DNA from: an uncultured Anaerolineales bacterium
GTDB lineage: Bacteria > Chloroflexota > Anaerolineae > UBA1429
Direction of reading: 5' to 3'
Length of the DNA: 64,000 nucleotides
Assembly (NCBI GenBank): GCA_964482225.1
Contig: CAYZWT010000023.1
Span: forward strand, 113-64,112
In this document: positions 1 to 64,000 of the stretch, piece after piece
Layout: each line of letters begins with the position of its first letter
Numbering within the stretch: the stretch's first letter is position 1
Program-made: the position numbers and the translations under genes
Notes under the pieces: generated by a model
Seen by the model: the letters and a program-made list of their open reading frames with translations, nothing else
What the model was told of the DNA's origin: nothing
Database searches by the model: none

Positions 1-8
1 AGCGGAGG

Positions 9-1163
9 GTGCGGCACATGACCTATGAGAATGCAATCAACGGCCGATCGCATGAAGAGACGCGACAGCGCTTGGTTGAGAGTCGCAGACTTCAGCGCGT
101 GACGACGGCATTGCTCCAAAAGCTCACGCTTGAGCAGGTGTTCGAGATTGTGCACCTCGAAGCGCGGCAGTTGACGGGCGCCGAGGGGGGCAGCATCTTT
201 TTGCTGGAAGAGGATAGTTGGCTGCGAGAGGTCCGCGCCGATGTCGCGCTCGACCCACTTACCGAACGCATCCCAGTGTCTGGCACCCTCACCGGTCAGG
301 CTCTGCTCAGTGGCAAGCCGATCTGGGCCAATGACTATGCCAACGGCGTGGTAGAGGCGCGCACGCCGGGCGCCAAGACAGACTCTTTGCTGGCAGTGCC
401 CTTGCAGATAGAGGGCGTTCCCATTGGCGCCCTGAACGTGGCCAACAAACAGGGGGGCTTTACCGAGGATGACGTACGCATTCTTGGCCTGCTCGCGGAT
501 GTGGCTGCCATCGCCATCGAGAACGCCCGGTTGCGCGAAAGGGCCAATCAGATGGCCATAGAGGAGGAGCGTCAGTGGCTAGCACGCGAATTGCACGACT
601 CGGTAACCCAGGCTATGTATAGCGTTACTCTTTACGCCGAGGCGACGCGCATGGCCCTCCAGACTGGCAAGTACGATATAGCTACGGAAAACCTGCAAGA
701 ACTGCAAATGATGGCGCGTGAGGCTCTGTTCGGGATCCGCCTGCTGATTTTCGAGTTGCATCCCCCCATTCTGGAGGGACAGGGATTGGCTGCGGCCCTA
801 CAGATCCGCTTGGCCGCGGTGGAAAGCCGCGCGGGATTGCAGACCGAGATGCGGGTGGAGGGGGAGAGGCGCCTGCCGCTTTCCATCGAGGAAGAGTTGT
901 ATCGCGTTGCGCTCGAAGCCCTGAACAATGTGGTCAAGCACGCACGTGCGCGATGCGTGACGGTTCATGTGTGCTTTGACGAGCAGCGCGTCACGCTGGA
1001 GGTCTCGGACGATGGAACGGGCTACGACCCTGTCTTGGCCATGGGGGGCGGAGGAATGGGGCTGCGCGGAATGGGAGAGCGTGTTCAACGCATCAACGGA
1101 AAACTGGATATCATTAGCGCCCCGGGCAAAGGCACCGCGTTAAGGGTGGAGGTAGCGTTGTGA
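9..1163 (+). CDS. Sensor histidine kinase, GAF domain plus HisKA_3/HATPase_c (NarL-type partner); may be 5'-truncated at the window edge
   Basis: ORF translation shows a GAF-like N-terminus, an H-box (ARELHDSVTQ) and an ATPase motif (DDGTGYD...GMGLRGM). It overlaps the downstream response regulator by 4 nt. Confidence 0.7.
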   Translation: MRHMTYENAINGRSHEETRQRLVESRRLQRVTTALLQKLTLEQVFEIVHLEARQLTGAEGGSIFLLEEDSWLREVRADVALDPLTERIPVSGTLTGQALLSGKPIWANDYANGVVEARTPGAKTDSLLAVPLQIEGVPIGALNVANKQGGFTEDDVRILGLLADVAAIAIENARLRERANQMAIEEERQWLARELHDSVTQAMYSVTLYAEATRMALQTGKYDIATENLQELQMMAREALFGIRLLIFELHPPILEGQGLAAALQIRLAAVESRAGLQTEMRVEGERRLPLSIEEELYRVALEALNNVVKHARARCVTVHVCFDEQRVTLEVSDDGTGYDPVLAMGGGGMGLRGMGERVQRINGKLDIISAPGKGTALRVEVAL

Positions 1164-1858
1164 CAGAACAGGCGGCCTCCGGTACGTCCCAACTACCCAT
1201 CCGGGTGCTGGTCGTGGATGACCAGGCCATCGTCCGCAAGGGCATACGCGCTTTGCTGGCGGAGGTCGAGACTATTACAGTTGTGGGGGAAGCCAGCAAC
1301 GGACAGGAGGCCATGGTCCAGGTGCAGGCTCTGGATCCGGATGTGACGTTGATGGACCTGGCCATGCCGGTGATGGACGGCATTGAGGCCATCTGCCAGA
1401 TCACCGAACGTCAGCCGAGGGCTCGCATCCTGGTGTTGACCAGCTTTACCAGCGATGACAAGGTCTTTCCTGCCATCAAGGCTGGGGCGCTGGGGTACCT
1501 GTTGAAGGATTCCGAGCCGACTGATCTGATCCGAGCCATTGAGCAAGTCAGCCGTGGCGAACCCTCGCTGCACCCGACCATCGCTATACAGGTGCTGAAG
1601 GAATTGCGGCGCCCAACCGAAAAAACACCTCCCCCGAATGCCCTGACAGCGCGAGAAGTTGAGGTGCTGCGCCTGGTCGCCGCGGGAATGACCAATCGCG
1701 AGATCGCCGCACAGCTTTCCACCACCGAGGCGACCATCAAGACACACGTAAGCAGCATTCTGAGCAAGCTGCAGTTGGCCAACCGCGTGCAGGCGACGCT
1801 CTATGCCCTTCAGGAGGGAGTTGCCCCCTTGAGGGAGGCTCCTGAGAACGAAACGTAG
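1160..1858 (+). CDS. Two-component response regulator, NarL/LuxR family (REC + LuxR HTH)
   Basis: IRVLVVDDQ receiver motif and a C-terminal LTAREVEVLRLVAAGMTNREIA...TIKTHVSSILSKL LuxR-type HTH. The GTG start overlaps the kinase stop (GTGA). Confidence 0.85.
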   Translation: MTEQAASGTSQLPIRVLVVDDQAIVRKGIRALLAEVETITVVGEASNGQEAMVQVQALDPDVTLMDLAMPVMDGIEAICQITERQPRARILVLTSFTSDDKVFPAIKAGALGYLLKDSEPTDLIRAIEQVSRGEPSLHPTIAIQVLKELRRPTEKTPPPNALTAREVEVLRLVAAGMTNREIAAQLSTTEATIKTHVSSILSKLQLANRVQATLYALQEGVAPLREAPENET

Positions 1859-1944
1859 GGCCCTCCGCGTCCGAGCACAGGGCGTTTTTCGCCTGCACCC
1901 AGATGCTCAGTCGTAAGAGGTAGGCTACACCTCCGAAAGTATGA

Positions 1945-1975
1945 GAGACCGCCGCAAGGCGGTCTCTTTTTGTTG
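1945..1975 (+). terminator. Rho-independent terminator after the two-component operon
   Basis: Hairpin agagaccgcc-gcaa-ggcggtctct followed by TTTTTGTT. Confidence 0.7.
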
Positions 1976-2124
1976 AGTCCAAGATCAACCCTCTGGCCGA
2001 TGGCATACGCTTGGTATGGCGGTATGCTGAGAACAGAAAAGCTGATGGGCTAGCGCGGATCAGCCTGGCCGTGCTAACCATTGAGCGCACGTGTGTTCAT
2101 GTTCCCAATAAGGAGGGTACCAGT

Positions 2125-2265
2125 GTGAGCAAGCAAAAAGAGAAATCCGAGACCGGGCCAAAAGATCCCGTCGCAGAAGAGGTGATCGAAAAGCCCAAGA
2201 GCAAGAAAGAAAAAAAGACTGCAAAAAAATCCGCAGACAAGCGCAAGAAAAAATCCAAAAAGTGA
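2125..2265 (+). CDS. Small lysine-rich basic protein (46 aa), hypothetical
   Basis: RBS AAGGAGGG lies 7 nt upstream of a GTG start. The product VSKQKEKSETGPKD...KKSADKRKKKSKK is low-complexity K/E-rich. Confidence 0.35.
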   Translation: MSKQKEKSETGPKDPVAEEVIEKPKSKKEKKTAKKSADKRKKKSKK

Positions 2266-2295
2266 TCTGATCGTTAAAGAAAGGATGGCCTCTAC

Positions 2296-2502
2296 TTGAA
2301 CAAAGATATTCTCGAAGGCAAGTGGAAGCAGATCCGCGGCCAGGCGAAAGAGTGGTGGGGTAAACTCACCGATGACGATCTGGATCGGGTCGCCGGCAAG
2401 GCGGAGCAGCTCGTCGGCCTGCTTCAGGAAAAGTATGGATACACACGTGAGCAGGCCCAAGAAGAGTATGACAGGCGCATGAAGGAAGTAAGCGAGGACT
2501 AG
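2296..2502 (+). CDS. CsbD-family general stress protein
   Basis: MNKDILEGKWKQIRGQAKEWWGKLTDDDLDRVAGK...EKYGYTREQAQ is a classic CsbD signature; TTG start. Confidence 0.7.
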   Translation: MNKDILEGKWKQIRGQAKEWWGKLTDDDLDRVAGKAEQLVGLLQEKYGYTREQAQEEYDRRMKEVSED

Positions 2503-2588
2503 ATTCTCGCGCCATCCGGACACATGGATTGTAAAACGAGCGCGCAAGACCTTTACAGTTGACAAGCGCTCATTCAGGAGGGAGCAGC

Positions 2589-2852
2589 ATGAACTTTATA
2601 ATCTGGATCATCGCTGGAGCGGTCATCGGCTGGATAGCCAGCATGGTGATGGGCACGAACGCGCGACAGGGTCTCTTACTCGATATTATTGTTGGCATAG
2701 TGGGCGCGTTCCTGGCAGGCCTCGTACTGACACCGCTGTTTGGCATCGGCACCATCAACCAGAACGATTTCAGTCTACCAGCCTTGCTGGTCTCGTTGCT
2801 GGGCGCCGTGCTCTTGCTAGCGATTGTCAGGCTCATTCGGGGCCGGCGCTGA
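2589..2852 (+). CDS. GlsB/YeaQ/YmgE-family transglycosylase-associated membrane protein
   Basis: RBS CAGGAGGGAG, then ATG. The product is an 87-aa two/three-TM protein (MNFIIWIIAGAVIGWIASMVMG...) typical of the family. Confidence 0.65.
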   Translation: MNFIIWIIAGAVIGWIASMVMGTNARQGLLLDIIVGIVGAFLAGLVLTPLFGIGTINQNDFSLPALLVSLLGAVLLLAIVRLIRGRR

Positions 2853-3028
2853 TTGGCCAAGAAAACATAGCGCCGCCGGCTCTGGTCTCTCAGATCGGAG
2901 TGTAATCGGCGGGTAATAGTCTGGCCATCACCCTGAGCGCGGCGGAGACCCTGCGCCGCGCTCAGGGCGCCATCATGCGACACCAAAGTGAATTGGGCCT
3001 GCTATAGGCTCAATAGTAAGGAGATACT

Positions 3029-3541
3029 ATGTCTGACAATCGTCCTATAGACGAACTTGCAGTGGATCGCCGCGAGGAAACTGTCGTCACGCATCAGCCG
3101 GGCTATGCTGCCACAGAGAGGGTTACGCACGATGTCGCAGCCGAGCGTCGTCTTCGCTTTCACCAGATTGTACGGATCATTTGGACCGTCGTGGGGGTAT
3201 TGCAGATCCTGCTGGGGGTGCGGTTTGTCCTAAAGCTGATCGCGGCCAACCCGGAAGCCGGTTTCGCCGCCCTTATGTACGGCATCACGGGCCCCTTTGT
3301 GGCGCCTTTTGCGGCGCTCGTGGGCACACCCACTTCCGGGGGAGTGATCCTCGAAGTGACGACCCTCATCGCTATGGCGATCTATGCGCTCTTGTTCTGG
3401 GTGATCGTGCGTGTGCTTCTAGTCGCTGCGGATCGCCCCAGTGCGCAGACCGTCACGCGTTCGGTGCATGAGCAGACGCCCGATGAAGGCATTTCGGGCT
3501 CCGGAACCGAGCGCACCACGCATACCATCAGTAGAGACTAG
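3029..3541 (+). CDS. YggT-like integral membrane protein with a soluble N-terminal extension
   Basis: Hydrophobic repeats with a YGITGPFVAPF motif resembling YggT (PF02325); RBS AAGGAGA. Confidence 0.45.
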   Translation: MSDNRPIDELAVDRREETVVTHQPGYAATERVTHDVAAERRLRFHQIVRIIWTVVGVLQILLGVRFVLKLIAANPEAGFAALMYGITGPFVAPFAALVGTPTSGGVILEVTTLIAMAIYALLFWVIVRVLLVAADRPSAQTVTRSVHEQTPDEGISGSGTERTTHTISRD

Positions 3542-3704
3542 CGTCGAGCGCCACCTGGAGCGCTACCTGGATTGGAGTTGGCAGCATGAAGCGAATCAAG
3601 CGTCTCAGAAAGCTCCTGCTGGGCATCTGTATGGCCATGGCCGGCCTGTTTGCAGGCATCAGTACGATCATTGCGGTCATGGAAGAGTCTGAGGAGGTGG
3701 CAAA

Positions 3705-5585
3705 ATGCGACGACCAAGACACTGGTTACTAACTCCAATCCTATTGGCCGCCCTTCTATTTGCGGCGAGAGGTCTCTCGCCGGCAAGGGCCGACGACCAG
3801 CAACTCAGAAACGTCCTCCGGGCGCCCGGGGCGCCATCGCAGACATTGCCACTGCAGATATTGCAGGGGCCCTCCGCCCCCTCTTTGGGCACGGCGGAGA
3901 GCTTTGCGGTCTTGGCAGGTTCGACGGCGACCAATACGGGCGACACCGTGATCAACGGCCATCTGGGTGTCAGTCCGGGCAGCGAGGTCACCGGCTTTCC
4001 CCCCGGGATTGTGAATGGGACGAGGTATGAGGCTGATGCGGTCGCGGCTCAGGCCCAGGTTGATCTCGGCCTGGCGTACGACGATCTGGCAGGCCGGGCA
4101 TGCGATCCCAGCGGCAATTTGACCGGTCAGGACCTGGGCGGCCTCACGCTCACGTCAGGCGTCTATTGTTTTGACACATCGGCTCAGTTGACTGGCCTGC
4201 TTACGCTTGATGCTAAGGGTGACTCGGGCGCCGTCTTTGTCCTAAAGATTGGGAGCACGCTCACAACCGCGAGCAGTTCATCTGTTCAGATGATCGGTAA
4301 CGGAAACCCGTGTAACGTCTACTGGCAGGTGGGCAGCTCCGCAACCCTCGGCACAGATACTGCGTTCTCGGGGAATATCCTTGCACTGACGAGTATCACT
4401 CTCAATACCGGCGCCGATATCACAGGCAGCGCCTTGGCCAGAAACGGCGCGGTGACGATGGATACCAATACCATCAGTCTGTGCTCGCCCCTGGCCCCAA
4501 CACCGACCACGACGAGCACCGTTACGCCGACGGTGCCGACCGCACTAACCCCGACCACGACGACCACCGTCACGCCAACAGCGACGACCACCGTCACGCC
4601 AACAGCGACGACCACCGTTACGCCAACCGCGACGACAACCGTCACGCCGACCGCGACGACCACCGTCACGCCAACCGCGACGAGCACCGTCACGCCAACC
4701 GCGACGAGCACCGTCACGCCGACCGCGACGACCACCGTGACCCCGACCGTGACGACGACTGCGACTCCAAGACCGACGGGCGCGCCGACCGCGACCCCAA
4801 TGCCGGCGCAAGCGCCGACGAGCACTCCGGCTACCGGGCTGGCGCCAACCCCAACGCTTGCTCCACTGCTGGTTGGTCTGCCGGTCACCGGTGGCGCTGT
4901 TGCGCAACGAGGAGAGAGGCCCTTCGCTCTGCTCCCCTTTGGGGTAGCTTTGGCTCAGCCCTCGAGTTCGGCGCCGCTTGTTGACCCGAATCTCGACCTG
5001 CGCGCCGGGCCCGTGGACGTGCCGCTCGAACTCTGGATTCCATCACTCGATATCAGCGCCCCAGTGCTCGCGGTCGGGATCACGTCAAAGAATGTGATGG
5101 ACGCGCCGATGGGTCGGTCAAACGACCCCGTGTGGCACACGGCGTTCTGGTATCGCGGCGGGGGCATCCCAGGCGACCCGGGCACAGCGACAATCGCTGG
5201 ACATGTAGACGGCCTGGGCGGACAGCCTGCGCTCTTTGCTCACCTTGGTGATCTCAGACCAGGCGACCTGATCATCGTCTACAACACAGAGAGCGACCTC
5301 GGCGCTCACTTTATAGTCACCGAGATGGAAGAGTTCTCTGCGCGGCAAGCCGCCGCTGATCCGTCAGTTCTCGTGCGGATCTATGGTATTGGCCCCGTCT
5401 CCGGCCGGGGGCCGCAACCGGCACAGGATGGTCTCTCGCATCTGACACTCATTACCTGCAGCGGGGACATTATCCGGGGCTCGTACGAACATCGCTTGGT
5501 CGTCTATGCGCAGCGAGTCGAGGCAACGCCGCAGGAGAGCACAGATGAGATTGGGGGTGTTGCCGGCGAATACCAGCTCGACTGA
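3705..5585 (+). CDS. Secreted multidomain fusion: signal peptide, ice-binding-like DUF3494 domain, Thr/Pro tandem-repeat linker, LPVTG sorting motif, then a C-terminal sortase (class E/F-like) catalytic domain
   Basis: Strong RBS GAGGAGGTGG. Signal peptide MRRPRHWLLTPILLAALLFAARGLSPARA. DUF3494-like AESFAVLAGSTATNTGDTVINGHLGVSPGSEVTGFPPG. TTTVTPTA repeated about 9 times. LPVTGG. Sortase motifs IAGHVD (His), TLITC (Cys) and RLVVYA (Arg). Confidence 0.7.
   Translation: MRRPRHWLLTPILLAALLFAARGLSPARADDQQLRNVLRAPGAPSQTLPLQILQGPSAPSLGTAESFAVLAGSTATNTGDTVINGHLGVSPGSEVTGFPPGIVNGTRYEADAVAAQAQVDLGLAYDDLAGRACDPSGNLTGQDLGGLTLTSGVYCFDTSAQLTGLLTLDAKGDSGAVFVLKIGSTLTTASSSSVQMIGNGNPCNVYWQVGSSATLGTDTAFSGNILALTSITLNTGADITGSALARNGAVTMDTNTISLCSPLAPTPTTTSTVTPTVPTALTPTTTTTVTPTATTTVTPTATTTVTPTATTTVTPTATTTVTPTATSTVTPTATSTVTPTATTTVTPTVTTTATPRPTGAPTATPMPAQAPTSTPATGLAPTPTLAPLLVGLPVTGGAVAQRGERPFALLPFGVALAQPSSSAPLVDPNLDLRAGPVDVPLELWIPSLDISAPVLAVGITSKNVMDAPMGRSNDPVWHTAFWYRGGGIPGDPGTATIAGHVDGLGGQPALFAHLGDLRPGDLIIVYNTESDLGAHFIVTEMEEFSARQAAADPSVLVRIYGIGPVSGRGPQPAQDGLSHLTLITCSGDIIRGSYEHRLVVYAQRVEATPQESTDEIGGVAGEYQLD
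4555..4765 (+). repeat. 24-nt in-frame tandem repeat (accaccgtcacgccaacagcgacg, about 8.5 copies) encoding TTTVTPTA
   Basis: Direct inspection shows near-identical 24-nt units with synonymous wobble changes; it lies inside CDS 3705..5585. Confidence 0.85.
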
Positions 5586-5672
5586 CCATCTATCGAGGGC
5601 GCGGCGCCCTTGGCAAGGCTGGGGGCGCCGCGCAGGCAATAGTTTCTGAGAATTCTGTAAAGGGGATATGAA

Positions 5673-5999
5673 ATGCACGAGCACAACCAGAAGCGTAATG
5701 TCAAGATCCGTGGCGGCAAAGGGTTCTTTGTCGGGCTCGCCGGACTGGTGGCGGGTGGCCTGATTGGCGCCGGGGTGATGCTGCTGTGGGCGCCGCAATC
5801 GGGGAAAAAGACGCGCGACCAGGTCATGCACGAAGGTATAGAGCTGCGAGATCAAGTCGGCGGAATCGTTGATGATGTGGTGGGGCAGACCCGCAGCAGA
5901 GTGAACAAGATCGCGACCGCCGTGCGCAAGCAGGGCAAAAAGCTCGGGCACCAAGGCGAGGACGCACTTGAGCACGTAGTGGCTGCGGCCCAGGCCTGA
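5673..5999 (+). CDS. YtxH-family (DUF948) stress-associated membrane-anchored protein
   Basis: GFFVGLAGLVAGGLIGAGVMLLWAPQSGKKTRDQV is a YtxH signature; RBS AAAGGGGA. Confidence 0.6.
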   Translation: MHEHNQKRNVKIRGGKGFFVGLAGLVAGGLIGAGVMLLWAPQSGKKTRDQVMHEGIELRDQVGGIVDDVVGQTRSRVNKIATAVRKQGKKLGHQGEDALEHVVAAAQA

Positions 6000-6121
6000 T
6001 GGTCTAGAGGAGAACCGCCGCACACCCGTCCGTTTGGCCCTTTGCGCAACGAAACCGTCGCCGCCGTGCTGTGACGACTTTCCGCTTGTAGCCATTTCGG
6101 TGTTCACCCAGAGGAGCGATC

Positions 6122-6622
6122 ATGACCAACACACCTTCGTCCAAGCATACCAGCCCGATTTCGTGGGGGAGTCGCATCCTAACCTATGCGATCGTCCTGC
6201 TCGTTGGAGCCGCTATCGGCTTTGTGCCCATGTGGCTTCAAGCCCGCAACACCGCCGATGAACTCTCTCAGGCGAAAGCCCGGCTAGAGTCGACTCGAAC
6301 ACAGAATGCTCTGGAGTCGGCGGCGGCCGCGCGCCAGCTAGGCGCTGCCGAGATACAGAACATGCTCGCCTCTGCCGCGATAGACGCTTGGCGAGGCGAC
6401 TATGAGGCGGCGCGCCAAGCTGCCAGCGCGTTTTTTGTTGTCTTGCGGGAGGAGACCAGCAAAGAGGCCGACTCGATCCTGACACAGGCGCAAAAGGATG
6501 GCGTAGAGCCGATGTTTGCGCGACGTGACGAAACCATCTCCCTGCTCGCTCGCAACGATCCTGCTGCGGCCGAGCGTCTGTCCGATCTGTACGTGGCATT
6601 TCGCGAGCTCATGGGCGGGTAG
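6122..6622 (+). CDS. Hypothetical membrane-anchored coiled-coil protein
   Basis: A single N-terminal TM segment (ILTYAIVLLVGAAIGFVPMWL) followed by an Ala/Glu-rich helical region. No recognisable family. Confidence 0.4.
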   Translation: MTNTPSSKHTSPISWGSRILTYAIVLLVGAAIGFVPMWLQARNTADELSQAKARLESTRTQNALESAAAARQLGAAEIQNMLASAAIDAWRGDYEAARQAASAFFVVLREETSKEADSILTQAQKDGVEPMFARRDETISLLARNDPAAAERLSDLYVAFRELMGG

Positions 6623-6781
6623 AGCAGCGCATGGCGCGTAGCAGTGGCAATCGGGATAGAGCCCCTGGGCGCAACTGCGGGAATGACAAGCCCCTAACCT
6701 GACCTCGACCTTCTTTGGGCTCTGACGGGTGAATGCCGCTTTCTCTGGGTGGCCCAGAGAAAGGGTTGGATCAGTCCCTCT

Positions 6782-6817
6782 CGGGCGAGTTTCGGGTGCA
6801 ACCCCGAAACTCGCCCG
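6782..6817 (+). terminator. Strong 15-bp stem hairpin (terminator-like) downstream of CDS 6122..6622
   Basis: cgggcgagtttcggg-tgcaac-cccgaaactcgcccg followed by TTTGCCTCTTG. Confidence 0.5.
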
Positions 6818-6825
6818 TTTGCCTC

Positions 6826-6856
6826 TTGACTCTGCCCCCGGGGGAGGCTATATGAT
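6826..6856 (+). promoter_or_regulatory. MerR-type promoter: TTGACT, a 19-bp spacer containing the perfect palindrome CCCCCGGGGG, then TATGAT
   Basis: -35 TTGACT (6826-6831). Spacer ctgcccccgggggaggcta. -10 TATGAT (6851-6856). It sits 58 nt upstream of the MerR-family gene. Confidence 0.5.
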
Positions 6857-6913
6857 GTCCTATGTAACTGCTGGCCAGCAGTCCTGTCCCCATCTCCCCT
6901 GGAAGGAGCGCCC

Positions 6914-8227
6914 ATGCTCAAGATTGGCGAGCTGAGCCGTCTGGCGCAGGTCTCGGTCAAGACCCTGCGCTACTATGCTGAGCGCGGCCTGCTGCTGCCT
7001 GCCCATGTGGACCGCTACACCGGCTACCGCTACTATGCCCTGGAGCAACTGCCCCGGCTGAACCGCATCCTGGCCCTGAAGGACCTGGGGTTCACCCTGG
7101 AAGAGATCGCGCGCGTGCTGGGCGAGAACCTCTCGCCGGACGAGCTGCGGGGCATGGTGCGGCTGCGGCAGATCGAACTGGAGCGACGCCTGGCCGAGGA
7201 ACAGGCCCGCCTGACCCGCGTCGAGGCGCGCCTGCGCCAGATCGCCCAGGAAGGCTGCCTGCCCGAGTACCCTGTGGTGCTCAAGGCCGTGGCCGCCCGG
7301 CGCGTGATGGCCCTGGGCCGGCGCGTGGCCGGCTATGGCCAGGGTGCGGCGCTGGTGCGGCCGCTACTGGCTCGCTTGCAGGCCGTCGGGCTGCCGACGC
7401 CGGCCGCCGGCGCCATCGTAACCGTGTATCGCGAGGATGCCGATGGCGCCGGTCTATGGGCCGCGACAGGGGCGTCGCTGGAGCGCATACCGGCGCCCCA
7501 TGGGCTGGGCGGCGAACTCGAGATCCTCGCGCTTCCGGCGATACCCGCTCTGGCCTGCGTCATCCACCAGGGGAGCCATGACGCCCTCGGCGACGCCTAT
7601 GGCGCGCTGCTGAGCTGGGCGGCCCCCAACGGCTATCGCGCCAACGGCCTCGTGCGCGAGGTCTATCTGCGGGGGCCCGAAAGCGACGCGCCGCCTGAGG
7701 AGTATGTGTCCGAGGTGCAACTGCCCGTCGCGAGCGTATTGGCCAACATGGATGTCCGAAGAAAGGAACAACTCATGCACCCCAAGATCGAGACCAAACC
7801 GGCATTCAGCGTCGTGGGCCTGGTCTATCACGGCAAGAACGAGCACAGAGAGATCCCGGCCCTGTGGGATCAGCTCAACCCGCGTTGGGGCGAGCTCTTG
7901 GCGCTGGGCGATATGCGCGGCTGCTATGGCGTGTGTGACGCCGCCATGGATGAGACCGGCTTTGACTATATGGCGGGCCTCGACCTGGGACCGCTGGCCC
8001 AGGCGCCCGAGGGCATGGCCATCTGGCAAGTGCCCGAGGCGACCTATGCCGTCTTTACCTGCACGTTGCCCACCATCGGCGCAACCCACGACTATATCCA
8101 CAACACCTGGCTGCCCAACTCGGGCTACCGCCGGGCGCCGACGCCTGACCTGGAGCTCTACCCTGAGACGTTCGAGCCCGGCGATCCCGAGTCCGAGATG
8201 TATATCTATATCCCCATCATCCGCTAG
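6914..8227 (+). CDS. MerR-family transcriptional regulator with C-terminal GyrI-like (AraC-E-bind) effector-binding domains
   Basis: N-terminus MLKIGELSRLAQVSVKTLRYYAERGLL is a MerR HTH, followed by a coiled coil. C-terminus HPKIETKPAFSVVGLVYHG...YIYIP is GyrI-like. Confidence 0.8.
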   Translation: MLKIGELSRLAQVSVKTLRYYAERGLLLPAHVDRYTGYRYYALEQLPRLNRILALKDLGFTLEEIARVLGENLSPDELRGMVRLRQIELERRLAEEQARLTRVEARLRQIAQEGCLPEYPVVLKAVAARRVMALGRRVAGYGQGAALVRPLLARLQAVGLPTPAAGAIVTVYREDADGAGLWAATGASLERIPAPHGLGGELEILALPAIPALACVIHQGSHDALGDAYGALLSWAAPNGYRANGLVREVYLRGPESDAPPEEYVSEVQLPVASVLANMDVRRKEQLMHPKIETKPAFSVVGLVYHGKNEHREIPALWDQLNPRWGELLALGDMRGCYGVCDAAMDETGFDYMAGLDLGPLAQAPEGMAIWQVPEATYAVFTCTLPTIGATHDYIHNTWLPNSGYRRAPTPDLELYPETFEPGDPESEMYIYIPIIR

Positions 8228-8240
8228 CGCCTGAGAACGA

Positions 8241-8278
8241 CGCGGGCGTGGGTGGCTCCAGTGAGCGCCCACGCCCGC
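8241..8278. terminator. Bidirectional terminator hairpin between convergent genes
   Basis: gcgggcgtggg...cccacgcccgc stem between the MerR gene (+) and the ADH gene (-). Confidence 0.45.
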
Positions 8279-8297
8279 GTGTCCCAACCTCGGGGGG

Positions 8298-9260
8298 CTA
8301 CCAGCTCAGCACGCCCTTGATATAGCCGTCGCTCTGGTGCGAGGCGATCTCGAACATCCTGACCGCTTCATCCACCGGCAGCACGTGGGTGACCAGCGGT
8401 TTCAGGTCAAAGACGCCCTTTTTCATCAGCGGCACCGTGCGCGCAAAGATCTGGGCAAAGTGGGAAGAGATGTTGGGCGATGCGTTATAGACCTGGAACC
8501 CCGACATGTGCCACGCGCCCAGGTCCACCCGTCGGTCGCCGCCCTTGTGCCAGGAAAAGATGTTGAGACGTCCCGCCTGCCGCAGGATCTCATAGTTGAG
8601 ATCAAAGGCGGGCTGTGCGCCAGCCGCCTCGATCATGACATCCACCGGGTTGGCCTTGAGGGCCTCGATGGCCCGCTTGCCCTCATCGGTGCTGCTGTTG
8701 ATCACCTGATCGGCGCCAAACTGCCGGGCCAGTTCCAGGCGGCGGGGGTCCACATCTACGACAATGACCTCGTGTACCAGGGTATGGGCCAACGCTTGCA
8801 TCAGCAGCAGCCCCATGAACCCAACGCCCACCAGCGCCACCCGGTCGCCGGGCAACAGCTTGCACCACTCGATGCCGTTCAAGACGCAAGAGACGGGCTC
8901 GGCGATCCAGTGCTCGTAATCCTCGACAGCGTCATCCAGCTTGGCCAGGGCGGGGGCGGGCACGTTGGCGAACTGGCCGAACAGGGCCGAGTCGTTGCCC
9001 ATGGCCGTGACCTTGTCGCCGGGGGCAAAGCCGCTCACCCGGGCGCCCACCTTGCGTACGATGCCGACCCCCTCGTGGCCGTGCAGGAACGGGTAGGTGG
9101 TGCCGGCGGGCAGGATGCCCTTGTAGAGCGCCTGATCCCAGGCGCACAGGGCCGTGGCCTTGAGCTCGATCTGCACCTCGAACAGATCTGGATCGCCGAT
9201 CTCGAACTCGCGCAGTTCCACCTTTTCCGGCGCTACGTAAAAGACACCCTTTGCTTTCAT
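8298..9260 (-). CDS. Zinc-dependent alcohol/polyol dehydrogenase (MDR superfamily, sorbitol/threonine-DH-like)
   Basis: MKAKGVFYVAPEKVELRE...CAWDQALYKG...HGHEGVGIV...GFMGLLLMQ; Rossmann GxGxxG. RBS GGAGGGG. Confidence 0.8.
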   Translation of the reverse strand: MKAKGVFYVAPEKVELREFEIGDPDLFEVQIELKATALCAWDQALYKGILPAGTTYPFLHGHEGVGIVRKVGARVSGFAPGDKVTAMGNDSALFGQFANVPAPALAKLDDAVEDYEHWIAEPVSCVLNGIEWCKLLPGDRVALVGVGFMGLLLMQALAHTLVHEVIVVDVDPRRLELARQFGADQVINSSTDEGKRAIEALKANPVDVMIEAAGAQPAFDLNYEILRQAGRLNIFSWHKGGDRRVDLGAWHMSGFQVYNASPNISSHFAQIFARTVPLMKKGVFDLKPLVTHVLPVDEAVRMFEIASHQSDGYIKGVLSW

Positions 9261-9372
9261 GCTGAACCCCTCCCATGTAGAGCGTACATCGCACGATGAT
9301 GGGCGGATTATAGCCATGCTCGCGGGTGCAGGTCAAGGAGAAGGTGTGCTCGGGGCGGGCAGGCTGCCCGAG

Positions 9373-9400
9373 TTGCGCGCGCGTCCAAATGCGCTACAAT
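9373..9400 (+). promoter_or_regulatory. Sigma70-like promoter (TTGCGC-16-TACAAT) driving the cobalamin riboswitch leader
   Basis: -35 at 9373-9378 and -10 TACAAT at 9395-9400. The same GCTACAAT -10 also occurs at 15606 and 21636. Confidence 0.45.
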
Positions 9401-9419
9401 AGGCGCGTCAGTACAATCG

Positions 9420-9660
9420 TCTGGTCCGGTCGTGGTGCCCTGTTGGCCCGGATGCCCAGGGTGAAAAGCGAAGCCGGTGCGAGTCCGGCGCTGTCCCGCA
9501 ACTGTGAGCGATCCCGTATCGCAAGCCAGGTCGCCTGCCACGTTCCGTACGCGCCATGCAGCAGACCCTCGAGCGAAGGGTCGGCGCGATGCATACCGCT
9601 GGCCCCTGTCTCATGGGGGCGGCGGCGCCACGCCGAGCCCGAGCCGGCGTGTTTTTTGTT
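9420..9660 (+). ncRNA. Cobalamin (B12) riboswitch with a terminator-type expression platform
   Basis: Core GGTGAAAAGCGAAGCCGGTGCGAGTCCGGCGCTGTCCCGCAACTGTGAG matches the RF00174 core. B12-box-like GCCAGGTCGCCTGCC at 9525-9539. Terminator hairpin cacgccg-agcccgagc-cggcgtg plus TTTTTTGTT at 9629-9659. Confidence 0.6.
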
Positions 9661-9726
9661 GCCGTGGGGACGGGGCGTGGGCGGGCATCCTGGGCTCTCA
9701 GTGCGCAAAAGGAAAGGAGCCCGTCC

Positions 9727-11038
9727 CATGTCTCGTTTGCAGAGTGCTATCCCCTCAGGGCGAAATGCCCGTCTGCTTGGCGCGCTCATGGCCGCGCTGC
9801 TATTGATCGTAGCATTGGGCGCGGCCTGCGCCCGCCCGGCGCCCAACACCGCCCATGTTGTCATCCAGTTTGCCGATGGCCAGACCCATCTGCGCACCAT
9901 CTCTTGGTCTGGCGAGCTGACGCGCGTCCAGGCGCTAGAGCTGGCGGGCTATGCCGTGGCATCGGACGCCGCCGGCGAGGCGATCTGCAGCATCGCGGGC
10001 CAGGGCTGCCCCGCCCAGGATTGCTTCTGTCCCGCCAACCTTTGGGCGCAGGGCCAGTGGGATGGGGAGGGCTGGAATGGCGAGGCCTGGCCGCCGCCCC
10101 CCGTGCAGGCGGGTGACCTGATCGCCTTTCGCCTGGGCGTCCATCCCGACTACTCGGACTGGGGCCTGGCGGGCCATCTGGCGGATGCTTCCGGCTATCT
10201 GGCGGCGGACCGCGCGCTAGAATGGCTGCGCAGCCAGCAGGGACCCGATGGCGGCTATGACGACGGCCTGAATCCCGTGGGCGCAGCCGTGCGCTCGCTG
10301 CTCGCCCTGGGCGCTGCCGGATATGAGCCTGCCGCCTGGGGCAGCCCCAGCCTGGATGCGTACTTGACCCAGAGCGCCGCCAGTGACGTGGTCGCCTATG
10401 CGGAGAGCTCGGCGGCCGCCTCGGGCAAGCTGGCCGTCGCCGTTGCCTGGGCGGGCCAGAACCCAGCTTCGTATGCCGGGCTCGATCTGCCCGCTCTGAT
10501 CGCGGGCACCTTTGATGCGGCCACGGGCGCCTATGGAGGCGGCAGCGGCGATACCGCTTGGGCTGTGCTGGGCCTCTATGCCGCCGGCCAGCCGATCCCG
10601 CAGCGTGTGGTCGCCTTTTTCGAGGGCTCTCAGTTGGGCGATGGCGGCTGGGCGTGGAACGAGATGCAACCTCAAGGTGAGGTTCAGCATACGGCGGTGG
10701 TCATCCAGGCGTTGCTGGCCGCCGGAGCGCCCCGCGATGGCGACGCTATCGCCCGAGCGATGGCATTCGTGCGGCAGACGGCCAACCCCGACGGCGGCTA
10801 CCCCTACCAGGCGCCGGGGGAGAGCGATCTCGGGAGCACCGCCGCCGTGATCCAGGCGCTGCTGAGCGTGGGCGCAGTGGGCGACGATGCCGAAGCGCTG
10901 GCCGCCGCACAGCGCTATCTGCAGAGCCAACAGGATGCCGATGGCAGTCTGCGCGCCTGGTCGCCCCTCTATGCGACCCAAGAGTGCCTCCCGGCTCTGA
11001 TGGGCCGGACGTTCGGGCCGCTGGCCGGAGGGCAGTAG
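9727..11038 (+). CDS. Secreted protein: N-terminal DUF4430-like (transcobalamin beta-domain-like) module fused to a prenyltransferase/squalene-cyclase-repeat alpha/alpha toroid
   Basis: RBS AAGGAG. Signal/TM LLGALMAALLLIVALGAACA. GCPAQDCFCP motif. Repeats SQQGPDGGY, QTANPDGGY and SQQDADGSL. The 9326..9726 part of the ORF-track call is rejected as upstream read-through across the riboswitch. Confidence 0.65.
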
Positions 11039-11040
11039 CC

Positions 11041-11535
11041 ATGTCGCTGCGTCATATCGGGCTGCTCGGCCTCTTGCTCTATAGCCTGCTGGCTTGTGCG
11101 CCACAACCGACCGGTCAGGCGCCCATACAGGTGGGCCTCGTTGTGCAGGAGGGTGAGGGGAGCGTGCAGACCTATTGCGTCACGCTGGATATGCGCGACC
11201 CCAGCGGATACGACGCCCTCATGCTGGCGGGGCCGCCGGTGCAGGCGTTGGTCTCGGCGCAGGGCGTGGCCGTGTGCCAGATCGGGGAGGTGGGCTGCCC
11301 CACGGGCGATTGCTTTTGCCGGTGCCAGGGCTCAACGTGCGACTACTGGGCTTACTCCCACCTGCGCAACGGCCATTGGCAGACCGCTGCCACGGGCGCC
11401 GGCGGACGCCGCCTGAGCCACGGCGATGTAGAGGGATGGCGCTGGGGCGGCGGCTCGCCGCCGCCCGTGATCGACTTTGAGGAACTCTGCGCGCCGGGGG
11501 GCCAGGCCGCAGGCGCGCAGAGCGAGCGCCCCTAG
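11041..11535 (+). CDS. DUF4430-domain lipoprotein (putative cobalamin-binding beta-domain protein)
   Basis: ATG overlaps the upstream stop (TAGCCATG). Lipobox LLAC. GCPTGDCFCRCQG...DYWAYSHLRNGHWQTA is a paralogue of the N-terminus of the upstream protein. Confidence 0.6.
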   Translation: MSLRHIGLLGLLLYSLLACAPQPTGQAPIQVGLVVQEGEGSVQTYCVTLDMRDPSGYDALMLAGPPVQALVSAQGVAVCQIGEVGCPTGDCFCRCQGSTCDYWAYSHLRNGHWQTAATGAGGRRLSHGDVEGWRWGGGSPPPVIDFEELCAPGGQAAGAQSERP

Positions 11536-12392
11536 ATGCGCCCGTAGGCCCGCAGGGTTGTCAGCGCCGCCAGGGTGCGGTGGGCGCGCCAGGCCAAGGC
11601 CGCCGTTTCGCCGGGGGGCTCCCAGGCGATGGGCCAGCCGCCATCGGGTTGCTGCTGGGCCAGCAGGTCGTCCAGGTGCGCCTCGATCTGCTCCTGGCCG
11701 AACAGCCTCCGGAGGTAGCTATCGGGCGTGGGCGCCAGGTGCAGGGGCGTCAGGCCATAGCCCGAGATCGGCGCCTCGGCCAGGAAAAAGCTGGCCCGTG
11801 TAAGCTCGTCGGCCAGCCTGTCGAACAGCGCGCTCACATCCCGGGTCTCGGCGACGCTTTCCAGCAGGCAAAAGCCGTTCTGGATGGTGTGGGCATCCTC
11901 CATAGGGAGTCTTGCCAGGTGGGCGAGGCAGGCCCCCACAGCCCGCTCTAGCCAGGGGTGCTCGATGCGCTGCCAGTTGAGCAGCCCCACCAGGCTGATG
12001 AGCCGGTCCAGCGAGGGCTCCCGAGCGGAGGGGGCCTCCCAATGGGGCGCATGGTCATAGGCCAGCGCCGAGGGGAACAGGGTCGGAATGCCCGCCTCCA
12101 GGTCTGCGTGCTGCGACAAAAAGATGCAGGCGCCCTGGGCCAGGTCGGGCGCCCGCAACCCACAATCGTATAGGGTGCGCAGGCCGAACTCTAGATAGAG
12201 GGGTTGGCTCTCGGGCGCCCGCAGGTCGGGCTCCAGGGCGTGGCCCAGGCCGCCGTCGAGGTTCTGATAGGCCCGCAGCGCCAGCGCCACCCGGCCCGGC
12301 GCCTCGCCCTCCAGAAGGTGCGCCATGACGGCGCGCTCCAGCAGGCGCCCGTGTCGCCAGATGAAACGTTTGCCCTGCTCCAAGATCGTCAT
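11532..12392 (-). CDS. Prenyltransferase/terpenoid-cyclase-like alpha/alpha-toroid repeat protein (hypothetical)
   Basis: QQQPDGGWPIAWEP repeat motif. Convergent with the DUF4430 operon, with overlapping stops. Confidence 0.5.
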   Translation of the reverse strand: MTILEQGKRFIWRHGRLLERAVMAHLLEGEAPGRVALALRAYQNLDGGLGHALEPDLRAPESQPLYLEFGLRTLYDCGLRAPDLAQGACIFLSQHADLEAGIPTLFPSALAYDHAPHWEAPSAREPSLDRLISLVGLLNWQRIEHPWLERAVGACLAHLARLPMEDAHTIQNGFCLLESVAETRDVSALFDRLADELTRASFFLAEAPISGYGLTPLHLAPTPDSYLRRLFGQEQIEAHLDDLLAQQQPDGGWPIAWEPPGETAALAWRAHRTLAALTTLRAYGRI

Positions 12393-12463
12393 AACGCACC
12401 TACCTCACATACACTTGTGCCCTCTGGGCTCATACGGTTTGCCGACTTGTGTGGGCCAGATGC

Positions 12464-13351
12464 TCACTCCCCGCCCGGGCCGACCAGGGTATCGGCGCTG
12501 AGGATGATATCCTGGCCCGCCGGCAGCAGCACCGTGCGTATCGAGGGCGAGAGCCGCGTGGCCCACTCGTACTTGACCAGGTCGGGGTTGCCGCGCAACT
12601 GCGCGGCGATCAGCTCGAGAGCGGCGGCCTCGGCCAGGGCCTCGACCCGGCGCGATTCGGCGCGACCCTCTGCGGCGATGATGGCGGCCTTTTTCTCGCC
12701 CTCTGCCAGCGCCAGCGTGATCTCGACCTCTTTTTGCGCCGCCTGTAGCTCGTACTGTTTCTGCAGGGCGGCCTGCTCGGCCACCTGCTTGCGCTCGATG
12801 GCCCGGTTGAACTCTTCCGAGAACTCGATGTTAGAGAGCGAAAGCTGCACGACGACGATGTCGTTCACAGCCAGCCTGCGCGTCAGGTTCTCCTGGATGA
12901 CATTCTTGAGCACCTCGCGCTCCACCAGGATGCGCTCGATGCGGAACTGGGCCGTGGCCGCCTTGATGGCCTCTTGCAGCGCAGGCACGATGATGATGCT
13001 CTCATAGTCCAGGCCGACCTCTTGGTAGAGCTTGTTCACGGACTGTGGGTTCAGGTGATAGTTCAGTACGCCGGTGACATTGATCAGTTGCAGGTCGGAG
13101 GAGGCGGCCTCGGCGAATACCTCTAGCTTTTTCGTGCGCACGTCCACGGGCACGGCCTGGCGCACGATGGGCGGCACGATCAGGTGGAACCCCTCGCCCA
13201 ACACCGTCTGCTCCACCCGCCCCAGCATAACGACCACGCCACGATGGCCAGGGGTGATGATGGTATAGGATGAAAAGATGATCACCAGAACCACCACCAC
13301 TATCACGGCCAGACCCATGATCCGCACGGTAGACACGGTACGCTTTTCCAT
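12464..13351 (-). CDS. SPFH/band-7 (prohibitin/HflC-like) membrane protein
   Basis: N-terminal TM, then GHRGVVVMLGRVEQTVLGEGFHLIVPPI... band-7 core and a C-terminal coiled coil. Confidence 0.85.
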   Translation of the reverse strand: MEKRTVSTVRIMGLAVIVVVVLVIIFSSYTIITPGHRGVVVMLGRVEQTVLGEGFHLIVPPIVRQAVPVDVRTKKLEVFAEAASSDLQLINVTGVLNYHLNPQSVNKLYQEVGLDYESIIIVPALQEAIKAATAQFRIERILVEREVLKNVIQENLTRRLAVNDIVVVQLSLSNIEFSEEFNRAIERKQVAEQAALQKQYELQAAQKEVEITLALAEGEKKAAIIAAEGRAESRRVEALAEAAALELIAAQLRGNPDLVKYEWATRLSPSIRTVLLPAGQDIILSADTLVGPGGE

Positions 13352-13560
13352 CGAGCCTCCTCATCCTCAATATCTAAATTCAACGATGTATCATATCACG
13401 GGGCGCGCCTGAGAGCCAACGAGCCCTCCATCCCTCTACGCAGGTGGCAACGCTACGTTGCGCCGTGGGATCGGCAACCGACCGCGCGCCACCCCGACTC
13501 TCGGGATGGCGCGCGGTTGAGGGCTGGTACGGAGCTACGCTACCGGCGGGCGTGTCGCCT

Positions 13561-15387
13561 CTAGGATGACTTGCCCACGATCGGATCAGGACGCAGGCTA
13601 TCGCCAGGGCCCGGGACCACAGGCGCGGGCAACTCGGGCCCGATCACCGGCAGTGACGGCGATGCGATGGGCTTTTCCGGCTTGACGGGGCCAGGCAGCG
13701 GAACGGGCGCGCTGCGTGGCTCTGCCACAGGCCGGCAGCCCTCCTGGCCAGGGGTGCACGGCACAGGCGGGTTGGGAACGATGGACGCGCCCGGCGGCGG
13801 CACGATGGAGGCGCTGTAGACGGCCTCTACCGGGCCATAGTCCTCATAGCCGCCTTGCAGGTCATAGGCGCGCAGGTAAAAGAGAGCCCCTACGGCGATA
13901 TCGGACCGGTCAGCCTGGTAGTAGTACTCTGACCCGGTTGTGAACCCTTGGGTGGGGATAAATGCCTCGTTGATCTGGATCATCTCGCCGCCGCCGGGCT
14001 GGACGGCGAACAGGTCAAAGCCCCGGTTGTCGGCCTCGTAGCCCGTGGTCCACATGAAGCGCAGGGTGTCGTTGTCTCGCAGCGTCTCAAAGCTGGAGAC
14101 CGTCACCGCCGAAGGGACAACGGGAAAGCCATAGAAGCCGGCGTCCAGATCCAGGTAGTTATCGCCCCAGTTCAGGGTGACGGTCTGGGTGCGCCCGGTA
14201 ATGGGGTCGGCGTCGCTATCGAGGGCGTCAGGGCCCGCATCTTGGAGGGTAAAGAAATAGGCAAAGTAGGGATCAACGGGCACTGCAAAGACCACGTAAT
14301 AGTCGCCAGCATCGAGCCCGTCAAAGAGATAGTAGCCGTTGGCGTTGGTAGTGGTGGTGGCAACGAACGTGCCGTCGCCCCTGTAGAGGGTGACGCTCAC
14401 CCCGGGGATGCCGGGCTCGCCGGCACCCTGGATGCCGTCAATGATCTGTTCGAACCAGACATAATCGCCCAGGCTGGCCTTGGCCACGTAACCGGCGTCC
14501 AGATCCAGGTAGCTGTCGCCCCAGTTCAGGGTGACGGTCTGGGTGCGTCCGGTGTCGGGATGGGCGTCGCTATCGAGGGCGGGGTTTTGGCCGCTGTGCT
14601 GAGACGTAGGGGAGTAGGCAAAGGCGGCATTGTCTGGCGGCGCAAAGATGACGTAATAGCCGCCAGGAGTGAGACCATCGAACAGATAGTAGCCGTTGGC
14701 GTCGGTGGTGGTGGTCTTGAGCAGGTTGTCGTTGGCGTCATAGAGCCGTACCGTCGCGCCTTCGATGCCGGGCTCGCCCTCGTCCTGGATGCCGTCAGAG
14801 TTCTGATCGAACCAGACATAATCGCCCAGGCTGGCCTTGGCCACGATGGCGCAGACGAGCGAAGGGCCGGGGATCGTCCCGGTCTGAAAGCTGGGCCCGG
14901 CCTTGGCGGCCAGGGTAATGTCGCCCACAGCATAGTTGCCATTGACCGTAAAGTAGTAGTACTTGGTCTGGCCGTCATCAAAGCCTTGGTTGAACTTGAG
15001 CCCGGTCGTGTTCGTGGTGGGGTCTCGTTTGGGTCTCGCCGGAAAGCTACTGGGCTCGGGGGCGCCCTGGCCCGGGTATAGCGTGTTCATATCCATGTTT
15101 ACGCCGTCCCACAGACCTGCGCCGAGGATCCTGATGTCAGGGCATGTCATCTGAAAGACAACATGGCTGAGGGCCGGGCTGCGCCCCGAGGTGACTTTGT
15201 AGTACCAGGTGGAACGCCCGGCGACGGGGTAATCGTAGCGGACGCCGTAAAAGGTCGCACTGTGCGACCCAATGGAGACCGTTGTCTGCGCGCCCACGTT
15301 GGGCGCCGCCCACAAAACGACGCTGGCGAGGATCGCCAGCGTAAGCAGCATCCTGGGCCACACGCGAGCTGCATGATTGGTTTGCAT
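13561..15387 (-). CDS. Secreted cell-surface protein with two SdrD B-like (Cna-B type) repeats and a Pro-rich C-terminal tail
   Basis: Signal peptide. Two copies of LGDYVW(F)DQNSDGIQDEGEPGI.G.TV.LY..G....TTTT.ANGYYLFDGL. C-terminal PPVPCTPGQEGC...PVPLPGPVKPEKP. Confidence 0.7.
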   Translation of the reverse strand: MQTNHAARVWPRMLLTLAILASVVLWAAPNVGAQTTVSIGSHSATFYGVRYDYPVAGRSTWYYKVTSGRSPALSHVVFQMTCPDIRILGAGLWDGVNMDMNTLYPGQGAPEPSSFPARPKRDPTTNTTGLKFNQGFDDGQTKYYYFTVNGNYAVGDITLAAKAGPSFQTGTIPGPSLVCAIVAKASLGDYVWFDQNSDGIQDEGEPGIEGATVRLYDANDNLLKTTTTDANGYYLFDGLTPGGYYVIFAPPDNAAFAYSPTSQHSGQNPALDSDAHPDTGRTQTVTLNWGDSYLDLDAGYVAKASLGDYVWFEQIIDGIQGAGEPGIPGVSVTLYRGDGTFVATTTTNANGYYLFDGLDAGDYYVVFAVPVDPYFAYFFTLQDAGPDALDSDADPITGRTQTVTLNWGDNYLDLDAGFYGFPVVPSAVTVSSFETLRDNDTLRFMWTTGYEADNRGFDLFAVQPGGGEMIQINEAFIPTQGFTTGSEYYYQADRSDIAVGALFYLRAYDLQGGYEDYGPVEAVYSASIVPPPGASIVPNPPVPCTPGQEGCRPVAEPRSAPVPLPGPVKPEKPIASPSLPVIGPELPAPVVPGPGDSLRPDPIVGKSS

Positions 15388-15780
15388 CTATCTCTCCTAA
15401 AAGGCGCCACCCGTAACGGATAGCGCCTTATGCATAAAACGAACGTAAAGGAACTAGGCAGATTATAGCGTAAAACTTGCATAAAGTCAAGTTAAGGAGA
15501 TGCGAGTTTTCGCAGGATTCTGTGTTCTCAATAGCAGGGGGGCGCCGCAAGCTGCTTTTGGCGTCAAGGCTCTGCTCGAATCCGGGCAGGCGGCGCTTTT
15601 TGTGCTACAATAGCAGCGTTGCGCGGAGCAAGCGGCGTGGCTCCTACATGCGGGTTCATCGCCGGGGACGGCAACGGCGTTTGGGCGACTCCCGCAGACG
15701 CGCCCACGTCATTGCTTGTGCCTGGTTGCCTTGGCGCAGCATAAAGTGGCGACATGGTTCTGTTCACGATAGGAGGCGCC

Positions 15781-16167
15781 ATGCAGACAGTGCAGACCGA
15801 TCAGGCCCCGCTACCCTTGGGGCACTATAGCCAGGCCATGGCGCACGGTGGGCTGGTGTTCGTCTCGGGCCAGTTGCCCATCAACCCGGCCACCGGAGCG
15901 GCGGCAGGCCCCTCCATCGAGGAGCAGATGGAACAGGCCCTTGCCAACGTGGCGGCGATCCTGGAGGCTGCCGACAGCGGCCTCGACCGTATGCTCAAGG
16001 TGACCATCTACATCGCCGATATGGCCCTGTGGGGGCGGGCCAATGCCGTCTATGCCCGGGTCCTGGGCGAGCACAAGCCCGCGCGCGCCGTGGTGCCCAC
16101 GCTGCCCCTGCACCACGACTATCTGGTCGAGATCGAGGCGATCGCCGCCATTGGGGATGCAAGCTGA
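15781..16167 (+). CDS. ridA: RidA/YjgF-family reactive-intermediate (enamine/imine) deaminase
   Basis: MQTVQTDQAPLPLGHYSQAMAHGGLVFVSGQLPINPATG...VPTLPLHHDYLVEIEAIAA. RBS TAGGAGG. Confidence 0.85.
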   Translation: MQTVQTDQAPLPLGHYSQAMAHGGLVFVSGQLPINPATGAAAGPSIEEQMEQALANVAAILEAADSGLDRMLKVTIYIADMALWGRANAVYARVLGEHKPARAVVPTLPLHHDYLVEIEAIAAIGDAS

Positions 16168-17297
16168 TGGCGGCGGCCTTGCAGTTGCACTGTTCACGTT
16201 GTGGCGAACGCTACACACCGGAGGCCCTGCGCTGGCGCTGCGATTGCGGCGGCCCGCTGGACCTCGCCTGTCGGCCACGCTTTGACCGCAGACGGATCGC
16301 GGGGCGAGGGCCCACCCTGTGGCGCTATCGCGAGGCGCTGCCGCTGGCGCCCGAGGCCACGCCGGTGCACCTGGGCGAAGGCTATACGCCGCTCTTGCAG
16401 GGGCGCGTGGGCGGGTTCCCGGTCTGGCTCAAGCAGGATCACCTCTTTCCCACCGGCTCGTACAAGGATCGCGGCGCCGCCCTGCTGATCAGCCATGCGG
16501 CAGCGCTGGGCGTGCAACGGGTGGTGGAGGACTCGTCGGGCAACGCGGGCGCCGCCATCGCAGCCTATTGCGCACGGGCCGGGCTGGCCTGCGATATTTA
16601 CGTGCCTGAGGAGAGCTCACCTGCCAAGCTGCTGCAGATTCGGGGCTATGGCGCGACGCTGCAACGGGTGCCCGGCGGTCGCCAGGCCGCTGCCCTCGCA
16701 GCGCAAGAGGCAGCCCAGACGACCTACTATGCCAGCCACGTCTGGAACCCGTTCTTCCTACATGGCTGCAAGACCTTTGCTTTTGAGGTGTGGGAGCAAT
16801 TGGGGCGACGCGCGCCCGATAGTCTGGTGTTGCCCGTGGGCAACGGCACGCTGTTGCTGGGCGCGGCCATCGGCTTTGATGAGTTGTTGGCGGCCAGGCA
16901 GATCGAACGGGCGCCCCGCTTGATCGGGGTGCAGGCGGCGGCCTGCGCGCCATTGGCCCTGGCCTACGAGGGCGGCGCAGAGGCGCCGGTGGAGGTGGCG
17001 ACGCAGCACACCTTGGCCGAGGGCATTGCCATCGCGGCGCCGGCCCGGGGCGAGCAGATCCTGGCGGCAGTGCGGCGCAGCGAAGGGCAGTTCATCGCCG
17101 TGACCGAGGAGGAGATCGCCACGGCGACCAGGGCCTGGTGGCGACATGGCTTTGCGCTAGAGCCCACCGCAGGGGCGACCCTGGCCGGTCTGGCGCGCTA
17201 TCTGGCCGCTGGCAGCCACTCCCGTGAGATCATTGTATCGGCCATCACGGGGCACGGGCTCAAGGCGCCCGCCTCGCTGGCGGAACTCTTGCCGTGA
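16167..17297 (+). CDS. Threonine-synthase-like PLP-dependent enzyme (fold-type II) with an N-terminal Cys4 zinc ribbon
   Basis: CSRCGERY...CDCGGP zinc ribbon. YTPLLQ...SYKDRGAALLIS (PLP lysine). SGNAGAAIAAY. The ATG overlaps the ridA stop (TGATG). Confidence 0.75.
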   Translation: MAAALQLHCSRCGERYTPEALRWRCDCGGPLDLACRPRFDRRRIAGRGPTLWRYREALPLAPEATPVHLGEGYTPLLQGRVGGFPVWLKQDHLFPTGSYKDRGAALLISHAAALGVQRVVEDSSGNAGAAIAAYCARAGLACDIYVPEESSPAKLLQIRGYGATLQRVPGGRQAAALAAQEAAQTTYYASHVWNPFFLHGCKTFAFEVWEQLGRRAPDSLVLPVGNGTLLLGAAIGFDELLAARQIERAPRLIGVQAAACAPLALAYEGGAEAPVEVATQHTLAEGIAIAAPARGEQILAAVRRSEGQFIAVTEEEIATATRAWWRHGFALEPTAGATLAGLARYLAAGSHSREIIVSAITGHGLKAPASLAELLP

Positions 17298-17409
17298 ACG
17301 TGGCCGTGCGTCTGGGCAGATCTCGCTCAGGCGTGTTCAGAGGATGAGGTAGGGGTGTGCTGCGCATACGTGCGCAGCCTGCCCACTTGTTTTCAGAGGA
17401 GTTGGCCTG

Positions 17410-17582
17410 TGAGACCCAATCCTGTTCGCTACAAGGCATCGCGCATAGCCATCTGGATCGGCGCTGCTGCTGCTATGGCGCTGCGCTTTGGGTTCGATCA
17501 AACGCCCACCGTGGCAGCCATCGCCTTGGCCGTTGCGGTGGGCATCGGGCTGTTTGTGGACCTGGTGATCCGCAAGGCGTGA
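17410..17582 (+). CDS. Small (57 aa) membrane protein, hypothetical
   Basis: RBS AGAGGAG lies 7 nt before a GTG. Two hydrophobic segments; no homology recognised. Confidence 0.3.
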
Positions 17583-17683
17583 GCGCCGCCCGTCAGACAG
17601 GGCGACGCTGGGCCGCTCTCACTGGCTCGAGCGGCCTGTCACCTCGCCCGCTTTACGCGACGCGCGAACGGCTCCGTGTAATG

Positions 17684-18040
17684 TTACGCATCCGGCTCGT
17701 CGGTGAGATGGTACCCGCAGTGCGGGCAGATCCGCCAGTCGGGCTGGGCGCGCCGATGGCACCGGGGGCAGACAGTCAAGGCCCCGTCCGTCGCCCGGGG
17801 CGCGCCCGCTGCTTGCACCAGCCAGACAACGCCCAGCAAGAGCAGAATCAACAGCCCGGCGGGAATCAACAGCATCAAGATCATACCGAACCATCCAAAG
17901 CCCATCATGCCTGGCCCCATTCTCCATCCTGTCACATAGCCTCTGCCGGATAGGGCGAGTAGCGAAACCGCCGCGAGCCCGACCAGCAGCAGCGTGATTA
18001 CGACAGCCCCAACAACATATATCCAACTAACTCTTGTCAT
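17684..18040 (-). CDS. Membrane protein with a C-terminal CPxC...CPxC zinc ribbon
   Basis: MTRVSWIYVVGAVVITLLLV... (TM segments), then CPRCHRRAQPDWRICPHCGY. Confidence 0.5.
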   Translation of the reverse strand: MTRVSWIYVVGAVVITLLLVGLAAVSLLALSGRGYVTGWRMGPGMMGFGWFGMILMLLIPAGLLILLLLGVVWLVQAAGAPRATDGALTVCPRCHRRAQPDWRICPHCGYHLTDEPDA

Positions 18041-18134
18041 CTGGCCACGCTCCAAACTGTGAAACTGGCGCGCCAGGCCTGCGTCTGGCGCATCGCTCTT
18101 TGCCCGTGGATGGACGCGCCTGTGCATGTACAGG

Positions 18135-18557
18135 CTATGCCTCGATGATGCGGGCTATCCGCGAGAGAGGGTGGCCCTTGGCCTGCACATCCAGGGTGTT
18201 GAACCAGCCAAAGGGGGTGCGCACAACAGACATCCCCTTGTCTCGCAGTTCCTTTTCCATCAGTTGCAGCACCTGCACCGCCGTCGCCGGCCGGCCAAGC
18301 TGGCCGAACAGGTGTGCAAAGGGATGCAGCACGAGGGTCTCTACTTTGAGATTGGCGGCATGGGCGGCGATCTCGGCGACGGCCTTTTGGGCTACCTCCT
18401 CGGGCGCTGCCTCGTCCCCCTTTTCGACGCTGATCAACAGCAGCAATGCCTCCTCGGCCACGGTCTCCGGGTCGTCGTACTCTTCCACCACGGGCGAACG
18501 CCCTCGCTCGGTGATGCTGCATCGAAAACGATCCACGTGCCACGCCAAAAAACGCAT
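18135..18557 (-). CDS. Free-standing archaeal-type threonyl-tRNA synthetase editing domain (tRNA-Thr_ED-like) homologue
   Basis: MRFLAWHVDRF...LLLISVEKGDE...LVLHPFAHL...TPFGWFNTLDVQAKGHPLSR parallels the Pyrococcus ThrRS N-terminus (AFISVEKVDE/YPFAHLS/APFGYYKAF.ISCKGHPL). RBS GGAGGAG. Confidence 0.6.
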   Translation of the reverse strand: MRFLAWHVDRFRCSITERGRSPVVEEYDDPETVAEEALLLLISVEKGDEAAPEEVAQKAVAEIAAHAANLKVETLVLHPFAHLFGQLGRPATAVQVLQLMEKELRDKGMSVVRTPFGWFNTLDVQAKGHPLSRIARIIEA

Positions 18558-18642
18558 AGCTCTCCTCCTCTGCTGCATACCCGCCCACGCCCCATAGCCG
18601 ACCCCGCAATGGAGGGGTGGCTCCAGCCAGGGCGTTCATAAG

Positions 18643-18670
18643 ATTGAGTTTTTCAATCTATTAACTCAAT
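18643..18670. promoter_or_regulatory. 8-bp inverted repeat (ATTGAGTT-N12-AACTCAAT) in an AT-rich promoter island
   Basis: Perfect inverted repeat inside a ~70-nt AT-rich stretch, upstream of the editing-domain gene (minus strand). Confidence 0.35.
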
Positions 18671-18761
18671 AATAGTGCAAGTAAACTCTGCTGTCAAGCA
18701 AATCTGTGGGTGGCTCGTCGGGAGCGGAGGGGCGCGCCCGCGCGTCTGGCGGCCTGGCGCG

Positions 18762-19382
18762 CTACTGAGACTGGCCCTGGTCGGGGTCCTCCCAGTTCTG
18801 GTTGATCTGCACCAGGCGCACGATGCTGGCGCCCCAGAGGACGGCGGCGGTGCCCAGCCCCGCGATGACGTTCATGCCGCCGTTCGAGAGCGCAGTCGTT
18901 TGGGGGACCCAGTAGATGGCGCCGCCGGCAATCGCGATCATCAGCCCGCCGATGAGGTACTCGCCCGGGGTGCGGTGGATGGCGGCCAGCGCGACAAAGT
19001 GCAGGCCGACCGCCAACGAGGTGGCCGCCGCGATATAGGCATGTTGGTTGCTCAGAATCAGCGCCGCACTGATGCCGGTGATCAGGAACCCCTGGGCGCT
19101 GATCACCCGATGGGAGCACCGCGCACGGCGCTCGCGCTCGCGCTGCTGCTCCTCCGACACCGTATCCTCTTCCAGCCCATTGGCCCGCTGCAATCCCCGA
19201 AAGCCCAAGATCAGCAGCGCGCCGGTGATGGCCCCCAGAGCGATGTTGAGCCAGGGCGCACCCCACGGGCGCAGCTCCAACGCACCCACCAGTGCCCATG
19301 CGGCGCCCAAGGCTACATAGAGCAAGGCGCCGCCAGCGGCGTGTACAGCGCGGTAGCGGGGCGGCAAGGTGATGTCGGCCAT
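18762..19382 (-). CDS. Hypothetical polytopic membrane protein
   Basis: Six predicted hydrophobic helices and a charged loop EEQQRERERRAR. No family recognised. Confidence 0.45.
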   Translation of the reverse strand: MADITLPPRYRAVHAAGGALLYVALGAAWALVGALELRPWGAPWLNIALGAITGALLILGFRGLQRANGLEEDTVSEEQQRERERRARCSHRVISAQGFLITGISAALILSNQHAYIAAATSLAVGLHFVALAAIHRTPGEYLIGGLMIAIAGGAIYWVPQTTALSNGGMNVIAGLGTAAVLWGASIVRLVQINQNWEDPDQGQSQ

Positions 19383-19521
19383 TGGCTATCCTCATGTATG
19401 CGCGGTAAAAGGGATCAGTTCACGCCTATTGTGGGCCAGGGGCGGGCGCTTGTCAAGCGCGTGGCGCAAGCGCATGCTAGAACGCGACCGCCCCTGGTCT
19501 CGCCCGTTCGAAAACAGGCGC

Positions 19522-20685
19522 TCAGTCCCCGTCCGCGATGCGGTTCTCCCAGATATAGTCCCAGTTGAGCTGGTAGCCCATGCCGGGCGCCTGGGGCAGG
19601 TGCACATAGCCCTGATCGTCCATTGGGTCGCCGATGGCGTGCAGATAGGGCGGCGGCGTATCATAGTCCACGCCGGGGGCCACCAGCCCGCGCTCATAGT
19701 ACTCCGAGACGTCCTCGCTGATGGCGCCGAGGCACTGGAGGTTGGCGAACCCGCTCATGTGGATTTCACAGCGCACACCGAAAGCCTCGCACACGGCGGC
19801 CAGCTTTTTGACGCCGGTGATGCCGCCGCGCAGCACGTCTATGCGGCTCATGTCCGAAGCGCCGCGCAGGATCCAATCGGCGCGGGTGTACAGGCTGCCG
19901 GCGGCGATCTCGGGCGAGAGCACAGGAATGGTCAACTCCTGGCAGAGCTTGATATAGGACTGGACGCGATACTCGGGCATGGGATGCTCGTACCAATAGA
20001 ACCCCAGCCGCTCCAGGGCGCGCCCCACCTTGATCGCGTCCTCGTAGGTGCGATAAGTGCCCCAGGGGTCAAAGGAGAGCACCATGTCTTCGCCCACGGC
20101 CTCGCGGATGGCCTCACAGGCGGCGATATCCTGGTCGGTGTGAGAGGGACGCCCGGGGTCGGGCTGGCCCGTCACCGGATCGTAGAAATAGTAGGGGTGA
20201 ATCTTGTAGTGGGTATAGCCTCGCGCCCTGCACTCCAGGGCGTGGGCGGCGTATCCCTCAGGGGTGGCCATGTTGGGGTAGGTGCTGGCATAGGCTTTGA
20301 CCTTGTCGCGGGCGCCCCCCAGCAGCTTGTAGAGGGGCAGTCCATAGGCGCGGGCATGCAGGTCCCATAACGCCATATCCACCACGCTGAGCAGGTTTTC
20401 CTTGCTGTTGCGGGTCCACATCCAGTGCCAGAACGTCTCACGGTCAAAGGGGTCCTGGCCCAGGAGCATGGGCTTGAACATCCGCTCCAAAGCGCGGCGG
20501 TCGTCGGGCAGCAGGCCGTCCTGGTCGCCGTGGCCCTCGCCGCCCAGGTAATAGCCCTCCAGACCCTCGTCGGTCTGGATGCGTGTCAGGGTCTGGATGC
20601 CCATGACGGGGTCCAGCACGCGCCCGTGGCGAAAGGGCCGGAACGGAACGCGAAAGGGGATGACCTGCAAATCGGTGATCTTCAT
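19522..20685 (-). CDS. Enolase-superfamily enzyme (mandelate racemase/muconate lactonizing enzyme family; sugar-acid dehydratase/cycloisomerase-like)
   Basis: N-terminal capping domain plus TIM barrel with metal-binding D/E/D spacing (SFDPWG...YWYEHP). RBS GGAGGCA. Confidence 0.85.
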   Translation of the reverse strand: MKITDLQVIPFRVPFRPFRHGRVLDPVMGIQTLTRIQTDEGLEGYYLGGEGHGDQDGLLPDDRRALERMFKPMLLGQDPFDRETFWHWMWTRNSKENLLSVVDMALWDLHARAYGLPLYKLLGGARDKVKAYASTYPNMATPEGYAAHALECRARGYTHYKIHPYYFYDPVTGQPDPGRPSHTDQDIAACEAIREAVGEDMVLSFDPWGTYRTYEDAIKVGRALERLGFYWYEHPMPEYRVQSYIKLCQELTIPVLSPEIAAGSLYTRADWILRGASDMSRIDVLRGGITGVKKLAAVCEAFGVRCEIHMSGFANLQCLGAISEDVSEYYERGLVAPGVDYDTPPPYLHAIGDPMDDQGYVHLPQAPGMGYQLNWDYIWENRIADGD

Positions 20686-20706
20686 GCGCGATGCCTCCTT
20701 CTGCTC

Positions 20707-21498
20707 TCACACCTTTTGCGCCCAAAAGATCGCCCGGGGCGCGTCGGGCGTGTAGGGGCGGCCATCGCGGGCGCCGTAGGTAGCCCGCATGCGGAACCCA
20801 TTGGCGGCAAGCCAGCCCGCCATCTCATCATAGCTCGGTGGGTGCTTTTGCTCGCAGAGGATCTTGCGCAGGGGGGCGCCATCCGGGCGGGTGATCTCGA
20901 TCTCGCGGCAAAAGCGCGCCAGGCGGCGCGGGGCGTCGTACCAGACCGTCCGAGAGGTGGCCTCGACGCGGGTTCCGTCGGCGCACACGCCGCGCGGAAA
21001 GGCAGGCCCCGCGACCGGATTGCGCCAAGCGGGGTCTAGCTCGCCCTCCATATGGTTGTTGTCCAGATACAGATGGCCGCCCGGCAGCAGCGCCCCGGCA
21101 GCGCGGGCGATGCAGGCGGCCTGCTCCTCGACGGTCGCCAGTTCGTACAGGCAGTTGCCGCCCAGGATCACCAGATCGTGACCGGTGGGCCAAGCGGCAT
21201 GCAGCACATCCGCCTGCGTCAGCGTCACCCGCCCTTGTGCGGCGGGCGGCAGCTCGGCCAGCTTGGCGCGGGCGCGCGCCAGCATGGCGGCGGCGCGATC
21301 CAGGCCCACCAGCGTGTGGCCGTCGGCGGCCAAGGGCAGCAGCATGCGTCCGGTGCCGCAAAAGGGCTCCAGGATGCGCAGCCCCTGCCGGGCGCCGATC
21401 AGGCGCCGCAGCAAGGTAACATCGTCATCGTATGTCTCACTCTGATCATAGATCTCGGCGATAGAGGGGTCCAATTCATAAGCGTGCAGGTCGTTCAT
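20707..21498 (-). CDS. Class I SAM-dependent methyltransferase
   Basis: LRILEPFCGTGRM (motif I), LVGLDRAAAML, ILGGN. Confidence 0.7.
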   Translation of the reverse strand: MNDLHAYELDPSIAEIYDQSETYDDDVTLLRRLIGARQGLRILEPFCGTGRMLLPLAADGHTLVGLDRAAAMLARARAKLAELPPAAQGRVTLTQADVLHAAWPTGHDLVILGGNCLYELATVEEQAACIARAAGALLPGGHLYLDNNHMEGELDPAWRNPVAGPAFPRGVCADGTRVEATSRTVWYDAPRRLARFCREIEITRPDGAPLRKILCEQKHPPSYDEMAGWLAANGFRMRATYGARDGRPYTPDAPRAIFWAQKV

Positions 21499-21700
21499 AG
21501 CATCACCCTGTCCTGATCCGTGGGCCTTGCGCCCGGTGCACAGCGCCAAGGGCCGCGACGCTTGACTATACGACAGGCGCGCTGGTTCGTCCAGCGCGGC
21601 GGGACGCGATTCCATTCGACAGTGTCCCCCCGGTCTGCTACAATCACCGCCGGCTGAACCGCGCCAGACTCTTGTCAGATAGGGAGCGCACGGAGGACCG

Positions 21701-22546
21701 ATGAACAGCACTCATTTCTGGATCGCCCTCGGCCTGACAACCTTTGCCGGGCTCTCCACCGGCATCGGGAGCGCCATCGCCTTTTTCTCCAAGCCCAGCA
21801 ATTACCGTTTTCTCTCTTGGGCCACCGGCTTTTCGGCAGGCGTGATGCTGTATGTCTCTTTTGTCGAGATCATGCCCAAGGCGCTAGAGGTGACCGCCCA
21901 GGTCTATGATGGCAATGGATCTGCCTGGCTGACCACCCTGGCCTTCTTTGGCGGCATTCTGCTGATCTTTGCCATTGACCAGCTCGTGCCCCACGCCGAA
22001 AACCCCCACGAGGCGCGCTCCAAGCAGGACCTGAGCGAGGTGGCCATGCACGGCCACAGCCACGGGCCCGGCGCCGAGACGACGCCGGACGCCAAGAGCC
22101 TGGAGCGCACCGGCATCTTTACCGCGTTGGCCGTGGGCATCCACAACTTTCCCGAGGGGCTGGTCACCTTTCTGGCCGCTCTACAGGACCCCACCCTGGG
22201 CGTGGCCATCGCAGTCGCCATCGCGCTGCACAACATCCCGGAGGGCATCAGCGTTTCGGTGCCGATCTACTATGCTACCGGCGACCGGCGGCGCGCCTTT
22301 TTCTGGTCGCTCTTGTCCGGCCTGGCCGAACCGGCGGGGGCGCTCTTGGGATATCTGGTGCTGCGACCGTTCCTTACGCCAGGGCTGATGGGCGTGTTGT
22401 TCGGTGGTGTGGCGGGCATCATGGTTTACATCTCGTTGGACGAGTTGCTGCCCACATCCCGCGCCTACGGCCGGGGGCATGACTCGCTGTATGGGCTGCT
22501 GGGCGGCATGGCGGTCATGGCGTTGAGCCTGCTGCTCTTGGGCTAG
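21701..22546 (+). CDS. zupT: ZIP-family divalent metal (zinc) transporter ZupT
   Basis: Eight TM segments with HNFPEG and HNIPEG motifs and a His-rich loop [17 protein letters not shown]. Confidence 0.85.
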
Positions 22547-22666
22547 AGCAGCAGGCGCGGCCTCCCTGGCCCCATGAGGGCCGCTACGGGCTACGGGGCA
22601 GGGCTCGACAGTGCGCGGGAAGGGTGTGCATATGTGGGCGGCGTTCACCCCACGAGAGGAACGGAG

Positions 22667-23419
22667 ATGAACAAGGACCTGCTCTCGACCCCAGAGCTTG
22701 CGGCGCGTTACCCGCGTTCCGCCAAGTATGACCTGGATTGGATCATCGAGAACCATCTCGGATCACACTGCTTGTGGCTTCTCGAATCGCTGAGCACCGC
22801 CATGGAGTTGCGCCCGGGCATGCGCGTACTCGACCTCGGCTGCGGCAAGGCGATATCCTCCATCTTTTTGGCGCGGGAATTTGACGTGCAGGTCTGGGCC
22901 GCCGATCTGTGGATAGCGCCTACCGATAACTGGGAGCGCATCCGCGCGGCAGGGCTGCAAGACCAGGTCTTTCCAGTGCGCGTCGAGGCCCGCCAGATCC
23001 CCTTTGCAGAGGGTTTCTTTGATGCCCTGGTCGGCATCAACAGCCTGCAATTCTTTGGCACCGACGATTACTACCTGCATCGCCATTTGATCGGGCTCGT
23101 CAGGCCCGGGGGGCAGATCGGGATGGTCGTCCCCGGTATCCTTCACGAGTTCGAAGGGCTGGTCCCCGAGACGCTCCAACGCTACTGGCAGCCCGACTAT
23201 TACTCCTGGCACTCGCCCGACTGGTGGCGCGCCCACTGGCTGCGCAGCGGCATGGTTGACGTCGAGACGTGCGATACCTTTCCCGATGGCGAGGGGTATC
23301 AGATCTTTCGACGTTTCGAGCAAGCCATAGCCGGCGATCCGATGGTCACCCTGGACCAAGGGCGCCACATCAGCTTTGTCCGCATGGTGGTGCGCCGCAA
23401 CCCACAGCCTCAGCCGTAG
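22667..23419 (+). CDS. SAM-dependent methyltransferase (class I), hypothetical substrate
   Basis: VLDLGCGKAISSIFLAREF motif I. RBS GAGGAACGGAG. Confidence 0.65.
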   Translation: MNKDLLSTPELAARYPRSAKYDLDWIIENHLGSHCLWLLESLSTAMELRPGMRVLDLGCGKAISSIFLAREFDVQVWAADLWIAPTDNWERIRAAGLQDQVFPVRVEARQIPFAEGFFDALVGINSLQFFGTDDYYLHRHLIGLVRPGGQIGMVVPGILHEFEGLVPETLQRYWQPDYYSWHSPDWWRAHWLRSGMVDVETCDTFPDGEGYQIFRRFEQAIAGDPMVTLDQGRHISFVRMVVRRNPQPQP

Positions 23420-24357
23420 CCGAGCTGTTTCAGATAGGTCTCGTTGGTGCGCCAGTCCTTGCGCACCTTGACCCACAGCTCCACATAGACCTGCTGCCCA
23501 AAGAATGCCTCTAGCGAGGCGCGGGCCGCCGAGCCGATGCGCTTGAGCATCTCACCCCGTGCACCGATGACGATCCCCTTTTGCGAATCTCGCTCGGTAT
23601 AGATGTTGGCCGCGATATAGAGCACGCCGTTGTCTCGTTCCCTGAACTCTTGCACCAGCACCGCGATGGCGTGGGGCACTTCCTGGCGCAGATGCAGCAG
23701 CACTTGCTCGCGCACCAGCTCGGCGGCGATGAATCGCTCCGGTTGATCGGTCACCTGGTCGGCGGGATAAAAGCGCGGCCCTTCGGGCAGCCGCTCCAGC
23801 ACCAGGCCCAGCAGCGCATCGGCGCCCTGGCCATGCTCGGCGCTGAGGGCGGCCATATGATCGAACTGGCCCAAGGCGGCATAGGCGTCGCGGCGCCCTG
23901 CCAGCTCCTGCTCGGAGACCAGATCGGCCTTGTTCATCACCAGGATGGCCGGGATGCTGACGTATTGGGCCACCAGCCGCGCCACGTGCTCGTCGGCGGC
24001 GTCGGGCGGCGCGCCCAGATCCACCATGAACAGCACCAGGTCGGCATCGGGCACCGCCTGGCGCGCCGCCTCGACCATATAGTTGCCCAAGGCCGTGCGT
24101 GGACGGTGGATGCCCGGCGTATCCACAAAGATGATCTGGGCATCGTCGCGGGTGAGGATGCCCTGCAGGCGCGTGCGGGTGGTCTGGGGCTTGGGCGATA
24201 CCGCCGCCACCTTGAGCCCCATCCAGCGGTTCAGCAAGGTGGACTTGCCCACGTTGGGCTTGCCCACCAGGGCGACAAAGCCGCTCTTGTGGCCCTCGGG
24301 CAGCTCATCGGCAAAGAGGGGCGTGCTCTCGATCTCGGGGTTCAGGGTTGGTTCCAT
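23410..24357 (-). CDS. era: GTPase Era (GTP-binding domain + KH domain)
   Basis: GKPNVGKST (G1), DTPG (G3), NKAD (G4) and a C-terminal KH domain. Confidence 0.9.
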   Translation of the reverse strand: MEPTLNPEIESTPLFADELPEGHKSGFVALVGKPNVGKSTLLNRWMGLKVAAVSPKPQTTRTRLQGILTRDDAQIIFVDTPGIHRPRTALGNYMVEAARQAVPDADLVLFMVDLGAPPDAADEHVARLVAQYVSIPAILVMNKADLVSEQELAGRRDAYAALGQFDHMAALSAEHGQGADALLGLVLERLPEGPRFYPADQVTDQPERFIAAELVREQVLLHLRQEVPHAIAVLVQEFRERDNGVLYIAANIYTERDSQKGIVIGARGEMLKRIGSAARASLEAFFGQQVYVELWVKVRKDWRTNETYLKQLGYG

Positions 24358-24402
24358 TTTTCAGCCTTTGCTTGAGGTGATCGGGCGCGGCGCGCCCCCG
24401 GC

Positions 24403-25044
24403 TTATAGTTCGGTGGTAAAGGGGCTAAAGTTGGTGCGGTCGTCGTAATAGTCCTCGCGCTCGGCGCGCTTGAGGCCGTTCACGAGTCGGTAGGTCACGG
24501 GCGTCATCAGCGCCTCCAGGCCGCACTTGAATAGATAGTTCGAGACGATCACGGACCAGAGCAGCGCATCGGGCCACAGGCCGTAAAAGGCGATGGCGAC
24601 GAATAGGACGGTATCCACCCCCTGGCCCACCAGGGTCGAGGCGACGGTGCGCGTCCACAGCCAACGGCCATGGGTCATTACCTTCATGCGGGCCAGCACC
24701 CACGAGTTGGAAAAGCTGCCCGCGAAATAGGCGACCAGGCTGCCGGCCACGATGCGGGGCGTGGCGCCCAGGATGGCCTCATAGGCGGCCTGGTTCTCCC
24801 AGCCTTCAGCGGCGGGCAGCACCCCCACCAGGGCGAACACCAACGCCATGAGCAGGTTGGCCGCAAAGCCCACATGGATCACGCGGCGCCCCCGGGCATA
24901 GCCATAGACCTCGGTCAGGATATCGCCAAAGATATAGCTGATGGGAAAAAGGATGGTGCCGCCATCAAAGGTAAAAGGGCCGAGCACCAGAAACTTGGTC
25001 GAGGCCACATTGCTGATCAACAGCACGGTGACGAACGCGGCCAT
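24403..25044 (-). CDS. yhhQ: Queuosine-precursor transporter YhhQ/DUF165 family
   Basis: ILTEVYGYARGRRVIHVGFAANLLMALVF matches the YhhQ core. Confidence 0.7.
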   Translation of the reverse strand: MAAFVTVLLISNVASTKFLVLGPFTFDGGTILFPISYIFGDILTEVYGYARGRRVIHVGFAANLLMALVFALVGVLPAAEGWENQAAYEAILGATPRIVAGSLVAYFAGSFSNSWVLARMKVMTHGRWLWTRTVASTLVGQGVDTVLFVAIAFYGLWPDALLWSVIVSNYLFKCGLEALMTPVTYRLVNGLKRAEREDYYDDRTNFSPFTTEL

Positions 25045-25091
25045 GATCAGGTCATAGTAGCGATAGATGCGCTGGGGCGTATGCGCCCGGT

Positions 25092-26012
25092 TCACAGGCC
25101 CCCCTCGGCTTCCAGCATGCGGCAAAAGGCGCACACGGCGTTGGCCGTGGTGGGCTGGCCGCAGCGCGCGCACACCTCAAACTCGGCGGCCTCGCCCTCG
25201 GCCACGATAAAGCCCTCCTGGCGGGCCCGCACGAACCCCTGGTAGTACTGGAGCTTGGCGCCGGGCGAGCGCCGCTCCAAGTCGTTCAGGATGCCCTTGT
25301 GAAAGATCGAGGTGGCCCCCTGGGCATACGGGCACTCACGCTGAACGTATGCGATGCCGCGCACCAGGGTATAGGCGGCGCTTTCCCGCTCGTAAAGCAG
25401 GCAGAGCGGCTTGGCCTTGCGGACCAGCCCGCCGCCGGCGGCCTCCGGCAGCACCGGCGCCTGCCGCTGCAAGTAGCCGCGCACCCAAAACAGATTGTTC
25501 TGCAGGAGCTGGGCGGCCTCGTCGTCCAGGTTGTGGCCCGTGACGATGGCGGCATAGCCGCCCTCGCGGGCCGTGCGGTTCATGATGTAGCGCTTGATCA
25601 TGCCGCAACTGGAGCAGGCCCGGCGCCCACGCCCGTGCGCCAGCTCGGGGATCGAGCGTCCGTAGCGTTGGGCCACGTTGACGATCTGCAGTGTCGCTTC
25701 GGGGCGCGTCGCGGCATAGGCCGTGGCATAGGACTGGGAGATATCGGAATAGCCCTCGTGCTCGATGCCCAGGTGAATATACAGCCCATCGGCCTGGTAG
25801 CCCAGGCGCAGGAGGATATCCCAGAGGGCGAGGCTATCTTTGCCGCCCGAGACCGCCACCAGCAGCCGGTCGTCGGGCGCAAACATCTCGTAGGACTCGA
25901 TGGTGCGGGCCACCCGCCGCTCGACCCACGCGACATAGTGCTCCTCGCACAGCTTGAGCCGGTGCTGAGGCATAGAGATAGCCGCCACCTCGCCGCAGAG
26001 CTGGCAGCGCAT
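25092..26012 (-). CDS. ttuA: TtuA/NcsA-type tRNA 2-thiolation PP-loop ATPase with N- and C-terminal zinc fingers
   Basis: CQLCGE...C Zn finger, SGGKDS PP-loop, central CSSCG, C-terminal CARCG...CAFC. Confidence 0.7.
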   Translation of the reverse strand: MRCQLCGEVAAISMPQHRLKLCEEHYVAWVERRVARTIESYEMFAPDDRLLVAVSGGKDSLALWDILLRLGYQADGLYIHLGIEHEGYSDISQSYATAYAATRPEATLQIVNVAQRYGRSIPELAHGRGRRACSSCGMIKRYIMNRTAREGGYAAIVTGHNLDDEAAQLLQNNLFWVRGYLQRQAPVLPEAAGGGLVRKAKPLCLLYERESAAYTLVRGIAYVQRECPYAQGATSIFHKGILNDLERRSPGAKLQYYQGFVRARQEGFIVAEGEAAEFEVCARCGQPTTANAVCAFCRMLEAEGGL

Positions 26013-26077
26013 GATCGGGTGCGATCTCTCGCGTCTGCGGGGCGCGGTCGCCGGCGTGTGCGTGTCCTGATTCAGTG

Positions 26078-26284
26078 TCAGCCCCCCGAGATGACGTTCA
26101 CCAACAAGATCTCGTCCTCGGGCTCGATGGTGGTCTGGTGGTTGACGAGCTTCTTCTCGCGGATCGCCAATACCGACTGGGGATCCAACCCCACCTTTTC
26201 GATGGCATGGCGGATGGTCATGCCGCTGTGGATCTGCCATTCCTGTTCGTGATACCTGAGGGTGGCCGTGTGATGATCGCCCAT
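26078..26284 (-). CDS. ttuB: ThiS/MoaD-like ubiquitin-fold sulfur-carrier protein ending in Gly-Gly (TtuB-like)
   Basis: 68-aa product ending ...LLVNVISGG. RBS GGAGAG. Immediately upstream of ttuA on the same strand. Confidence 0.6.
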   Translation of the reverse strand: MGDHHTATLRYHEQEWQIHSGMTIRHAIEKVGLDPQSVLAIREKKLVNHQTTIEPEDEILLVNVISGG

Positions 26285-26487
26285 GACTCTCTCCGGTGGA
26301 TTCTATAGTAGATACGTTGATTTTAGAGGGAACGCGCAGCGCCGTCAACTGCGAGCGCGGCGCCGCCGGTTTCGGGCATCGCCCAGGTGCACGCAGTGCA
26401 ACGTTGCCCCTATCTCAGAATGCCCCCCGTTCGGCTGCTTTGACAGCCCTCCCCCCTTTCGGTATCATCGTCTCAGGGCATGATGCG

Positions 26488-27570
26488 ATGAACTGGAATC
26501 TTGTAACCGGCAGGCTCAGATTGGGACAGCGCCAGATCGGCGCTGTTTTCGGCGTTGGGATGGCCGTGTTGCTGGCCCTGATCGCGCGCCAGTCCTGGCT
26601 GGCCCAGCACGAGCCGCCGCGCCACACACCGACTCCGGTCTATGCTGTGGCCGCGCCTGCCGCCAACACGCCAACGCCCAGCGCTACCCCCACCCAGACG
26701 CCCACGCCGCAACCCACCTGGACGCCAGAGCCCACGCCCACGCCCAGCCCGACGGCGACCCTGGCGCCGACGGGCACGCCAGAGCCCACCGAGACGCCCT
26801 GGCCCACGGCGACACCCGAGCCCACGGCCACCCCGCGCCCCATGCCCACGCCCGACGGAGTGGCGCGCACCGTTCAGGTGCCGATTCTGATGTACCACTA
26901 TATCTCACAGCCGCCCGCCGGGGCCAACGCCGTGCGCCGCGATCTATCCGTGCCGCCCGACGTATTCGAGCAGCACCTGGCCTTTCTGCAGCAACGCGGC
27001 TACACCAGCATCTCGCTAGGCGACCTGGTCATGGCGCTCCAGATCGGGCAGCCTTTGCCCGAAAAGCCCATCGTGCTCACCTTTGACGATGGCTACCGGG
27101 ACCACTATGAGCACGCCTACCCCCTGCTGCAAGCCTATGGCTTGACCGGAACCTTTTTCCTGCTCACCGCTCCCATTGACCAGGGCCACCCCGGCTATGT
27201 CACCTGGGAGCAGGTGATCGAGATGGATGCCGCTGGCATGGAGATGGAGGCCCACGGGTATACCCACGACGACCTAAAGGGCCGCTCGCGCGAGTACTTG
27301 ATCTGGCAGATGCTGGGCTCCAAAGAGGCCATCGAGGCCCGCACGGGCAAGCCGGTGCGCATCTTTTGCTACCCCTCCGGGAGCTATGATGCGCTGGCCA
27401 TCTCGATTCTGCACGAGCTGGACTATTGGGCCGCTGTGACCATTCACTTTGGGCGCGAGCACCGCTCCGATCGCCCGTTCGAGCTGACCCGGCTGCGCAT
27501 CCACGGCAACTATGGTGTGGCGCAGCTTGGCGCCCTCCTGAGCGAGCCCGTGCCGGGGTCCGGGCAGTGA
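26488..27570 (+). CDS. Membrane-anchored polysaccharide deacetylase (NodB/CE4 domain) with a Pro/Thr-rich linker
   Basis: TM segment, (TPxP)n linker, VLTFDDGYRDHY and HGYTHDDL CE4 motifs. Divergent promoter TTGACA-17-TATCAT upstream (26437-26465). Confidence 0.8.
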   Translation: MNWNLVTGRLRLGQRQIGAVFGVGMAVLLALIARQSWLAQHEPPRHTPTPVYAVAAPAANTPTPSATPTQTPTPQPTWTPEPTPTPSPTATLAPTGTPEPTETPWPTATPEPTATPRPMPTPDGVARTVQVPILMYHYISQPPAGANAVRRDLSVPPDVFEQHLAFLQQRGYTSISLGDLVMALQIGQPLPEKPIVLTFDDGYRDHYEHAYPLLQAYGLTGTFFLLTAPIDQGHPGYVTWEQVIEMDAAGMEMEAHGYTHDDLKGRSREYLIWQMLGSKEAIEARTGKPVRIFCYPSGSYDALAISILHELDYWAAVTIHFGREHRSDRPFELTRLRIHGNYGVAQLGALLSEPVPGSGQ

Positions 27571-29309
27571 GCCAGGACACCCTTGCCCTGGCGGCGGTTC
27601 GCGACGAGCTGGAAAGCCTGCTGGTGGGGGGGCGTGTGCAGCGGGTGATCCGCCCCACGGAGTTGAGCATCGGGCTAGAGATCTATGCCGGGCAGCGACA
27701 TCAGGTGCTCTTGAGCGCCGAGGCCCAGGCGCCCCGCATCGCCCTGACCGATGAGCGCCTGCGGCGCGGCGCCGAGACGGCCTCGCCCCTGCAACTCTTG
27801 TTGCGCAAGTACGTGCGCGGCGCGCGCCTGGTCGCCATCGAGCAGCCCGAGCTGGAGCGCGTGCTGCGCTGGCGCTTTGCCGGGCCGGAGGGCGTGGTGG
27901 ATCTGGTCTGCGAGGTGATGGGCCGCCTGAGCAACCTGGTCCTGGTGGACGCCGACGGCGCGATCCTGGACGCGGCCAAACGCATCCCCGCTCACATCAA
28001 TCGCTACCGCGTGATTCTGCCCGGCGCGCCCTATGTGCCGCCTCCGCCCCAGGCCAAGGCGCACCCTCTGCACATCTCGCCGGACGAACTGGGCGCGGCT
28101 CTGGCCCAGAGCCGCGGCCCGCTTGAGCGCCGCCTGGTGAACGCCGTCCTGGGCCTGAGCCCGCTGGCGGCCCGCGAGGTGGTCTACCGCGCTCTGGGCG
28201 GCATGGCGCCTGAGGAGCCCCTGGCGGATGACGCCCTGGCGCGGCTACACGGGGTGTTGCAGTCGCTCATGGCCCTGCCCCAGACCCATGCCTGGAAGCC
28301 GTCCATCGGCTACCAGGTGCAGGCTGGGCAGCGCACGGCGGTGGCCTATGCGCCCTATGCGCTCACTCATCTGGACGCCTGGGAGCCCGTCGCCTCGATC
28401 AGCCAGGCGGCGGCCCTCTCCCTGGGCACGCTGCGCCCGCCTGATCCCTATGCCCAGGCGCGGGCCGATCTTCTGGCTCTCATCGAGGCGCAGCTCGAGC
28501 GCCAACGCGCGCGGCTGACCTCTCTGGCCCAGGCTGCCGTGGCGCCCGACGAACTAGAGACCCTCCAGTTTCGGGGCAACGCCATCCTGACCCTGGCCTG
28601 GAGCATCGCCCCCGGCCAGCCGAGCCTCACGGCCACCCGCGCACAGGTGACCGGCGAGGCTGGCCCCGGCGCCGATGCGCCTGTCGTCATTCCCCTGAAC
28701 CCAGACCTGAGCCCATCGGAGAACGCCCAGGCTGTCTTTCGCGAGTATCGCAAGCGCGTGGCTGCGGCGGAACAGGTTCCCGTGCGCATGGCCGAGGTTG
28801 AGGCCGAGGTCGCCTACCTGGAGCAGTTGCGTACCGACGCCGAGCTGGCCGAGGATCGCCCTGCGCTGGACTATGTGGGCGTCGCGCTGCAAGAGGCGGG
28901 CTACATCCCGCGCCAGGGGCGCCGCCGCAGCGCGCCCGCCGGCGAGCCGTTGCGCATTGTGGCCGAGGATGGCGCCACGATCCTGGTGGGGCGCAACAGC
29001 CGCCAGAATGACGAGGTAACCTTTCGGCTGAGCGCGCCCAATGACCTGTGGCTGCACGTGCGCGGCGCGCCCGGCGCCCACGTCATCGTCCGCAGCGGCG
29101 GTCAGCCGGTCTCAGAGGAGACGTTGGCCCAGGCGGCGGGCCTTGCGGCGGCCTATTCGGCGCTGCGCCGCGAGGGGCAAGTGCGAGTGGACATAACCGA
29201 GCGACGCCATGTGAAGCGTATCCCCGGCGGGCGCCCAGGCATGGTCACCTATCGCCAGGAACGGACGCTGCTGGCGACGCCCGTCTCTTCCGACCTATCA
29301 GAGGATTGA
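27567..29309 (+). CDS. rqcH: RqcH/Rqc2 (NFACT-family, FbpA-like) ribosome quality-control protein
   Basis: NFACT-N (LSNLVLVD), coiled coil, NFACT-R (GRNSRQNDEVTFRLSAPNDLWLHVRGAPGAHVIV). The GTG overlaps the upstream stop. Confidence 0.75.
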   Translation: MSQDTLALAAVRDELESLLVGGRVQRVIRPTELSIGLEIYAGQRHQVLLSAEAQAPRIALTDERLRRGAETASPLQLLLRKYVRGARLVAIEQPELERVLRWRFAGPEGVVDLVCEVMGRLSNLVLVDADGAILDAAKRIPAHINRYRVILPGAPYVPPPPQAKAHPLHISPDELGAALAQSRGPLERRLVNAVLGLSPLAAREVVYRALGGMAPEEPLADDALARLHGVLQSLMALPQTHAWKPSIGYQVQAGQRTAVAYAPYALTHLDAWEPVASISQAAALSLGTLRPPDPYAQARADLLALIEAQLERQRARLTSLAQAAVAPDELETLQFRGNAILTLAWSIAPGQPSLTATRAQVTGEAGPGADAPVVIPLNPDLSPSENAQAVFREYRKRVAAAEQVPVRMAEVEAEVAYLEQLRTDAELAEDRPALDYVGVALQEAGYIPRQGRRRSAPAGEPLRIVAEDGATILVGRNSRQNDEVTFRLSAPNDLWLHVRGAPGAHVIVRSGGQPVSEETLAQAAGLAAAYSALRREGQVRVDITERRHVKRIPGGRPGMVTYRQERTLLATPVSSDLSED

Positions 29310-29319
29310 GGAGCAACCC

Positions 29320-29703
29320 ATGTTGGGCGTAGGGCCGGAGCGGTTCGAGCAACTGATGGGACAAGCGGTGGACGACCTGCCCGAGTGGATCGCGGAGCAC
29401 ATGCAGAATGTGTATATCACCTTTGCCGCCTGGCCCACCAACCACCAAATGCGGGCCGCCAGGGTGGGGCGGGGGGGCATGTTGCTGGGGCTGTACGAGG
29501 GGGTGCCTCTCTCGCGTCGGGGGCGCGGCTATCACCTGGCCCCGCCCGATCGGATCACCCTCTTTCAGCGCCCCTTGGAGATCGTGGCGCGGGACGAGGC
29601 TGACCTGGTGGACCGCATCCAGCGCACCATCATCCACGAGATCGCCCACCACTTTGGCTTTTCCGAGGATGAGCTGGGCCGCCTGGAGGGACGGGGCGGC
29701 TAG
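29320..29703 (+). CDS. DUF1025-type putative zinc metallopeptidase (HExxH)
   Basis: IIHEIAHHFGFSEDEL. Confidence 0.6.
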   Translation: MLGVGPERFEQLMGQAVDDLPEWIAEHMQNVYITFAAWPTNHQMRAARVGRGGMLLGLYEGVPLSRRGRGYHLAPPDRITLFQRPLEIVARDEADLVDRIQRTIIHEIAHHFGFSEDELGRLEGRGG

Positions 29704-30950
29704 AGATCCTCTGCCAGGTCGGGGTAGAGCCTGCGTATGCAATCGGGGCAGATGCTATGGGTGAAATCCGCGCTGGAACGGTCCCTGACATAGACCTCGA
29801 TCTGCTCCCATTGCCCGTCCTCATCGCGGATGCGCTTGCAGTGGGCGCAGATGGGCAACAGTCCCTCTAGTGTGCGTACCTGTCCCAGCGCATCCTGGAG
29901 CGACGCGATCATCTGTTCGCGCTCGTGCTCCAACCGCCGGCGCTCGCTGATGTCCCGCAGGATTACCAAGCGACCCTGGCTACCATCTGGGCCCTGCATC
30001 AGAGGGACCATGCGCAGCTCGAGATAGCGCACCGGATCGTCCTCTAGCTTCAACTCGACCTGGGCTGCCTCTGTTCCCTCGGGCGCTGCCAGCGCGGCCC
30101 ACGGGTTGCCCAGTGCGGCAACGCCTTGCCCGATCGGATCAACTCCCAAGGGAGCGACGAGTTGCCGCCCCGTCGGGTTCAGGTCCACGATCCGGTTGCG
30201 GTCATCCAGCACAAGCACGCCATCGCTCATGGATTCGATCAGGGTATCCCTGGCCACCGGCACGATCTCCAGCCAGCGATAGCGGAACAGGCCGATGGAG
30301 AGGATGACGCCGGATAGGGTAAAGGCCACCGGGCTCAGATCGAGATCGGGCCTGGGGTTCAGCCCCACCAGGCTGATGACGTTGAGCGCCCAGGGGATCA
30401 ACATGCCGCCCAATAGGATCCAGGTCTGTACGCGGAACAGGCGCGGCCTGCGCCTGTGCGAGGCTGCCAACAGCACAATGGCCCATAGGAACAGGGCGTA
30501 CGAGTAGATGGCGTTGGCCCAGAACCAGGGGCCGCCGGCAAAGATCGAGCCCGCCGTGGGCTCGCGCAAGCCCCCAAAGAACAACCCGTGCCAGGTATCG
30601 GTGAAAAGGAGCAACAGGGTCAGCGCCGCCCAACTCACCAAGGCGCCGACGACGCCCCGGGAGAGCCAGCGTTGGCGGCCTGTGTATTGTACGGCAAACA
30701 GCCAGATCCACACCGGCACAGACACGACGCCCACATAGGTCAGGTCGAGCCAGAAAAAGTGACTGGGCCGCCACAGCGTGGTCCAATGCAGGGCATAGGC
30801 GCCGCTCCACCAGACCATGGCCATCGTCATCGAGGCCAGGGCGCTCGCCCCGGAGACGCGCCGCCGTCGCTGCCGCGCCGCCAGGGCCACCACCGCGGAG
30901 ACCAGGGCTGAGAGCAACAACAGGGTAGCGTACAGATGATTGGGAGGCAT
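29700..30950 (-). CDS. Membrane sensor: N-terminal 7TM domain, a PAS domain and a C-terminal Cys/His-rich (CxxC...HxxCPxC) module; no kinase domain
   Basis: Seven hydrophobic helices; PAS (ESMSDGVLVLDDRNRIVDLNP); LLPICAHCKRIRDEDGQWEQIEVYVRDRSSADFTHSICPDCI. Confidence 0.6.
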   Translation of the reverse strand: MPPNHLYATLLLLSALVSAVVALAARQRRRRVSGASALASMTMAMVWWSGAYALHWTTLWRPSHFFWLDLTYVGVVSVPVWIWLFAVQYTGRQRWLSRGVVGALVSWAALTLLLLFTDTWHGLFFGGLREPTAGSIFAGGPWFWANAIYSYALFLWAIVLLAASHRRRPRLFRVQTWILLGGMLIPWALNVISLVGLNPRPDLDLSPVAFTLSGVILSIGLFRYRWLEIVPVARDTLIESMSDGVLVLDDRNRIVDLNPTGRQLVAPLGVDPIGQGVAALGNPWAALAAPEGTEAAQVELKLEDDPVRYLELRMVPLMQGPDGSQGRLVILRDISERRRLEHEREQMIASLQDALGQVRTLEGLLPICAHCKRIRDEDGQWEQIEVYVRDRSSADFTHSICPDCIRRLYPDLAEDL

Positions 30951-31005
30951 GGGAGACCTCTCTCAGCGCCAATGGAATGGGTTCAGGCCAGTACGTCAGC
31001 GCCCA

Positions 31006-32037
31006 CTATGTCTGTGCAGGTTGTTGGCTGTGCGATTGCTCCTCATACGCTTTTTCGCTCAGGTAGCGCTCGGCCTCGATGGCGGCGGCTGCCCCGGCCC
31101 CTGCGGCGATCACGGTCTGGCGGAACCAGGGGTCTTGCACATCGCCGGCGGCATAGACGCCCGGCACGCTGGTGCGCTGGCGCTTGTCGGTGGCGATATA
31201 GCCCTCTGGGGTGAGATCGAGTTGGCCCTTGAAGAGCCAGGTATTGGGCACCAGGCCCACATAGACAAACACCCCATCGGCTTCCAGGATGCGCGTCTCA
31301 CCCGTCTGCATATCACGCAGCCGCACGCCCGTCACCGTGTTCTCGCCCAGGATCTCTTCCACCACCGAGTTCCAGACAAAGCGAATCTTGTCATTGGCTC
31401 GGGCGCGCTGCTCCAGAATGGGGCCGGCGCGCAGCTTGTCGCGGCGGTGAACGATGGTGATCTCTTGGGCAAAGCGGGTGAGATAGAGGCTCTCATCCAC
31501 CGCGCTATCGCCGCCGCCCACCACGACGATGCGCTTGTCTTTGTAGAAAAAGCCGTCGCAGGTAGCGCAGAACGAGACGCCGTGGCCGATAAACTTGCTC
31601 TCGCCGGGCACGTCCAGCTTGCGAGGCGAGGCGCCGGTGCAGATGATGATGCTCTTGGCCCGATAGGTGGGGCCGTATGTCTCGACCACGAAAGGGTCGC
31701 CGGAGAGGTCCACGCGGGTCACTTCTTCATAGAGGATCTCGGCGCCAAAGCGCGTGGCGTGGTCTGCCATCTGCTGGGCCAGGGCCATGCCGCCGATGCC
31801 TTCCGGAAAGCCGGGATAGTTCTCCATCTCGCTGGTGGTGGCCGCCTGGCCCCCCAGCGATTGGCCGACCAGGATCAGGGGCCGCAGTTGGGCCCGCCCC
31901 GCGTACAGCCCCGCCGTCAGGCCGGCCGGCCCGGCCCCGATGATGATCAGCTCGCGCGTCTGCTCATCCTGTCCGCTCTCCGCAGGCTTGCTTTGCTGCA
32001 AGCGGCTCATGTCTAGCGAAAACGACAGTTCACCCAT
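31006..32037 (-). CDS. trxB: Thioredoxin-disulfide reductase
   Basis: GAGPAG FAD site, CATC redox-active disulfide, GGGDSA NADPH site. Confidence 0.85.
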   Translation of the reverse strand: MGELSFSLDMSRLQQSKPAESGQDEQTRELIIIGAGPAGLTAGLYAGRAQLRPLILVGQSLGGQAATTSEMENYPGFPEGIGGMALAQQMADHATRFGAEILYEEVTRVDLSGDPFVVETYGPTYRAKSIIICTGASPRKLDVPGESKFIGHGVSFCATCDGFFYKDKRIVVVGGGDSAVDESLYLTRFAQEITIVHRRDKLRAGPILEQRARANDKIRFVWNSVVEEILGENTVTGVRLRDMQTGETRILEADGVFVYVGLVPNTWLFKGQLDLTPEGYIATDKRQRTSVPGVYAAGDVQDPWFRQTVIAAGAGAAAAIEAERYLSEKAYEEQSHSQQPAQT

Positions 32038-32144
32038 CTGTGCCTCCCACGGCGCGGCGCACCCAGCGTGCAAACAACGATATGACAGGCCACATGGTAC
32101 CCCCGACGCGGCCAGAACTCAAGTTCGTGGAAAGCAGCAGATGG

Positions 32145-32171
32145 AGGGCGGGCGTCTCGCCCGCCCTCCGT
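32145..32171 (-). terminator. 12-bp perfect hairpin downstream of the A2M gene
   Basis: ggagggcgggcg-tct-cgcccgccctcc. Confidence 0.5.
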
Positions 32172-32203
32172 GCCTGTTCGCCCCCAAATGTGCGCCCCGC
32201 GTC

Positions 32204-35200
32204 CTACGGTTGCACCTGAAAGATCAGCCCCTCGGTGCGGCCAAAGACGTCCGGCTCGTACATCTGATAGGCCAGCGCCGGCATCACCCGGAAGAAACCG
32301 GGCGTTGTGCAGCGCAGTTGATACTGGAACTCGTAGGTGCCCCGGGCCAGCTCGGTGGCAAAGAGCACCAGTTTCTCGTCGCGCAGCTCGGTATGGGTGG
32401 GCCAGTGGGTGAACCACCACAGGTCATAGTCCCACTCGGCCTCGATCACGGGCCGCAAGCCCGCATCCATCTCGTCCACGCGGCGCGTGGTGGCCAGGCT
32501 GGGGTCAATCCCCTCGCACCCGGCAGGGTAAGCGTCCTCCAGCACCAGATAGTAGACATCGCGCGGCGCGATCAGCGTCAGCTTGACGTTGACGATGTCG
32601 TTTACCCGCGCGGCGGTCACCGGCTCGTCCGGACGATCCGCCAGGGCGTGCTCGCGATAGACGATCACGCCCCGATCCAACGGCTGGATCTGCTCGATGG
32701 GCAGATAGTACTGTAGGAACGCGCTATAGTAGAGCCGCCCGGGGGCGTCCCCCGGCTGGCGCTCGATCACGACATAGCTATCCTGACCCTGGGCCAGCTC
32801 CTCGATGGGCACATTGGCCGTGACCTGCTGGCCCACCGTGGCGGGCGTCACCTGCCCGGCTGCCTGCTCGACCCCGTCCACGCTCAGGCTGTAGGCATAG
32901 TTCGCCTCTAGCTCGCCCGTGGCGACCATGACGTCCGTCAGCGCCAGGATGGCCCAGACGTTCTCCTGGGTGGTCTCCCAGCGGCCCGTGGAGCGCGCCA
33001 TGGTCAGCCAGCGCACGGCCTGTGGCAGCAGGGCCTGCTCCGGGTCCATCCAGACCAGGGCGCGCAGCACCAGGGCGCTGGTGCGCGTATCGGTGCTCAT
33101 CTGCCAGGGGCTGTGGCGCTCCTCTTGCCAGCTCATGCCCGTGGCGCTGAGCAGCGCTGCGTCCACCAGCTCGTTCTCCAGGATGCCCACGCGGGCCGGC
33201 TCGTCCGGCTCTAGCAGGCGCAACGTCATGCCCAAGTAGGCCTGGGCAAAGAGCGAGAGCTGGCCGCGATCCTCGAACAGGGCCACGGCGCGCCCCAAGT
33301 CGCCCTGGCCTGCCTCGGCCAGCGCATAGAGCACCGCCGCACGCGTGTCATAGTGATCCTGGGTGACGGGGCGCGTGCTATCCAGCCAGTTGTACAGGTA
33401 CTCGACGGCGCGATCCACGCTGCGGGCATCCACGATGAACCCTGCCTCACGGGCCTGGGCCATGCCGAACAAGGCATAGGCCGTGATCAGCGGCGAGCTC
33501 TCCGAGGCAGCCCACCAGCCCCAGCCGCCATCGTTGCCCTGCAAGGTATAGAGACGTTGCAGCCCGATGGCCACCTGTTGCGGCAAGCGCGCCGCCAGGT
33601 CCGGATCCTCCAGCCCCAGGTCGCGCAGCGCCCGGAAGGTGGCCACGTTGGGCAGAAAGCGGCTGACGGTCTGCTCGACGCAGTCGTAGGGGAAAGCCTC
33701 TAGGTAGTCGAGTCCTTCACGCATGGCCGCTGCCAGCGAGGGCTCCAGGTGTACGGTCAGCCCACCCTGGCGCGACATAACGTCTTCGGGCAGCCGCAGC
33801 GCCTCGATGACGCGATCCTGCACCTGGCCCGCCGTGCCCACCACCTCGGGTGTGCTGGCATGGTAGACCGGGATGCTGATGCGCGTGGCATCGTGGTGGC
33901 CGCCGCCCTGGGCGCTGTAGGTGAGTACCACCTCATCCACCGGCGCCACTGTTGCAGGCCACTGGACGGTTTGGCGGCCGCCCGCCGGCACGGGGATCGT
34001 CTGCTCGGCATTGAAGAACATCAGCCCGATGGCCTCCAAGGTCACCTGGATATCGAGATCGTCGTCGGTGTTGTTGTGGATCACGGCGCCCAGGGTCGGC
34101 TCGTCATCTATGACCATAAAGCGCGGCGTCATGGGCCGGATCATGATCGCCAGGCTGCTGACGATATCGGTCTGGCCGCGGCCCACCAGGGTCTCTTCCG
34201 TCACCGCCTGAGCGGTCATGCGCCAGGTGGTCAGGTTATCGGGCAGCGTGACGCTGACCGTAGCCGTTCCGTCGGTGCCGGTGCGCACCGAAGGCAGCCA
34301 CAGGGCCGTATCGGGGAACTCGGTGCGGAGACCCTCGCCGCCATCGCCGCCGCCGCCGCCCTTGCCGTCCTGGTCGGCGGCATCGGGCGCCTCAGGGGCG
34401 CGCCGGCGCGTCAGCGAGAGGGCCGTGTTGACGGCCAGCCCGCGCTCGCCGTAAAAGGCGGCCACGATATCAGGGGGCGCGCCGCCCACCAGACTCTCGA
34501 CGGCCAGGTCCACCATCTGCACAGCCACCTCGGCCTGGGCCGGGCGCCCGGCATAGTCGCGCACCTGGATGGTAAAAGTCGCCTCGTCGCGCGGCTGATA
34601 GCCGGCCTGCTTGTCAGGCGTGATGGTCACCTCGAGTTCGCGCTGCTCCGGCGAGACGGTGAGCATGACATAACCCAGGCGAAAGCCCGGATCGCGCACG
34701 TCCTCGCCCATGCCGCGTACCAACACCACCGAGACAAAGACGTTGGGCGCGTACTCGGGCAGGATCGGCAGGTCCAGCAGCTCGCTGTTGCTCTCCAGCT
34801 CGATCAAGCGGTATTCCAGGATGCCGCCGCGCTCGATGGTCAGCAGCGCCGTCACCGGCCCCGCAAAGGGCGAGGGGATCAGGATCGAGGCCGTATCGCC
34901 GGGGGCATAACTCTTTTTGTCCGCCACCAGCTCGATGCGGTTGTTGTCCTGCTGGCCCCAGTTGATGAACGCCGTGTCGCTGACCCAGACATAGAGGGCG
35001 CTGCGCACCTGGTTACCGGCGTCATCGGCGGCGTTGGCGGTTACCTTGTAGGCGCCGCCCTCGCGCGGCGTAAAGGTCAGCCGCGCCTGGCCGCGAGCGT
35101 CGGTGAGCACCGTCTCGGTGTGCACGGGCGTGCTGCGCACCTGGTTCTCCCAGTAGTAGTTGCCATCGGCGCCGCGCACCTGGACGCTCAGCCACTCGTG

Positions 35201-38086
35201 AAGCGCTACCACCAGCTCTACCGTGCGGCGCGCCAGAGGCTCGCCCTGGGTGTCCACCGTCAACACGCCGATGCCCAGGGGCTCGTTGGCCGTCCCCACA
35301 TAGCTCTCGGCGGTCAGGCCGACGTATAGCCCGCCCTTGTGTACGATGGCGGCGGCCTGGCCGGTGACCTCCTGGTTGTTGACGTCCACCACGGACATCT
35401 GGACCGTCAGCATGCGGCTCTGGAAGCCCTGGAGCTCGGTGGGCACGGTGATGGTCAAGCGTCCGTCGGCGTCGGTGCGCCCGCGCCCCTCGGTCAGCAG
35501 GCCCAGGTCCAGGGTGCGCGCCTCGGCGTCGTCATAGTCATAGTCGCCAAAGCTGTACCAGCCCTCGCCCTGGTAGCGATCGAAATAGTAGGGCGCGCCG
35601 AACACGCGCCAGAGCACGTCCGCATCGGACACAGGGCCGCCAAAGTAGAACTCGGCTGCCACCTCGGCCTGCATCGGCTCGCCTGAGACGTACTCGGCCT
35701 GGTCCAGACTGGCGGTCACCTGAAACTCGGGGCGGCGATACTCGGCCACCTGGAAAGGCGCCTCGAAATACTGCTCGCCGTAGGTAAAGATCAGGACATA
35801 GTAGCCCAGGGCGGCGTCGTCGCCCAGGAGCACCTGGCCATCCAGCGAACCCACATCGTTCAGCGTCAGGGTGTCCTGCCACACCTCGCGCCCCTGGCTG
35901 TCAATCAGCATGACGCGCACGGGCGCATCGGTGGGGGGCAGGCTGTAGCGCACATCGTCATCGGCCCGCAGGAAGCCTTTGTAGTAAACCGTCTGGCCGG
36001 GCCGATAGATGCGGCGCTCGGTGTAAAAATAGCCGGTATACTCTTGCACCTCCCAGGCCACGGGCAGGTTGTAGAACCAGGGAGCGATGCCGTCGCTCCA
36101 TTGGTTCTGGGCTGCGCCGATCTCGTCGCCCGCATAGGCGATGGCCAGGATGCTCTCCCAGCGCCCCTGCTCGGGGACCGCCAGGGTAAGCAGGCCATCG
36201 GCATCGGTGCGCCCGCGATCCACCTCTTGCCCGGTGGCGCCATAGAGCACCACCTCCACATCCGCCAATGGTTGCCCGTCCTGCAGATCCGTGACCCACA
36301 CCAGCGCCTGGTCGGGCGCCGTCTTGAGGGTCACATTCATGGGCGTCACCACCAAGATATGGTGCTCGGAGCGGCTCACCTCGGGGGCCGTTGCCCGCAA
36401 TACATAGATGCCCGAGGGCAGCCGTTGCGGCAGATCGGGCGCCAGGCGGGTGGTTAGGGTGCGCGTCTCGTTCAGCGCGCCCGTGGCCCGCTGCGACCAG
36501 GACGCGATCAGGTCTTGCGGCTGCGCCCGGAAGCGATCCCAGTTGGGCCAGCCTCCTTCTTGGGTCAAGTTCAGCAGCCCTTCGGGCGAAAGCTCGAACA
36601 GCTCCAGGTCAACCCTCGAGATGTTGACGTACCGCACAGAGATGCTGTCATCCGTGTACGAGTTGTACACGCCCACCGGCCCCTGGGTCACCAGGCTCAG
36701 GGATGGTTCCGTGGCGCGGGTGACAAAGCCCAAGACAAACTCTTCCGACAGCGCCTCTCCAAAGCGGTCCAGCGCCTCGGTCGAGATGGTCAGGGTATAG
36801 CGGGTCGAGGGACGCAGGGAGGTCGAGACCCACAGCTCGGTGTCGTCGTACTGCCAGAACGTGTAGGTGCTGACAGTCGGGGTGATGGTAAGAGCCTTCT
36901 GGACGGCCTCGCGGTCCATAGGCGCGGAAAAGTTGATTTGCACCGATTGCCAGAGGTCCACGCGGGTGGCCCCTTGAGCAGGGCTGGTGCGCGTCACCCG
37001 GGGCAGGGGTGCCACCTGAAAGCGCCAGGCGTCATCCTGGGGGATGGTGGCCTCGCCCTGGGCGGCATGTGCACCGGCGGCCAGCCGGATCACGTACTCG
37101 GCGCCGCGCAGCAGGGGCTCATCGGGCGTAAAGCGCAGTGAGAGGTCCTGCCAGGAGAACGCGCCCGCCACGGGCTCGCCCGAAGGCGCCACGGCAAGCT
37201 CAAAGCGTTCCTCCACCGTCGCAGCATCCATCTCCTGGTTGAACATGAGCGTGATCTCGGCGGCGGGATCCACCAGGGTCGCCTGATGGAGAGGATAGAC
37301 CGCCACGACGGCGGGCGGCTGGGTGGCAAAGGACCACTGGTAGCCCTCGTCCAACAGGGCGCCGCCGGCCTCCAGCCCAGTCGCCACCACGGCGGTATAG
37401 GTCGTCCCCGCCAACAGACGCTCGGCGGGCGTAAAGCGATAGACAGATGTATTCACCCAGACGCCCTCGCCCGGCACCGCCGGGCTCAGGGCCAGCGGGT
37501 TCACCAGCTCGCTCTGCTCCCGGATCGCCGTCAGGGGCACCACGGGGCGGTTGAACACCACCGTGATCTGGGAGGCGGGGTCTACATTCTCGCTTTCGGG
37601 CCGGGGGAACACGTCCGCCACCTCGATATAGCCCACGGTGCGAAAGCGAAAGGCGATCTCGCGGGCCAGTTCGAGCCGTGTGGTGGACATGGCCGATGCG
37701 TCTACTGTGACGCTATAGACTTGATCGCGCTCCCAGCCATCAACCGGCGCAAAGCGCATCGTGTCGTCGGCCGGCCAGGTGACGCTGCCCGCGACCTCGG
37801 GCGAGAGGCGCAGGGCCGCCTCGACGCTGGCGCGATCCATGGGCTGATCGAACACCAGTTCCAGGGCGCCATCCAGGGCCAGTTCCTCGCCCGAGGCGGG
37901 CGATTGGCCCAGCAGGCGCGGGGGCAGTGGGGGCAACGGTGTGCTGGTTGCCTCCGGTACGGCTGTCGGCGGCAGCACCACCTCCAGCGAGGGCACAGGC
38001 GTCGGAAGGGGCTCGCCCGTCTGGCAGCCCGTCAAGACGCCGAGTAGGAACAACAAGCCCAGCGCGAAAACCAGGGTACGTTTCAT
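32204..38086 (-). CDS. Bacterial alpha-2-macroglobulin (YfhM/ECAM-like), 1960-aa lipoprotein with an intact thioester motif
   Basis: Lipobox LTGC; multiple MG/Big-like domains; thioester CVEQ (FPYDCVEQTV); C-terminal A2M receptor-binding-like domain. Confidence 0.85.
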   Translation of the reverse strand: MKRTLVFALGLLFLLGVLTGCQTGEPLPTPVPSLEVVLPPTAVPEATSTPLPPLPPRLLGQSPASGEELALDGALELVFDQPMDRASVEAALRLSPEVAGSVTWPADDTMRFAPVDGWERDQVYSVTVDASAMSTTRLELAREIAFRFRTVGYIEVADVFPRPESENVDPASQITVVFNRPVVPLTAIREQSELVNPLALSPAVPGEGVWVNTSVYRFTPAERLLAGTTYTAVVATGLEAGGALLDEGYQWSFATQPPAVVAVYPLHQATLVDPAAEITLMFNQEMDAATVEERFELAVAPSGEPVAGAFSWQDLSLRFTPDEPLLRGAEYVIRLAAGAHAAQGEATIPQDDAWRFQVAPLPRVTRTSPAQGATRVDLWQSVQINFSAPMDREAVQKALTITPTVSTYTFWQYDDTELWVSTSLRPSTRYTLTISTEALDRFGEALSEEFVLGFVTRATEPSLSLVTQGPVGVYNSYTDDSISVRYVNISRVDLELFELSPEGLLNLTQEGGWPNWDRFRAQPQDLIASWSQRATGALNETRTLTTRLAPDLPQRLPSGIYVLRATAPEVSRSEHHILVVTPMNVTLKTAPDQALVWVTDLQDGQPLADVEVVLYGATGQEVDRGRTDADGLLTLAVPEQGRWESILAIAYAGDEIGAAQNQWSDGIAPWFYNLPVAWEVQEYTGYFYTERRIYRPGQTVYYKGFLRADDDVRYSLPPTDAPVRVMLIDSQGREVWQDTLTLNDVGSLDGQVLLGDDAALGYYVLIFTYGEQYFEAPFQVAEYRRPEFQVTASLDQAEYVSGEPMQAEVAAEFYFGGPVSDADVLWRVFGAPYYFDRYQGEGWYSFGDYDYDDAEARTLDLGLLTEGRGRTDADGRLTITVPTELQGFQSRMLTVQMSVVDVNNQEVTGQAAAIVHKGGLYVGLTAESYVGTANEPLGIGVLTVDTQGEPLARRTVELVVALHEWLSVQVRGADGNYYWENQVRSTPVHTETVLTDARGQARLTFTPREGGAYKVTANAADDAGNQVRSALYVWVSDTAFINWGQQDNNRIELVADKKSYAPGDTASILIPSPFAGPVTALLTIERGGILEYRLIELESNSELLDLPILPEYAPNVFVSVVLVRGMGEDVRDPGFRLGYVMLTVSPEQRELEVTITPDKQAGYQPRDEATFTIQVRDYAGRPAQAEVAVQMVDLAVESLVGGAPPDIVAAFYGERGLAVNTALSLTRRRAPEAPDAADQDGKGGGGGDGGEGLRTEFPDTALWLPSVRTGTDGTATVSVTLPDNLTTWRMTAQAVTEETLVGRGQTDIVSSLAIMIRPMTPRFMVIDDEPTLGAVIHNNTDDDLDIQVTLEAIGLMFFNAEQTIPVPAGGRQTVQWPATVAPVDEVVLTYSAQGGGHHDATRISIPVYHASTPEVVGTAGQVQDRVIEALRLPEDVMSRQGGLTVHLEPSLAAAMREGLDYLEAFPYDCVEQTVSRFLPNVATFRALRDLGLEDPDLAARLPQQVAIGLQRLYTLQGNDGGWGWWAASESSPLITAYALFGMAQAREAGFIVDARSVDRAVEYLYNWLDSTRPVTQDHYDTRAAVLYALAEAGQGDLGRAVALFEDRGQLSLFAQAYLGMTLRLLEPDEPARVGILENELVDAALLSATGMSWQEERHSPWQMSTDTRTSALVLRALVWMDPEQALLPQAVRWLTMARSTGRWETTQENVWAILALTDVMVATGELEANYAYSLSVDGVEQAAGQVTPATVGQQVTANVPIEELAQGQDSYVVIERQPGDAPGRLYYSAFLQYYLPIEQIQPLDRGVIVYREHALADRPDEPVTAARVNDIVNVKLTLIAPRDVYYLVLEDAYPAGCEGIDPSLATTRRVDEMDAGLRPVIEAEWDYDLWWFTHWPTHTELRDEKLVLFATELARGTYEFQYQLRCTTPGFFRVMPALAYQMYEPDVFGRTEGLIFQVQP

Positions 38087-40593
38087 GGCGTCTCACCTCT
38101 TGAGAATGTCTCGGCCAGCACAGTGATCTCTACGGATGCGCTCTCGGTTGGTTTCTCTTGTCCGATATGACGTGTGGCGGAAAAGACGTGTTCCCCCTCC
38201 TGCAATGGCCAAAGCATGCGATAGGGCGGGGCGGTCCATACCTGGATGACCTCGCCATCGAGCCAGAGGCGCAATTCGTCGCCGGGGGCGCAGGCAGCGC
38301 ACACGGCGGCCACCTCGAGCTGCTGGTGCTCCGGCGGCAGCTCGCGCGACAGGCGATACACCGCGCGGGGGTCCGGCGAGACGAGATAAGGCGCGTCGCC
38401 ATCCCCTTGGCTCCCATTGTCTGCCCCGAGCCCACCATCCGCATCCCGGGCCATCTCTGGGGGCAGGGGCAAGCCCTGATCCACGGCCCACGCCAGGGCG
38501 TCGGCGGGCCAGTAGGTCACGGCCCGCAGGATGCGCCGCTCGGCCGGCGTCTCGTCCGTGGCGGGCGCCCCTGTGAGGGCGTCCAGCTCGACCAGCCGGT
38601 GCATGTCGCAGGTCTCGGTGGGAACGTTCTCCGGCAGGAACAGCTCTTGGCGGCGGTGGTGGCAGGCGGGGCCCGGCAGCTTGCCCGAGCCTGCGCAGAC
38701 CTCGACCTCCACCAGCCCCTCGGGCCGGACGAAAGGCGCCGGCGCCGTGCGGTGCAGCCGCCGCATCAGGGTATTCCAGATGGGGCCCGCGCCGGTGATG
38801 CCCGTGGCGCGCTCCATGGGCGCGCCGTCGGCGTTGCCCACCCAAACCCCCACGGTCCACGCGGTCGTATAGCCCAGGGTCCAGTTGTCACGCCAGTTGT
38901 TGGTGGTGCCCGTCTTGGCTGCCGCAGGAAAGGGCAGCTCCAGCACGCTGCCGTAGCCAAAGCTGGGGATGCGCGCCTGGGGGTCGGCGAGGATGTCCGT
39001 CACCAGATAGGCGATGCGCGGATCCAGGGCCTGCTGGGGCTCGGGGGGCGTGTGGGCGTAGAGTAGGCGGTCCTGGGCGTCGCGCACCTCGGAGATCAGG
39101 TAGGGCTGCACCAGTTGGCCGCCCTGGGCCAGGGCGGCATAGGCGCCGGTCAGTTGCAGCAAGCGCACCTCACCGCCGCCCAGGGTCAGGGCCAACCCCT
39201 GGCGCTCGGGGTGTGAGAGGCTGTCAATGCCCACGCGCCGGGCCATATCGGCCAGGGCTTGGGGGCCGATGCGATCCAGCACCCGCACGGCCACCACATT
39301 GTACGACGAGCCCAGGGCCTCGCGCAGCGAAACCGGCCCGCGAAAGATGTGATCATAGTTGATGGGCACATAGCTCTCGCCCTCGGCCGTCTGGAACGAG
39401 GTGCGCACATCCGAGATCACCGTGGCGGGGGAGAGACCCCGTTCAAAGGCTGCCGCATACGTGAACGGCTTGAGGGCCGATCCAGGTTGACGTAACGCCA
39501 GAGCCGCGTTGACCGCGCCATCAATCGAGGCGTCGAAATAGGCGGGGCTGCCCACCATGACCTGCACCGCGCCATCGGGCGACAGGGCCACCACGGCGGC
39601 GTTGCGCACCCGGTGACCGGGGTTCTCACTGGTGGGCTGGTTCAGCTTGGCCAGGTGGCGCCGCACCTGGAGCTCGGCCTCTTGCTGCAAGCCCCAATCC
39701 AGGGTGGTGCGGATCGTTAGTCCCCCCTGGGACAATGCCTCCTCGTCCAGGATGCGCTCCAGTTCTTCGCGCACCAGCATGACAAAGTGGGGCGCGCGAA
39801 TGCCCAGGTGTGCGCTGCCATAGCGCAACGGCTCGCGGGCTGCGAGGCTGGCGGCCTCGGCGGTGATATAGCCGGCGCGCGCCATCAGCGCCAGCACGGT
39901 GGCCTGGCGCTCCCGGGCCGCCTCAGGGTGGGTGAGGGGGTTATAGGCGGCGGGCGCTTGCAGCAGCCCCGCCAGCATAGCCGATTCGGCCAGGTTCAGC
40001 TCGGCGGCGGGCTTGGCGAAATAGGCCCGCGCGGCGGCCTCTACCCCGTAGGCCAGGTTGCCAAAGTAGGACTCGTTCAGATAGAGGGCCAGGATCTCGT
40101 CTTTGGCCAGGGTGCGGGTCAGCCGAAAGGCCAACCATGCCTCACGCACCTTGCGCCCCAGGCTCTGCTCATAGCGCTCCTCGGGCAGCAACATCTGGCG
40201 CGCCACCTGCTGGGTGATGGTGCTGGCGCCCGAGACGATCTCGCCCTGGCGCAGGTTCAGCCACAGAGCGCGCAGGATGGCTGGGGGGCTAAAGCCCGGG
40301 TTGCGGTAAAAGCTGGCGTCCTCGGTGGCGATGACGGCCTGGCGCAGGTGCAGGGGCATCTCTTCCAGGGGGATGGCGCGCTGGGCCCCGCTGTGGGGAT
40401 CCATCAGCTCGTACAGGCGCTCGCCGTGGCGATCCACGATGACGCTCGAGGGCGCGGGCCGCGCGCCTGCCAGCGCGTCGCCGTTCAAGGGCGCCAGCCA
40501 GTGGAGCAGGCCCAGACCCAGGGCGATGCTCGCCAGCAAGGCGATGGCCACCCTGGCAAGGATGCATCGGCGTGGGCTGCGTTCCGTGTTCAT
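38083..40593 (-). CDS. pbpC: Penicillin-binding protein 1C (GT51 transglycosylase + transpeptidase + PbpC C-terminal domain)
   Basis: EDASFYRNPGFS and TITQQ GT51 motifs, then a transpeptidase region. Overlaps the A2M start (ATGA). Confidence 0.85.
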   Translation of the reverse strand: MNTERSPRRCILARVAIALLASIALGLGLLHWLAPLNGDALAGARPAPSSVIVDRHGERLYELMDPHSGAQRAIPLEEMPLHLRQAVIATEDASFYRNPGFSPPAILRALWLNLRQGEIVSGASTITQQVARQMLLPEERYEQSLGRKVREAWLAFRLTRTLAKDEILALYLNESYFGNLAYGVEAAARAYFAKPAAELNLAESAMLAGLLQAPAAYNPLTHPEAARERQATVLALMARAGYITAEAASLAAREPLRYGSAHLGIRAPHFVMLVREELERILDEEALSQGGLTIRTTLDWGLQQEAELQVRRHLAKLNQPTSENPGHRVRNAAVVALSPDGAVQVMVGSPAYFDASIDGAVNAALALRQPGSALKPFTYAAAFERGLSPATVISDVRTSFQTAEGESYVPINYDHIFRGPVSLREALGSSYNVVAVRVLDRIGPQALADMARRVGIDSLSHPERQGLALTLGGGEVRLLQLTGAYAALAQGGQLVQPYLISEVRDAQDRLLYAHTPPEPQQALDPRIAYLVTDILADPQARIPSFGYGSVLELPFPAAAKTGTTNNWRDNWTLGYTTAWTVGVWVGNADGAPMERATGITGAGPIWNTLMRRLHRTAPAPFVRPEGLVEVEVCAGSGKLPGPACHHRRQELFLPENVPTETCDMHRLVELDALTGAPATDETPAERRILRAVTYWPADALAWAVDQGLPLPPEMARDADGGLGADNGSQGDGDAPYLVSPDPRAVYRLSRELPPEHQQLEVAAVCAACAPGDELRLWLDGEVIQVWTAPPYRMLWPLQEGEHVFSATRHIGQEKPTESASVEITVLAETFSRGETP

Positions 40594-40620
40594 CTCGGCC
40601 CCTCAATCCTCCGCGAGCCT

Positions 40621-41658
40621 CTAGCGCTCGCGGCCCACGATGCCCAGGGCCAGCCGCTCCAACTCGCGGGCGGCGGCGTTCTCCATGCCCAGGCCGCCCA
40701 GGGCGGCCAGCATGGCCCCCTGGTGGGCGACGGCCTGTTGGCGCACGTACGCCTGAGAGCCCGCCGCCTCCAGCCGCGCCAGCATGGCGGCCAGGGCCTC
40801 GTCATCGGTCTTGGCGCTGGCATAGAGGGCGTGCAACTGCGCCTCGCCCCGGGCAGCCTCCCACCTCAGGGCGTGAATCACCGGCATCGTCATCTTGCGG
40901 GCCAGAAGGTCGCTGGCCGCGGACTTGCCCGTCACGGCGGGGTCGCCCCAGATGCCCAGCAGGTCATCGGTCATCTGAAAGGCCAGGCCCAGTTCGTGGC
41001 CGAGCCGCGCCAGGGCGTCCACCACCGGCGCGGCGGCGCCGCCCAGCAGAGCGCCCGTGGCTGTGGCTGACGAGAGCAGCGCCGCCGTCTTGCCTGCGAT
41101 CATCTTGCCATAGTCCTGCTCCGTCACGTCCAGGCGCCCCTCGAACGAGATATCCAGGTGTTGGCCGTGGCACAGGGCCAGACAGGTCTCATCCAGTCGG
41201 CGGGCCACCGCCAGCACGGTATCCGCCGGATGGCCCTGGCCTCCCAGACGATAGACCGCCAGCCGGGCCAGGCTCCACAGGGCGTCTCCGGCGTTGATCC
41301 CCTGGGCCATGCCCCAGAGCTTCCACACCGTGGCGCGGCCATGCCGCGTGGCGCTGTCGTCCTCGATGTCATCGTGGATCAGCGAAAAGTTGTGGATCAG
41401 TTCGATGGCCGCCGCCGCGGGCAACGCCCGCCGCCATGCGCCGCCCACCGCCTCGCAGGTCAGCAAGCACAGCAGGGGCCGCAGCCGCTTGCCATGCGCG
41501 CCCTGGAGCGCGCCCCCGTCGGGCGCGGCCCAGCCCAGGTGGTAGCGCAACATGTTGTATAGCGGCGCGTGCACCGGCTCGGGCGCGCTCACGATGGCCC
41601 GTAACTCGGCATCGAGGGCGACCAGATAGGGCGCGGCATCAAGAGGCATGGGCGGCAT
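40621..41658 (-). CDS. Polyprenyl diphosphate synthase (trans-isoprenyl, GGPP/long-chain type)
   Basis: LIHDDIEDDSATRHG (first DDxxD) and TDDLLGIWGDP (second Asp-rich motif). Confidence 0.85.
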   Translation of the reverse strand: MPPMPLDAAPYLVALDAELRAIVSAPEPVHAPLYNMLRYHLGWAAPDGGALQGAHGKRLRPLLCLLTCEAVGGAWRRALPAAAAIELIHNFSLIHDDIEDDSATRHGRATVWKLWGMAQGINAGDALWSLARLAVYRLGGQGHPADTVLAVARRLDETCLALCHGQHLDISFEGRLDVTEQDYGKMIAGKTAALLSSATATGALLGGAAAPVVDALARLGHELGLAFQMTDDLLGIWGDPAVTGKSAASDLLARKMTMPVIHALRWEAARGEAQLHALYASAKTDDEALAAMLARLEAAGSQAYVRQQAVAHQGAMLAALGGLGMENAAARELERLALGIVGRER

Positions 41659-42667
41659 CCCTCAAAAAGATGCGCTCCGGCCCCAGGTCGGCGACGGTGC
41701 GGGCGCCGGAGCAGAACATGGCGATGGCAAGTTGACGCATGATGATGTCCAGGCATTGCGCCAGCGCCTCGTCGGAGGCCAGCGCGGCGTGCAGCAGCGA
41801 GCGGGCCATGCCCACCAGGTTGGCCCCCAGGGCCAGGCACTTGGCCACGTCCACGCCGCTGGCGATGCCGCCGCTGGCGATGATCGGCAGGGCGGGGCAG
41901 GCGGCGCGCGCCTGCACCAGCGCATCAACCGTGGGCAGGCCCCAGTCATCAAAGGCGGCGGCCACCTGGCGATCCGCCTCGGAGGCCAGGCGGTGGCCCT
42001 CGACGCGGCTCCACGAGGTGCCTCCGCTGCCCGCCAGGTCTATGGCGGCCACGCCAGCGTCCTCGAACTGCCGGGCCGCCGCCGCCGAGAGGCCCCAGCC
42101 GACCTCTTTGACGATCACGGGGTAGGGCGCCCCTGCGCACAGGCGCGCGATCTTGGCCAGGAGGCCACGAAAATCGGTGTTGCCCCCAGGCTGGATCACC
42201 TCTTGCAGGGCGTTCAGGTGCAATACCAGGGCGTCGGCGCCCACGGCCTCGACGGCCCGATGGCAGTCATCCAGGCCCAGGCCATAGTTGAGCTGGACCG
42301 CGCCCAGGTTTGCGAACAGCAGCACATCGGGCGCGATATCGCGCACCTGGAACGTCGCCATCTGCTCGGGCGCCTCCAGGGCGACGCGCTGAGAGCCCAG
42401 GCCCATTGCCAGCCCCAGCCGCTGGGCGGCACGCGCCAGCCGCCGGTTGATCTCGGCGGCGCGGGGCGTGCCGCCCGTCATGGCCGAGATCAGCAGCGGC
42501 GCGCGCAGTTCGCGCCCCAGAAAGCGAGTGGCCAGCGAGACATCGGCCAGGGCCATCTCGGGCAGGGCGCAGGGCATCAGGGCATAGCGCTCCAGCCCTG
42601 TGGTGTGCCGCGAGGCCACGTCCTGGCCCGCCGTAATGCGCAGGTGCTCGTCTTTTCTGTCGCTCAC
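41639..42667 (-). CDS. fni: Type-2 isopentenyl-diphosphate delta-isomerase (FMN-dependent)
   Basis: LLISAMTGG, GAVQLNYG, VKEVGWGLS, ASGGIASG. Confidence 0.85.
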   Translation of the reverse strand: MSDRKDEHLRITAGQDVASRHTTGLERYALMPCALPEMALADVSLATRFLGRELRAPLLISAMTGGTPRAAEINRRLARAAQRLGLAMGLGSQRVALEAPEQMATFQVRDIAPDVLLFANLGAVQLNYGLGLDDCHRAVEAVGADALVLHLNALQEVIQPGGNTDFRGLLAKIARLCAGAPYPVIVKEVGWGLSAAAARQFEDAGVAAIDLAGSGGTSWSRVEGHRLASEADRQVAAAFDDWGLPTVDALVQARAACPALPIIASGGIASGVDVAKCLALGANLVGMARSLLHAALASDEALAQCLDIIMRQLAIAMFCSGARTVADLGPERIFLRDAAHAS

Positions 42668-42820
42668 CCGTCAGCCTCTTTGACTCTTGTCATGTTGGTT
42701 CCAGTGTACGCGGCGGCGCGCCGCGTGTCAAGATGCCCGGCTCGTCTGCGCTTGCGCGCCCCACGGCGCTGTGGCACAATGCCGCTCGATGGAGCCTTGC
42801 CAGCTAGGGAGGACGCGGTC

Positions 42821-43288
42821 ATGCCAATAGCCTGTCCCTTTTGCGATCCGGCGATCCTGGCGGCGATCTATGCAGAGACGGAGCGCTGCCGGGCGATCTA
42901 CAACCGGGCGCCGCTGGTGGACGGCCACAGCCTCATCGTCCCCAAGCGACACGCCACGCGCTTGGGAGACCTCTCCCCAGGGGAATGGACGGAGTTGTTT
43001 GGGCTGGCGCGGCGCATGGCCTTGCTCCTGATGCCTGCCTATGGCTGCGATGGCTATGATCTCTCGCTGCAAGAGGGCGCCTCGGCAGGCCAAACGATGG
43101 CGCACCTGCACCTGCACATCGTGCCGCGACGCCCTGGCGACCTGCCGCACGACGACTGGCACGCCCAACTGCTGGATAGCGCCTTGCGTCGGAGGCTATC
43201 CCCGGACGAGATGGCCCGCCACGTGGCCCGTCTGCGCGCGATGGGTGGCGCTGCCGGTGGGCGCGCTACTCCTCCGCCTGCACCCTGA
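42821..43288 (+). CDS. HIT-family (histidine triad) nucleotide hydrolase/transferase
   Basis: HLHLHIV triad and an N-terminal CPFC. RBS AGGGAGGA. The rest of the 546-aa ORF-track call is rejected as antisense shadow. Confidence 0.75.
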   Translation: MPIACPFCDPAILAAIYAETERCRAIYNRAPLVDGHSLIVPKRHATRLGDLSPGEWTELFGLARRMALLLMPAYGCDGYDLSLQEGASAGQTMAHLHLHIVPRRPGDLPHDDWHAQLLDSALRRRLSPDEMARHVARLRAMGGAAGGRATPPPAP

Positions 43289-43841
43289 TCTGCACCCAAA
43301 AGCGGCTGCCAAAACACTGGGATCCGATGCAGAGCTGCCAGTAGCTGGTGTGTAGGCCCGGCTCGGAGGGGGCCACCATGTCTACCGCGATCTCGGCGGT
43401 CTCGCCGGGCTCCCGGGGGCGCAGCGACACGCTCTCTACCGGCCCAAAGGTGGGCCCGTTCACATGCTGAAATACGGTGCCTTCGGGCCAGGCCACCTCG
43501 CCCTCGTTGCGAATCTCCCAGATCTTTTGGAACGACTCGCCGGGGCGCACCACATACCCATCGGGGATGGTGATGTCGCTGACAAAGCGAGCATCCAGGA
43601 TGCCGACATTGGGTGTCATGGTGGGCGCCGGGGTCATGGTAGGGGCCAGGGAAATGGTGGCCGTGGGCGGCAGGGACGCCGACGTGGGCACTGCCTGCAA
43701 CGTCAGCGTTGGGGCAGGCGTTGGCGGCTCGGCGGTCGGCTCTGACTTGCGAAACGGATTGAGGCTACAAGCCGCCAGGACAAGCAAAGCCAAGACCAGG
43801 AGGCACAGGTGACGGCCAATGTCAGTAGGTTTTCGATTCAT
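43266..43841 (-). CDS. Lipoprotein with a Pro/Thr linker and an NBR1-like Ig-fold (N_BRCA1_IG-type) domain
   Basis: Lipobox LAAC; IPDGYVVRPGESFQKIWEIRNEGEVAWPEGTVF...HTSYWQL. RBS GGAGGGGG. Confidence 0.5.
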   Translation of the reverse strand: MNRKPTDIGRHLCLLVLALLVLAACSLNPFRKSEPTAEPPTPAPTLTLQAVPTSASLPPTATISLAPTMTPAPTMTPNVGILDARFVSDITIPDGYVVRPGESFQKIWEIRNEGEVAWPEGTVFQHVNGPTFGPVESVSLRPREPGETAEIAVDMVAPSEPGLHTSYWQLCIGSQCFGSRFWVQIRVQAEE

Positions 43842-43891
43842 ACCCCCTCCTGGGAATCCATCGCGCGCCCGTTGCGCCTTGCTGTGGCAGA

Positions 43892-45463
43892 TCAGTTTGA
43901 CGCGCCGGTCGGCTCGTAGCGGAACCACTCGAAATCAGCGGGCGTCTCGCAATCTTGTCCGTTGCCCGTGGCATACATCCCAAGATACACGCCGGTAAAC
44001 CCACCGGCGACCTCTGTGGCCAAGTAGCGCATCTCGGCGGCGTCCAGGCGCACAGGCGCCCCGCCGTCCACAGCGCAGCTCATCTGGTACACCGGCTCCC
44101 CGCCCCAGCGGGCGCGCGCCCCCTCGACATGGGGCGTGGCCGCCGCGATGGTCAGCTCCACGGGGCCATCTGAAGGCAATTCTTGCCTCGCGGTTACCAC
44201 CGTGAGGCTGCCGATGGTCCGCCGCGCCAGGACGACCCGCGCGCCGCCCTCGCGCGCGACGGCGATCTCGATGCGATGACGGTCGTTCATCAACACCGAA
44301 AGGCCCGCCTCCTCGCCCTCGGTCTGGGGCTGGAAGTGGAGGCGCGCTGTAGCCGTCATCTCGTGGTGCTGCTGGCGACGGCCCACCCAGGTGGGCGAAT
44401 CCAACGCGCCCAGATGCGGCGCCGCGCCCCAGAGCCGCAGGAATCCGGGCAGCTGGCTCAGGCTGTAGCGCGCCGGATCGGGGTTGCGCAGATGGTTCCA
44501 GTGGAACGCAAGGGCCTCCGTCTCGAACGTATCCTCGACGACGCGATCCCAGCGGGTGGGCGCCTGCTGCGCGATGGCGGGCAGTTCGCTCTGTAGATCG
44601 GCCAGGCCGCCCTCGCCCACGACAGGCCAACCGTCCTCGGTCCAGCGTACGGGGGCCAGGTTGGTCTCGCGGCCCAGGTTGTGAAAGGTGGGATAGACGC
44701 CGTGGGGCCGCGTCCCCAAAAAGACCATCCACCAGGAGCCATCGTGGGCCTGCACCATGTCGGCGTGGCCGGTGGATTGGATCGGGCGGTCGGTGCTGCG
44801 GTGCGAGAGGATCGGATTGTGGGGGCAGGGCTCCCAGGGGCCATCGAGGGACGCGCTGCGGGCGATGGTGACCATGTGGCCGCGCTCGGTGCCGCCCTCG
44901 GCCAGTTGCAGGTAGTAGAGGCCGTTGATCTTGAACAGATGGGGCGCCTCGGGGTGCTGGCCGCCGCTGCCGTTCCACACGGAGCAGGGCTCTGCCAGGG
45001 CCTTGCCCGTGGCCATGTCCAGCGGGCAGGTGACGATCCCCCGGCCGGAGGTGGCGGTGAAATAGCAGGTCCCATCGTCGTCCCAGAAGAGGTCGGGGTC
45101 AATGCCGAGCAGGCCCGTATCTATCCAGATCGGGTCCGACCAGGGCCCCGCTGGGTCGTCGGCATGGACATAAAAGTGGCCGCCGCCGGTGACATTGGTG
45201 GTGACCATGTAAAAGCGCCCGGCATGATGGCGCAGGGTGGGGGCAAAGATGCCGCCCGAGGCGCGGCAGCCCGCCAGAGGGAGCTGTTCCGGGCGGGTGA
45301 GGCAATGGCCGATGGGCGCCCAATCCACCAGGTCGCGGCTGTGGAACAGGGGCACGCCGGGGAAATACTCGAAGGAGCTGGTCGCCAGATAGTAATCCCG
45401 CCCCACGCGGCAGATGGTGGGATCGGGGTAAAAGCCGGGAATCACCGGGTTGCGGTAGGGCAT
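43892..45463 (-). CDS. Glycoside hydrolase family 43 (beta-xylosidase/alpha-L-arabinofuranosidase) with a C-terminal beta-sandwich
   Basis: NPVIPGFYPDPTI, FEYFPGVPLFHSRDLVDW, DPDLFWDDDG. Confidence 0.85.
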   Translation of the reverse strand: MPYRNPVIPGFYPDPTICRVGRDYYLATSSFEYFPGVPLFHSRDLVDWAPIGHCLTRPEQLPLAGCRASGGIFAPTLRHHAGRFYMVTTNVTGGGHFYVHADDPAGPWSDPIWIDTGLLGIDPDLFWDDDGTCYFTATSGRGIVTCPLDMATGKALAEPCSVWNGSGGQHPEAPHLFKINGLYYLQLAEGGTERGHMVTIARSASLDGPWEPCPHNPILSHRSTDRPIQSTGHADMVQAHDGSWWMVFLGTRPHGVYPTFHNLGRETNLAPVRWTEDGWPVVGEGGLADLQSELPAIAQQAPTRWDRVVEDTFETEALAFHWNHLRNPDPARYSLSQLPGFLRLWGAAPHLGALDSPTWVGRRQQHHEMTATARLHFQPQTEGEEAGLSVLMNDRHRIEIAVAREGGARVVLARRTIGSLTVVTARQELPSDGPVELTIAAATPHVEGARARWGGEPVYQMSCAVDGGAPVRLDAAEMRYLATEVAGGFTGVYLGMYATGNGQDCETPADFEWFRYEPTGASN

Positions 45464-45705
45464 GGAGAGCCTCCTTGCTGCATGCTCGACTGTTCAGAGT
45501 ATACCACAAAGCAAAGGCGGAGGGCAGCAGGTGCGCATTCTCTTCAGGGCCGCCCCTCCGCAGCCGATGGTGCATGCCTTGCGTCCCGCTACAAGGTTGG
45601 CCGCAAAGCGGATTCCCCCAGCCCGCCAACTGTGTTATACTGCCGCCAATGTGCCGTTCGGCGCCCGCGCACCCGCAGGGCGCTCCACCACACAGGAGGG
45701 AAACA

Positions 45706-46704
45706 ATGGGAACCAAATCGCTACAACTGGGGCGCGCCTTTGGACTGGTGATGCGCACCCTGCCCATCGCCCTGGTGCGCCTGGGCGTGCTGCTGCTCTT
45801 TTGGCTGGCGGCCCTGGTGTACCTGGCCATCGTGGGCGGCCTCGCCTGGCTGGTGAGCCAGGCCATTCCCATTGCAGGCATCATCGTCGCCATCATTGGC
45901 CTGGGCGGCATGGGCTACTTGTACTATCTGGCGCGGCGCTATGTCCTGTATCTGATCAAGGCCGCCCAGATCGCCGTCATGGCCGAGTTGCTGGTGCGCG
46001 AGGCGCTGCCCGCCGGGGCCAACCAGTTGGCCTGGGGCAAGCAGCGGGTGCAAGAGCGCTTTGGCGAGGCCAGCATCATGTTCGTCGTGGATCAGATGGT
46101 GGCGGGCATCATCAGCGTCTTTACCGGCGCGGTCTATGGCATCGCCTCGATCTTGCCCGGCGGCGCGCTGCGCAGCCTGGCCCAGATCGTCAACCGCGTG
46201 GTGCGTTTCTCCCTGACCTATGTGGATGAGGCGATCCTGGCGCGCGCCTTTTGGACCGATTCCGAGGACGTGTGGACCAACGCCCGCGATGGCGTGGTGC
46301 TGTATGGCATGGTCTGGAAACCGCTGCTGATGAACGCCGTGGCCCTGATGGTGCTGAGCTATATCCCCTTTGTGCTGGTCTGGATCATCGTGGCGGCGCC
46401 CATCGGCTTCCTGGCCAACGCCATCTCGTCGTCGTTTGCAGGCTGGAGCATCATTGCGACGTTGCTGCTGGCGTGGCTGGTCAAGGTCGCCATCGGCGAT
46501 ACCTTTGCGATGGCGGCCATGCTCGCCGCCTACCAGCGCTCTACCGAGGGCTTGACCCCCGATCCCGGCGTGACGGCCAAGCTGGAGCAGATCAGCTCCA
46601 AGTTCCGTGGCCTGCAGGATCGGGCGCGCCAGGCGATGGGCGGACGGGCCGTCCCCCCCGCGCCGGAGGACGGTCCGCCCCAGCCGTTCGACGTGGGCGC
46701 CTAG
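45706..46704 (+). CDS. Hypothetical polytopic membrane protein
   Basis: RBS AGGAGGG; about six TM helices; no family recognised. Confidence 0.45.
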   Translation: MGTKSLQLGRAFGLVMRTLPIALVRLGVLLLFWLAALVYLAIVGGLAWLVSQAIPIAGIIVAIIGLGGMGYLYYLARRYVLYLIKAAQIAVMAELLVREALPAGANQLAWGKQRVQERFGEASIMFVVDQMVAGIISVFTGAVYGIASILPGGALRSLAQIVNRVVRFSLTYVDEAILARAFWTDSEDVWTNARDGVVLYGMVWKPLLMNAVALMVLSYIPFVLVWIIVAAPIGFLANAISSSFAGWSIIATLLLAWLVKVAIGDTFAMAAMLAAYQRSTEGLTPDPGVTAKLEQISSKFRGLQDRARQAMGGRAVPPAPEDGPPQPFDVGA

Positions 46705-46784
46705 CCGGGCGCGCATGCCGCTGGACATCTACGCCCTCTTTCCGTATCCTATCCGCAAGGAACCGGACGGAAAGGGGGCTTGGC

Positions 46785-48197
46785 ATGCCGCAACCGAACA
46801 TCGTGTTCATCCTCATTGACGACATGGGCTGGCGCGATCTGGGCTGTTACGGCAGTTCATTCTACGAGACGCCCCATATTGACCGGCTGGCGGCCCAGGG
46901 CGTGCGTTTCACCGACGCCTATGCCGCGTGCCCGGTCTGTTCGCCCACCCGCGCCAGCATCCTGACGGGCAAGTATCCCGCCACCGTGGGCATCACCGAC
47001 TGGATTGACTGGGGCAGCGAGACCCACCCTTGCCGGGGGCGGCTGGTGGATGTGCCCTACCGTAAAGAGCTGCCCGCCGGAGAGTACACCCTGGCCCACG
47101 CCCTGGGCGCGGCGGGCTATGCCACCTGGCACGTGGGCAAGTGGCACCTGGGCGGGCCGGGCGCGGCCCCCACTGACCACGGGTTCGACGTCAATGTCGG
47201 GGGCTGCCACTGGGGCTCGCCGGGCCGCGAGGGCTATTTCAGCCCCTGGGGCATCCCGGCCCTCAAGGAGGCCGACGTGCCGCCGGGCACCTATCTCACC
47301 GATTACCTCACGGATCAGGCCATTTCCCTCATCGAGGGCGGCGGCGGGCGCCCCTTTTTCCTGAACCTCTGGTACTATACGGTGCACACGCCCATCCAGG
47401 CCAAGCCCGAGACCATCGCCAAGTACGAGGCCAAGGCGCGGCGCCTGGGGCTGGATCGCATCGAGCCGATGGTCGAGGGGGAGCCGTTCCCCACCGAGCA
47501 CAAGCGCCACCTGCGGGTGCAGCGCCGCCGCCTGCAATCGGATCCGGTGTACGCCGCCATGGTCGAGCACTTGGACGACAATGTGGGGCGGCTGCTGGAC
47601 GCCTTGGAGCGCACCGGCCACGCCCAGGACACCATCCTGGTCTTTTTCTCCGACAATGGCGGGCTGGCCACCGCCGAGGGCTCGCCCACCTGCAACGCGC
47701 CCCTGGCCGAGGGCAAGGGCTGGATGTACGAGGGCGGCACGCGTGAGCCGTTGCTGGTGCGCTGGCCGGGCGTTGCCCAGCCGGGCGACTTGTGCGCCGA
47801 GCCGGTCACCAGCACCGATTTCTACCCGACCATCCTGGAGATGGCCGGGCTGCCCCTGCTGCCGCACCAGCACGTGGACGGCGTCAGCTTTCTGCCCTTG
47901 CTGCGCGGCAACACCGCCCCAGAGCGTGACGCCATCTACTGGCATTATCCCCACTATGGCAACCAGGGCGGCACCCCCGGCTGCTCGCTGCGGGCGGGCG
48001 ATTACAAGCTGATCGAGTTCTTTGAGGATGGTCGCCTGGAGCTCTACAACCTGCGCGAGGACGTCTCCGAGGGGCGCAACCTGGCCGCAGAGTTGCCCGA
48101 GCTGACAGCCGAGCTGCACGCCCGGCTCGTGGCCTGGCGCGAGAGAGTCGAGGCCCAGATCCCGCAGCGCAACCCGAACTGGGGCGCGCAGCCGTGA
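46785..48197 (+). CDS. Formylglycine-dependent sulfatase (arylsulfatase family)
   Basis: ILIDDMGWRDLGCYG; CSPTRASILTG (C-x-P-x-R); GKWHLG. Confidence 0.85.
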   Translation: MPQPNIVFILIDDMGWRDLGCYGSSFYETPHIDRLAAQGVRFTDAYAACPVCSPTRASILTGKYPATVGITDWIDWGSETHPCRGRLVDVPYRKELPAGEYTLAHALGAAGYATWHVGKWHLGGPGAAPTDHGFDVNVGGCHWGSPGREGYFSPWGIPALKEADVPPGTYLTDYLTDQAISLIEGGGGRPFFLNLWYYTVHTPIQAKPETIAKYEAKARRLGLDRIEPMVEGEPFPTEHKRHLRVQRRRLQSDPVYAAMVEHLDDNVGRLLDALERTGHAQDTILVFFSDNGGLATAEGSPTCNAPLAEGKGWMYEGGTREPLLVRWPGVAQPGDLCAEPVTSTDFYPTILEMAGLPLLPHQHVDGVSFLPLLRGNTAPERDAIYWHYPHYGNQGGTPGCSLRAGDYKLIEFFEDGRLELYNLREDVSEGRNLAAELPELTAELHARLVAWRERVEAQIPQRNPNWGAQP

Positions 48198-48276
48198 CGA
48201 GCGCTACCGCTCTGGCAGGGTTGGGCCTATAATCAGGGCGTTTGCGCGTCGTCGCCGCCGTGCGCCGCCTGTTGCC

Positions 48277-49161
48277 ATGCAAGAAAAGAGACTCACCATG
48301 ACCCAGAACGCCATCGTTGCCGAGAACCTGGTCTATCGCTACGGCCACCTCACGGCCGTGGACGACATCAGCTTTGCCGTGGCCGAAGGCGAGATCCTCG
48401 GCTTTCTGGGGCCCAACGGCGCCGGCAAGACCACCACCGTGCGCATGCTCACCGGCCAATCCAGGCCCCACGGCGGGCGTGCTCTTCTATTGGGATTGGA
48501 CGTGGCCCGCGAGACCGCCGCCGTCCAGGCCCAGATCGGCGTCTGCTTCGAGGTCGCCAATCTGTATGAGCAGATGTCCGCCATCGAGAACCTGGCCCTG
48601 TTCGGCAAGCTCTATGGCGTGCGCGACCTGGATGTGGACGCGCTGCTGCGGCGGGTGGGGCTGGATGGCCGGGGGCGCGACCGGGTGGCGGGCTATTCCA
48701 AGGGCATGAAGCAGCGCCTGATGGTGGCGCGGGCGCTGGCGCACCGGCCGCGCATTCTCTTTCTGGACGAGCCCACCGAGGGGCTGGACCCTGTCTCTGC
48801 CGAGGCGATTCGCAACCTGGTGCTGGAGGAGCGCGCTCGGGGCGTTACTGTGTTTCTCACCACCCATGACATGCTAGAGGCGGACCGCATCTGCGACCGG
48901 GTGGCCTTTATAAACCAGGGGCGCATCGCCGCCCTGGATACGCCCCACAGCCTCAAGCAGCGCTATGGCGCCCGCGTCATCGAGGCCCAGGTCCAGGGCG
49001 CCGGGGGCGCGTTGGAGACCCGCCAGATCGTGTTGGACAAGCCCGAGACGCCCGAGGCCGTGCAGGCGTTGTTCAGCCAGGAACAGGTGGTGACTATCCA
49101 CAGCCGCGAGGCCAGCCTGGAGGACATTTTCATCCGGACCACCGGGCGAGGGCTGGCATGA
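48277..49161 (+). CDS. ABC transporter ATP-binding protein (ABC-2/DrrA-like)
   Basis: GPNGAGKTT Walker A; LSGGMKQRL-like YSKGMKQRL; LFLDEPT Walker B. Confidence 0.85.
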   Translation: MQEKRLTMTQNAIVAENLVYRYGHLTAVDDISFAVAEGEILGFLGPNGAGKTTTVRMLTGQSRPHGGRALLLGLDVARETAAVQAQIGVCFEVANLYEQMSAIENLALFGKLYGVRDLDVDALLRRVGLDGRGRDRVAGYSKGMKQRLMVARALAHRPRILFLDEPTEGLDPVSAEAIRNLVLEERARGVTVFLTTHDMLEADRICDRVAFINQGRIAALDTPHSLKQRYGARVIEAQVQGAGGALETRQIVLDKPETPEAVQALFSQEQVVTIHSREASLEDIFIRTTGRGLA

Positions 49162-50237
49162 TGCACTGGCAAGCCATCGGCGCCCTGATCTCCAAAGACC
49201 TGCGGTTGTTCTTTCGCAACCGTTTCTTTGCCTTTATCACGGTGCTGAGCCTGGTCGTCTTTATAGGCGTCTATTTCGTCATGCCCCGCACCGTGGATGA
49301 AACGATCTCGCTGGCGGTGTATGCCCCCGGCGCTGGCGGAGAGGCCCTGCTGCGCCTGATGCAGGCCGAGGGGGCCGAGGCCGAGGGCCTGATCCTGCTG
49401 ATGATGGGTTCTGATGATGCCCTGCGCCAGGCTGTGCTGGATGAAGATGCGGTGGCCGGGTTGGCGTTGCCTGCCGATCTGCAACCGGCGCTGCTGGCGG
49501 GCGGGCGCCCCACCGTGGGGCTTTATTTGCGGGCCGACGCTGCCCCAGAGATGCAAGAGATGATGCAAGCCCTGATTGAGGGGCTATCGCTGGCCCTGAG
49601 CGGCCGGGCGTTGCAGATCGAGGTGCGCGCCGAGACCCTGGGCCCCGATCTGGCGGGCGAGCAGATCCCTTACCGCGACCGGATGCGCCCCCTGTTTGCC
49701 GTCATGGTGCTGATGATGGAGGTTTTTGGCCTGGCCTCGCTTCTCTCCGAAGAGATCGAGAGCGGCGCCATCCGCGCCCTGCTGGCGACGCCCCTGGGCG
49801 TGAGGGAGTTGTTTGTGGCCAAGGGCGCTGTCAGCCTGCTCTTGAGCCTCAGCCAGGCGGTGCTGCTCCTGTGGGCCATCGGCGGGCTGGGACAGCAGGC
49901 GTTGATCCTGCTCGTTGCCCTGCTGTTGGGCGCTGCGATGGTGACGGGCGTGGGGTTCCTGGTGGCCGCCTCTGGGCGCGACATGCTTTCCGTCACCGGC
50001 CTGGCGATGCTGGCGCTCCTGCTGTTGAGTGTACCGCCCTTTGGGGTACTGTTCCCCGGCCTGGTGACGGGCTGGGCCCGCATCATCCCCTCTCACTACT
50101 TGGCGACTGTCGTACACCAGGCGGGCAACCTGGGCGCCGGCTGGGGCCAGATCTGGCAGCCGCTGCTGATTCTGTTGGCCTTTGATGTCGCCATCGGCTG
50201 GGCCGGAGTGGCCGTCCTCAAGCGGAGGTTCGCATGA
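49158..50237 (+). CDS. ABC-2 family permease
   Basis: Six-TM ABC-2 topology; translationally coupled to the ATPase. Confidence 0.65.
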   Translation: MMHWQAIGALISKDLRLFFRNRFFAFITVLSLVVFIGVYFVMPRTVDETISLAVYAPGAGGEALLRLMQAEGAEAEGLILLMMGSDDALRQAVLDEDAVAGLALPADLQPALLAGGRPTVGLYLRADAAPEMQEMMQALIEGLSLALSGRALQIEVRAETLGPDLAGEQIPYRDRMRPLFAVMVLMMEVFGLASLLSEEIESGAIRALLATPLGVRELFVAKGAVSLLLSLSQAVLLLWAIGGLGQQALILLVALLLGAAMVTGVGFLVAASGRDMLSVTGLAMLALLLLSVPPFGVLFPGLVTGWARIIPSHYLATVVHQAGNLGAGWGQIWQPLLILLAFDVAIGWAGVAVLKRRFA

Positions 50238-51292
50238 AGCTCAAACGCATCCTGGCGCTAATGGCCAAAGACCTGTTCCACGGCTCGCGCAGCCTGATCT
50301 TTGTCTTTGCCGTGGTGATTCCGTTGGTGGCCAGCCTGGTGATCTCGCTGCTGCTGGGCACCCTCTTTGAGGGCAAGCCGCGCCTGGGCCTGGCCGATCC
50401 GGGCGGCTCGGCGCTGGCCGGCGAGCTGGCCCAGCTCGATTACCTGACGACCCGTTCCTATAAAGACGCGACGGCCCTGCGGCGCGACGTGGAGCGCGGC
50501 GCCCTGGACATGGGGATCGTGCTGCCCGCCGGGGTGGACCAGGCGTTGGCCGAGGGCCGCGTCGCTGCGCTGGATGTCTATGTCTGGGGAGAGAGCCTGA
50601 TCAAGGATCGCACCGTGCTGGCGGCGGCCCTTGCGCGCCAGGTGATGGCCCTCTCAGGGGGCGGGCCGCCCGTCGAGGTGATTACCACCCTGCTGGGCGA
50701 TGGGCGCGCCATTACCTGGGCTGAGCGTCTCTTTCCCCTGATCGTGATCATGACCATCGTCCTGGGGGGCACAATGGCGCCCGCCACCTCGCTGGTGCAG
50801 GAGAAGCAGGCCCGCACCCTGACGGCTCTGACCATTACGCCCGCCAGCTATGGCGAAGTGCTCATCGCCAAGGCCGCCGTGGGCGCTCTGGTCACCACCA
50901 TCATGGGCGTCGCGATCCTGGCCCTGAACCGCGCCTTTGGCGTCCAGCCTGTGCTCATGGTCGGGCTGGTGGCCCTGAGCGCGCTGCTGGCCGCCGAGTT
51001 CGGCGTGATCCTGGGCACTCTGGTGGGCGATATCAGCACGCTGTTCACGGTGGTCAAGGGGTTGGGCATCCTGCTGTATGCGCCCGCCATCTTTTACCTG
51101 TTCCCCGAGCTGCCCGGCTGGTTGGCGCGGCTCTTTCCCACCTACTATATGCTGGGGCCCATCGTCGAGGTGAGCATGTCCGGGGCCGGCTGGGGCGAGA
51201 TCCGCGGGGATGTGGCGATCCTCTGCGGCCTGATCGTGGCAGGGGGCGTGGCCGCCGGCCTGATCGCGCGGCGGACGATGCAGCGGGCCTGA
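50234..51292 (+). CDS. ABC-2 family permease (second)
   Basis: Six-TM ABC-2 topology; overlaps the upstream stop. Confidence 0.65.
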   Translation: MKLKRILALMAKDLFHGSRSLIFVFAVVIPLVASLVISLLLGTLFEGKPRLGLADPGGSALAGELAQLDYLTTRSYKDATALRRDVERGALDMGIVLPAGVDQALAEGRVAALDVYVWGESLIKDRTVLAAALARQVMALSGGGPPVEVITTLLGDGRAITWAERLFPLIVIMTIVLGGTMAPATSLVQEKQARTLTALTITPASYGEVLIAKAAVGALVTTIMGVAILALNRAFGVQPVLMVGLVALSALLAAEFGVILGTLVGDISTLFTVVKGLGILLYAPAIFYLFPELPGWLARLFPTYYMLGPIVEVSMSGAGWGEIRGDVAILCGLIVAGGVAAGLIARRTMQRA

Positions 51293-51417
51293 GGCAGAGG
51301 CGCCACAACGCAACGCCAAGAGCGCAGCAGACCGATCTTGCTGCGCTCTTGTATACGCCAGTCCGCCGCGCCCCCTTGTATGGCGGCGCGGCGGGCGCCT
51401 GATAATGCTATGCTAAC

Positions 51418-51510
51418 CTAGCGACGGCGCTGGAAACGCATCTTTTTCCGCATCTTGCGGTACTTGTGACGCGCGATCTTTTTCCGACGCTTTTTGATCA
51501 CACTACCCAT
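51418..51510 (-). CDS. Ribosomal protein bS22 (30-aa Arg/Lys-rich mini-protein, AURKAIP1/COX24-like)
   Basis: MGSVIKKRRKKIARHKYRKMRKKMRFQRRR. RBS AGGAGAGAGGTG. Not in the ORF track because it is under 60 aa. Confidence 0.6.
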   Translation of the reverse strand: MGSVIKKRRKKIARHKYRKMRKKMRFQRRR

Positions 51511-51606
51511 ATATTCACCTCTCTCCTTGCAGGATTCTATATACAGATCATAGCACAGGTGCGGGTTTCTGACGAATCGCAGGGTTGATCCGCCTGATGC
51601 GCCGCG

Positions 51607-52071
51607 TCACTCCTCATCCTCAGCGCCAGGCGGCGAGGGCTGGATGATCTCGATCACCTGTCCGTGTACGTCAACGACGATGCGAAAGCCATACACCCGC
51701 AGCAGAGGCGCCCATTGGTCAGGGTCACTCTGGCGGATGCTCTGGCCCATATTGCGGATAGAGGCCTCCAGCGCGGCCTTGGCCAGGATATCGTCGGTGC
51801 CCATCATCTCGAGGATCTGTTGCACCAGTTCCTCGCGCATGGGCAACATCTGCTCTTGCAGGGCGGCAATGACGGCATTATCAACGCGAAAGGCCTCCAC
51901 GTGCCGCATGAACCCATCATCCGGGATGGCATAATGGGCCACGCCGCCAATGCTGACCACCGGCGCCTCCTCGCCAGCCTGGTTGTACACAAGGCCGGGG
52001 AACACCGCTTTGCGCAGCGCCAGGTCATCCTGCGAATCGGTTGGTTGGGGCGATCCAGTTTCACCGGTCAT
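51607..52071 (-). CDS. Hypothetical acidic cytoplasmic protein
   Basis: ORF with plausible start MTGETGS; no family recognised. Confidence 0.35.
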   Translation of the reverse strand: MTGETGSPQPTDSQDDLALRKAVFPGLVYNQAGEEAPVVSIGGVAHYAIPDDGFMRHVEAFRVDNAVIAALQEQMLPMREELVQQILEMMGTDDILAKAALEASIRNMGQSIRQSDPDQWAPLLRVYGFRIVVDVHGQVIEIIQPSPPGAEDEE

Positions 52072-52199
52072 AGCGGATACCTCCTTGTGCAGACACCCTT
52101 GATTATAGGGGAGGGGCATACTATGTCAACCGGCGTGCCTGAGGGCAGGGCTGCTCCCCGGTTTGTGGCGCGCCTGGCCTCTATGGTAAGATAGCCGCA

Positions 52200-53579
52200 A
52201 TGAACAAGACGCCGAACCATGAACCCGAGCAAGAGCTGAGCGACCGCGAGCGCGAGATCCTGGCTTTGGTCGCCACAGGCGCCACCAACCAGCAGATCGC
52301 CAGGGCGCTGTACATCAGTCCCAACACGGTCAAGACGCACCTGCGCAACATCTTTGCCAAGCTGGGTGTGGAATCGCGCACCGAGGCGACCCTATTTGCC
52401 ATCCAGCGCGGCCTGGTTGTCGTAGAGGGCCAGGAGGGCGGCGCCCCTGAGGCGGGCGCCATCGAGCCGCCCACGCCCGAGGCGGCCCTGGAGCGTTATT
52501 GGGCCAGCCAGCGCGGCCTGCGCCCCCTGGGTTGGGCGCGTTCCCTGGCGCTGGCCGCCTCTCTGCTCTTGGCGCTGCTGGTGTTGCTCTGGCCCGGCCC
52601 GCGCCCCAGCGGCGCCCAGCCGGGCGCCGATACCCGCCTGTTCGATCTCCCCAACCCCGGCCAGGCCGAGGGCGAACAGGGGACCCTTTCGCGGTGGCGC
52701 GATGGGGCCCAGATGCCAGGCCCTGCTGGGCGCTTTGCCCAGGCCGAGGTGGGCGGCCTGATCTATGTCATCAGCGGCGCCGGTCCGGAGGGCCTCACAG
52801 ACGCGGTGCGGGTGTATGACGTCGCGAAAGACGTTTGGGAGCATGGCAGCCCCAAACCCACGCCCGCGGCCAACATCGGCGCGGCTGTGCTGGAGGGCCG
52901 CATCTATGTGCCCGGCGGCCTTGGAAGCGATGGCATGCCCTTGGATCGCCTCGAGATCTATGAACCCTTGGAGGATCGTTGGACCCAAGGCCCGTCTCTG
53001 CCGGTGCCCCTGTGCGCCTATGCCATTGTGGCCTATGGCCAGGGGTTCTACCTGCTGGGCGGCTGGGACGGCCAGCGCTATCTGGATACTGTGTATTACT
53101 ATGACATAAAGGGCGAGACTTGGCGCCTTGAGGGCCAGATGCCCACGCCCCGGGGCTTTGCCGCCGCTGCCCTGGCCGATGGCCGCATCTACCTGGTGGG
53201 CGGGTACGATGGCGAGGCCGAATACCGCACCTGCGAGTCCTATGATCCAGCCCTGGCCCAGGCGGGGCTGGACCCCTGGCGCTCTCACGCGCCCATGCGC
53301 TCGGGCCGCGCTGGCCACGCCAGTGTGACGGTGCTGGGGCACCTATACGTCTTGGGCGGCGGCTGGGAGCAACCCTTTGCCGTGAACGAACGCTATGACG
53401 TGGCCAACGACGTGTGGTCCACCTTTGATAGCCCCGTGGTGGGCGAGTGGCGCACCCTGGGCGCCTCGCGCATAGATACCGGCGCGGGCACCTTTATCTA
53501 CACCATTGGCGGCTGGAGCGGCAACTATCTCAGCGCCGTCAGGGCCTATCAGGCGTTCTATCGCATCTATCTGCCATAG
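52200..53579 (+). CDS. One-component transmembrane regulator: N-terminal LuxR-type HTH, single TM, C-terminal Kelch-repeat beta-propeller
   Basis: LSDREREILALVATGATNQQIARALYISPNTVKTHLRNIFAKLGV; TM ALAASLLLALLVLLW; six or more Kelch-like repeats (GG.DG...Y.Y). Confidence 0.7.
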   Translation: MNKTPNHEPEQELSDREREILALVATGATNQQIARALYISPNTVKTHLRNIFAKLGVESRTEATLFAIQRGLVVVEGQEGGAPEAGAIEPPTPEAALERYWASQRGLRPLGWARSLALAASLLLALLVLLWPGPRPSGAQPGADTRLFDLPNPGQAEGEQGTLSRWRDGAQMPGPAGRFAQAEVGGLIYVISGAGPEGLTDAVRVYDVAKDVWEHGSPKPTPAANIGAAVLEGRIYVPGGLGSDGMPLDRLEIYEPLEDRWTQGPSLPVPLCAYAIVAYGQGFYLLGGWDGQRYLDTVYYYDIKGETWRLEGQMPTPRGFAAAALADGRIYLVGGYDGEAEYRTCESYDPALAQAGLDPWRSHAPMRSGRAGHASVTVLGHLYVLGGGWEQPFAVNERYDVANDVWSTFDSPVVGEWRTLGASRIDTGAGTFIYTIGGWSGNYLSAVRAYQAFYRIYLP

Positions 53580-53590
53580 AAGGGAGCGGC

Positions 53591-54019
53591 GTGGCGGGAG
53601 CAGAGTATCGCGCACAGGTCAAGTGGATCGAGGGGTTGCAGTTCGTGGCCCGGGGGCTGGGCTCGGAGACGGCGATTGTGCTGGATGGCGCCGTAGAGAA
53701 CGGCGGCCTGGGCCAGGGCCTGCGCCCCTTTGAGGCGTTGCTTTCGGCGATGGCGGGCTGCTCCGCGATGGACGTGGTGCTCATCCTGCAAAAGATGCGC
53801 CAGGAGGTCACGGGGCTGACCGTCAACGTGGTGGGCGAGCGCGGCGAAGAGCATCCCCGCCCCCTGGTGCGGGCCACCATCGAGTATGTGGTGCGGGGCC
53901 AAGGCCTCTCGCCCCAGGCCGTGGAGCGCGCCGTGCGCCTCTCCCAGACCAAGTACTGCGGCGTCATTGCCAGCCTCAAGACCGAGGTGCAAGCGACCTA
54001 TCGCGTCGAAGAGGGGTGA
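53591..54019 (+). CDS. OsmC/Ohr-family peroxiredoxin-like protein
   Basis: LSAMAGCSAMDV ... TKYCGV (two conserved Cys). RBS AAGGGAG, GTG start. Confidence 0.75.
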   Translation: MAGAEYRAQVKWIEGLQFVARGLGSETAIVLDGAVENGGLGQGLRPFEALLSAMAGCSAMDVVLILQKMRQEVTGLTVNVVGERGEEHPRPLVRATIEYVVRGQGLSPQAVERAVRLSQTKYCGVIASLKTEVQATYRVEEG

Positions 54020-54071
54020 CCGGCGCCCGGCTATGGTATAATACCGGCATCGCGCAGGAGCAAGAGCCCGG

Positions 54072-54356
54072 ATGATCGTCGGTTTGCTGACCATCGAGCT
54101 TCAGGTGCCCGAGAGCGGTTCGCTCAAACACAAGCGCCAGGTGGTGCGCTCGCTGGTGGACCGCATCCGCCAGGGGTTCAATGTCTCTGTGGCCGAGGTG
54201 GATCACCTGGATAGCTGGCAACTGGCGACCCTGGCGGTGGCCTGCGTCTCGGGCGACGTGAGCGTGGCCCAACAGGTGATGCAGCGCGTGGTGGATTTCG
54301 TCGAGGGCCAGCGGCTGGACTTGGTGCTGCTTGATTACCAGACCGAGCTGCTATAG
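54072..54356 (+). CDS. DUF503-family protein
   Basis: MIVGLLTIELQVPESGSLKHKRQVVRSLVDRIRQGFNVSVAEVD is typical DUF503. Confidence 0.55.
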   Translation: MIVGLLTIELQVPESGSLKHKRQVVRSLVDRIRQGFNVSVAEVDHLDSWQLATLAVACVSGDVSVAQQVMQRVVDFVEGQRLDLVLLDYQTELL

Positions 54357-54391
54357 GATGCAGGCGTGTCCGCACCCAAAAGGAGGGGAGC

Positions 54392-54679
54392 GTGTTCTAC
54401 GATGTGGTCGCCATAGCCAGAGATTGGTCGCTCATCCTGTTGGTGTTGGAGGGAATGCTGCTCTGCGCGCTGCCGCTGGTGATCCTGTTGCAGGTGACCA
54501 AGTGGCTGCGCGGGTTCCTGCCGCGCGTTCGGCCCGCCCTCAAGAACGCGCACGCGTCAGTGGTGAGGGTCTCGATGGGCATTGATCGGGCACTGGCCGC
54601 CATGCGCGCTCCTATCCTCTGGGCCGAGGGCCTGCGGGCCAGGGTGCGCGGCATTTATCGCGTCTGGAAGCGCGCCTGA
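54392..54679 (+). CDS. Small membrane protein, hypothetical
   Basis: 95-aa ORF with one or two TM segments. Confidence 0.3.
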   Translation: MFYDVVAIARDWSLILLVLEGMLLCALPLVILLQVTKWLRGFLPRVRPALKNAHASVVRVSMGIDRALAAMRAPILWAEGLRARVRGIYRVWKRA

Positions 54680-54696
54680 GGCGCAGGAGGTGTAAT

Positions 54697-54903
54697 GTGC
54701 AAAAGAGCATGCGCTTTGTGATCGCCGGTGTGGCGCTGGGGGCTATCCTGGGCGCCGTAGTGGCCCTGGTTGTTGCCCGGGTTGCGCAGCCTGACCAGGA
54801 TGGGGAACCCCAGGAGCCGCTGCCCGAGCTGGGGGCGTCGCGCATCGCCCGCCTAGGGCTGCTGGTGCTGGGCGCCGTGCGCGAGATCCTGTCCATCACC
54901 TAG
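54697..54903 (+). CDS. Small membrane protein, hypothetical
   Basis: 68-aa ORF with one TM segment. Confidence 0.3.
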   Translation: MQKSMRFVIAGVALGAILGAVVALVVARVAQPDQDGEPQEPLPELGASRIARLGLLVLGAVREILSIT

Positions 54904-54944
54904 CCTTGTCCGGCAGAGACTGGACCAGCCGCGCAGAGAGCGAG

Positions 54945-54985
54945 ATAGGCCAGAGACGGCCTGACCGCGAGGCGTCTCTGGCTCT
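54945..54985 (+). terminator. Terminator-like hairpin (gccagagacg...cgtctctggc + TCTTTG)
   Basis: 10-bp stem followed by a T-rich tract after the small membrane-protein genes. Confidence 0.45.
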
Positions 54986-55248
54986 TTGCGAGAGAGCGTC
55001 CTCAGAAGCCGCGAGGCAGGTGACCCTTTGCGAGAATCGTCTCTCAGCGTTGTGATGATGAGGCACACACCGCGCACGAGGATGCCTACAGATGGGATTT
55101 AGCAGGGGCACGATAGCGAGGATAGTTGCGCTGCTGGAGGCCGACATAAGGGCCTGGGTCGAGAGTCACCCAAAGGCCACAGAGGCGGATCTGGAGGCCG
55201 AGTTGCAGGAAGGGATGCAGCGCCTGGGGGCTGCTTGTCTCGGGCAAC

Positions 55249-55277
55249 TTGGACACGTCCCCGCGCGGGGCTATAAT
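55249..55277 (+). promoter_or_regulatory. Near-consensus promoter TTGGAC-17-TATAAT with the CCCCGCGCGGGG palindrome in the spacer
   Basis: Seen directly; it lies inside the N-terminal part of the ORF-track call 55092..56177, which argues that the true start is the GTG at 55317. Confidence 0.5.
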
Positions 55278-55316
55278 GGGCTGTCAAATTGCCATCGTGC
55301 AGTGCAGGAGGAAATC

Positions 55317-56177
55317 GTGTATCGCATTCTTGCCAAGCAGGCGCACACGCCTGTTACCACCGAGTATCTGATCGAGGCGCCCGAGGTAGCGCAAAAGGCG
55401 CAAGCGGGGCAATTCGTCGTCTTGCGGGTGCACGCCCAGGGCGAGCGCATCCCCCTCACCATCGCCGACTATGACCGGGAGGCGGGCACCATCACCGTGG
55501 TGGCCCAAGAGATCGGGCGTTCGACCCTGATGCTCAAGGACCTGGCCGTGGGCGATAGCCTGGCCAGCTTTACCGGCCCGCTGGGCCGCCCCACCGAGAT
55601 CGAAAACTATGGCACCGTGGTGTTGGTGGGCGGCGGCCTGGGCATCGCGCCCATTTACCCCATCTGCCGCACCCTGCGCGAGGCGGGCAACCACGTGATC
55701 GCCATCATCGGGGCGCGCAACGCCGAGTTGCTCTTTTGGGAGGACAAGATGCGCGCCGTCACCGACGAGCTGATCGTCGTGACCGACGATGGCAGCTATG
55801 CCCGCAAGGCCCTGGTGACCGAGCCCCTCAAGGAGCTGCTGGCATCCGATCGCCAGATCGCCCGCGTGTGGGGCATCGGCCCGGCGATTATGATGAAGTT
55901 CATCACCCTCACCACCAAGCCCTTTGGCGTGCCCACCATCGTGAGCCTGAACTCGATCATGGTGGATGGCACAGGCATGTGCGGCGCCTGCCGGGTGTCT
56001 GTCGGCGGGCGCACCTATTTCGCTTGCGTGGATGGCCCCGAGTTCGACGGGCATCAGGTGGATTGGGACCTCTTGCTCAGCCGCCAACGTTTCTACATCG
56101 AAGAAGAGCGCAAGGCGCTGGAGCTGTACCAGCAAGCAGCCCAGCAGACCCAGCCGCAGGAGACCAGCCGATCATGA
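55317..56177 (+). CDS. nfnA: NfnA/SudB/PyrK-like FAD + [2Fe-2S] ferredoxin-NADP reductase-type small subunit
   Basis: RBS AGGAGGAAATC, then GTG. FAD/NAD-binding fold; C-terminal MCGACRV...C cluster motif. Confidence 0.7.
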   Translation: MYRILAKQAHTPVTTEYLIEAPEVAQKAQAGQFVVLRVHAQGERIPLTIADYDREAGTITVVAQEIGRSTLMLKDLAVGDSLASFTGPLGRPTEIENYGTVVLVGGGLGIAPIYPICRTLREAGNHVIAIIGARNAELLFWEDKMRAVTDELIVVTDDGSYARKALVTEPLKELLASDRQIARVWGIGPAIMMKFITLTTKPFGVPTIVSLNSIMVDGTGMCGACRVSVGGRTYFACVDGPEFDGHQVDWDLLLSRQRFYIEEERKALELYQQAAQQTQPQETSRS

Positions 56178-57613
56178 CCAACCGCAGGCCCAACCAGACG
56201 CCCCGCCAGCCCATGCCGGCCCAAGAGCCGCAAGCGCGCGCCCACAATTTCGACGAGGTGGCCCTGGGCTATACCATCGAAATGGCCGTGGCCGAGGCCC
56301 ACCGCTGCCTGCAATGCCGCCTGCCGCGTTGCGTGGCCGGGTGCCCCGTGCAGGTACGCATCCCCGAGTTTGTCCGCGCCTTGCGCGATGGCGATATGTG
56401 GCAAGCGGTCGAGTATCTCAAGGACAAGAACAGCCTGCCCGCCATCTGCGGCCGGGTCTGCCCGCAAGAGAGCCAATGCGAGGCCGAGTGCATCGTGGGC
56501 CTGCGGGGCGAGCCGGTGGCCATCGGGCGCCTGGAGCGTTTTGTGGCCGATTGGGAGCAGCAGCAGGGCATTCGCGCCCCGGAGCAGGCGGCGCCCCGCC
56601 CGGAGCGCATCGCCGTCATCGGTTCCGGGCCCGCTAGCTTGACCGCCGCGGGCGACCTGGCCAAGCAAGGCTACCAGGTCGAGATCCTGGAGGCGCTGCA
56701 CGAGCCGGGCGGCGTCCTGGTGTATGGCATCCCCGAGTTTCGCCTGCCCAAGGCCGTGGTGGCCGCCGAGATTGACTATCTGCGCAAGCTGGGCGTTACC
56801 ATCCGCCTGAATATCGTGGTTGGCAAGCTTTATTCGCTGCGCGAACTGTTGCAGGACTATGACGCCGTGTTCCTGGGGACGGGTGCGGGCCTGCCGATGA
56901 TGATGAACATCCCCGGCGAGAACCTGAACGGGGTCTATAGCGCCAACGAACTGCTCACCCGCGTCAACCTGATGAAGGCGTTCCAGTTCCCCGTGTGGGA
57001 TACACCGGTGCGGGTGGGTGCCAAGGTGGCGGTGGTGGGCGCGGGCAACGTCGCAATGGATGCGGCGCGCAGCTCGCTGCGCCTGGGCGCCCAGGAGGTG
57101 CACATCGTCTATCGCCGCTCCCGCGACGAGGTGCCCGCCCGCCTGGAAGAGGTCGAGCACGCCGAGGAAGAGGGTATCATTTTCGATTTCCTCACCAACC
57201 CCATCGAGGTGCAGGGGAATGAGCAGGGCGTGGTGACCGGGCTGCGCTGCATTCGCATGGAGCTGGGCGAGCCCGACGCCAGCGGCCGCCGCAGCCCCAT
57301 CCCCGTGGATGGCTCAGAGTTCGATATGGCGATGGATACGGTGGTGATGGCCCTGGGCACGCGCCCCAATCCCCTGGTGTTCAGCGAGGCAGAGGGCTTG
57401 GAGCGCTCGCGGCGGGGCACCGTTGTGGCGGATGCGGCCACGGGGCGCACGACGCTGGAGCGGGTCTGGGCCGGGGGCGACATTGTCACCGGCGCGGCCA
57501 CGGTGATCAGCGCCATGGGCGCGGGGCGGGTGGCCGCCAACGATATGGCCGCCTACTTGCAGGGCGGTGCCCAGGAGCCCTGGCAAAAGGAGCACGCCCC
57601 GGCCTCGGCCTGA
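56174..57613 (+). CDS. nfnB: NfnB/SudA/GltD-like NADPH-dependent oxidoreductase large subunit (2x[4Fe-4S] + FAD + NADPH)
   Basis: CLQCRLPRCVAGCPV...CGRVCPQESQCEAEC; GSGPASL; VVGAGNVAMD. ATG overlaps the nfnA stop. Confidence 0.8.
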   Translation: MTNRRPNQTPRQPMPAQEPQARAHNFDEVALGYTIEMAVAEAHRCLQCRLPRCVAGCPVQVRIPEFVRALRDGDMWQAVEYLKDKNSLPAICGRVCPQESQCEAECIVGLRGEPVAIGRLERFVADWEQQQGIRAPEQAAPRPERIAVIGSGPASLTAAGDLAKQGYQVEILEALHEPGGVLVYGIPEFRLPKAVVAAEIDYLRKLGVTIRLNIVVGKLYSLRELLQDYDAVFLGTGAGLPMMMNIPGENLNGVYSANELLTRVNLMKAFQFPVWDTPVRVGAKVAVVGAGNVAMDAARSSLRLGAQEVHIVYRRSRDEVPARLEEVEHAEEEGIIFDFLTNPIEVQGNEQGVVTGLRCIRMELGEPDASGRRSPIPVDGSEFDMAMDTVVMALGTRPNPLVFSEAEGLERSRRGTVVADAATGRTTLERVWAGGDIVTGAATVISAMGAGRVAANDMAAYLQGGAQEPWQKEHAPASA

Positions 57614-57701
57614 GCCGGGCGAGCGACGAGCGCGGGATGGCCTGGCCAGGGACGCCCCGCGCTCTTGTGTTTGTGGGCCAAGTTAGCGCGGAGGTAGAGA
57701 G

Positions 57702-58823
57702 ATGGGCATCTCGCTGGGCTTGGTAGGGCTGGGGCAGTTTGGCCGTGAGTTCGTGGGTCTCTTTGGCAAGCACCCAGAGGTCTCGCGCATGGCGATCTGC
57801 GATGTGCGGGCCGACCGGGTGGCGGCTGTGGCCCGCGAGCACGGCATCGCCGAGTGCTACGCCAGCCTGGACGAGATGTGCCGCTCCGATCTGGACGCTA
57901 TCGCCATCGTCACCCAGCCCTGGCTGCACGCCGAGCAGGCCATGCAGGCGCTGGAGGCGGGCAAGCACGTCTATAGCGCCGTGCCCACCACCTACGGCCC
58001 CGATGGCAACGCCCTGCTGGAGCAGTGCGACCGCCTTGTGGAGACGGTGCGGCGCACAGGCCAGATCTATATGCTGGGCGAGACGACCTACTTTCGGCGC
58101 GAAACCATGTTCTGCCGCCAACGAGCCGCCCAGGGCGCTTTTGGCCCACTAACATACGGCGAGTGCGAGTATTGGCACGACACGGACAGCCCCACCTCGA
58201 ACCTGCGGGAGGTGTGGCGCAACCGTTGGGGCGAGCAGTGGAGCGCCGACAAGCGCGGCTGCATCCCCATGCACTATCCCACCCACGCCACCGCCAGCAT
58301 GGTCTCCATCATGCAGGCCCACGCGCTGTCGGTCTCGGCCCTGGGCTACCGCATGCCGGGGGATGACTGGTATGCCGAGGATGGCTACTGGGGCAACCCC
58401 TATGGCAACGAGGTGGCGCTGTACCGCATGAGCAACGGCGCCATCGTGCGCCACTGCGAGTTCCGCCGCATCGGGCACCCGGAGCGCGAGAGCTTTCGCC
58501 TCTTTGGAACGGAGGCATCCTTCATCAGTGATCCCTCCGGGGCGCGCTGGACCACCCGCCAGGGCTGGGAGCCGCTGGACCTGAGCGACGTGCGCGAGCC
58601 GCTGCCCGCGCCCCTGGCCGACGACCTGGGGGGGCATGGCGGCTCGCATGCCTACCTGGTGCACGAGTTCGTCAATGCCTGCGCCCGCCGGCGGCTGCCC
58701 CGCATCCATGTGTGGGAGGCGGTGCGCTATCTGGCGCCCGGCATCGTGGCCCACCAATCGGCCTTGCGGGATGGCGAGCCCTTGCCGGTGCCTGATTGGG
58801 GCGACCCGCCGGCGGGGTGGTAA
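57702..58823 (+). CDS. Gfo/Idh/MocA-family NAD(P)-dependent oxidoreductase
   Basis: GLVGLGQFGREF Rossmann N-terminus and a C-terminal alpha/beta dimerisation domain. Confidence 0.8.
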   Translation: MGISLGLVGLGQFGREFVGLFGKHPEVSRMAICDVRADRVAAVAREHGIAECYASLDEMCRSDLDAIAIVTQPWLHAEQAMQALEAGKHVYSAVPTTYGPDGNALLEQCDRLVETVRRTGQIYMLGETTYFRRETMFCRQRAAQGAFGPLTYGECEYWHDTDSPTSNLREVWRNRWGEQWSADKRGCIPMHYPTHATASMVSIMQAHALSVSALGYRMPGDDWYAEDGYWGNPYGNEVALYRMSNGAIVRHCEFRRIGHPERESFRLFGTEASFISDPSGARWTTRQGWEPLDLSDVREPLPAPLADDLGGHGGSHAYLVHEFVNACARRRLPRIHVWEAVRYLAPGIVAHQSALRDGEPLPVPDWGDPPAGW

Positions 58824-58827
58824 TGTG

Positions 58828-60003
58828 CTACGTCCCCGGCTCGCGAAAGGCCACCCGCAGCTCTTGGCCCTCGACGGCGGCCCAGGCGGGCTCTAGCGTG
58901 GCCAGCACCTGCGGCAAGATCAGCGAGCGCCGAAAGCGCCCCAGGCGCACGTGCAACTCGTTGCCGTCCTTCTCCAGCTCGACGGCCCCCGCCTCGACGC
59001 CCGCCAGCCGCAGCGAAAGGATATAGTGGCCGTTCTCCGTGGAAAAGCGCAGCGGCTGCTCCTCTGAAAGGGGGGCGACAGGATCCAGCGCGCCATACAG
59101 CCCCCGGGCCAGCTCGGCCAGGGCCTCGACGCCCACCACCTCGCGACGCATGAGCGCCACCTGGAACACCGGCAGGGGCGCAAAGGTCTCGGCCACCCGG
59201 TCCAGGTGCCCCGCCTGGTCGGCCTTCCAGTGCTCGAAAAAGGGGTCCTGAATCTCGGTGGGCAGGACGCGGTTGACGAAAATGGCGTCCACCGAGAGGC
59301 CGAACAGGCTCATGTAGGTAAAAGCCCGCTGGGTCTCTTGCACCGAGAGGTGGTCGGGATTGAGCACCAGCCGCACAGAGGTCTGGCGGGCGTCCGTCAG
59401 GATCTCCCGCAGGCGCTTGACCTCGTCAAAGAGTTGCTGGATCTGGCTTTGGATCAGCGCCTCGCTCAGGGGCAGCTTGATGGCCTTTTGCACCGTGGGC
59501 AACAGGAGGCGCGTGAGCCCGGAGGAGAGGCCCGCCAGGTGGCGCGCATACCAGCGTTGCAGGTCGGGCGCCCCCAGCAGGCGCATGGCGGCGCCGGTGG
59601 GGGCGCTGTCAATGATCAGCGCGTCATAGGCGCCGTCCTCGACATAACGCTTGATGCGCACCAGGGCCAGGATCTCGTCCAGTCCGGGCAGGATGGCCAG
59701 CTCGCCCGCCACGGGCGCCTGCACCCCCTGCTTGACCAACGCCTCGGCGATGCGCCGCTTGACGTTGCCCCAGTAGCGCTCCAACTCCTCGCCCGTGTCC
59801 AGCTCGGCGGCCCACAAACGAGGCGGCCCCACCGGTTGGGGCTCGTTGGTCAGGGACTGGCCCAGGGCATCGGCCAGACTGTGGGCGATGTCGGTGCTGA
59901 TGGCCAGGGTGCGATGGCCCAACTCGGCGCTGCGCAGGGCCGTCGCCGCCGAGAGGGTGGTCTTGCCGACCCCGCCCTTGCCGGTATACAGGATGATACG
60001 CAC
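58828..60003 (-). CDS. ArsA/Get3-family anion-transporting/targeting ATPase homologue
   Basis: GKGGVGKTT deviant Walker A; DTAPTG-like; overall ArsA half-domain architecture. Confidence 0.8.
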   Translation of the reverse strand: MRIILYTGKGGVGKTTLSAATALRSAELGHRTLAISTDIAHSLADALGQSLTNEPQPVGPPRLWAAELDTGEELERYWGNVKRRIAEALVKQGVQAPVAGELAILPGLDEILALVRIKRYVEDGAYDALIIDSAPTGAAMRLLGAPDLQRWYARHLAGLSSGLTRLLLPTVQKAIKLPLSEALIQSQIQQLFDEVKRLREILTDARQTSVRLVLNPDHLSVQETQRAFTYMSLFGLSVDAIFVNRVLPTEIQDPFFEHWKADQAGHLDRVAETFAPLPVFQVALMRREVVGVEALAELARGLYGALDPVAPLSEEQPLRFSTENGHYILSLRLAGVEAGAVELEKDGNELHVRLGRFRRSLILPQVLATLEPAWAAVEGQELRVAFREPGT

Positions 60004-60005
60004 GG

Positions 60006-60497
60006 TCAGGCTGAGGTCAGCCGCGCAGCCAGAGCCTCTAGCACGGCGGCGCGCTGCAGGTGCGCCGCCTCATAGTCGCGCACCAAGACCAGTTGCTCCT
60101 GAGAGAGCCCCTCCAGCCGCGCGATGATCTCGTCGCTGCCCAGCACACTGTATCCGGCAATGGGTAGCACCGGGATATGATGGGAGAGGGGCTTGTCGGC
60201 GGGCTTGGCCTTTTTCGAGACCAGCCCGATCAGGGCGCGGGTGACAGGGCCAGGGTGCTCGGCGGCCTCTTCGCCGGCGCGGTGAGCCGCCCGCATGGTG
60301 TTCACCAGGGCGCGGCCGGCCAGCAAGGTGAGCCCGATGCCGGTAAGCACCACATCCTCGGCGGCGCGGCGCAGCGGCTCGGCGTTCACCTTGGGCAGGG
60401 CGATCTCCTGGCGGCGGGGCAGGTGCAGCTCGAACTCGACCACGCGCCCGGCCTCTTCTGACTGGGGGTTCTGCAACGTCATCTCGTGGCTATCCAT
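60006..60497 (-). CDS. Hypothetical protein immediately upstream of, and co-directional with, the ArsA-like ATPase
   Basis: 164 aa with a central hydrophobic segment VVLTGIGLTLLAGRAL; no family recognised. Confidence 0.4.
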   Translation of the reverse strand: MDSHEMTLQNPQSEEAGRVVEFELHLPRRQEIALPKVNAEPLRRAAEDVVLTGIGLTLLAGRALVNTMRAAHRAGEEAAEHPGPVTRALIGLVSKKAKPADKPLSHHIPVLPIAGYSVLGSDEIIARLEGLSQEQLVLVRDYEAAHLQRAAVLEALAARLTSA

Positions 60498-60569
60498 AGG
60501 TCCTCCTGTGCGCGCCAGGCGCGCTGTACGGCGAACGGAAACGGCCCACATGGGCCGCGATTCTGATGA

Positions 60570-61280
60570 CTATACGTCGTCCAAAGCCGAGGGTTGCAGT
60601 GGGGGCCGTTGTTGCGGCGTGCGGCCATTCGAGGGGCAGCGCTCCGCCAGGGGACACCCGGGGCAGGCGGGTTTCTTGAGGCAGTGCTCTTTGCAGTGCT
60701 GCACGATCAGGGCGTGATACTCGTTGTAGCGGGCCGTATCGGGGGGCATCTGCCCGGTGAACCAGCCCTGCACCTGAGCATAGGGCGCCCGCTCGGCCCA
60801 GGCATGGCCCAGGCGCGCCAGCAAGCGCCGCGTATAGCTGTCCACGACGAAAAAGGGCTTGTCCAGGGCGTAGAGCAGGATGCTATCGGCGGTCTCGGGG
60901 CCCACGCCGGGCACGGCCAGCAGTTCGGCGCGCAGTGGCTCCCCTGGCAGGGCCGCCGCCCCCGCGATGCCGCCGCGCTCCCGCAGAAAGGCCAGCACAT
61001 GGCGCAGCCGCTCGTACTTGATGTTATAGAACCCGGAGGAGCGGATGGCGTCCTTGAGCTCGCCCTCCGGCGCGGCCAGCAGCGCCTCCAGCTCCAGCAG
61101 TCGCCGCGCCCTGAGCTGCTCGATGGCGAGGGCGACGTTGCGCCAGGCGGTGTTCTGCGTCAACACCGCGCCCACCACCACCTCCAGGGGCGTCTCGGCG
61201 GGCCACCAGTCTTGCGGGCCATAGGCGGCCAAGAGGCGTTGGTATAGATCGTGGGCGTTCAGCGGGACGGTTGCTGGCAT
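60570..61280 (-). CDS. Endonuclease III-like HhH-GPD protein (EndoIII-related), [4Fe-4S] cluster loop present
   Basis: LLAVPGVGPETADSILLY (HhH-GPD); C-terminal CLKKPACPGCPLAERC. Confidence 0.7.
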   Translation of the reverse strand: MPATVPLNAHDLYQRLLAAYGPQDWWPAETPLEVVVGAVLTQNTAWRNVALAIEQLRARRLLELEALLAAPEGELKDAIRSSGFYNIKYERLRHVLAFLRERGGIAGAAALPGEPLRAELLAVPGVGPETADSILLYALDKPFFVVDSYTRRLLARLGHAWAERAPYAQVQGWFTGQMPPDTARYNEYHALIVQHCKEHCLKKPACPGCPLAERCPSNGRTPQQRPPLQPSALDDV

Positions 61281-61385
61281 GATAGGGTCTCCGGGAATGG
61301 TTGCACAAGGTGTAGCTAGAGACGAATCTGGCCCGCACTTTCTTTTCTGCGATCTCTGCGCGAGCCTGTCTCCTCGCGGCTGCCA

Positions 61386-62183
61386 TCAGGGCGCCAGCCA
61401 CTCTTGGGCCAGGTGCTCTAGCATGCCGTCGGCCTGCCACGCGGCCAGCGCCGCGTCCACCTCGCCCAGCAGGCGGGGGGCCTCCGGGCGCACGGCGATC
61501 ACAAAGGGCTCATCGGTCAATGGCTCGCCCGCCACGCGCAGCGGGTAGGCGGCCAGTAAGGCCAGAGCGCTCACCCTGTCGCAGATTAGCGCATCGGCCT
61601 CACCGGCCACCAGGGTGCGCGCTGCCTCGTCCAACTCGCGAAAGGGCGTCACCTCCCAGGCCAAGGCGCGGTCGCGATCCAGGCTGCGGGCCAGTTGGTG
61701 GCCTGTGGCGCCCAGCTCGACTGCCACGGTCCCGCCGCGCAGGTCAGCGGGCGAGGCCGTGGTCTCGTCCGCCGTGGGCACCAGCAGCACCTGCCCGGCG
61801 GCAAAGTAAGCCTGCGAGTAGCGCACGTCGCGGGTGAGCATCCGGTCGTAGGGCAGGGCCGAGAGCAGCAGATCCACCCGACCGGTATAGAGGGCGTCGT
61901 ACAGGCCGTCAAAGTGGATATTGATGAACTCGATCTCGACCCCCCAACGCGCGGCCAAGGCGCGCCCCAGGGCCACGTCATAGCCATGGAACGCGCCCGC
62001 CTCGTCCACCCACTCAAAGGGCGGGTAGCTGGCGTCCATGCCCACCCGCAGCGCGCCCCGGGCCTGGATGCGGTCCCAAGTCTCGCGGCGCTGATGGCCC
62101 TGGCGCGTCCAGAGCAGCGCCCCCAGCGCCATCAGCGCCAGGGCCACGGCCCCGCCCCAGAGGAACCTGCGCCGACCTACCAT
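61386..62183 (-). CDS. Periplasmic/extracellular solute-binding protein (SBP_bac_3, polar amino-acid type)
   Basis: LRVGMDASYPPFEW...GYDVAL... family signature; signal/TM anchor. Confidence 0.7.
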   Translation of the reverse strand: MVGRRRFLWGGAVALALMALGALLWTRQGHQRRETWDRIQARGALRVGMDASYPPFEWVDEAGAFHGYDVALGRALAARWGVEIEFINIHFDGLYDALYTGRVDLLLSALPYDRMLTRDVRYSQAYFAAGQVLLVPTADETTASPADLRGGTVAVELGATGHQLARSLDRDRALAWEVTPFRELDEAARTLVAGEADALICDRVSALALLAAYPLRVAGEPLTDEPFVIAVRPEAPRLLGEVDAALAAWQADGMLEHLAQEWLAP

Positions 62184-63322
62184 CAGGGGGCCTCCTCCAG
62201 ATACTCGTAGGGACGCCCGTGGGCATAGTTGGCCAGCTCGGTATAGAGGGGCTTGGGCACGAAATCAGGGGTCACAAAGGCGTAATAGTCCTGGTAGGTG
62301 CGCTGGTCCCAGGGGTAGCGAAAGGCCCACAGCGCCACCGCCTGGCACCAATCCCATTGCTCCAGCGCCAGCTCATAGGCGCCGATGGTGTAAAGAAGCC
62401 GCTGGTAGGGGCGCACCGCCTTGGCCCAGCGCGGATGGTCGTTCCAGCCCCCTTCTGTGATATAGCCGGGCTTGTGGGCGTCGCCGTGGGCGACCATGAT
62501 CTCGCGCAGCAACTCCACCCGGCGAAAGTTGACCTGGTCGCGGGCGGGCGGGTCATCGTGGGGGAGGGCAAAGCCATAGGCATGCATGGCCAGGCCGTCG
62601 AAATAGTCGCCGGCGCCCGCGACGTACATGGCTTCCAGGTAAAGCAGGTCGTCCATGCCCCACTCACTGCCCGGCGGCGCCATGGTGGGAGCCAGCCCGG
62701 CGGCCAGCACGCGCATCTCGGGCGCGGCGGCCTTGATGGCGAGATAGCTCTGGCGCAGCAGTTCGGTGTAGGCCGCCGGATCGGGCAAGCGATAGCCCCA
62801 CTCGAAACTCAGGTTGGGCTCGTTCCAGATGATGATGCCTTCCACGCGCCCCGCAAAGTGGGCCGCAAAGGCGGCCACAAAGCGGGCATAGTCGCCATAG
62901 TGCTCGGGGTCCAGATAGCGAAAGGTGGTCTCGGCGGGGCGCGCCCACTCGGGCACGAAATCAATGCGGGCCAGGACGGTCAGCCCCTGGGCGCGGGCGT
63001 GTTCAATGATCATGTCGGCGCGGCGCCAGTCGTAGCGGCCCGGGCGCGGCTCGTGGTAGGCCCAGGGGAAATACTCGACCACCCAGGGCGCGCCCATCTC
63101 GCGTACCATCTCGAAAGTGCGCTGGATCTTCCACTCTTCCACCTCATCGGTGAGGCGGGTGTGGACGCCCATCTTGGGGTTGCGGGTCTCCACGGCTTGG
63201 GGCGGGCCGATGACCACCAGCCGTTGGGGCGGTGCGCTGAGGCTCCAAGCTGCGGCGAGCAAGAGAGCCGCGCGGCCCAACGCCCGGGCGACCGAAACGA
63301 ACGGCCAGGCCTGTCTTGTCAT
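62183..63322 (-). CDS. Secreted TIM-barrel glycoside hydrolase, GH5-like (cellulase superfamily)
   Basis: Signal peptide; IWNEPN (acid/base NEP motif); ITEGGW (nucleophile Glu). Confidence 0.6.
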   Translation of the reverse strand: MTRQAWPFVSVARALGRAALLLAAAWSLSAPPQRLVVIGPPQAVETRNPKMGVHTRLTDEVEEWKIQRTFEMVREMGAPWVVEYFPWAYHEPRPGRYDWRRADMIIEHARAQGLTVLARIDFVPEWARPAETTFRYLDPEHYGDYARFVAAFAAHFAGRVEGIIIWNEPNLSFEWGYRLPDPAAYTELLRQSYLAIKAAAPEMRVLAAGLAPTMAPPGSEWGMDDLLYLEAMYVAGAGDYFDGLAMHAYGFALPHDDPPARDQVNFRRVELLREIMVAHGDAHKPGYITEGGWNDHPRWAKAVRPYQRLLYTIGAYELALEQWDWCQAVALWAFRYPWDQRTYQDYYAFVTPDFVPKPLYTELANYAHGRPYEYLEEAP

Positions 63323-63354
63323 CTCGCTGCGCTTATGCTAGACTGTGTCACCGC

Positions 63355-63427
63355 GCCCCAGTAGCTCAGAGGATAGAGCAGAGGTTTCCTAAACCTTGTG
63401 TCGGGGGTTCAACTCCCTCCTGGGGTA
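63355..63427 (+). tRNA. tRNA-Arg (anticodon CCU)
   Basis: Manual fold: acceptor GCCCCAG/CTGGGGT; D-arm GCTC...GAGC; anticodon stem GAGGT/ACCTT with loop TTCCTAA; T-arm GGGGG-TTCAACT-CCCTC; discriminator A. Confidence 0.8.
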
Positions 63428-63595
63428 CCTCACCACACCGTCTGGTGGTTTGCCCGCCGAACACAATCACGAGCAAGCATAGCACAGCCGTTCCCCGGCC
63501 CCAAACCCTGCCGCGCCGGGTGGCCGCAACGGCACGCGCCGCGCCCCAACCAGTGTGGAGCGCGGCGCGCTTTGTGCGGCAAGGGGTTCGCTGCG

Positions 63596-64000
63596 TTAGC
63601 CTTGCGCCTGCCGATGCGTCACATACGACGGGTTCAGGCAGCCATAGGGGACCTGGCCTGACTGGAACTCGCGCAACGAGCGGATGATGCTATCGAACCC
63701 GGCCTGGATGCAGACCGTGGTCTGGGTGGCAAGGTGGCCCGTCATAAAAACGTTGTCCAGCTTGCGCAGCTCGCTATCCGCGGGCAAGGGCTCTTTGGCA
63801 AAGACGTCCAGCCCCGCGCCAGCTATCGTGCCGTTCTTGAGGGCCTCGATCAGCGCCTGCTCATCCACCGTGCCGCCGCGCGAGGTGTTGATCAAAAAGG
63901 CCGTCGGCTTCATCTGGGCCAGGAACGCCGCGTCCACGATGTTGGCCGTCTGGGGCATCAGGGGCACATGCACGCTGACCAAGTCGCTCTCGCGGGCGAT
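63596..64000 (-). CDS. D-isomer-specific 2-hydroxyacid dehydrogenase (C-terminal part; gene continues beyond the window end)
   Basis: ...INTSRGG.VDE.AL..AL..G.IAGAGLDVF..EP is a catalytic-domain signature; the ORF is open at the window edge. Confidence 0.7.
   Translation of the reverse strand: MARESDLVSVHVPLMPQTANIVDAAFLAQMKPTAFLINTSRGGTVDEQALIEALKNGTIAGAGLDVFAKEPLPADSELRKLDNVFMTGHLATQTTVCIQAGFDSIIRSLREFQSGQVPYGCLNPSYVTHRQAQG

What the first reader, a model, noticed from the sequence alone, without database searches (positions are those of the whole stretch)
3705..5585. Single ORF fusing an ice-binding-like domain, a repeat stalk, an LPVTG sorting signal and a complete sortase domain
Domain order in this continuous 626-aa ORF:
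- a Sec signal peptide
- a DUF3494 (ice-binding-like) beta-helix domain
- about nine TTTVTPTA repeats
- an LPVTGG motif, followed by a weakly hydrophobic stretch
- a full sortase catalytic domain carrying the His (IAGHVD), Cys (TLITC) and Arg (RLVVYAQR) triad

Normally the LPXTG substrate and its sortase are separate, adjacent genes. In this window they form one polypeptide. Three readings are possible:
- a self-processing, autocatalytically anchored adhesin
- a recent fusion of a substrate gene with its cognate class E/F sortase
- a sequencing frameshift or lost stop between two genes

The hydrophobic stretch after LPVTGG (AVAQRGERPFALLPFGVALAQP) contains charged residues, so it is neither a clean sortase TM anchor nor a clean sorting-signal TM segment. 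That is what an in-frame fusion junction would look like.
Basis: partly seen in the sequence, partly recalled or inferred. Interest (0 to 1): 0.8.

Follow-up and report, generated by a model that had tools for sequence, protein, structure and literature searches.

The report
Surface protein fused to its sortase
This is a real, conserved gene in uncultured Chloroflexi-type bacteria in which a surface protein and the enzyme that normally anchors it to the cell wall, usually two neighbouring genes, have merged into one protein that probably cuts and attaches itself.

Summary
ORF 3705-5585 (+) is one uninterrupted 626-aa protein. It runs: Sec-type leader, DUF3494/Ice_binding beta-helix, 10.5 x 24-nt Thr/Pro repeats, LPVTGG (aa 392-397), a 26-aa spacer with no membrane segment, then a class-F-like sortase domain with His500/Cys585/Arg597.

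It is not an artefact:
- The exact protein occurs on 9 contigs from three sources.
- Variants differ only by whole repeats.
- A syntenic orthologue and about 20 diverged homologues are also fused.

In relatives the usual state is two abutting genes. A DUF3494 protein ends in LPxTGG-APIRNxxFPW-TM-RAYRR-stop, followed by a lipoprotein sortase. Of 57 informative metagenome loci, 48 are split and 5 fused.

The fused form has lost the substrate's membrane anchor and charged tail and the sortase's own signal and lipobox. It still keeps P-x-T-G invariant in 19 of 19 fused proteins, together with the catalytic triad. A different sortase lineage shows the same TM-less fusion, and three sequences keep both TMs.

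Best reading: a self-contained substrate-sortase module processed by its own domain. Cleavage itself is inferred; AlphaFold gave no confident docking. No paper in the searched library describes this architecture. It is a new variant of a known kind, of moderate to high interest.

The parts
3691..3697 (+). Shine-Dalgarno-like GAGGAGG, 7 nt upstream of the ATG
   Evidence: Read directly from the sequence.
3705..5585 (+). Whole fused gene: 626 aa plus stop
   Evidence: The exact protein is on 9 public contigs.
3705..3791 (+). Predicted Sec signal peptide, aa 1-29, with cleavage ARA|DD
   Evidence: By inspection; no predictor was run. Full-length fused homologues have comparable leaders.
3909..4475 (+). 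DUF3494 / Ice_binding-like beta-helix domain, aa 69-257
   Evidence: PF11999, E 7e-63. 55-67% identical to DUF3494 domains of split substrates.
4488..4877 (+). Thr/Pro-rich stalk, aa 262-391. It includes the 24-nt tandem repeat (10.5 copies) at 4506-4756.
   Evidence: TRF. Cluster variants of 618 and 594 aa differ only by whole 8-aa units.
4878..4895 (+). Internal sortase recognition motif LPVTGG, aa 392-397
   Evidence: P393, T395 and G396 are invariant in 19 of 19 fused proteins. They are the only invariant columns outside the sortase domain. Codons vary synonymously across loci.
4896..4973 (+). Junction spacer, aa 398-423 (GGAVAQRGERPFALLPFGVALAQPSSS...). It is a remnant of the substrate's post-motif segment and/or the sortase's linker. 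It has no TM and no charged tail.
   Evidence: KD19 maximum 1.18. Alignments to split partners. pLDDT below 50.
4974..5519 (+). Conserved pre-segment (PLVDPNLDLRAGPVD) plus class-F-like sortase catalytic domain, aa 424-605
   Evidence: PF04203 and NF033748. AF2 pLDDT is above 90 over most of the domain. Foldseek hits are all sortases.
5202..5204 (+). Catalytic His500 (IAGHVD)
   Evidence: Invariant column.
5457..5459 (+). Catalytic Cys585 (TLITC)
   Evidence: Invariant column.
5493..5495 (+). Catalytic Arg597 (HRLVVY)
   Evidence: Invariant column.

Best explanation
The ORF is a genuine, evolutionarily maintained fusion of a dedicated gene pair: a secreted DUF3494 beta-helix surface protein and the class-F-like sortase that normally anchors it.

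Shown:
- In most relatives the two are abutting genes. The substrate carries a full sorting signal (G-LPxTGG-APIRNxxFPW, TM, RAYRR tail). The sortase is a lipoprotein or signal-anchored enzyme.
- In the fused form the substrate's TM and tail and the sortase's signal and lipobox are deleted.
- The PxTG(G) motif and the His-Cys-Arg triad stay invariant.

Inferred:
- After Sec export and leader cleavage, the C-terminal sortase domain attacks the Thr395-Gly396 bond of the same chain, or of a neighbouring copy. The tether to the ordered part of the sortase domain is about 25-45 residues.
- This forms a thioacyl intermediate that carries the beta-helix plus stalk.
- The intermediate is passed to an envelope amine, most likely a peptidoglycan stem peptide. 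The sortase domain is released with a new GG N-terminus.
- Covalent tethering of enzyme to substrate replaces membrane retention, which would explain why the TM and charged tail could be lost.

The confidence of 0.55 is for the whole statement including self-processing. That the fusion is real and derives from a cognate pair I put at about 0.95.
For: The fusion is real:
- Exact ORF on 9 contigs.
- 100% identical independent JGI contig.
- Syntenic fused orthologue L082.
- About 20 fused 90%-identity clusters carrying both Pfam domains.
- Further fused metagenome loci L083-L087.

It derives from a cognate pair:
- 48 of 57 informative loci have a DUF3494 gene with LPxTGG...TM...RR-stop directly upstream of the sortase.
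- Intergenic gaps are about 10-20 nt in L011, L025 and L028.

Selection acts on the motif:
- P393, T395 and G396 are 100% conserved (19 of 19) inside a linker and spacer that average 39-45% column identity.
- Codons change synonymously.

The enzyme is intact:
- Triad invariant.
- Confident sortase fold.

Membrane retention is lost:
- Spacers are 27-54 aa, with KD19 maxima at most 1.61 (the window protein 1.18; only P0009 is borderline), and none has a charged tail.

The architecture arose more than once:
- P0069 and P0071 fuse DUF3494-LPETG-spacer to a different sortase type (TIGR01076/class C-like), again without a TM.
- P0018, P0266 and L156 are fused but keep both TMs, in a topology consistent with an intermediate.

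Cis cleavage in this domain order works in engineered constructs: sortase-tag expressed protein ligation, Warden-Rothman et al. 2013, cited in PMC9075798. The details of the construct design come from my own knowledge.
Against: - No cleavage has been observed; all evidence is comparative.
- AlphaFold2 did not place the LPVTGG segment confidently. pLDDT is about 50-58 around the motif with the deep alignment and below 50 with the fused-only alignment. No coordinates were available to measure distances.
- A soluble acyl-enzyme has no obvious access to membrane-bound lipid II, so the acceptor is unknown.
- Releasing the enzyme after one turnover looks wasteful.
- The rest of the genome was not available, so a separate housekeeping sortase cannot be excluded.
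- The fused state is a minority: 5 of 57 informative loci, and only a few 50%-identity clusters.
Confidence: 0.55

Rival explanations
1. The fusion is real, but the internal LPVTGG is cut by a separate, membrane-bound housekeeping sortase. The fused sortase domain works on other substrates, or only in trans after release.
For: Only 64 kb of the genome is visible, with no other sortase or LPxTG protein in it, so other sortases elsewhere cannot be excluded. The two-TM fused forms (P0018, P0266, L156) would leave a membrane-anchored sortase free to act in trans after a first cut.
Against: Membrane sortases need the substrate held in the membrane by a TM and charged tail, and that is exactly what the fused family has lost. 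The sortase clade is a dedicated partner of DUF3494 substrates in 48 of 57 loci, so the fused domain's natural substrate is the motif on its own chain.
Confidence: 0.15
2. The sortase domain acts only as a self-cleaving maturation protease. The thioacyl intermediate is hydrolysed, and the beta-helix plus stalk is released into the medium rather than anchored.
For: The fused protein has no membrane tether after leader cleavage. Sortases hydrolyse their substrates when no amine nucleophile is at hand (general knowledge of sortase A).
Against: A secreted DUF3494 protein needs no sortase at all, and many family members simply end after the domain. Keeping a 200-aa enzyme only to remove itself is hard to rationalise. 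The split ancestors are classical wall-anchoring pairs.
Confidence: 0.15
3. The motif is not cleaved. It is either a tethered pseudo-substrate or lid that regulates the sortase, or a vestige. In this reading the DUF3494 domain plus stalk simply displays or targets an active sortase away from the membrane.
For: Stand-alone relatives also hold the catalytic domain on a 40-80-aa Pro/Thr/Gln linker from a lipid anchor, so a stalk-mounted sortase is the normal design. Class C sortases use an active-site lid (general knowledge; class C structures are among the Foldseek hits).
Against: A vestige would not stay invariant in 19 of 19 sequences while the adjoining TM and tail disappeared. A genuine LPxTG held next to an intact Cys-His-Arg site is expected to be cleaved.
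Confidence: 0.08
4. Assembly or sequencing artefact: a frameshift or lost stop joined two genes.
For: The repeat-rich linker is error-prone. Gene callers do break the ORF (P0241, P0121, P0123). Repeat number differs between assemblies.
Against: The same ORF is on 9 contigs from three sources and there is an identical independent contig. No alternative frame offers a stop or TM. The junction is about 90 aa shorter than a read-through of a split pair would give. Diverged fused orthologues exist, including a syntenic one. The 'separate sortase' gene calls sit on DNA that encodes the full fused ORF.
Confidence: 0.02

Closest known systems
Conventional sortase plus LPXTG-substrate gene pairs (class E/F sortases of Actinobacteria and Chloroflexi; class F characterised in Propionibacterium acnes, Di Girolamo et al. 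2019, as cited in PMC8225981)
   Same: Same enzyme fold and His-Cys-Arg triad, an LPxTG-type motif, and a secreted substrate with a stalk. Direct relatives of this protein are such pairs.
   Different: Here enzyme and substrate are one polypeptide. The motif is internal rather than C-terminal. The hydrophobic segment and charged tail of the sorting signal, and the sortase's own membrane or lipid anchor, are missing.
Engineered self-cleaving sortase fusions (sortase-tag expressed protein ligation, cargo-LPXTG-linker-SrtA; Warden-Rothman et al. 2013, cited in PMC9075798)
   Same: Same domain order (cargo, LPXTG, flexible linker, sortase) and the same proposed logic: intramolecular cleavage and transfer of the cargo to an amine nucleophile.
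   Different: The engineered version uses a man-made construct with class A SrtA from S. aureus, and is Ca2+-triggered in vitro (my own knowledge). The natural protein has a class-F-like domain at about 20% identity to solved sortases, and its activity is untested.
C-terminal autoprocessing domains such as Hedgehog/Hint and inteins
   Same: Analogy only. A C-terminal catalytic domain forms a (thio)ester with the C-terminus of the N-terminal cargo, hands it to a nucleophile, and is itself discarded.
   Different: No homology; the fold and chemistry differ. The resemblance is drawn from memory, not tested.
DUF3494 / ice-binding protein family (PF11999; reviewed by Vance et al. 2019, cited in PMC9210967)
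   Same: The N-terminal domain is a clear member (E 7e-63). The family is treated as a surface or adhesive module (PMC8286594).
   Different: It scores far below NCBIfam's equivalog cut-off for true ice-binding proteins (84.6 against 400). Ice binding is unproven. The C-terminal partner, a sortase, is not described in that literature (one search found no paper with both terms).

Membership tests
Sortase superfamily (PF04203) | Sequence match above Pfam's gathering score | tested here: met
   68 bits against 26.6, aa 444-605.
Sortase superfamily (PF04203) | Catalytic His-Cys-Arg triad in the canonical motifs | tested here: met
   H500, C585 and R597 are invariant in 19 fused proteins.
Sortase superfamily (PF04203) | Eight-stranded beta-barrel sortase fold | tested here: met
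   AF2 pLDDT above 90 over most of the domain. The top 50 Foldseek PDB hits are all sortases, E down to 1.6e-10.
Sortase superfamily (PF04203) | Transpeptidase activity on an LPXTG peptide | not testable with these tools
   Needs a biochemical assay.
Class F sortase (NCBIfam NF033748) | Score at or above the curated cut-off of the class model | tested here: not met
   77.9 bits against 166. Class F is the only class model hit for this protein, and the best one for its relatives. The protein is therefore class-F-like, not a certified member.
Class F sortase (NCBIfam NF033748) | N-terminal membrane or lipid anchor on the enzyme | tested here: not met
   Stand-alone relatives have a lipobox or signal anchor. 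The fused protein has none between the motif and the domain.
LPXTG cell-wall sorting signal (tripartite) | LPXTG pentapeptide | tested here: met
   LPVTG at aa 392-396. PxTG is invariant in the family.
LPXTG cell-wall sorting signal (tripartite) | Hydrophobic membrane-spanning segment after the motif | tested here: not met
   KD19 maximum 1.18 for the window protein; 0.22-1.61 across the 15 TM-less fused proteins measured. It is present in split relatives.
LPXTG cell-wall sorting signal (tripartite) | Positively charged tail at the extreme C-terminus | tested here: not met
   The motif is followed by 229 further residues that include the sortase domain.
DUF3494 / Ice_binding (PF11999) | Sequence match above the gathering score | tested here: met
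   212.5 bits against 28.7, aa 69-257, covering the full profile.
Ice-binding protein proper (NCBIfam NF045625 equivalog) | Score above the equivalog cut-off; ice-binding activity | tested here: not met
   84.6 bits against 400. Activity is not testable here.
Self-processing (cis) sortase-substrate fusion | Cleavage at Thr395|Gly396 by its own Cys585 | not testable with these tools
   Only indirect support: motif and triad conservation, and loss of the TM. AF2 docking was inconclusive.

The most novel reading that the evidence does not exclude
A natural, membrane-independent 'self-sorting' protein. The C-terminal sortase domain works as a single-chain autoprocessing and auto-ligating module, the natural counterpart of engineered sortase self-cleaving tags and functionally analogous to Hedgehog-type C-terminal domains. 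It cleaves its own LPVT|GG and covalently attaches the DUF3494 beta-helix to the mature cell wall, or polymerises it, without lipid II proximity. The architecture has evolved repeatedly from dedicated substrate-sortase gene pairs.
Probability: 0.45. Interest if true: 0.8.

Novelty: new variant of a known kind. Interest (0 to 1): 0.62.

Why it matters
Sortase biology rests on a fixed scheme: a membrane-anchored enzyme meets a substrate held in the membrane by a TM and charged tail.

This family breaks that scheme. A conserved family fuses enzyme and substrate, drops both anchors, and keeps the motif and active site. If it is functional, it has three consequences.
- Tethering can replace membrane retention.
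- It suggests wall attachment, or another ligation, away from the membrane in monoderm Chloroflexi and Actinobacteria.
- It offers ready-made, possibly Ca2+-independent, self-cleaving ligation tags for protein engineering.

The work also defines a previously unremarked dedicated partnership between DUF3494 'ice-binding-like' proteins and one class-F-like sortase clade. That partnership has an extended sorting signal (LPxTGG-APIRNxxFPW).

Finally, gene callers and annotators systematically miss the fusion. They call it 'ice-binding family protein' or a headless 'sortase'.

Tried and rejected
Things that were tried and led nowhere, or were rejected:
- **Hidden frameshift.** All three frames across 4780-5100 were translated. 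No alternative frame gives a TM, charged tail and stop.
- **'Closest relatives are stand-alone sortases'.** Rejected for the nearest ones. P0241, P0121 and P0123 are gene-calling artefacts on DNA that encodes the full fused ORF. True stand-alone relatives are lipoproteins.
- **AlphaFold2 docking of the motif in cis.** Two jobs were run. The deep alignment A1 gave a good domain but motif pLDDT of about 50-58. The fused-only alignment A3 was worse, with mean pLDDT 63. Both are inconclusive.
- **Neighbour-joining tree of sortase domains, to ask whether the fusion is monophyletic.** Fused sequences fall in two blocks, but the tree is crude and is not used as evidence.
- **GTDB species-representative scan.** All eight two-domain loci are split pairs. 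The scan used exact peptide words from this protein, so it says little about frequency.
- **Literature.** Searches on sortase+DUF3494, sortase+ice-binding, class F sortase, sortase+Chloroflexi+LPXTG and several 'fused sortase' phrases found no description of a natural fusion. The STEPL paper itself (PMC3843242) is not held in the library.
- **Promoter and terminator scan.** Nothing informative.
- **PDB sequence search.** It finds only SrtE1 5CUW at E 1e-3, so no close solved structure exists.
Full report
**1. The observation**

Window 3705..5585 (+) is a single 626-aa ORF with no internal stop. A GAGGAGG box sits 7 nt upstream of the ATG.

Domain matches are as follows.
- Pfam places PF11999 (Ice_binding/DUF3494) at aa 69-257 (E 7e-63).
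- Pfam places PF04203 (Sortase) at aa 444-605 (E 8e-19). Both are well above their gathering scores.
- NCBIfam's only sortase class hit is class F, at 77.9 bits and below its 166-bit cut-off.

Between the domains lies a Thr/Pro stalk. It contains a 24-nt tandem repeat of 10.5 copies at 4506-4756. LPVTGG follows at aa 392-397, nt 4878-4895. This is the only [LFVIA]PxTG match in a real gene of the window, and the ORF holds the window's only TLxTC sortase signature.

His500, Cys585 and Arg597 sit in IAGHVD, TLITC and HRLVVY. The 43 residues from Gly396 up to the VPLELWIPSL strand segment reach a Kyte-Doolittle 19-residue maximum of 1.18. That is not a membrane segment, and there is no charged tail. 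None of the other reading frames across the junction offers a TM, tail and stop. The signal peptide (RRPRH, hydrophobic core, ARA|DD) was judged by eye only.

**2. It is not an artefact**

- The exact 626-aa sequence is recorded on 9 contigs from NCBI, JGI/IMG and ENA.
- Its 90%-identity cluster also holds 618- and 594-aa forms. These differ only by whole 8-aa repeat units.
- The cluster's fourth member is a 190-aa 'sortase'. It turned out to be a JGI gene call on a contig whose DNA is 100% identical to the window over 8,573 bases and encodes the complete ORF.
- The best 'stand-alone' hit, P0121 (75% identical), behaves the same way. Its 213-kb contig is syntenic with the window: response regulator, CsbD, Transgly_assoc, a YggT-like gene, then the gene, then YtxH. 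It carries one continuous ~700-aa ORF (705 codons stop to stop) with signal peptide, DUF3494, an Ala/Thr/Pro linker, VVGLPVTGG, a TM-less spacer and the sortase.

The low-complexity linker evidently defeats gene callers. NCBI names fused members simply 'ice-binding family protein'.

**3. The family**

A full-length search returned about 20 distinct 90%-identity clusters carrying both Pfam domains. They come from many metagenomes and from MAGs labelled Chloroflexi or Anaerolineae.

Eighteen of these homologues (16 near-complete fused proteins plus the fragments P0032 and P0174), 46-64% identical overall, were aligned with the window protein (19 sequences).
- The only invariant columns outside the sortase domain are Pro393, Thr395 and Gly396. 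Gly397 is 84% conserved.
- Mean column identity is 0.39 in the stalk and 0.45 in the spacer, against 0.70-0.71 in the two domains.
- His, Cys and Arg are invariant.
- The distance from the motif to the first strand segment is 27-54 aa in the 15 TM-less fused proteins measured. KD19 maxima range from 0.22 to 1.61, with P0009 borderline, and none has a charged tail.
- Across six loci the Thr and Gly codons vary synonymously (ACC/ACT, GGT/GGC) while the residues stay the same.

At 50% clustering only a few fused representatives exist (P0010, P0027, P0266). The DUF3494 family itself is very large, with 19,932 hits at E <= 1e-3.

**4. Where it came from**

True stand-alone relatives of the sortase domain are about 250 aa. 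Most have a lipobox (LAGC, LGAC or LAAC near residue 20-25) or a signal anchor. A 40-80-aa Pro/Thr/Gln linker follows. The conserved pre-segment PLxDPxLDLRAGPVDVPLELRIPSL comes next, and the fused protein shares it.

In GTDB species representatives, every locus that matched both halves of the query is a pair of abutting genes. Examples are L011 (Anaerolineales), L025 (Chloroflexi GWB2_54_36), L028 (Bellilinea), L035 (Anaerolineaceae) and L020 (Acidimicrobiia). In each, the pair has this layout:
- a DUF3494 protein ending in ...VxGLPxTGG-APIRNxxFPW-TM-RAYRRTHLPKQ-stop;
- 10-20 nt later, the sortase gene.

A scan of JGI metagenomes with the sortase alignment gave 80 loci. They were classified with HMMs built from the family alignment:

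| State | Loci |
|---|---|
| Split pair | 48 |
| Fused, no TM | 4 (plus one partial at a contig edge) |
| Fused, two TMs retained | 1 |
| DUF3494 gene further upstream | 2 |
| No DUF3494 gene upstream | 2 |
| Too little upstream sequence | 23 |

This sortase clade is therefore a dedicated partner of DUF3494 substrates, and the fused state is a derived minority (5 of 57 informative loci).

Relative to a split pair, the window protein lacks about 90 residues. These are the substrate's TM and tail, and the sortase's signal peptide, lipobox and most of its linker. The remaining spacer (GGAVAQRGERPFALLPFGVALAQPSSS) aligns weakly both to the substrate's post-motif GGAPIRNxxFPW-TM start and to the sortase linker ...SPFSVLLPSVQ...QP.

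**5. Recurrence**

- Three divergent sequences (P0018, P0266, L156) are fused but keep both hydrophobic segments. The order is motif, TM, Arg-rich loop, second TM, sortase. This hairpin is topologically consistent and looks like an intermediate. Each is known from few contigs, so they are less certain.
- P0069 and P0071 come from two sources. They fuse DUF3494-stalk-LPETG and a TM-less spacer of about 27 aa to a different sortase lineage. It passes TIGR01076 at 50 bits, with class C as best class and class F only 36 bits.

The architecture has therefore arisen more than once.

**6. Structure**

AlphaFold2 on aa 380-626 with 138 aligned sequences gave a confident sortase barrel: most of aa 430-610 has pLDDT above 90, and pTM is 0.79. 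The motif region was only about 50-58 and the spacer below 50. A fused-only alignment did worse. There is thus no computational support for, or against, docking in cis.

Foldseek against the PDB returns only sortases (classes C, A and E, about 20% identity, E down to 1.6e-10). Sequence search finds only SrtE1 5CUW at E 1e-3.

By simple geometry (inference), a 25-45-residue flexible tether is long enough to fold back onto a domain of about 40 Angstrom.

**7. Mechanism**

Shown: the domain architecture, its derivation from a cognate pair, loss of both anchors, and purifying selection on the motif and triad.

Inferred: after Sec export, the sortase domain cleaves Thr395|Gly396 of its own chain or a sister chain. 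It holds the beta-helix plus stalk as a thioester and passes it to an envelope amine, probably peptidoglycan. Covalent tethering replaces membrane retention.

The engineered cargo-LPXTG-linker-SrtA design, sortase-tag expressed protein ligation, uses this same domain order (reference found via PMC9075798; construct details are from my own knowledge).

The acceptor is unknown. Rival outcomes are hydrolysis giving secretion, trans processing by another sortase, or a non-cleaved pseudo-substrate.

**8. Comparison and novelty**

The protein is a member of the sortase superfamily and of PF11999. It is class-F-like but below the curated cut-off. It does not meet the tripartite definition of a cell-wall sorting signal: the motif is present, but TM, tail and C-terminal position are not.

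Six full-text searches found no paper describing a natural substrate-sortase fusion or linking sortases with DUF3494. The library is open-access only, so absence there is not proof.

I rate it a new variant of a known kind.

Noticed in passing
window 3705-5585; L081 4001-4573; L082 2663-4777: Gene callers break the fused ORF at the repeat linker. JGI calls only a 190-aa or 258-aa 'sortase' plus spurious ORFs in the repeat. NCBI names fused members 'ice-binding family protein'. The architecture is therefore under-counted in databases.
   Followed up: yes
L089-L158 (substrate C-termini); L011 457-1827: Split DUF3494 substrates of this sortase clade share an extended, highly conserved sorting signal: (V/T)xG-LPxTGG-APIRN(E/D)xFPW-TM-RAYRRTHLPKQ-stop. 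This is much longer than LPXTG alone and suggests primed-side recognition.
   Followed up: partly
L097, L121, L123, L126, L127, L134-L136, L140, L141, L143, L149, L151, L152, L155, L159: A sub-clade of paired substrates has [AP]PxGGGGP(L/P)Q in place of LPxTGG. The Thr is replaced by Gly, yet these substrates still sit directly upstream of a sortase of the same clade. This may be a non-canonical recognition motif.
   Followed up: no
P0129-P0239 N-termini: The mature N-terminus of the stand-alone lipoprotein sortases is conserved as C-G-N-(K/T)-(Q/E)-(T/A)-G-(G/E)-(A/G)-Q-x-x-P. The (T/A)G(G/E) part occurs 5-7 residues after the lipobox Cys in 32 of 62 sequences and resembles the TGGAxQ of the fused proteins. 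It is unclear whether this reflects the fusion junction, shared ancestry or function.
   Followed up: partly
P0002, P0014, P0015, P0017, P0020, P0023, P0025, P0029, P0034: A parallel architecture exists: two to four DUF3494 domains fused to a subtilisin-type protease (PF00082), about 800-1030 aa. The DUF3494 domains are up to about 65-70% identical to the one here.
   Followed up: no
P0041, P0072, P0073, P0093; P0050, P0068, L096, L107: Other Chloroflexi DUF3494 proteins end in different conserved C-terminal signatures...LDPxxEP...(V/I)YLPL(V/F)xQ-stop, or a ...WWYWLADIDTHGIQ...YLPWxGK-stop module. These may be further, uncharacterised sorting or anchoring signals.
   Followed up: no
window 4506-4756: Repeat-number polymorphism occurs among otherwise identical assemblies: 626, 618 and 594 aa, always whole 24-nt units. 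It may be true population variation or repeat collapse during assembly.
   Followed up: partly
window 2011-3732 and 5673-6622; L082 938-2386 and 4813-5712: The fused gene sits in a conserved cluster of small stress or membrane protein genes: an 84-aa ORF, CsbD, Transgly_assoc, a YggT-like gene, then YtxH and a 166-aa protein. The cluster lies downstream of a GAF-HisKA_3 kinase and GerE response regulator pair. The order is syntenic in the orthologous contig. A 48-aa TM-containing ORF (3586-3732) overlaps the start of the fused gene.
   Followed up: partly
L020, L044, L068, L015, L018: The DUF3494-substrate/sortase pairing, with motifs such as PPKTGG or GVDTGG, also occurs in Actinomycetota MAGs (Acidimicrobiia, Mycobacteriales). 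It is not confined to Chloroflexota.
   Followed up: partly

Follow-up and report, generated by a model that had tools for sequence, protein, structure and literature searches.

Which function is served by two probably exported proteins whose genes stand directly behind a cobalamin riboswitch, with no transporter beside them, is the question raised by this locus of an Anaerolineae bacterium. Few microbes make B12-type cofactors and many need them, so proteins that capture them shape access to these cofactors in sediments, digesters and guts, which are also the environments where Anaerolineae are abundant. ECF transporters are the textbook case of ABC importers that function without binding proteins. 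From the analysis of the window (the whole 64-kb stretch of DNA) and of related loci, we propose, with a probability of roughly 0.7, that the two-gene operon is repressed by B12 and encodes proteins that capture corrinoids outside the cytoplasm for an ECF importer, the genes of which are unlinked here. The features on which this proposal is built are collected in Table 1.

Table 1. Features of the leader and of the two-gene operon (positions in the window)
Feature	Position	Strand	Basis
Possible promoter (TTGCGC, 16 nt spacer, TACAAT); weak, not established	9373..9400	+	read from sequence
Cobalamin riboswitch aptamer (RF00174)	9416..9556	+	covariance-model match
5' strand of aptamer helix P1; candidate antiterminator partner of the terminator 5' arm (9620-9642)	9420..9437	+	predicted folds, inference
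Two spacer hairpins of the expression platform	9564-9582 and 9598-9623	+	predicted folds
Intrinsic terminator, 7+2 bp stem with bulged A and CCGA loop (9629-9651), then U-run (9652-9660)	9629..9660	+	fold and conservation
Ribosome-binding site AGGAAAGGAG, 8 nt before ATG 9728	9710..9719	+	read from sequence
Gene 1, 436 aa: signal peptide or probable lipoprotein, transcobalamin-beta-like (SLBB) domain, alpha/alpha toroid	9728..11038	+	translation, AF2, Pfam
Gene 1 N-terminal signal/anchor, aa 1-34: hydrophobic helix 12-32, Cys34 in LGAAC, non-canonical lipobox	9728..9829	+	sequence
Gene 1 beta-grasp (SLBB, DUF4430-like) domain, aa 38-137, invariant Cys C87, C94, C99, C101	9839..10138	+	BLASTP, A1 profile
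Gene 1 alpha/alpha toroid, aa ~150-430	10175..11017	+	
Gene 2, 164 aa: probable lipoprotein (LLAC, Cys19), one cysteine-rich transcobalamin-beta-like domain (SCO2322-type)	11041..11535	+	

A cobalamin riboswitch with a probable terminator-type expression platform

A preliminary description of the sequence had placed a cobalamin riboswitch in the leader and had quoted two stretches of it, a conserved core and a B12-box-like element. When the leader was searched with the RF00174 covariance model, a match over the full span of the model (positions 1-189) was obtained with 66.9 bits, against a gathering score of 31.5, and an E-value of 2.5e-14, which bears the assignment out. Both quoted stretches were read in the sequence as well, the core GGTGAAAAG...GAGTCCGGCGCTGTCCCGCAACTGTGAG at 9460-9509 and the B12-box-like GCCAGGTCGCCTGCC at 9526-9540, and in the alignment to the RF00174 consensus GCCGGUGCGAGUCCGGCGCUGUCCCGCAACUGU and AGCCAGG...CCUGCC were placed with high posterior probability. 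The window aptamer is a short form, having 6 nt in place of model positions 90-149. Across five orthologous leaders the conserved core and the B12 box were invariant. The possible promoter ahead of the aptamer was below the criteria of the promoter scan. The sole match of that scan was a divergent promoter-like site on the minus strand, at 9336..9307.

The same description had claimed an intrinsic terminator with a 7-bp stem and a T-run, and such a hairpin does fold (CACGCCG(A)GC-CCGA-GCCGGCGTG, followed by the tail TTTTTTGTT), with a predicted energy of -16.9 kcal/mol, a value that is unexceptional against shuffles in GC-rich DNA (z -0.45). Folding of the whole leader was likewise no more stable than that of shuffles, and the z-scores of leader and platform were unremarkable for GC-rich DNA; the support for the terminator therefore comes from conservation. 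Three orthologous leaders keep its stem, apart from one G-C to G-U change, and its T-rich tail, and the orthologous locus L087 carries a different hairpin and T-run at the equivalent position; a terminator-type platform is conserved among orthologs. A pattern scan for promoters and terminators did not list the leader terminator because of the bulge in its stem. The sequence of the first spacer hairpin is conserved in the loci L085, L086 and L088.

In the minimum-energy folds of 9416-9642 and 9416-9665, the P1 5' strand was paired with the terminator 5' arm and not with the P1 3' strand, and with slightly shifted fold ends the state containing both P1 and the terminator became the minimum, at nearly equal energy. 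This alternative pairing comes from predicted folds, covariation being unavailable among the four close leaders, and it points to a candidate antiterminator made of the P1 5' strand and the terminator 5' arm. Binding of cobalamin to the aptamer would close helix P1, the terminator would then form and transcription would stop ahead of gene 1; without ligand, the P1 5' strand would pair with the terminator 5' arm and allow read-through.

Operon layout and export of the two proteins

The ATG of gene 1 was located at 9728 and not at 9727, where the gene had previously been said to start, and the motifs quoted earlier from the two proteins, GCPAQDCFCP and GCPTGDCFCRCQG...YWAY, were both present in the translations. 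The two genes are coupled, only two bases separating the gene 1 stop from the gene 2 start, with a GGAGGG inside the end of gene 1, and the AGGAG of the gene 1 ribosome-binding site is conserved in the leader alignment. Cys34 of gene 1 is kept in its closest homologs, and the homolog P0013 has a canonical LIGC. Most homologs of gene 2 have a membrane anchor at the C-terminus. Judging from signal sequences and lipobox-like motifs, both gene products probably leave the cytoplasm and stay attached to the external side of the membrane.

A convergent neighbouring gene of 286 aa contains toroid-like QxxDGG repeats. It was considered as a part of the system and rejected, being conserved in the nearest relative only.

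Two paralogous beta-grasp domains and the SCO2322 family

BLASTP aligned gene 2 with the N-terminal domain of the gene 1 protein at 32% identity (E 2e-8), the gene-2 profile A1 matched this domain with 52.2 bits (E 2e-14), and the two have a common pattern of strands and helices; judged by these comparisons, they are paralogs. By fold comparison, gene 2 has the beta-grasp fold of the transcobalamin beta domain.

Both proteins had been labelled DUF4430 before, and this label stood in part. With HMMER it failed, as PF14478 (DUF4430) matched neither gene 1 nor gene 2 at E<=1 (gathering score 23.8 bits) and none of 39 gene-1 homologs at E<=0.1; as a control of the model, the proteins of the Actinomycetota locus L017 scored 46 and 53 bits. 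At the fold and profile-profile level it is supported, since hhalign of A1 against 12 canonical DUF4430 proteins gave a probability of 95.8% and an E-value of 8e-9 over 74 aligned columns, in which the W-x-Y/F...NG, GA and GD-x-x-W motifs line up. PDB sequence searches with gene 2 and with its profile returned no transcobalamin chain.

The curated families were then compared. Gene 2 had a sole NCBIfam match, SCO2322_fam (NF040672), at 22.9 bits (E 8.8e-5) with a cut-off of 85, and gene 1 matched SCO2321_fam (NF053823, membrane protein) at 40.4 bits with a cut-off of 300, over residues 319-388 only. The Pfam entry of P0001, a protein identical to gene 2, is empty; its orthologs at 39-57% identity carry PF28005, and neighbours in L085 and L090 are annotated PF28005:SCO2322. 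A profile of gene 2 and its homologs reached 4061 cluster representatives (972 at E<=1e-30), and among ten that were sampled, nine had any NCBIfam match, which included SCO2322_fam in all nine and was that family alone in six. By transitive homology, the curated family that appears to fit gene 2 is SCO2322 (PF28005) and not PF14478.

The eight invariant cysteines were lost in pairs only (C95 with C100; C46 with C150), as would be expected of disulfides. A metal or cobalt-ligand site in the cysteine-rich insert was considered and is unlikely in view of this pairwise loss, a verdict that does not cover the four invariant Cys.

Gene context in relatives and a probable role in corrinoid import

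For the search of related loci, the broad alignment A2 was too diverse and the narrower A3 was used; its weaker matches (Acetobacteraceae, Acidobacteriota and others), which mostly cover the cyclase-like repeat only, were left out. Every orthologous Anaerolineae-type locus that includes enough upstream DNA (about 10, namely L005/L088, L007, L008, L009, L011, L085, L086, L087, L089 and L090) had a cobalamin riboswitch upstream of the genes and on their strand; that of L009 was absent in the first scan and was found at 36.9 bits in a permissive one. In Actinomycetota, 13 of the 13 operons with a toroid homolog had such a riboswitch as well.

Several relatives encode the pair together with ECF components. 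In L090 the pair is followed by an ECF S component, CbiQ/EcfT, a double ABC ATPase and a PduO-type adenosyltransferase, and in L091, whose gene 1 is 49% identical, by S, T, AA' and a CobA/BtuR adenosyltransferase; L007 has the pair and then S, T and AA'. The gene-2 domain is fused to the ECF S component in L008 and L089. In Actinomycetota (L017) it is the toroid that is joined to an S-like domain, DUF6580, in a gene preceded by two canonical DUF4430 genes, EcfT and EcfAA'. An S-component homolog of L087 lies in a divergent cobT-cobS-cobU operon with a riboswitch of its own. The S components linked in relatives match PF12822/PF07155, and that of L090 had as its sole PDB match a 182-residue membrane-protein chain of the ECF-CbrT structure 6FNP (E 0.0019, a weak match), a chain that is presumably CbrT.

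Homologs of ECF S and T components were absent throughout the window, in which the only ABC system found was of the ABC-2 type and about 37 kb off. The preliminary description had already stated that no transporter adjoins the pair, which holds for all 64 kb, and had suggested a hand-off to a transporter encoded elsewhere, an idea strengthened by the linkage and fusion of the pair to ECF parts and adenosyltransferase genes in relatives. The closest relatives (L005/L088, L085 and L086) likewise have the pair without a transporter neighbour. Gene context in relatives thus argues for capture and delivery of corrinoids as the probable function, and against this reading stand the lack of PF14478 and PF01122 matches in the window proteins and of a transporter within 64 kb. 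The proteins of gene 1 and gene 2 would jointly bind corrinoids (vitamin B12 or cobinamide) on the cell exterior and hand them over to the S component of a CbrT-type ECF importer, which would be encoded elsewhere in the genome and would probably act via a shared ECF module. A wider claim is that a tethered capture apparatus of one toroid and two beta-grasp domains, a 'split transcobalamin', serves a large ECF clade, in which SCO2322 would be the beta subunit and the Anaerolineae module would act in trans under its own short-form riboswitch; we hold this to be an evenly balanced proposition.

Since B12 riboswitches also control cobalt transporters, and commonly so, the riboswitch alone does not fix the ligand. 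The pair could instead capture cobalt ions or another metal for B12 synthesis as an accessory to a CbiQ/CbiO-type importer, under repression since cobalt would be needed only at low B12; this would agree with the CbiQ-family T components and CbiO-like ATPases that adjoin the relatives, with the deposition of a bacterial DUF4430 structure (3u7z) as a 'putative metal binding protein' and with the cysteine-rich nature of gene 2. We nevertheless regard metal capture as unlikely, because the linked S components have the matches given above and not CbiM/CbiN, the last genes of the operons encode corrinoid adenosyltransferases, enzymes whose substrates are imported corrinoids, transcobalamin holds B12 between domains of these same two folds, and the cysteines are lost pairwise like disulfides and unlike a metal site.

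The transporter-free neighbourhoods of the window and its closest relatives, together with the tethering of both proteins to the cell, would also suit proteins that bind corrinoids without delivering them, so that B12 would be hoarded or withheld at the surface for competition or storage and the pair would stand alone in this lineage for that reason. Such a role appears quite improbable, as repression by B12 fits acquisition under scarcity and the same proteins are physically fused to an S component in relatives; moreover, the S component of L087 has merely moved to a divergent neighbouring operon, so unlinking does not mean independence.

Capture of heme or another non-corrin tetrapyrrole, as proposed for Lsa1839/Lsa1840 of Lactobacillus sakei, is suggested by the lsa1836-1840 operon (ECF, toroid and beta domain), which was linked to heme uptake and for which heme was docked at the modelled interface (bioRxiv 10.1101/864751). 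That binding claim is docking only, whereas the genes follow a cobalamin riboswitch both in the window and in about 23 related loci, they have links to cobU/cobS/cobT and adenosyltransferase genes, and no heme-related gene or regulator is adjacent; heme as the ligand is therefore very improbable, and corrinoid capture for an ECF importer remains the reading that we prefer.

The gene 1 toroid

The alpha/alpha toroid of gene 1 had been called terpenoid-cyclase-like at the outset, and it indeed scored above the Pfam cut-offs for SQHop_cyclase_C and SQHop_cyclase_N (PF13243, PF13249); the AF2 model of gene 1 had a pLDDT of 91.6 and a pTM of 0.86, and 78 homologs of the gene were found. The transcobalamin toroid family PF01122 had no match in gene 1 and matched one of 39 homologs (E 0.0055), and a PDB search with the gene-1 family profile gave no chain of transcobalamin, intrinsic factor or haptocorrin. 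In structure as in sequence the toroid is closer to terpene cyclases than it is to the alpha domain of transcobalamin, so the joint binding of a ligand by toroid and beta domain rests on analogy. The combination of a toroid with a beta domain as in transcobalamin, which had been noted before, was recovered at the level of the two folds, with gene 2 as a paralog of the gene 1 N-terminal domain.

In class II cyclases the acidic DxDD-type proton-donor motif (DVED in 8zg1) holds the catalytic acid; at the aligned position gene 1 has EVQH (aa 318-321), and the residues Q320, H321, T322 and A323 (QHTA) were invariant in 22 homologs. Although class II terpene cyclases came out as the toroid's best matches in both sequence and structure and many alpha/alpha toroids are glycoside hydrolases or epimerases, an extracytoplasmic enzyme (terpenoid-cyclase/prenyltransferase-like or glycan-acting) with accessory beta domains and an indirect link to the riboswitch is exceedingly improbable, the cyclase reading being rejected on the missing acid motif and on an export signal that would leave it without isoprenoid diphosphate substrates, identity to glycosidases being 7-12% only, and the conserved fusion or linkage to ECF S and beta domains having no enzymatic rationale.

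Implications

If the proposed capture of corrinoids for an ECF importer is true, the SCO2322 family (PF28005) with its more than 4000 clusters and its SCO2321-like toroid partner would gain a testable role, and the view of ECF importers as free of binding proteins would need amending for corrinoids. A bacterial ancestry of animal transcobalamin, intrinsic factor and haptocorrin was proposed in 2007, and to this proposal a second branch, a very divergent one, would then be added. The cysteine-rich SCO2322 branch escapes the current PF14478 model entirely.

Comparison with known systems

The idea of B12 scavenging by such proteins is not new. Burroughs, Balaji, Iyer and Aravind (2007, Biol Direct 2:4; PMC1796856) described bacterial transcobalamin-like SLBB and toroid proteins as predicted scavengers of B12 or its precursors, with the toroid fused on either side and with operons linked to CbiQ/CbiO-type transporters. 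The window system shares with these a surface-anchored or secreted transcobalamin-clade beta-grasp domain with a toroid, and a second, paralogous beta-grasp gene in the operon; as the design was predicted by Burroughs et al. (2007), it is a variant and not a new kind. It differs from them in that its proteins belong to the cysteine-rich subfamily (SCO2322, PF28005) unseen by PF14478, and in that the pair comes from Anaerolineae, stands directly behind a cobalamin riboswitch and is unlinked to a transporter; the word riboswitch has no occurrence in the text of PMC1796856. The domain order of gene 1 had been described as reversed relative to the eukaryotic proteins. The beta domain (38-137) does precede the toroid (150-430), but this order is not unusual, both orders being known in bacteria (PMC1796856).

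Compared with animal transcobalamin, intrinsic factor and haptocorrin (PDB 2bb6, 2pmv, 4kkj; PF01122, PF14478), where a single chain has an N-terminal alpha6/alpha6 toroid and then a C-terminal beta domain, the opposite of the order in gene 1, the window has a second, free beta domain in a separate gene, probably membrane-tethered proteins and an extra, probably disulfide-rich insert, GCPxxDCFC(RCQGxxC). Its proteins are without sequence matches to PF01122 or to PDB transcobalamin chains, and its toroid is the one closer to terpene cyclases.

Streptomyces SCO2321/SCO2322 resemble the pair in that gene 1 and gene 2 have SCO2321_fam and SCO2322_fam, respectively, as best or only NCBIfam match. 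From the consecutive numbering of the two locus tags, a toroid gene and a beta-domain gene are probably paired in the same way in Streptomyces. The name of SCO2321 is that of a membrane protein; gene 1, by contrast, shows a single anchor, at the N-terminus, and includes its own beta domain. Literature searches gave no paper on the SCO2321/SCO2322 families and nothing relevant on DUF4430/cobalamin, transcobalamin-like/riboswitch, SLBB-ECF-B12, riboswitch-prenyltransferase-ECF or 'predicted cobalamin ECF transporter'.

BtuF, the periplasmic B12-binding protein of BtuCD-F, captures cobalamin and cobinamide with high affinity and is often under a B12 riboswitch. The role proposed here is the same, extracytoplasmic corrinoid capture for an ABC-type importer, yet BtuF is a class III substrate-binding protein of unrelated fold, its partner is a type II ABC importer and not an ECF one, and it had no match to gene 1 or gene 2 in sequence searches. 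Affinities of BtuF are cited in PMC5997447.

The Lsa1836-1840 system of Lactobacillus sakei combines an ECF transporter with a toroid and a beta domain on two separate proteins, which the authors modelled as a heterodimer on haptocorrin and transcobalamin (bioRxiv 10.1101/864751). Heme uptake was assigned to that system and no riboswitch was reported for it; in the window, a beta domain is fused to the toroid and ECF genes are missing.

ECF-CbrT of Lactobacillus delbrueckii (PDB 6FNP) is an ECF-type importer of vitamin B12 and cobinamide (Santos et al., 2018, eLife; PMC5997447). It works without an extracytoplasmic binding protein (PMC5997447), whereas the window encodes the putative accessory proteins only and no S, T or A component. 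The cbrT cluster carries pduO (PMC5997447), and the ECF operons of the relatives correspondingly carry an adenosyltransferase of the PduO or BtuR type.

Riboswitch and terminator of the leader

The preliminary description had placed a cobalamin riboswitch ahead of the two genes, and a cmsearch with RF00174 bore this out with a score of 66.9 bits, above the gathering score of 31.5. The 64-kb window contains no other riboswitch. The coordinates and motifs quoted in that description were correct except for the start codon of gene 1, which was off by one base and lies at ATG 9728. The aptamer is of a short form of about 141 nt, in which 6 nt stand in place of 60 peripheral model positions (90-149), and the aptamers of close relatives are likewise short. 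In the Actinomycetota operons (loci L013-L026) mostly full-length aptamers of about 170-195 nt were found, scoring up to 105 bits, while those of L013 and L015 matched the RF00174 model only partially. Aptamers of the short form, which lack the peripheral extension, tend to favour cobalamins whose upper ligand is small.

Features of the riboswitch operon and neighbouring features of the window
Feature	Position	Strand	Details
Cobalamin riboswitch RF00174	9416-9556	+	E 2.5e-14, whole model length
Two small hairpins	downstream of aptamer, before terminator	+	leader sequence
Terminator hairpin	9629-9651	+	CACGCCG(A)GC-CCGA-GCCGGCGUG; sequence, fold
T-run	9652-9660	+	UUUUUUGUU; directly after hairpin
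Ribosome-binding site	upstream of ATG 9728	+	AGGAAAGGAG; sequence
Gene 1 (beta-toroid protein)	9728-11038	+	436 aa
Gene 2 (separate beta-domain protein)	11041-11535	+	164 aa; starts 2 bases past gene 1 stop
Convergent gene	11532-12392	-	286 aa; stop codon overlaps that of gene 2 by 4 nt
Ice-binding-like/sortase gene	3705-5585	+	626 aa; PF11999 (212 bits), C-terminal PF04203
MerR-family regulator gene	6914-8227	+	437 aa; GyrI-like/Cass2 effector-binding domain
Sigma-70-like promoter	9336..9307	-	strong match; TTGACC, 18 nt spacer, TATAAT; 11/12
Surface protein gene	13561-15387	-	608 aa; SdrD B-like repeats
Open reading frame	32204-38086	-	1960 aa

An intrinsic terminator had also been described in the leader, and the hairpin with its T-run was indeed located at 9629-9660, having been missed by the promoter/terminator pattern scan because of the bulge in its stem. 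The hairpin energy of -16.9 kcal/mol was unremarkable against shuffled sequences (the leader is 67% G+C), and the support for the terminator came instead from conservation: three ortholog leaders (L085, L086 and L088) retain the T-rich tail and the stem, in which one G-C pair has become G-U. The more distant ortholog L087 carries a different hairpin and T-run at the same location. When the transcript was folded as far as the terminator loop, the P1 5′ strand (9420-9437) paired with the 5′ arm of the terminator (9620-9642); with slightly different ends, the minimum had P1 closed and the terminator formed, the energies being nearly equal (-108.6 versus -109.3 kcal/mol). These predicted folds have the classical layout of an OFF switch, and the leader is likely to act as one, through transcription termination.

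Gene pair and neighbouring features

A GGAGGG motif ahead of gene 2 is located within the 3′ end of gene 1. The operon consists of two genes, because the convergent gene overlaps the gene 2 stop. The convergent 286-aa protein contains two Q(Q)xxDGG(W) repeats resembling those of alpha/alpha toroids; no export signal was found in it, and no match in Pfam or PDB. Apart from this organism, only the nearest relative (L086) has it beside the pair, and it is therefore probably not part of the capture system.

The sigma-70-like promoter is directed away from the riboswitch operon, toward a zinc-type alcohol dehydrogenase gene, and favours the shorter 320-aa start of the latter. The MerR-family regulator gene lies just upstream of this divergent dehydrogenase gene. 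Elsewhere in the window, the combination of an ice-binding-like domain with a sortase in one protein is an unusual fusion.

Domains of the two proteins

Each protein starts with positively charged residues and a hydrophobic helix, after which comes a cysteine (within LGAAC for gene 1 and LLAC for gene 2), and this suggests that both would be tethered to the membrane; in most gene 2 homologs the anchor is instead a hydrophobic C-terminal segment with basic residues behind it. The eight invariant cysteines of gene 2 disappeared only two at a time among 158 family members, C95 together with C100 in seven sequences and C46 together with C150 in one. The beta domain of gene 1 retains exactly the remaining four. 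Such pairwise loss is typical of disulfide-bonded cysteines and fits an extracytoplasmic protein.

Both proteins had been described as DUF4430-like. By the HMMER search with PF14478 that the preliminary description itself called for, this relationship would fail, since neither protein matched at E≤1 and none of 39 gene 1 homologs did at E≤0.1; in Pfam as a whole, gene 2 had no match at all and gene 1 matched only squalene-hopene-cyclase-type toroid repeats. The relationship was nevertheless upheld by profile-profile alignment, in which a profile built from gene 2 together with its homologs matched the canonical DUF4430 profile at a probability of 95.8% (E 8e-9). The residues that mark DUF4430 (Trp, NG, GA and GD-x-x-W) fell into register, and the cysteine-rich stretch GCPxxDCFCRCQGxxC appeared as an insertion relative to the canonical domain. 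It was further upheld by paralogy between the two genes, gene 2 being paralogous to residues 38-137, the N-terminal domain, of gene 1 (BLASTP E 2e-8; profile match of 52 bits). The nearest curated family was an NCBIfam entry in each case, SCO2321_fam for the first protein and SCO2322_fam for the second, with scores far under the cut-offs, and gene 2 orthologs carry Pfam PF28005 (named SCO2322). The SCO2322-type family is a large one: a profile search gave 4061 cluster representatives (972 at E≤1e-30), some of which have a toroid fused before or after the beta domain.

The toroid of gene 1 shares the fold of transcobalamin, but it does not qualify as a member of that family. In some Anaerolineae (L089 6001-8241, L008 7800-10109 and L009 7788-10115) the first gene encodes about 750 aa (P0050-P0052), seemingly with two toroids behind the beta domain, and the second is a 735-820 aa fusion of beta domain and S component.

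Conserved context in related loci

The window comes from a metagenome contig, and the genomes closest to it belong to Anaerolineae. In every orthologous locus the SCO2322-type gene was directly 3′ of the beta-toroid gene, and a cobalamin riboswitch preceded the pair wherever there was sufficient upstream DNA (L005/L088, L007, L008, L011, L085, L086, L087, L089 and L090, and L009 under permissive filters). Among Actinomycetota loci with a toroid homolog, a riboswitch headed a longer operon in 13/13. The genes of one such operon (L017) begin with a pair of canonical DUF4430 members, which score 46 and 53 bits; CbiQ/EcfT follows, then a double ABC ATPase, then a toroid fused to DUF6580, an S-component-like domain.

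Linkage to ECF importers was direct in several relatives. The pair is followed by an S component, EcfT and EcfAA′ in L007, in L090 (with a PduO-type adenosyltransferase) and in L091 (gene 1 49% identical; with a CobA/BtuR adenosyltransferase), and in L008 and L089 the gene 2 domain and the S component form a single polypeptide. The S components of relatives matched PF12822/PF07155 and not the cobalt-specific CbiM/CbiN. In the PDB the L090 S component had a single, weak match (E 0.0019): a 182-residue chain, annotated as a membrane protein, in the structure 6FNP of the B12 transporter ECF-CbrT, and this chain is presumably CbrT. In both phyla the system is made up of a pair of beta domains with a single toroid and a single S component, fused in various combinations.

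The pair stands without ECF neighbours in the window, as it does in the nearest relatives (L005/L088, L085 and L086, the last from GCA_002329325.1). As the preliminary description had noted, no transporter is adjacent: S or T homologs were not found within the 64 kb, and the sole ABC system seen there is of ABC-2 type (48277-51292). The pair also stands alone in L087, where a single intergenic region contains a back-to-back pair of cobalamin riboswitches (5249-5492 on the minus and 5629-5810 on the plus strand), one for the capture pair and the other for a divergent operon of an S-component homolog, cobT, cobS, AP_endonuc_2 and cobU.

Proposed role and alternatives

The analysis establishes the riboswitch and its conserved association with the pair, both folds, the paralogy of the beta domains, and the linkages and fusions that tie the pair to ECF parts and corrinoid genes in relatives. 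The overall reading, to which we assign a probability of about 0.7, is that of a B12-repressed operon encoding those components of a corrinoid uptake system that capture the substrate outside the cytoplasm. Cobalamin would shut off the operon. We infer that the pair binds corrinoids: as in transcobalamin, the two domains of the beta-toroid protein would enclose cobalamin or cobinamide between them. As to how the beta domains share the work, the gene 2 protein, whose beta domain is fused to the S component in other organisms, may take part in the capture step or pass the ligand on to a CbrT-like S component. The transporter in this organism would be such an S component encoded elsewhere in the genome, probably served by a shared ECF module.

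Among the rivals, capture of cobalt weighs most, since cobalt importers too are controlled by B12 riboswitches and the T and A components of relatives are of CbiQ/CbiO type; it is opposed by the type of S component, the adenosyltransferase genes in relatives and the two transcobalamin folds. In Lactobacillus sakei, genetic evidence and docking led to the proposal that homologous toroid and beta proteins, encoded there as a split pair, capture heme (bioRxiv 10.1101/864751). Nothing in the present data indicates heme, and about 24 riboswitch-controlled loci indicate cobalamin. Stand-alone pairs might instead hoard corrinoid at the surface without delivery, which is less likely because of the S-component fusions in relatives and the L087 arrangement, with its S homolog in the divergent operon. 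That the toroid is an enzyme such as a cyclase is unlikely, because EVQH replaces the acidic motif (DVED in 8zg1), QHTA is invariant across 22 toroid homologs and an export signal is present.

Comparison with known systems

As an idea, the capture design is not new and dates from 2007, when Burroughs, Balaji, Iyer and Aravind reported that bacteria have secreted or anchored beta-grasp ('SLBB') domains of the transcobalamin clade, with an alpha/alpha toroid fused before or after them, a second paralog within the operon and linkage to CbiO/CbiQ, and predicted that they scavenge B12 or its precursors (PMC1796856). The branch in the window is very divergent and disulfide-rich (SCO2322, PF28005) and goes undetected by PF14478. 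A literature search found no paper tying the SCO2322/PF28005 branch to B12. The present locus adds a consistent cobalamin riboswitch ahead of this branch, its fusions to ECF S components, and a lineage in which the capture pair became a separate riboswitch-controlled unit. The finding is ordinary for B12 comparative genomics, yet useful to annotation and directly testable. To our knowledge, ECF-CbrT is the sole characterised ECF B12 importer. It operates without such capture proteins (PMC5997447).

What the first reader, a model, noticed from the sequence alone, without database searches (positions are those of the whole stretch)
29700..30950. 7TM-PAS sensor whose only output is a conserved Cys/His-rich C-terminal module
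The protein has an N-terminal seven-helix membrane domain of the HisKA_7TM type and a single PAS domain. It has no HisKA/HATPase, GGDEF, EAL or HTH domain.

It ends in LLPICAHCKRIRDEDGQWEQIEVYVRDRSSADFTHSICPDCIRRLYP. This compact CxxC...(F)THxxCPxC unit looks like a zinc-binding or redox-responsive signalling module.

I recall similar C-terminal tails on PAS/GAF proteins in other phyla, but I cannot name a characterised function. The output mechanism is therefore unknown; it could be a zinc-ribbon protein-interaction or redox switch.
Basis: partly seen in the sequence, partly recalled or inferred. Interest (0 to 1): 0.55.

Follow-up and report, generated by a model that had tools for sequence, protein, structure and literature searches.

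The report
Unnamed zinc-finger output module on sensors
A membrane sensor protein ends, where its relatives carry an enzyme, in a small and extremely conserved cysteine/histidine module that tens of thousands of bacterial sensor proteins share but that no searched database or paper names, so a common bacterial signalling output is still uncharacterised.

Summary
Window 29700-30950 (-) encodes a 416-aa protein with HisKA_7TM (E 1e-56) and one PAS domain. It has no kinase, GGDEF, EAL or HTH, and it ends in the quoted Cys/His tail.

The tail is a real, very large domain family:
- 24,582 clusters (50% identity) match it.
- It is almost always C-terminal.
- The first-to-last Cys span is a fixed 37 residues, and C,C,R,W,H,C,C are invariant.
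- A heptad coiled coil in fixed register (35 residues from the PAS DIT motif) leads into it.

It follows PAS, GAF, REC, HAMP, Cache, MASE and 7TM inputs and never accompanies a known output. Homologues of this same 7TM-PAS cassette carry GGDEF, a kinase core or HD-GYP in its place. REC-module genes sit directly behind histidine kinases.

Pfam, NCBIfam, PADLOC, PDB sequences, Foldseek and full-text paper searches gave no named match.

AlphaFold (pLDDT 87) gives a treble-clef-like knuckle/helix finger. No gene neighbour is conserved, about half of the hosts are membrane proteins, and the core is net acidic.

Best reading: a coiled-coil-coupled, probably zinc-binding, effector domain that signals by binding a partner encoded elsewhere. 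The target is unknown. Metal binding and the partner are inferred, not shown.

The parts
29700..30950 (-). Whole gene: 416-aa 7TM-PAS sensor ending in the Cys/His module (stop codon 29700-29702).
   Evidence: ORF list. The identical protein is recorded on 19 public contigs and named only 'PAS domain-containing protein'.
30258..30923 (-). HisKA_7TM membrane sensor domain, residues 10-231. Seven hydrophobic helices. Arg-rich loops alternate, which implies N-terminus outside and C-terminus in the cytoplasm.
   Evidence: Pfam PF16927, E 1.2e-56, profile 1-224/224. A crude hydropathy scan finds six or more segments. The topology is my inference from the positive-inside rule.
29934..30248 (-). Single cytoplasmic PAS domain, residues 235-339, ending in the 'DIS' (DIT-type) motif at D333.
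   Evidence: PAS_4 at 31.8 bits (cut-off 23.1) and PAS at 25.8 bits (cut-off 22.6).
29862..29945 (-). Conserved heptad (coiled-coil, S-helix-like) linker, residues 336-363: ERRRLEHEREQMIASLQDALGQVRTLEG. It is part of the conserved module.
   Evidence: Hydrophobic a/d positions lie at -21, -17, -14, -10, -7 and -3 from the first Cys. The DIT-to-first-Cys distance is 35 residues in 156 of 160 cases. Predicted helix. Mean identity among 7TM-PAS relatives is 60%, against 41% for PAS.
29721..29861 (-). Cys4+His finger core, residues 364-410: LLPICAHCKRIRDEDGQWEQIEVYVRDRSSADFTHSICPDCIRRLYP. Putative metal ligands are C368 (29847-29849), C371 (29838-29840), C401 (29748-29750) and C404 (29739-29741). 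H398 (29757-29759) is also invariant.
   Evidence: Invariant columns in A1, A4 and A5. Fixed 37-residue span in 339 of 340 occurrences. AF2 pLDDT 86.8: the first Cys pair is a knuckle before a beta-hairpin and the second pair sits at a helix N-terminus.
29703..29720 (-). Short variable acidic C-terminal tail (DLAEDL).
   Evidence: Across the family, 8-20 poorly conserved residues usually follow the last Cys.
31006..32073 (-). Thioredoxin-reductase-like gene immediately upstream on the same strand (55-nt gap). Probably co-transcribed. A context feature only, not a conserved partner.
   Evidence: Pyr_redox_2 E 2.7e-55. The gap contains GAGAGAGG before the ATG and no promoter or terminator match. 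The linkage is absent from the Anaerolineae relatives L070 and L007.

Best explanation
**What it is**
The gene encodes a cytoplasmic-membrane sensor: seven TM helices of the HisKA_7TM type, then a cytoplasmic PAS domain. Its transmitter is not an enzyme. It is a ~75-residue module that none of the searched databases or papers names. The module has about three heptads of coiled coil, in a fixed register from the PAS core. These run directly into a 47-residue finger with four invariant Cys and one invariant His. The finger most likely binds one Zn2+ in a treble-clef-like fold.

**Proposed mechanism**
1. The protein is a parallel homodimer.
2. A signal sensed by the 7TM/PAS part is passed as a rotation or register shift of the coiled coil, as in PAS-kinase, PAS-GGDEF and PP2C proteins.
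3. This changes the relative position or exposure of the two fingers.
4. That switches binding or release of a soluble partner protein encoded elsewhere in the genome.
5. Many paralogous sensors would converge on the same partner. The logic is that of chemoreceptor tips converging on CheA/CheW, or of a membrane anti-sigma factor holding its sigma.

**Shown here**
- The domain composition.
- The size, conservation and strict C-terminal position of the family.
- Exclusive pairing with input domains.
- Replacement of GGDEF, kinase or HD-GYP on the same sensor cassette.
- HK -> REC-module operons.
- Absence of a conserved neighbour.

**Inferred**
- Metal identity.
- Dimerisation.
- Signalling by partner binding.
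- The partner itself, which is unknown.
For: **A real, conserved domain family**
- 24,582 representatives at E<=1e-3.
- 100% invariant P, C, C, R, W, H, C, C and >=94% K, D, G, E, Y, F, P, Y among 318 unique top-scoring segments; 37-residue span in 339 of 340.
- 53-68% identity between this window's tail and its best matches across phyla.
- More conserved than the sensor it is attached to: linker 60% and core 62%, against 7TM 50% and PAS 41%.

**It occupies the output position**
- It lies within 8-20 residues of the C-terminus in most proteins.
- It follows PAS, GAF, REC, HAMP, dCache, CHASE, PocR, MASE3/6, 7TMR-DISM, Reg_prop or bare TM or coiled-coil segments. No known output domain accompanied it in 122 + 79 proteins.
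- Of 63 homologues of this protein's 7TM-PAS part, 19 carry the module at the same position, 36 contain a GGDEF motif, and the rest include HisKA/HATPase_c (4 by precomputed Pfam) or HD-GYP (2) proteins.
- REC-module genes lie directly downstream of HisKA+HATPase_c kinases in L020, L050 and L067.

**Coiled-coil coupling**
- Heptad a/d pattern and an invariant 35-residue DIT-to-Cys spacing.

**Metal finger**
- AF2 pLDDT 86.8. C11/C14 form a knuckle before a hairpin and C44/C47 sit at the first turn of a helix. An independent lower-depth model agrees.

**Trans-acting protein partner rather than DNA**
- No family other than two-component parts recurs among 206 neighbours of 79 loci.
- About 53% of complete hosts have predicted TM segments.
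- The core is net acidic: mean -1.4, and -4 in this window.
- Absent from phages and nearly absent from plasmids.
Against: - No partner has been identified, and nothing here shows protein binding.
- Metal binding is untested. Five invariant potential ligands exceed the four needed for one Zn, so the chemistry may be different: Fe, Fe-S, an intersubunit site, or a reactive Cys or His.
- The statistics come from the best-scoring few hundred sequences, not from all 24,582. Gene calling in the neighbourhoods (greedy longest ORFs) and the TM prediction (hydropathy) are crude.
- Three close relatives (P0276, P0286, P0291) carry a winged-helix-like extension after the module. So the module is not always the last element, and a link to DNA binding cannot be dismissed.
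- Foldseek has little power on a 59-residue model, so 'no structural relative' is weak evidence.
- InterPro, CDD and COG, and subscription journals, could not be searched. The module may have been described somewhere I could not look.
Confidence: 0.45

Rival explanations
1. The module is mainly a redox or metal sensor, not an output. It would be a Zn-thiolate switch of the RsrA/Hsp33 type, or a rubredoxin-like Fe or Fe-S site. Oxidation or metal loss would unfold the finger and change the oligomeric state of the protein.
For: - The module has a CxxC pair, a CPxC pair and an invariant His.
- The H-x2-C-x2-C motif with a Cys 26 residues upstream resembles the ZAS arrangement. This comparison rests on my own knowledge of RsrA.
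- In this window the gene sits 55 nt behind a thioredoxin-reductase gene, with no terminator between them.
- The genomes that carry the module are dominated by anaerobic lineages: Thermodesulfobacteriota, Anaerolineae, Syntrophales, Cloacimonadota and anammox.
Against: - REC-module, GAF-module, HAMP-module and TM-only-module proteins would then have inputs only and no output.
- The module sits exactly where GGDEF, kinase or HD-GYP sit on the same sensor cassette.
- The trxB linkage is not conserved in relatives.
- Rubredoxin and zf-HC2 are absent from the list returned at E<=10.
- Many non-ligand surface residues are invariant, which suggests a macromolecular interface.
Confidence: 0.2
2. The module is a dimeric nucleic-acid-binding zinc finger. 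The proteins would then be one-component or response-regulator transcription or RNA regulators. Analogues are PAS + GATA finger in fungal WC-1, and coiled-coil + ANTAR.
For: - The fold is treble-clef-like and follows a dimerising coiled coil.
- K4, K5, R7, K38 and K39 are conserved.
- REC-module proteins lie behind kinases with no other regulator in the operon.
- Galperin et al. predicted DNA or RNA binding for the analogous helix + 2xCxxC output HalOD2 (PMC5847659).
- A few relatives add a winged-helix-like domain.
Against: - The core is net acidic: mean -1.4, and -4 in this protein.
- About half of the hosts are integral membrane proteins, many polytopic. From general knowledge, this is unusual for DNA-binding outputs.
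- No conserved adjacent target genes were found.
- Adding a winged helix would be redundant if the finger already bound DNA.
Confidence: 0.15
3. The module has no signalling role of its own. It would be a structural dimerisation or stability cap, or a localisation tag. The real output would be made by the PAS or REC domains binding partners.
For: - Single-domain PAS and REC proteins are known to signal by protein binding (general knowledge).
- The module is small and follows a dimerising helix.
Against: - Near-total conservation of about 20 non-ligand positions across many phyla is far more than a cap needs.
- Coiled-coil-only + module proteins have nothing else to act with (P0200, P0202, P0242).
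- The spacing to the PAS core is fixed.
- It substitutes for catalytic outputs on the same sensor cassette.
Confidence: 0.08
4. The module is a minimal metal-dependent enzyme, a beta-beta-alpha-Me (His-Me finger/HNH-like) nuclease or phosphoesterase framed by two Cys pairs.
For: - The layout is CxxC - beta hairpin - helix - CxxC with a ~37-residue span, as in zinc-stabilised HNH motifs (my knowledge).
- D, D, E and H are invariant.
- There is a weak local resemblance of DDxGYWxQIExY to the EXOG/EndoG metal-site helix NNSGYWNRIEMY (E 0.6).
Against: - The E-value is not significant.
- HNH and Endonuclease_NS are absent from the list returned at E<=10.
- There is no His at the end of the first strand, where the general base sits in His-Me fingers.
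- A widespread family attached to diverse sensors (with at least two copies in two MAGs) is implausible for a nuclease.
- It is not in PADLOC defence models.
Confidence: 0.03

Closest known systems
HisKA_7TM-PAS sensors with enzymatic outputs (PF16927 histidine kinases; 7TM-PAS-GGDEF diguanylate cyclases; 7TM-PAS-HD-GYP)
   Same: The same N-terminal 7TM + PAS cassette, at 33-51% identity. The output begins at the same point after the PAS DIT motif.
   Different: No DHp/CA kinase core, GGDEF or HD-GYP. A 75-residue coiled-coil + Cys4His finger takes their place.
Methyl-accepting chemotaxis protein signalling domain (logic only)
   Same: - The most conserved part of the protein.
- Shared by many sensors with diverse inputs.
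- Both membrane and soluble forms exist.
- Genes are scattered, with no partner next door.
- This suggests convergence on a common hub.
   Different: No sequence or structural relationship. The module is 75 residues rather than a ~300-residue helical hairpin. No methylation sites. The hub is unknown.
ZAS anti-sigma domain (RsrA, ChrR; Pfam zf-HC2)
   Same: A small Cys/His metal site (H-x3-C-x2-C plus an upstream ligand ~25 residues away) that holds a soluble regulator. Often membrane-anchored, and some are redox switches (my knowledge).
   Different: - The motif here is H-x2-C-x2-C with an extra CxxC.
- The predicted fold has a beta-hairpin and is not all-helical.
- No zf-HC2 in the list returned at E<=10.
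- No adjacent sigma-factor gene.
HalOD2 and TackOD1, archaeal response-regulator output domains (Galperin et al. 2018, PMC5847659)
   Same: Uncharacterised REC-linked outputs made of a helical segment followed by conserved CxxC pairs, predicted to form Zn fingers.
   Different: - HalOD2 has 20-25 residues between the pairs (29 here) and is confined to a few halobacteria.
- TackOD1 has 11 Cys.
- Homology was not tested because no sequences were at hand.
- The present module is bacterial and far more abundant.
Treble-clef zinc fingers (ClpX N-terminal ZBD, GATA fingers, Fin)
   Same: A Cys knuckle in a hairpin plus two ligands at the N-terminus of a helix. They are small, often dimeric, protein- or nucleic-acid-binding modules (fold class from my knowledge).
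   Different: - An extra helix is inserted between the hairpin and the second Cys pair.
- There is an invariant fifth ligand-type residue, His.
- Only sub-threshold, inconsistent Pfam hits were found: Fin in 1 of 6 proteins at E 0.02, zf-C4pol at E 0.01-0.1.
- Foldseek gave no match below E 0.8 in either search.
ANTAR and other coiled-coil-coupled small outputs
   Same: A ~55-75-residue output attached through a coiled coil to REC, PAS or GAF inputs.
   Different: ANTAR is an all-helical, metal-free RNA binder, is cytosolic, and usually sits next to its target operon. This module is Cys/His-rich, often membrane-anchored, and has no conserved neighbours.

Membership tests
HisKA_7TM sensor family (PF16927) | Full-length match to the 7TM profile above the gathering score | tested here: met
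   192.5 bits against a cut-off of 28.6; profile positions 1-224 of 224.
PAS domain | Match to a PAS-clan profile above the gathering score | tested here: met
   PAS_4 at 31.8 bits (cut-off 23.1) and PAS at 25.8 bits (cut-off 22.6), residues 235-339.
Two-component sensor histidine kinase | DHp (HisKA-type H-box) and HATPase_c catalytic domain | tested here: not met
   No HisKA or HATPase_c at E<=1. NCBIfam kinase models match only the PAS part, at 11-25 bits against cut-offs of 334-1400.
Signal-transduction output (transmitter/effector) domain, operational definition | Occurs C-terminal to diverse input domains and excludes other outputs | tested here: met
   122 representatives and 79 genome-derived hosts carry only input domains. 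Two-copy proteins are input-module-input-module.
Signal-transduction output (transmitter/effector) domain, operational definition | Interchangeable with known outputs on the same sensor cassette | tested here: met
   Of 63 homologues of the 7TM-PAS part, 19 carry the module, 36 contain a GGDEF motif, and the rest include HisKA/HATPase_c (4) or HD-GYP (2) proteins.
Signal-transduction output (transmitter/effector) domain, operational definition | Serves as the effector of a response regulator paired with a kinase | tested here: met
   A HisKA+HATPase_c gene lies immediately upstream of a REC-module gene, on the same strand, in L020, L050 and L067.
Signalling-helix / coiled-coil-coupled output | Heptad-periodic helix of fixed length between the input core and the output | tested here: met
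   Hydrophobic positions at -21, -17, -14, -10, -7 and -3. DIT-to-Cys distance is 35 in 156 of 160 cases. Helix predicted. Dimerisation itself was not tested.
Zinc finger of treble-clef type | Four invariant ligands: a knuckle in a hairpin plus two at a helix N-terminus | tested here: inconclusive
   The ligand pattern is invariant and the AF2 secondary structure fits. Model coordinates could not be inspected, and Foldseek found no relative.
Zinc finger of treble-clef type | Stoichiometric Zn2+ binding | not testable with these tools
   Needs ICP-MS or a PAR assay on purified protein.
ZAS anti-sigma factor (zf-HC2) | H-x3-C-x2-C motif in a helical domain, zf-HC2 profile match, adjacent ECF sigma gene | tested here: not met
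   The motif is H-x2-C-x2-C. zf-HC2 is not in the list returned at E<=10. No sigma-factor family appears among the recurrent (top-25) families of 206 neighbours. A beta-hairpin is predicted.
His-Me finger / HNH nuclease | General-base His at the end of strand 1, metal-binding Asn/His in the helix, profile match | tested here: not met
   No His in or after the first strand. HNH and Endonuclease_NS are not in the list returned at E<=10. The EXOG resemblance has E 0.6.
Rubredoxin | CxxCG and CPxCG knuckles, rubredoxin profile match | tested here: not met
   The knuckles are CxxCK and CPxC[A/M/L/V]. Rubredoxin is not in the list returned at E<=10. Iron binding was not tested.
HalOD2 (archaeal RR output) | Sequence similarity to the HalOD2 alignment; two CxxC pairs 20-25 residues apart | not tested
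   Only the published description was available (PMC5847659). The spacing here is 29.

The most novel reading that the evidence does not exclude
The coiled-coil + Cys4His finger is a major, unrecognised class of bacterial transmitter domain. Thousands of membrane and soluble sensors and response regulators, in at least 13 phyla, would use it to converge on one still-unidentified conserved cytoplasmic hub. That would be a signalling pathway parallel to two-component phosphotransfer, chemotaxis arrays and c-di-GMP. The hub might be a small winged-helix regulator of the kind found fused after the module in P0276, P0286 and P0291.
Probability: 0.3. Interest if true: 0.85.

Novelty: new variant of a known kind. 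Interest (0 to 1): 0.62.

Why it matters
Censuses of bacterial signal transduction classify proteins by their output domain. Proteins with this tail are currently labelled only 'PAS domain-containing protein', 'response regulator' or 'hypothetical', so they count as sensors with no output.

If the module is an effector, about 24,600 sequence clusters gain an assignable output and a new signalling route becomes open to experiment. These clusters are especially common in Thermodesulfobacteriota, Chloroflexota, Acidobacteriota and Spirochaetota.

The module is small (75 residues), soluble, and so conserved that one biochemical characterisation would transfer to the whole family: metal content, structure and partner. 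It could also be used as a compact, portable output for engineered sensors.

Tried and rejected
**Domain and structure databases**
- Pfam at E<=1 and E<=10, NCBIfam and PADLOC on the full protein, the tail, the family consensus and four short family members. Only sub-threshold, inconsistent knuckle hits appeared: Zn_ribbon_HMPTM, DUF3039, DZR_2, zf-C4pol, and Fin in 1 of 6.
- PDB by sequence (phmmer) and by profile. Nothing below E 0.2. The best hits were coiled-coil noise and an 18-residue EXOG motif.
- Two AF2 models searched with Foldseek against the PDB. No match below E 0.8.

**Gene neighbourhood**
- 79 genome loci, genes at positions -3 to +3 clustered by BLAST, and 206 neighbours scanned with Pfam. 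No recurrent family apart from REC, HisKA, HATPase_c and PAS. Triplets such as GMP synthase or MacB come from syntenic Acidobacteria.
- trxB linkage as a clue to redox function: not conserved.
- Contexts of stand-alone coiled-coil + module proteins. An HD-GYP gene lies upstream in two related genomes, and a PilZ gene lies 295 nt upstream of a REC-module gene (L003). This is anecdotal and too few cases to build on.
- tblastn of the winged-helix-like extensions against all held loci and the window: no free-standing relative nearby.

**Literature and other collections**
- Motif strings, HXXCXXC + PAS, 'output domain' + CXXC, zinc ribbon + PAS/GAF/REC, and the S-helix paper. No description of this module was found.
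- Two Galperin reviews on response-regulator outputs are not held in the library.
- Phage and plasmid collections: 0 and 1 match.

**Rejected on the evidence**
- Compositional or chance motif.
- Histidine kinase.
- ZAS domain.
- HNH nuclease.
- Rubredoxin.
Full report
**1. The observation**

The minus-strand ORF 29700..30950 encodes 416 residues.
- Pfam places a complete HisKA_7TM domain at residues 10-231 (E 1.2e-56).
- One PAS domain lies at 235-339, above the gathering scores.
- Pfam and NCBIfam show no kinase core, GGDEF, EAL, HD-GYP or HTH, even at E<=1.

Arg-rich loops alternate between the seven hydrophobic segments. This implies N-out/C-in topology, so PAS and the tail are cytoplasmic. 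That is my inference from the positive-inside rule; hydropathy is.

The quoted tail is present. The C368-x2-C371 ... H398-x2-C401-P-x-C404 motif (29739-29849) is the only such motif in six-frame translation of the window. The identical protein is on 19 public metagenome or genome contigs. Its only name is 'PAS domain-containing protein'.

**2. The tail is a large, sharply defined family**

- The 71-residue tail alone retrieves relatives at 55-69% identity (E down to 7e-26).
- A profile of these, run exhaustively against 1.84 billion cluster representatives, finds 24,582 proteins at E<=1e-3, 20,121 at E<=1e-10 and 3,716 at E<=1e-30.
- The word-indexed search found 7,285 of 8,000 scored candidates. 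None carries a precomputed Pfam domain on the module, and the names are generic.

In 318 unique top-scoring segments:
- The first-to-last Cys span is 37 residues in 339 of 340 occurrences.
- P-2, C0, C3, R7, W13, H30, C33 and C36 are invariant.
- K4, D9, G11, E17, Y19, F28, P34 and Y41 are >=94% conserved.
- Usually only 8-20 variable residues follow the last Cys.

Conservation starts about 25 residues upstream, in a helix whose hydrophobic positions (-21, -17, -14, -10, -7, -3) follow a heptad pattern. The distance from the PAS 'DIT' motif to the first Cys is exactly 35 residues in 156 of 160 cases, including this protein (D333 to C368).

These numbers describe the best-scoring members, not the whole family.

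**3. It behaves as an output domain**

*Architectures.*
- Among 122 representatives the module follows PAS (95), GAF (10), REC (6), HAMP (6), dCache, CHASE, PocR, MASE6, Tll0287 or HisKA_7TM.
- Among 79 hosts from named genomes it follows PAS (~35), REC (11), HisKA_7TM (6, plus this window's protein, which was also in that scan), HAMP (5), GAF (4), MASE3 (3), dCache (3), 7TMR-DISM, VUPS or Reg_prop/Y_Y_Y.
- No known output domain ever accompanies it.
- There are also TM-only + module, HAMP + module and coiled-coil-only + module proteins. Tandem REC-module-REC-module and MASE6-module repeats also occur.

*Output swap.* I searched with the 7TM-PAS part of this protein alone (residues 1-340) and found 63 homologues.
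- 19 carry the module, in most cases at the same position (~368).
- 36 contain a GGDEF motif.
- The rest include HisKA+HATPase_c (4) and HD-GYP (2) proteins.
- The GGDEF versions are as close (45-47% identity) as most module versions.

So the module is one of several interchangeable transmitters on one sensor cassette.

*Two-component pairing.* REC-module genes lie immediately downstream of classical HisKA+HATPase_c kinases, on the same strand, in L020, L050 and L067.

*Conservation by region.* Within the 7TM-PAS-module subfamily the linker (60%) and core (62%) are more conserved than the 7TM (50%) and PAS (41%) parts.

**4. Predicted structure**

With 113 aligned sequences, AlphaFold2 models the 59-residue core at mean pLDDT 86.8. 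The elements in order are:
1. A loop carrying C11/C14.
2. A short beta-hairpin (16-18 and 24-26).
3. A helix (27-34).
4. A loop containing the invariant His.
5. C44/C47 at the first turn of a second helix (45-51).

A shallower model of the 75-residue tail adds the N-terminal helix.

A knuckle plus helix-N-terminus ligands is the treble-clef arrangement, a fold class I know from the literature. It is not a classical two-hairpin zinc ribbon.

I could not inspect model coordinates. Foldseek against the PDB gave nothing below E 0.8 for either model, and PDB sequence and profile searches gave nothing significant. Metal identity is therefore inferred from four invariant Cys in a cytoplasmic protein. 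The invariant fifth residue, H398, is unexplained.

**5. Where the signal goes**

Gene neighbourhood gives no partner. In 79 loci from at least 13 phyla, BLAST clustering of genes -3..+3 and Pfam scans of 206 neighbours found only REC, HisKA, HATPase_c and PAS recurring. Everything else occurs in three or fewer, syntenic, loci.

In this window the gene follows a thioredoxin-reductase gene by 55 nt. There is a GAGAGAGG ribosome-binding site and no terminator or promoter match. It converges on a Zincin_1 gene with a 4-bp overlap. The trxB link is absent from the Anaerolineae relatives.

Three further observations bear on the target:
- About 53% of complete hosts have predicted TM segments, and 46% have two or more (crude method).
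- The core is net acidic (mean -1.4; -4 here).
- The module is absent from phages and found in 1 of 72,556 plasmids.

A small, non-enzymatic domain that is equally common on polytopic membrane and soluble sensors, is acidic, and is scattered in the genome fits best a protein-binding effector acting on a partner encoded elsewhere. This is the logic of chemoreceptor tips or membrane anti-sigma factors. The conserved fixed-register coiled coil suggests the usual rotation or register-shift coupling described for kinases, cyclases and PP2C phosphatases. That comes from general knowledge, the S-helix paper PMC1592074 and the abstract of PMC12143880. I put this explanation at about 0.45.

**6. Rivals**

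- *Redox or metal switch (0.2).* It draws on the CPxC pair, the ZAS-like spacing, the trxB neighbour and the anaerobe-rich distribution. It leaves REC-, GAF- and TM-only-module proteins without any output.
- *Nucleic-acid binding (0.15).* It fits a dimeric finger and orphan REC-module regulators. It conflicts with the acidic charge, the membrane fraction and the lack of linked targets.
- *Structural cap (0.08).* It cannot explain invariance of about 20 non-ligand positions.
- *Mini-nuclease (0.03).* It rests only on a non-significant EXOG-like motif (E 0.6) and lacks the catalytic His.

**7. A lead**

Three close relatives (P0276, P0286, P0291) continue after the module with ~65 residues. One has a precomputed HTH_IclR hit. 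Their best, non-significant (E 0.1-1.4), PDB matches include several winged-helix domains: ADAR1 Z-alpha, ArsR and DtxR-type.

Two readings are possible:
- A lineage-specific addition of a DNA-binding output.
- A Rosetta-stone hint that the usual trans partner is a small winged-helix regulator.

No free-standing relative lies in the held loci.

**8. Comparison with what is known, and novelty**

The N-terminal two thirds are an ordinary member of the HisKA_7TM-PAS sensor family. The protein is not a histidine kinase. The module is not a member of zf-HC2/ZAS, HNH, rubredoxin, ClpX-ZBD or any other Pfam, NCBIfam or PADLOC family, as far as those sequence profiles can tell.

The nearest described things are analogues:
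- HalOD2 and TackOD1, uncharacterised Cys-rich outputs of archaeal response regulators (PMC5847659).
- Treble-clef protein-binding fingers.

Nine full-text searches found no description of this module (S-helix paper). InterPro, CDD, COG and most subscription journals were not searchable, so 'undescribed' is provisional.

I rate it a new variant of a known kind: a modular sensor with a new, very widespread, non-enzymatic transmitter domain.

**9. Verdict**

The window protein itself is one ordinary member of the family. The interest lies in the family: large, extremely conserved, in the output position, unnamed, and with an unknown target.

- Interest: 0.62.
- Most novel reading still open: a hub-convergent signalling pathway. 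I give it a probability of about 0.3.

Noticed in passing
window 29700-29703 and 30951-31005: The sensor gene and the convergent Zincin_1 metallopeptidase gene (29320-29703, +) overlap by 4 bp at their stop codons. The upstream thioredoxin-reductase gene ends 55 nt before the sensor's ATG, with a GAGAGAGG RBS and no terminator match. trxB and the sensor are therefore probably one transcript in this genome only.
   Followed up: partly
P0276, P0286, P0291 (relatives of the window protein); no window coordinates: Three 7TM-PAS-module relatives carry a ~65-residue winged-helix-like extension after the module. One has a precomputed HTH_IclR hit, and weak PDB matches include ADAR1 Z-alpha, ArsR and DtxR winged helices. 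This may be a Rosetta-stone clue to the module's partner.
   Followed up: partly
module residues 376-389 (window ~29784-29825); PDB EXOG chains: The invariant stretch DDxGYWxQIExY resembles the metal-site helix NNSGYWNRIEMY of EXOG/EndoG-type beta-beta-alpha-Me nucleases. The match is 18 residues at E 0.6, which is not significant.
   Followed up: partly
L083 5001-5417, L085 5001-5417: Stand-alone coiled-coil + module proteins (138 aa, no sensor domain) lie ~80 nt downstream of an HD-GYP (HD_5/HD) gene in two related genomes. In L085 they sit at the end of a kinase/REC gene string. A PilZ gene precedes a REC-module gene in L003. These are anecdotal links to c-di-GMP signalling.
   Followed up: no
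P0011, P0012, P0013, P0016, P0021; L067 5599-7434: The whole input + module unit is duplicated in tandem within single proteins (REC-module-REC-module, TM-module-TM-module) and as adjacent genes.
   Followed up: partly
window 32204-38086 (-) and 38083-40593 (-): A 1960-aa bacterial alpha-2-macroglobulin-like gene overlaps by 4 nt a transglycosylase/transpeptidase (PBP1C-like) gene. This is the classic A2M-PbpC pair.
   Followed up: partly
window 9416-9556 (+): A cobalamin riboswitch (66.9 bits) lies inside the mechanically called ORF 9326-11038, which has weak squalene-hopene-cyclase-like repeats. The true start of that gene must be downstream of the riboswitch.
   Followed up: no
window 52200-53579 (+): An unusual regulator: an N-terminal LuxR/GerE HTH fused to a Kelch-repeat beta-propeller.
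   Followed up: no
window 3705-5585 (+): A single 626-aa ORF combines an Ice_binding-like domain with a C-terminal sortase domain.
   Followed up: no
window 27426-29309 (+): An NFACT/RqcH-type ribosome-quality-control homologue (NFACT_N + NFACT-R) lies two genes from the sensor. The JGI gene call is 580 aa, so the TTG start of the 627-aa ORF is probably too far upstream.
   Followed up: no
window 63355-63427 (+): A tRNA gene (Rfam, 62.6 bits).
   Followed up: no
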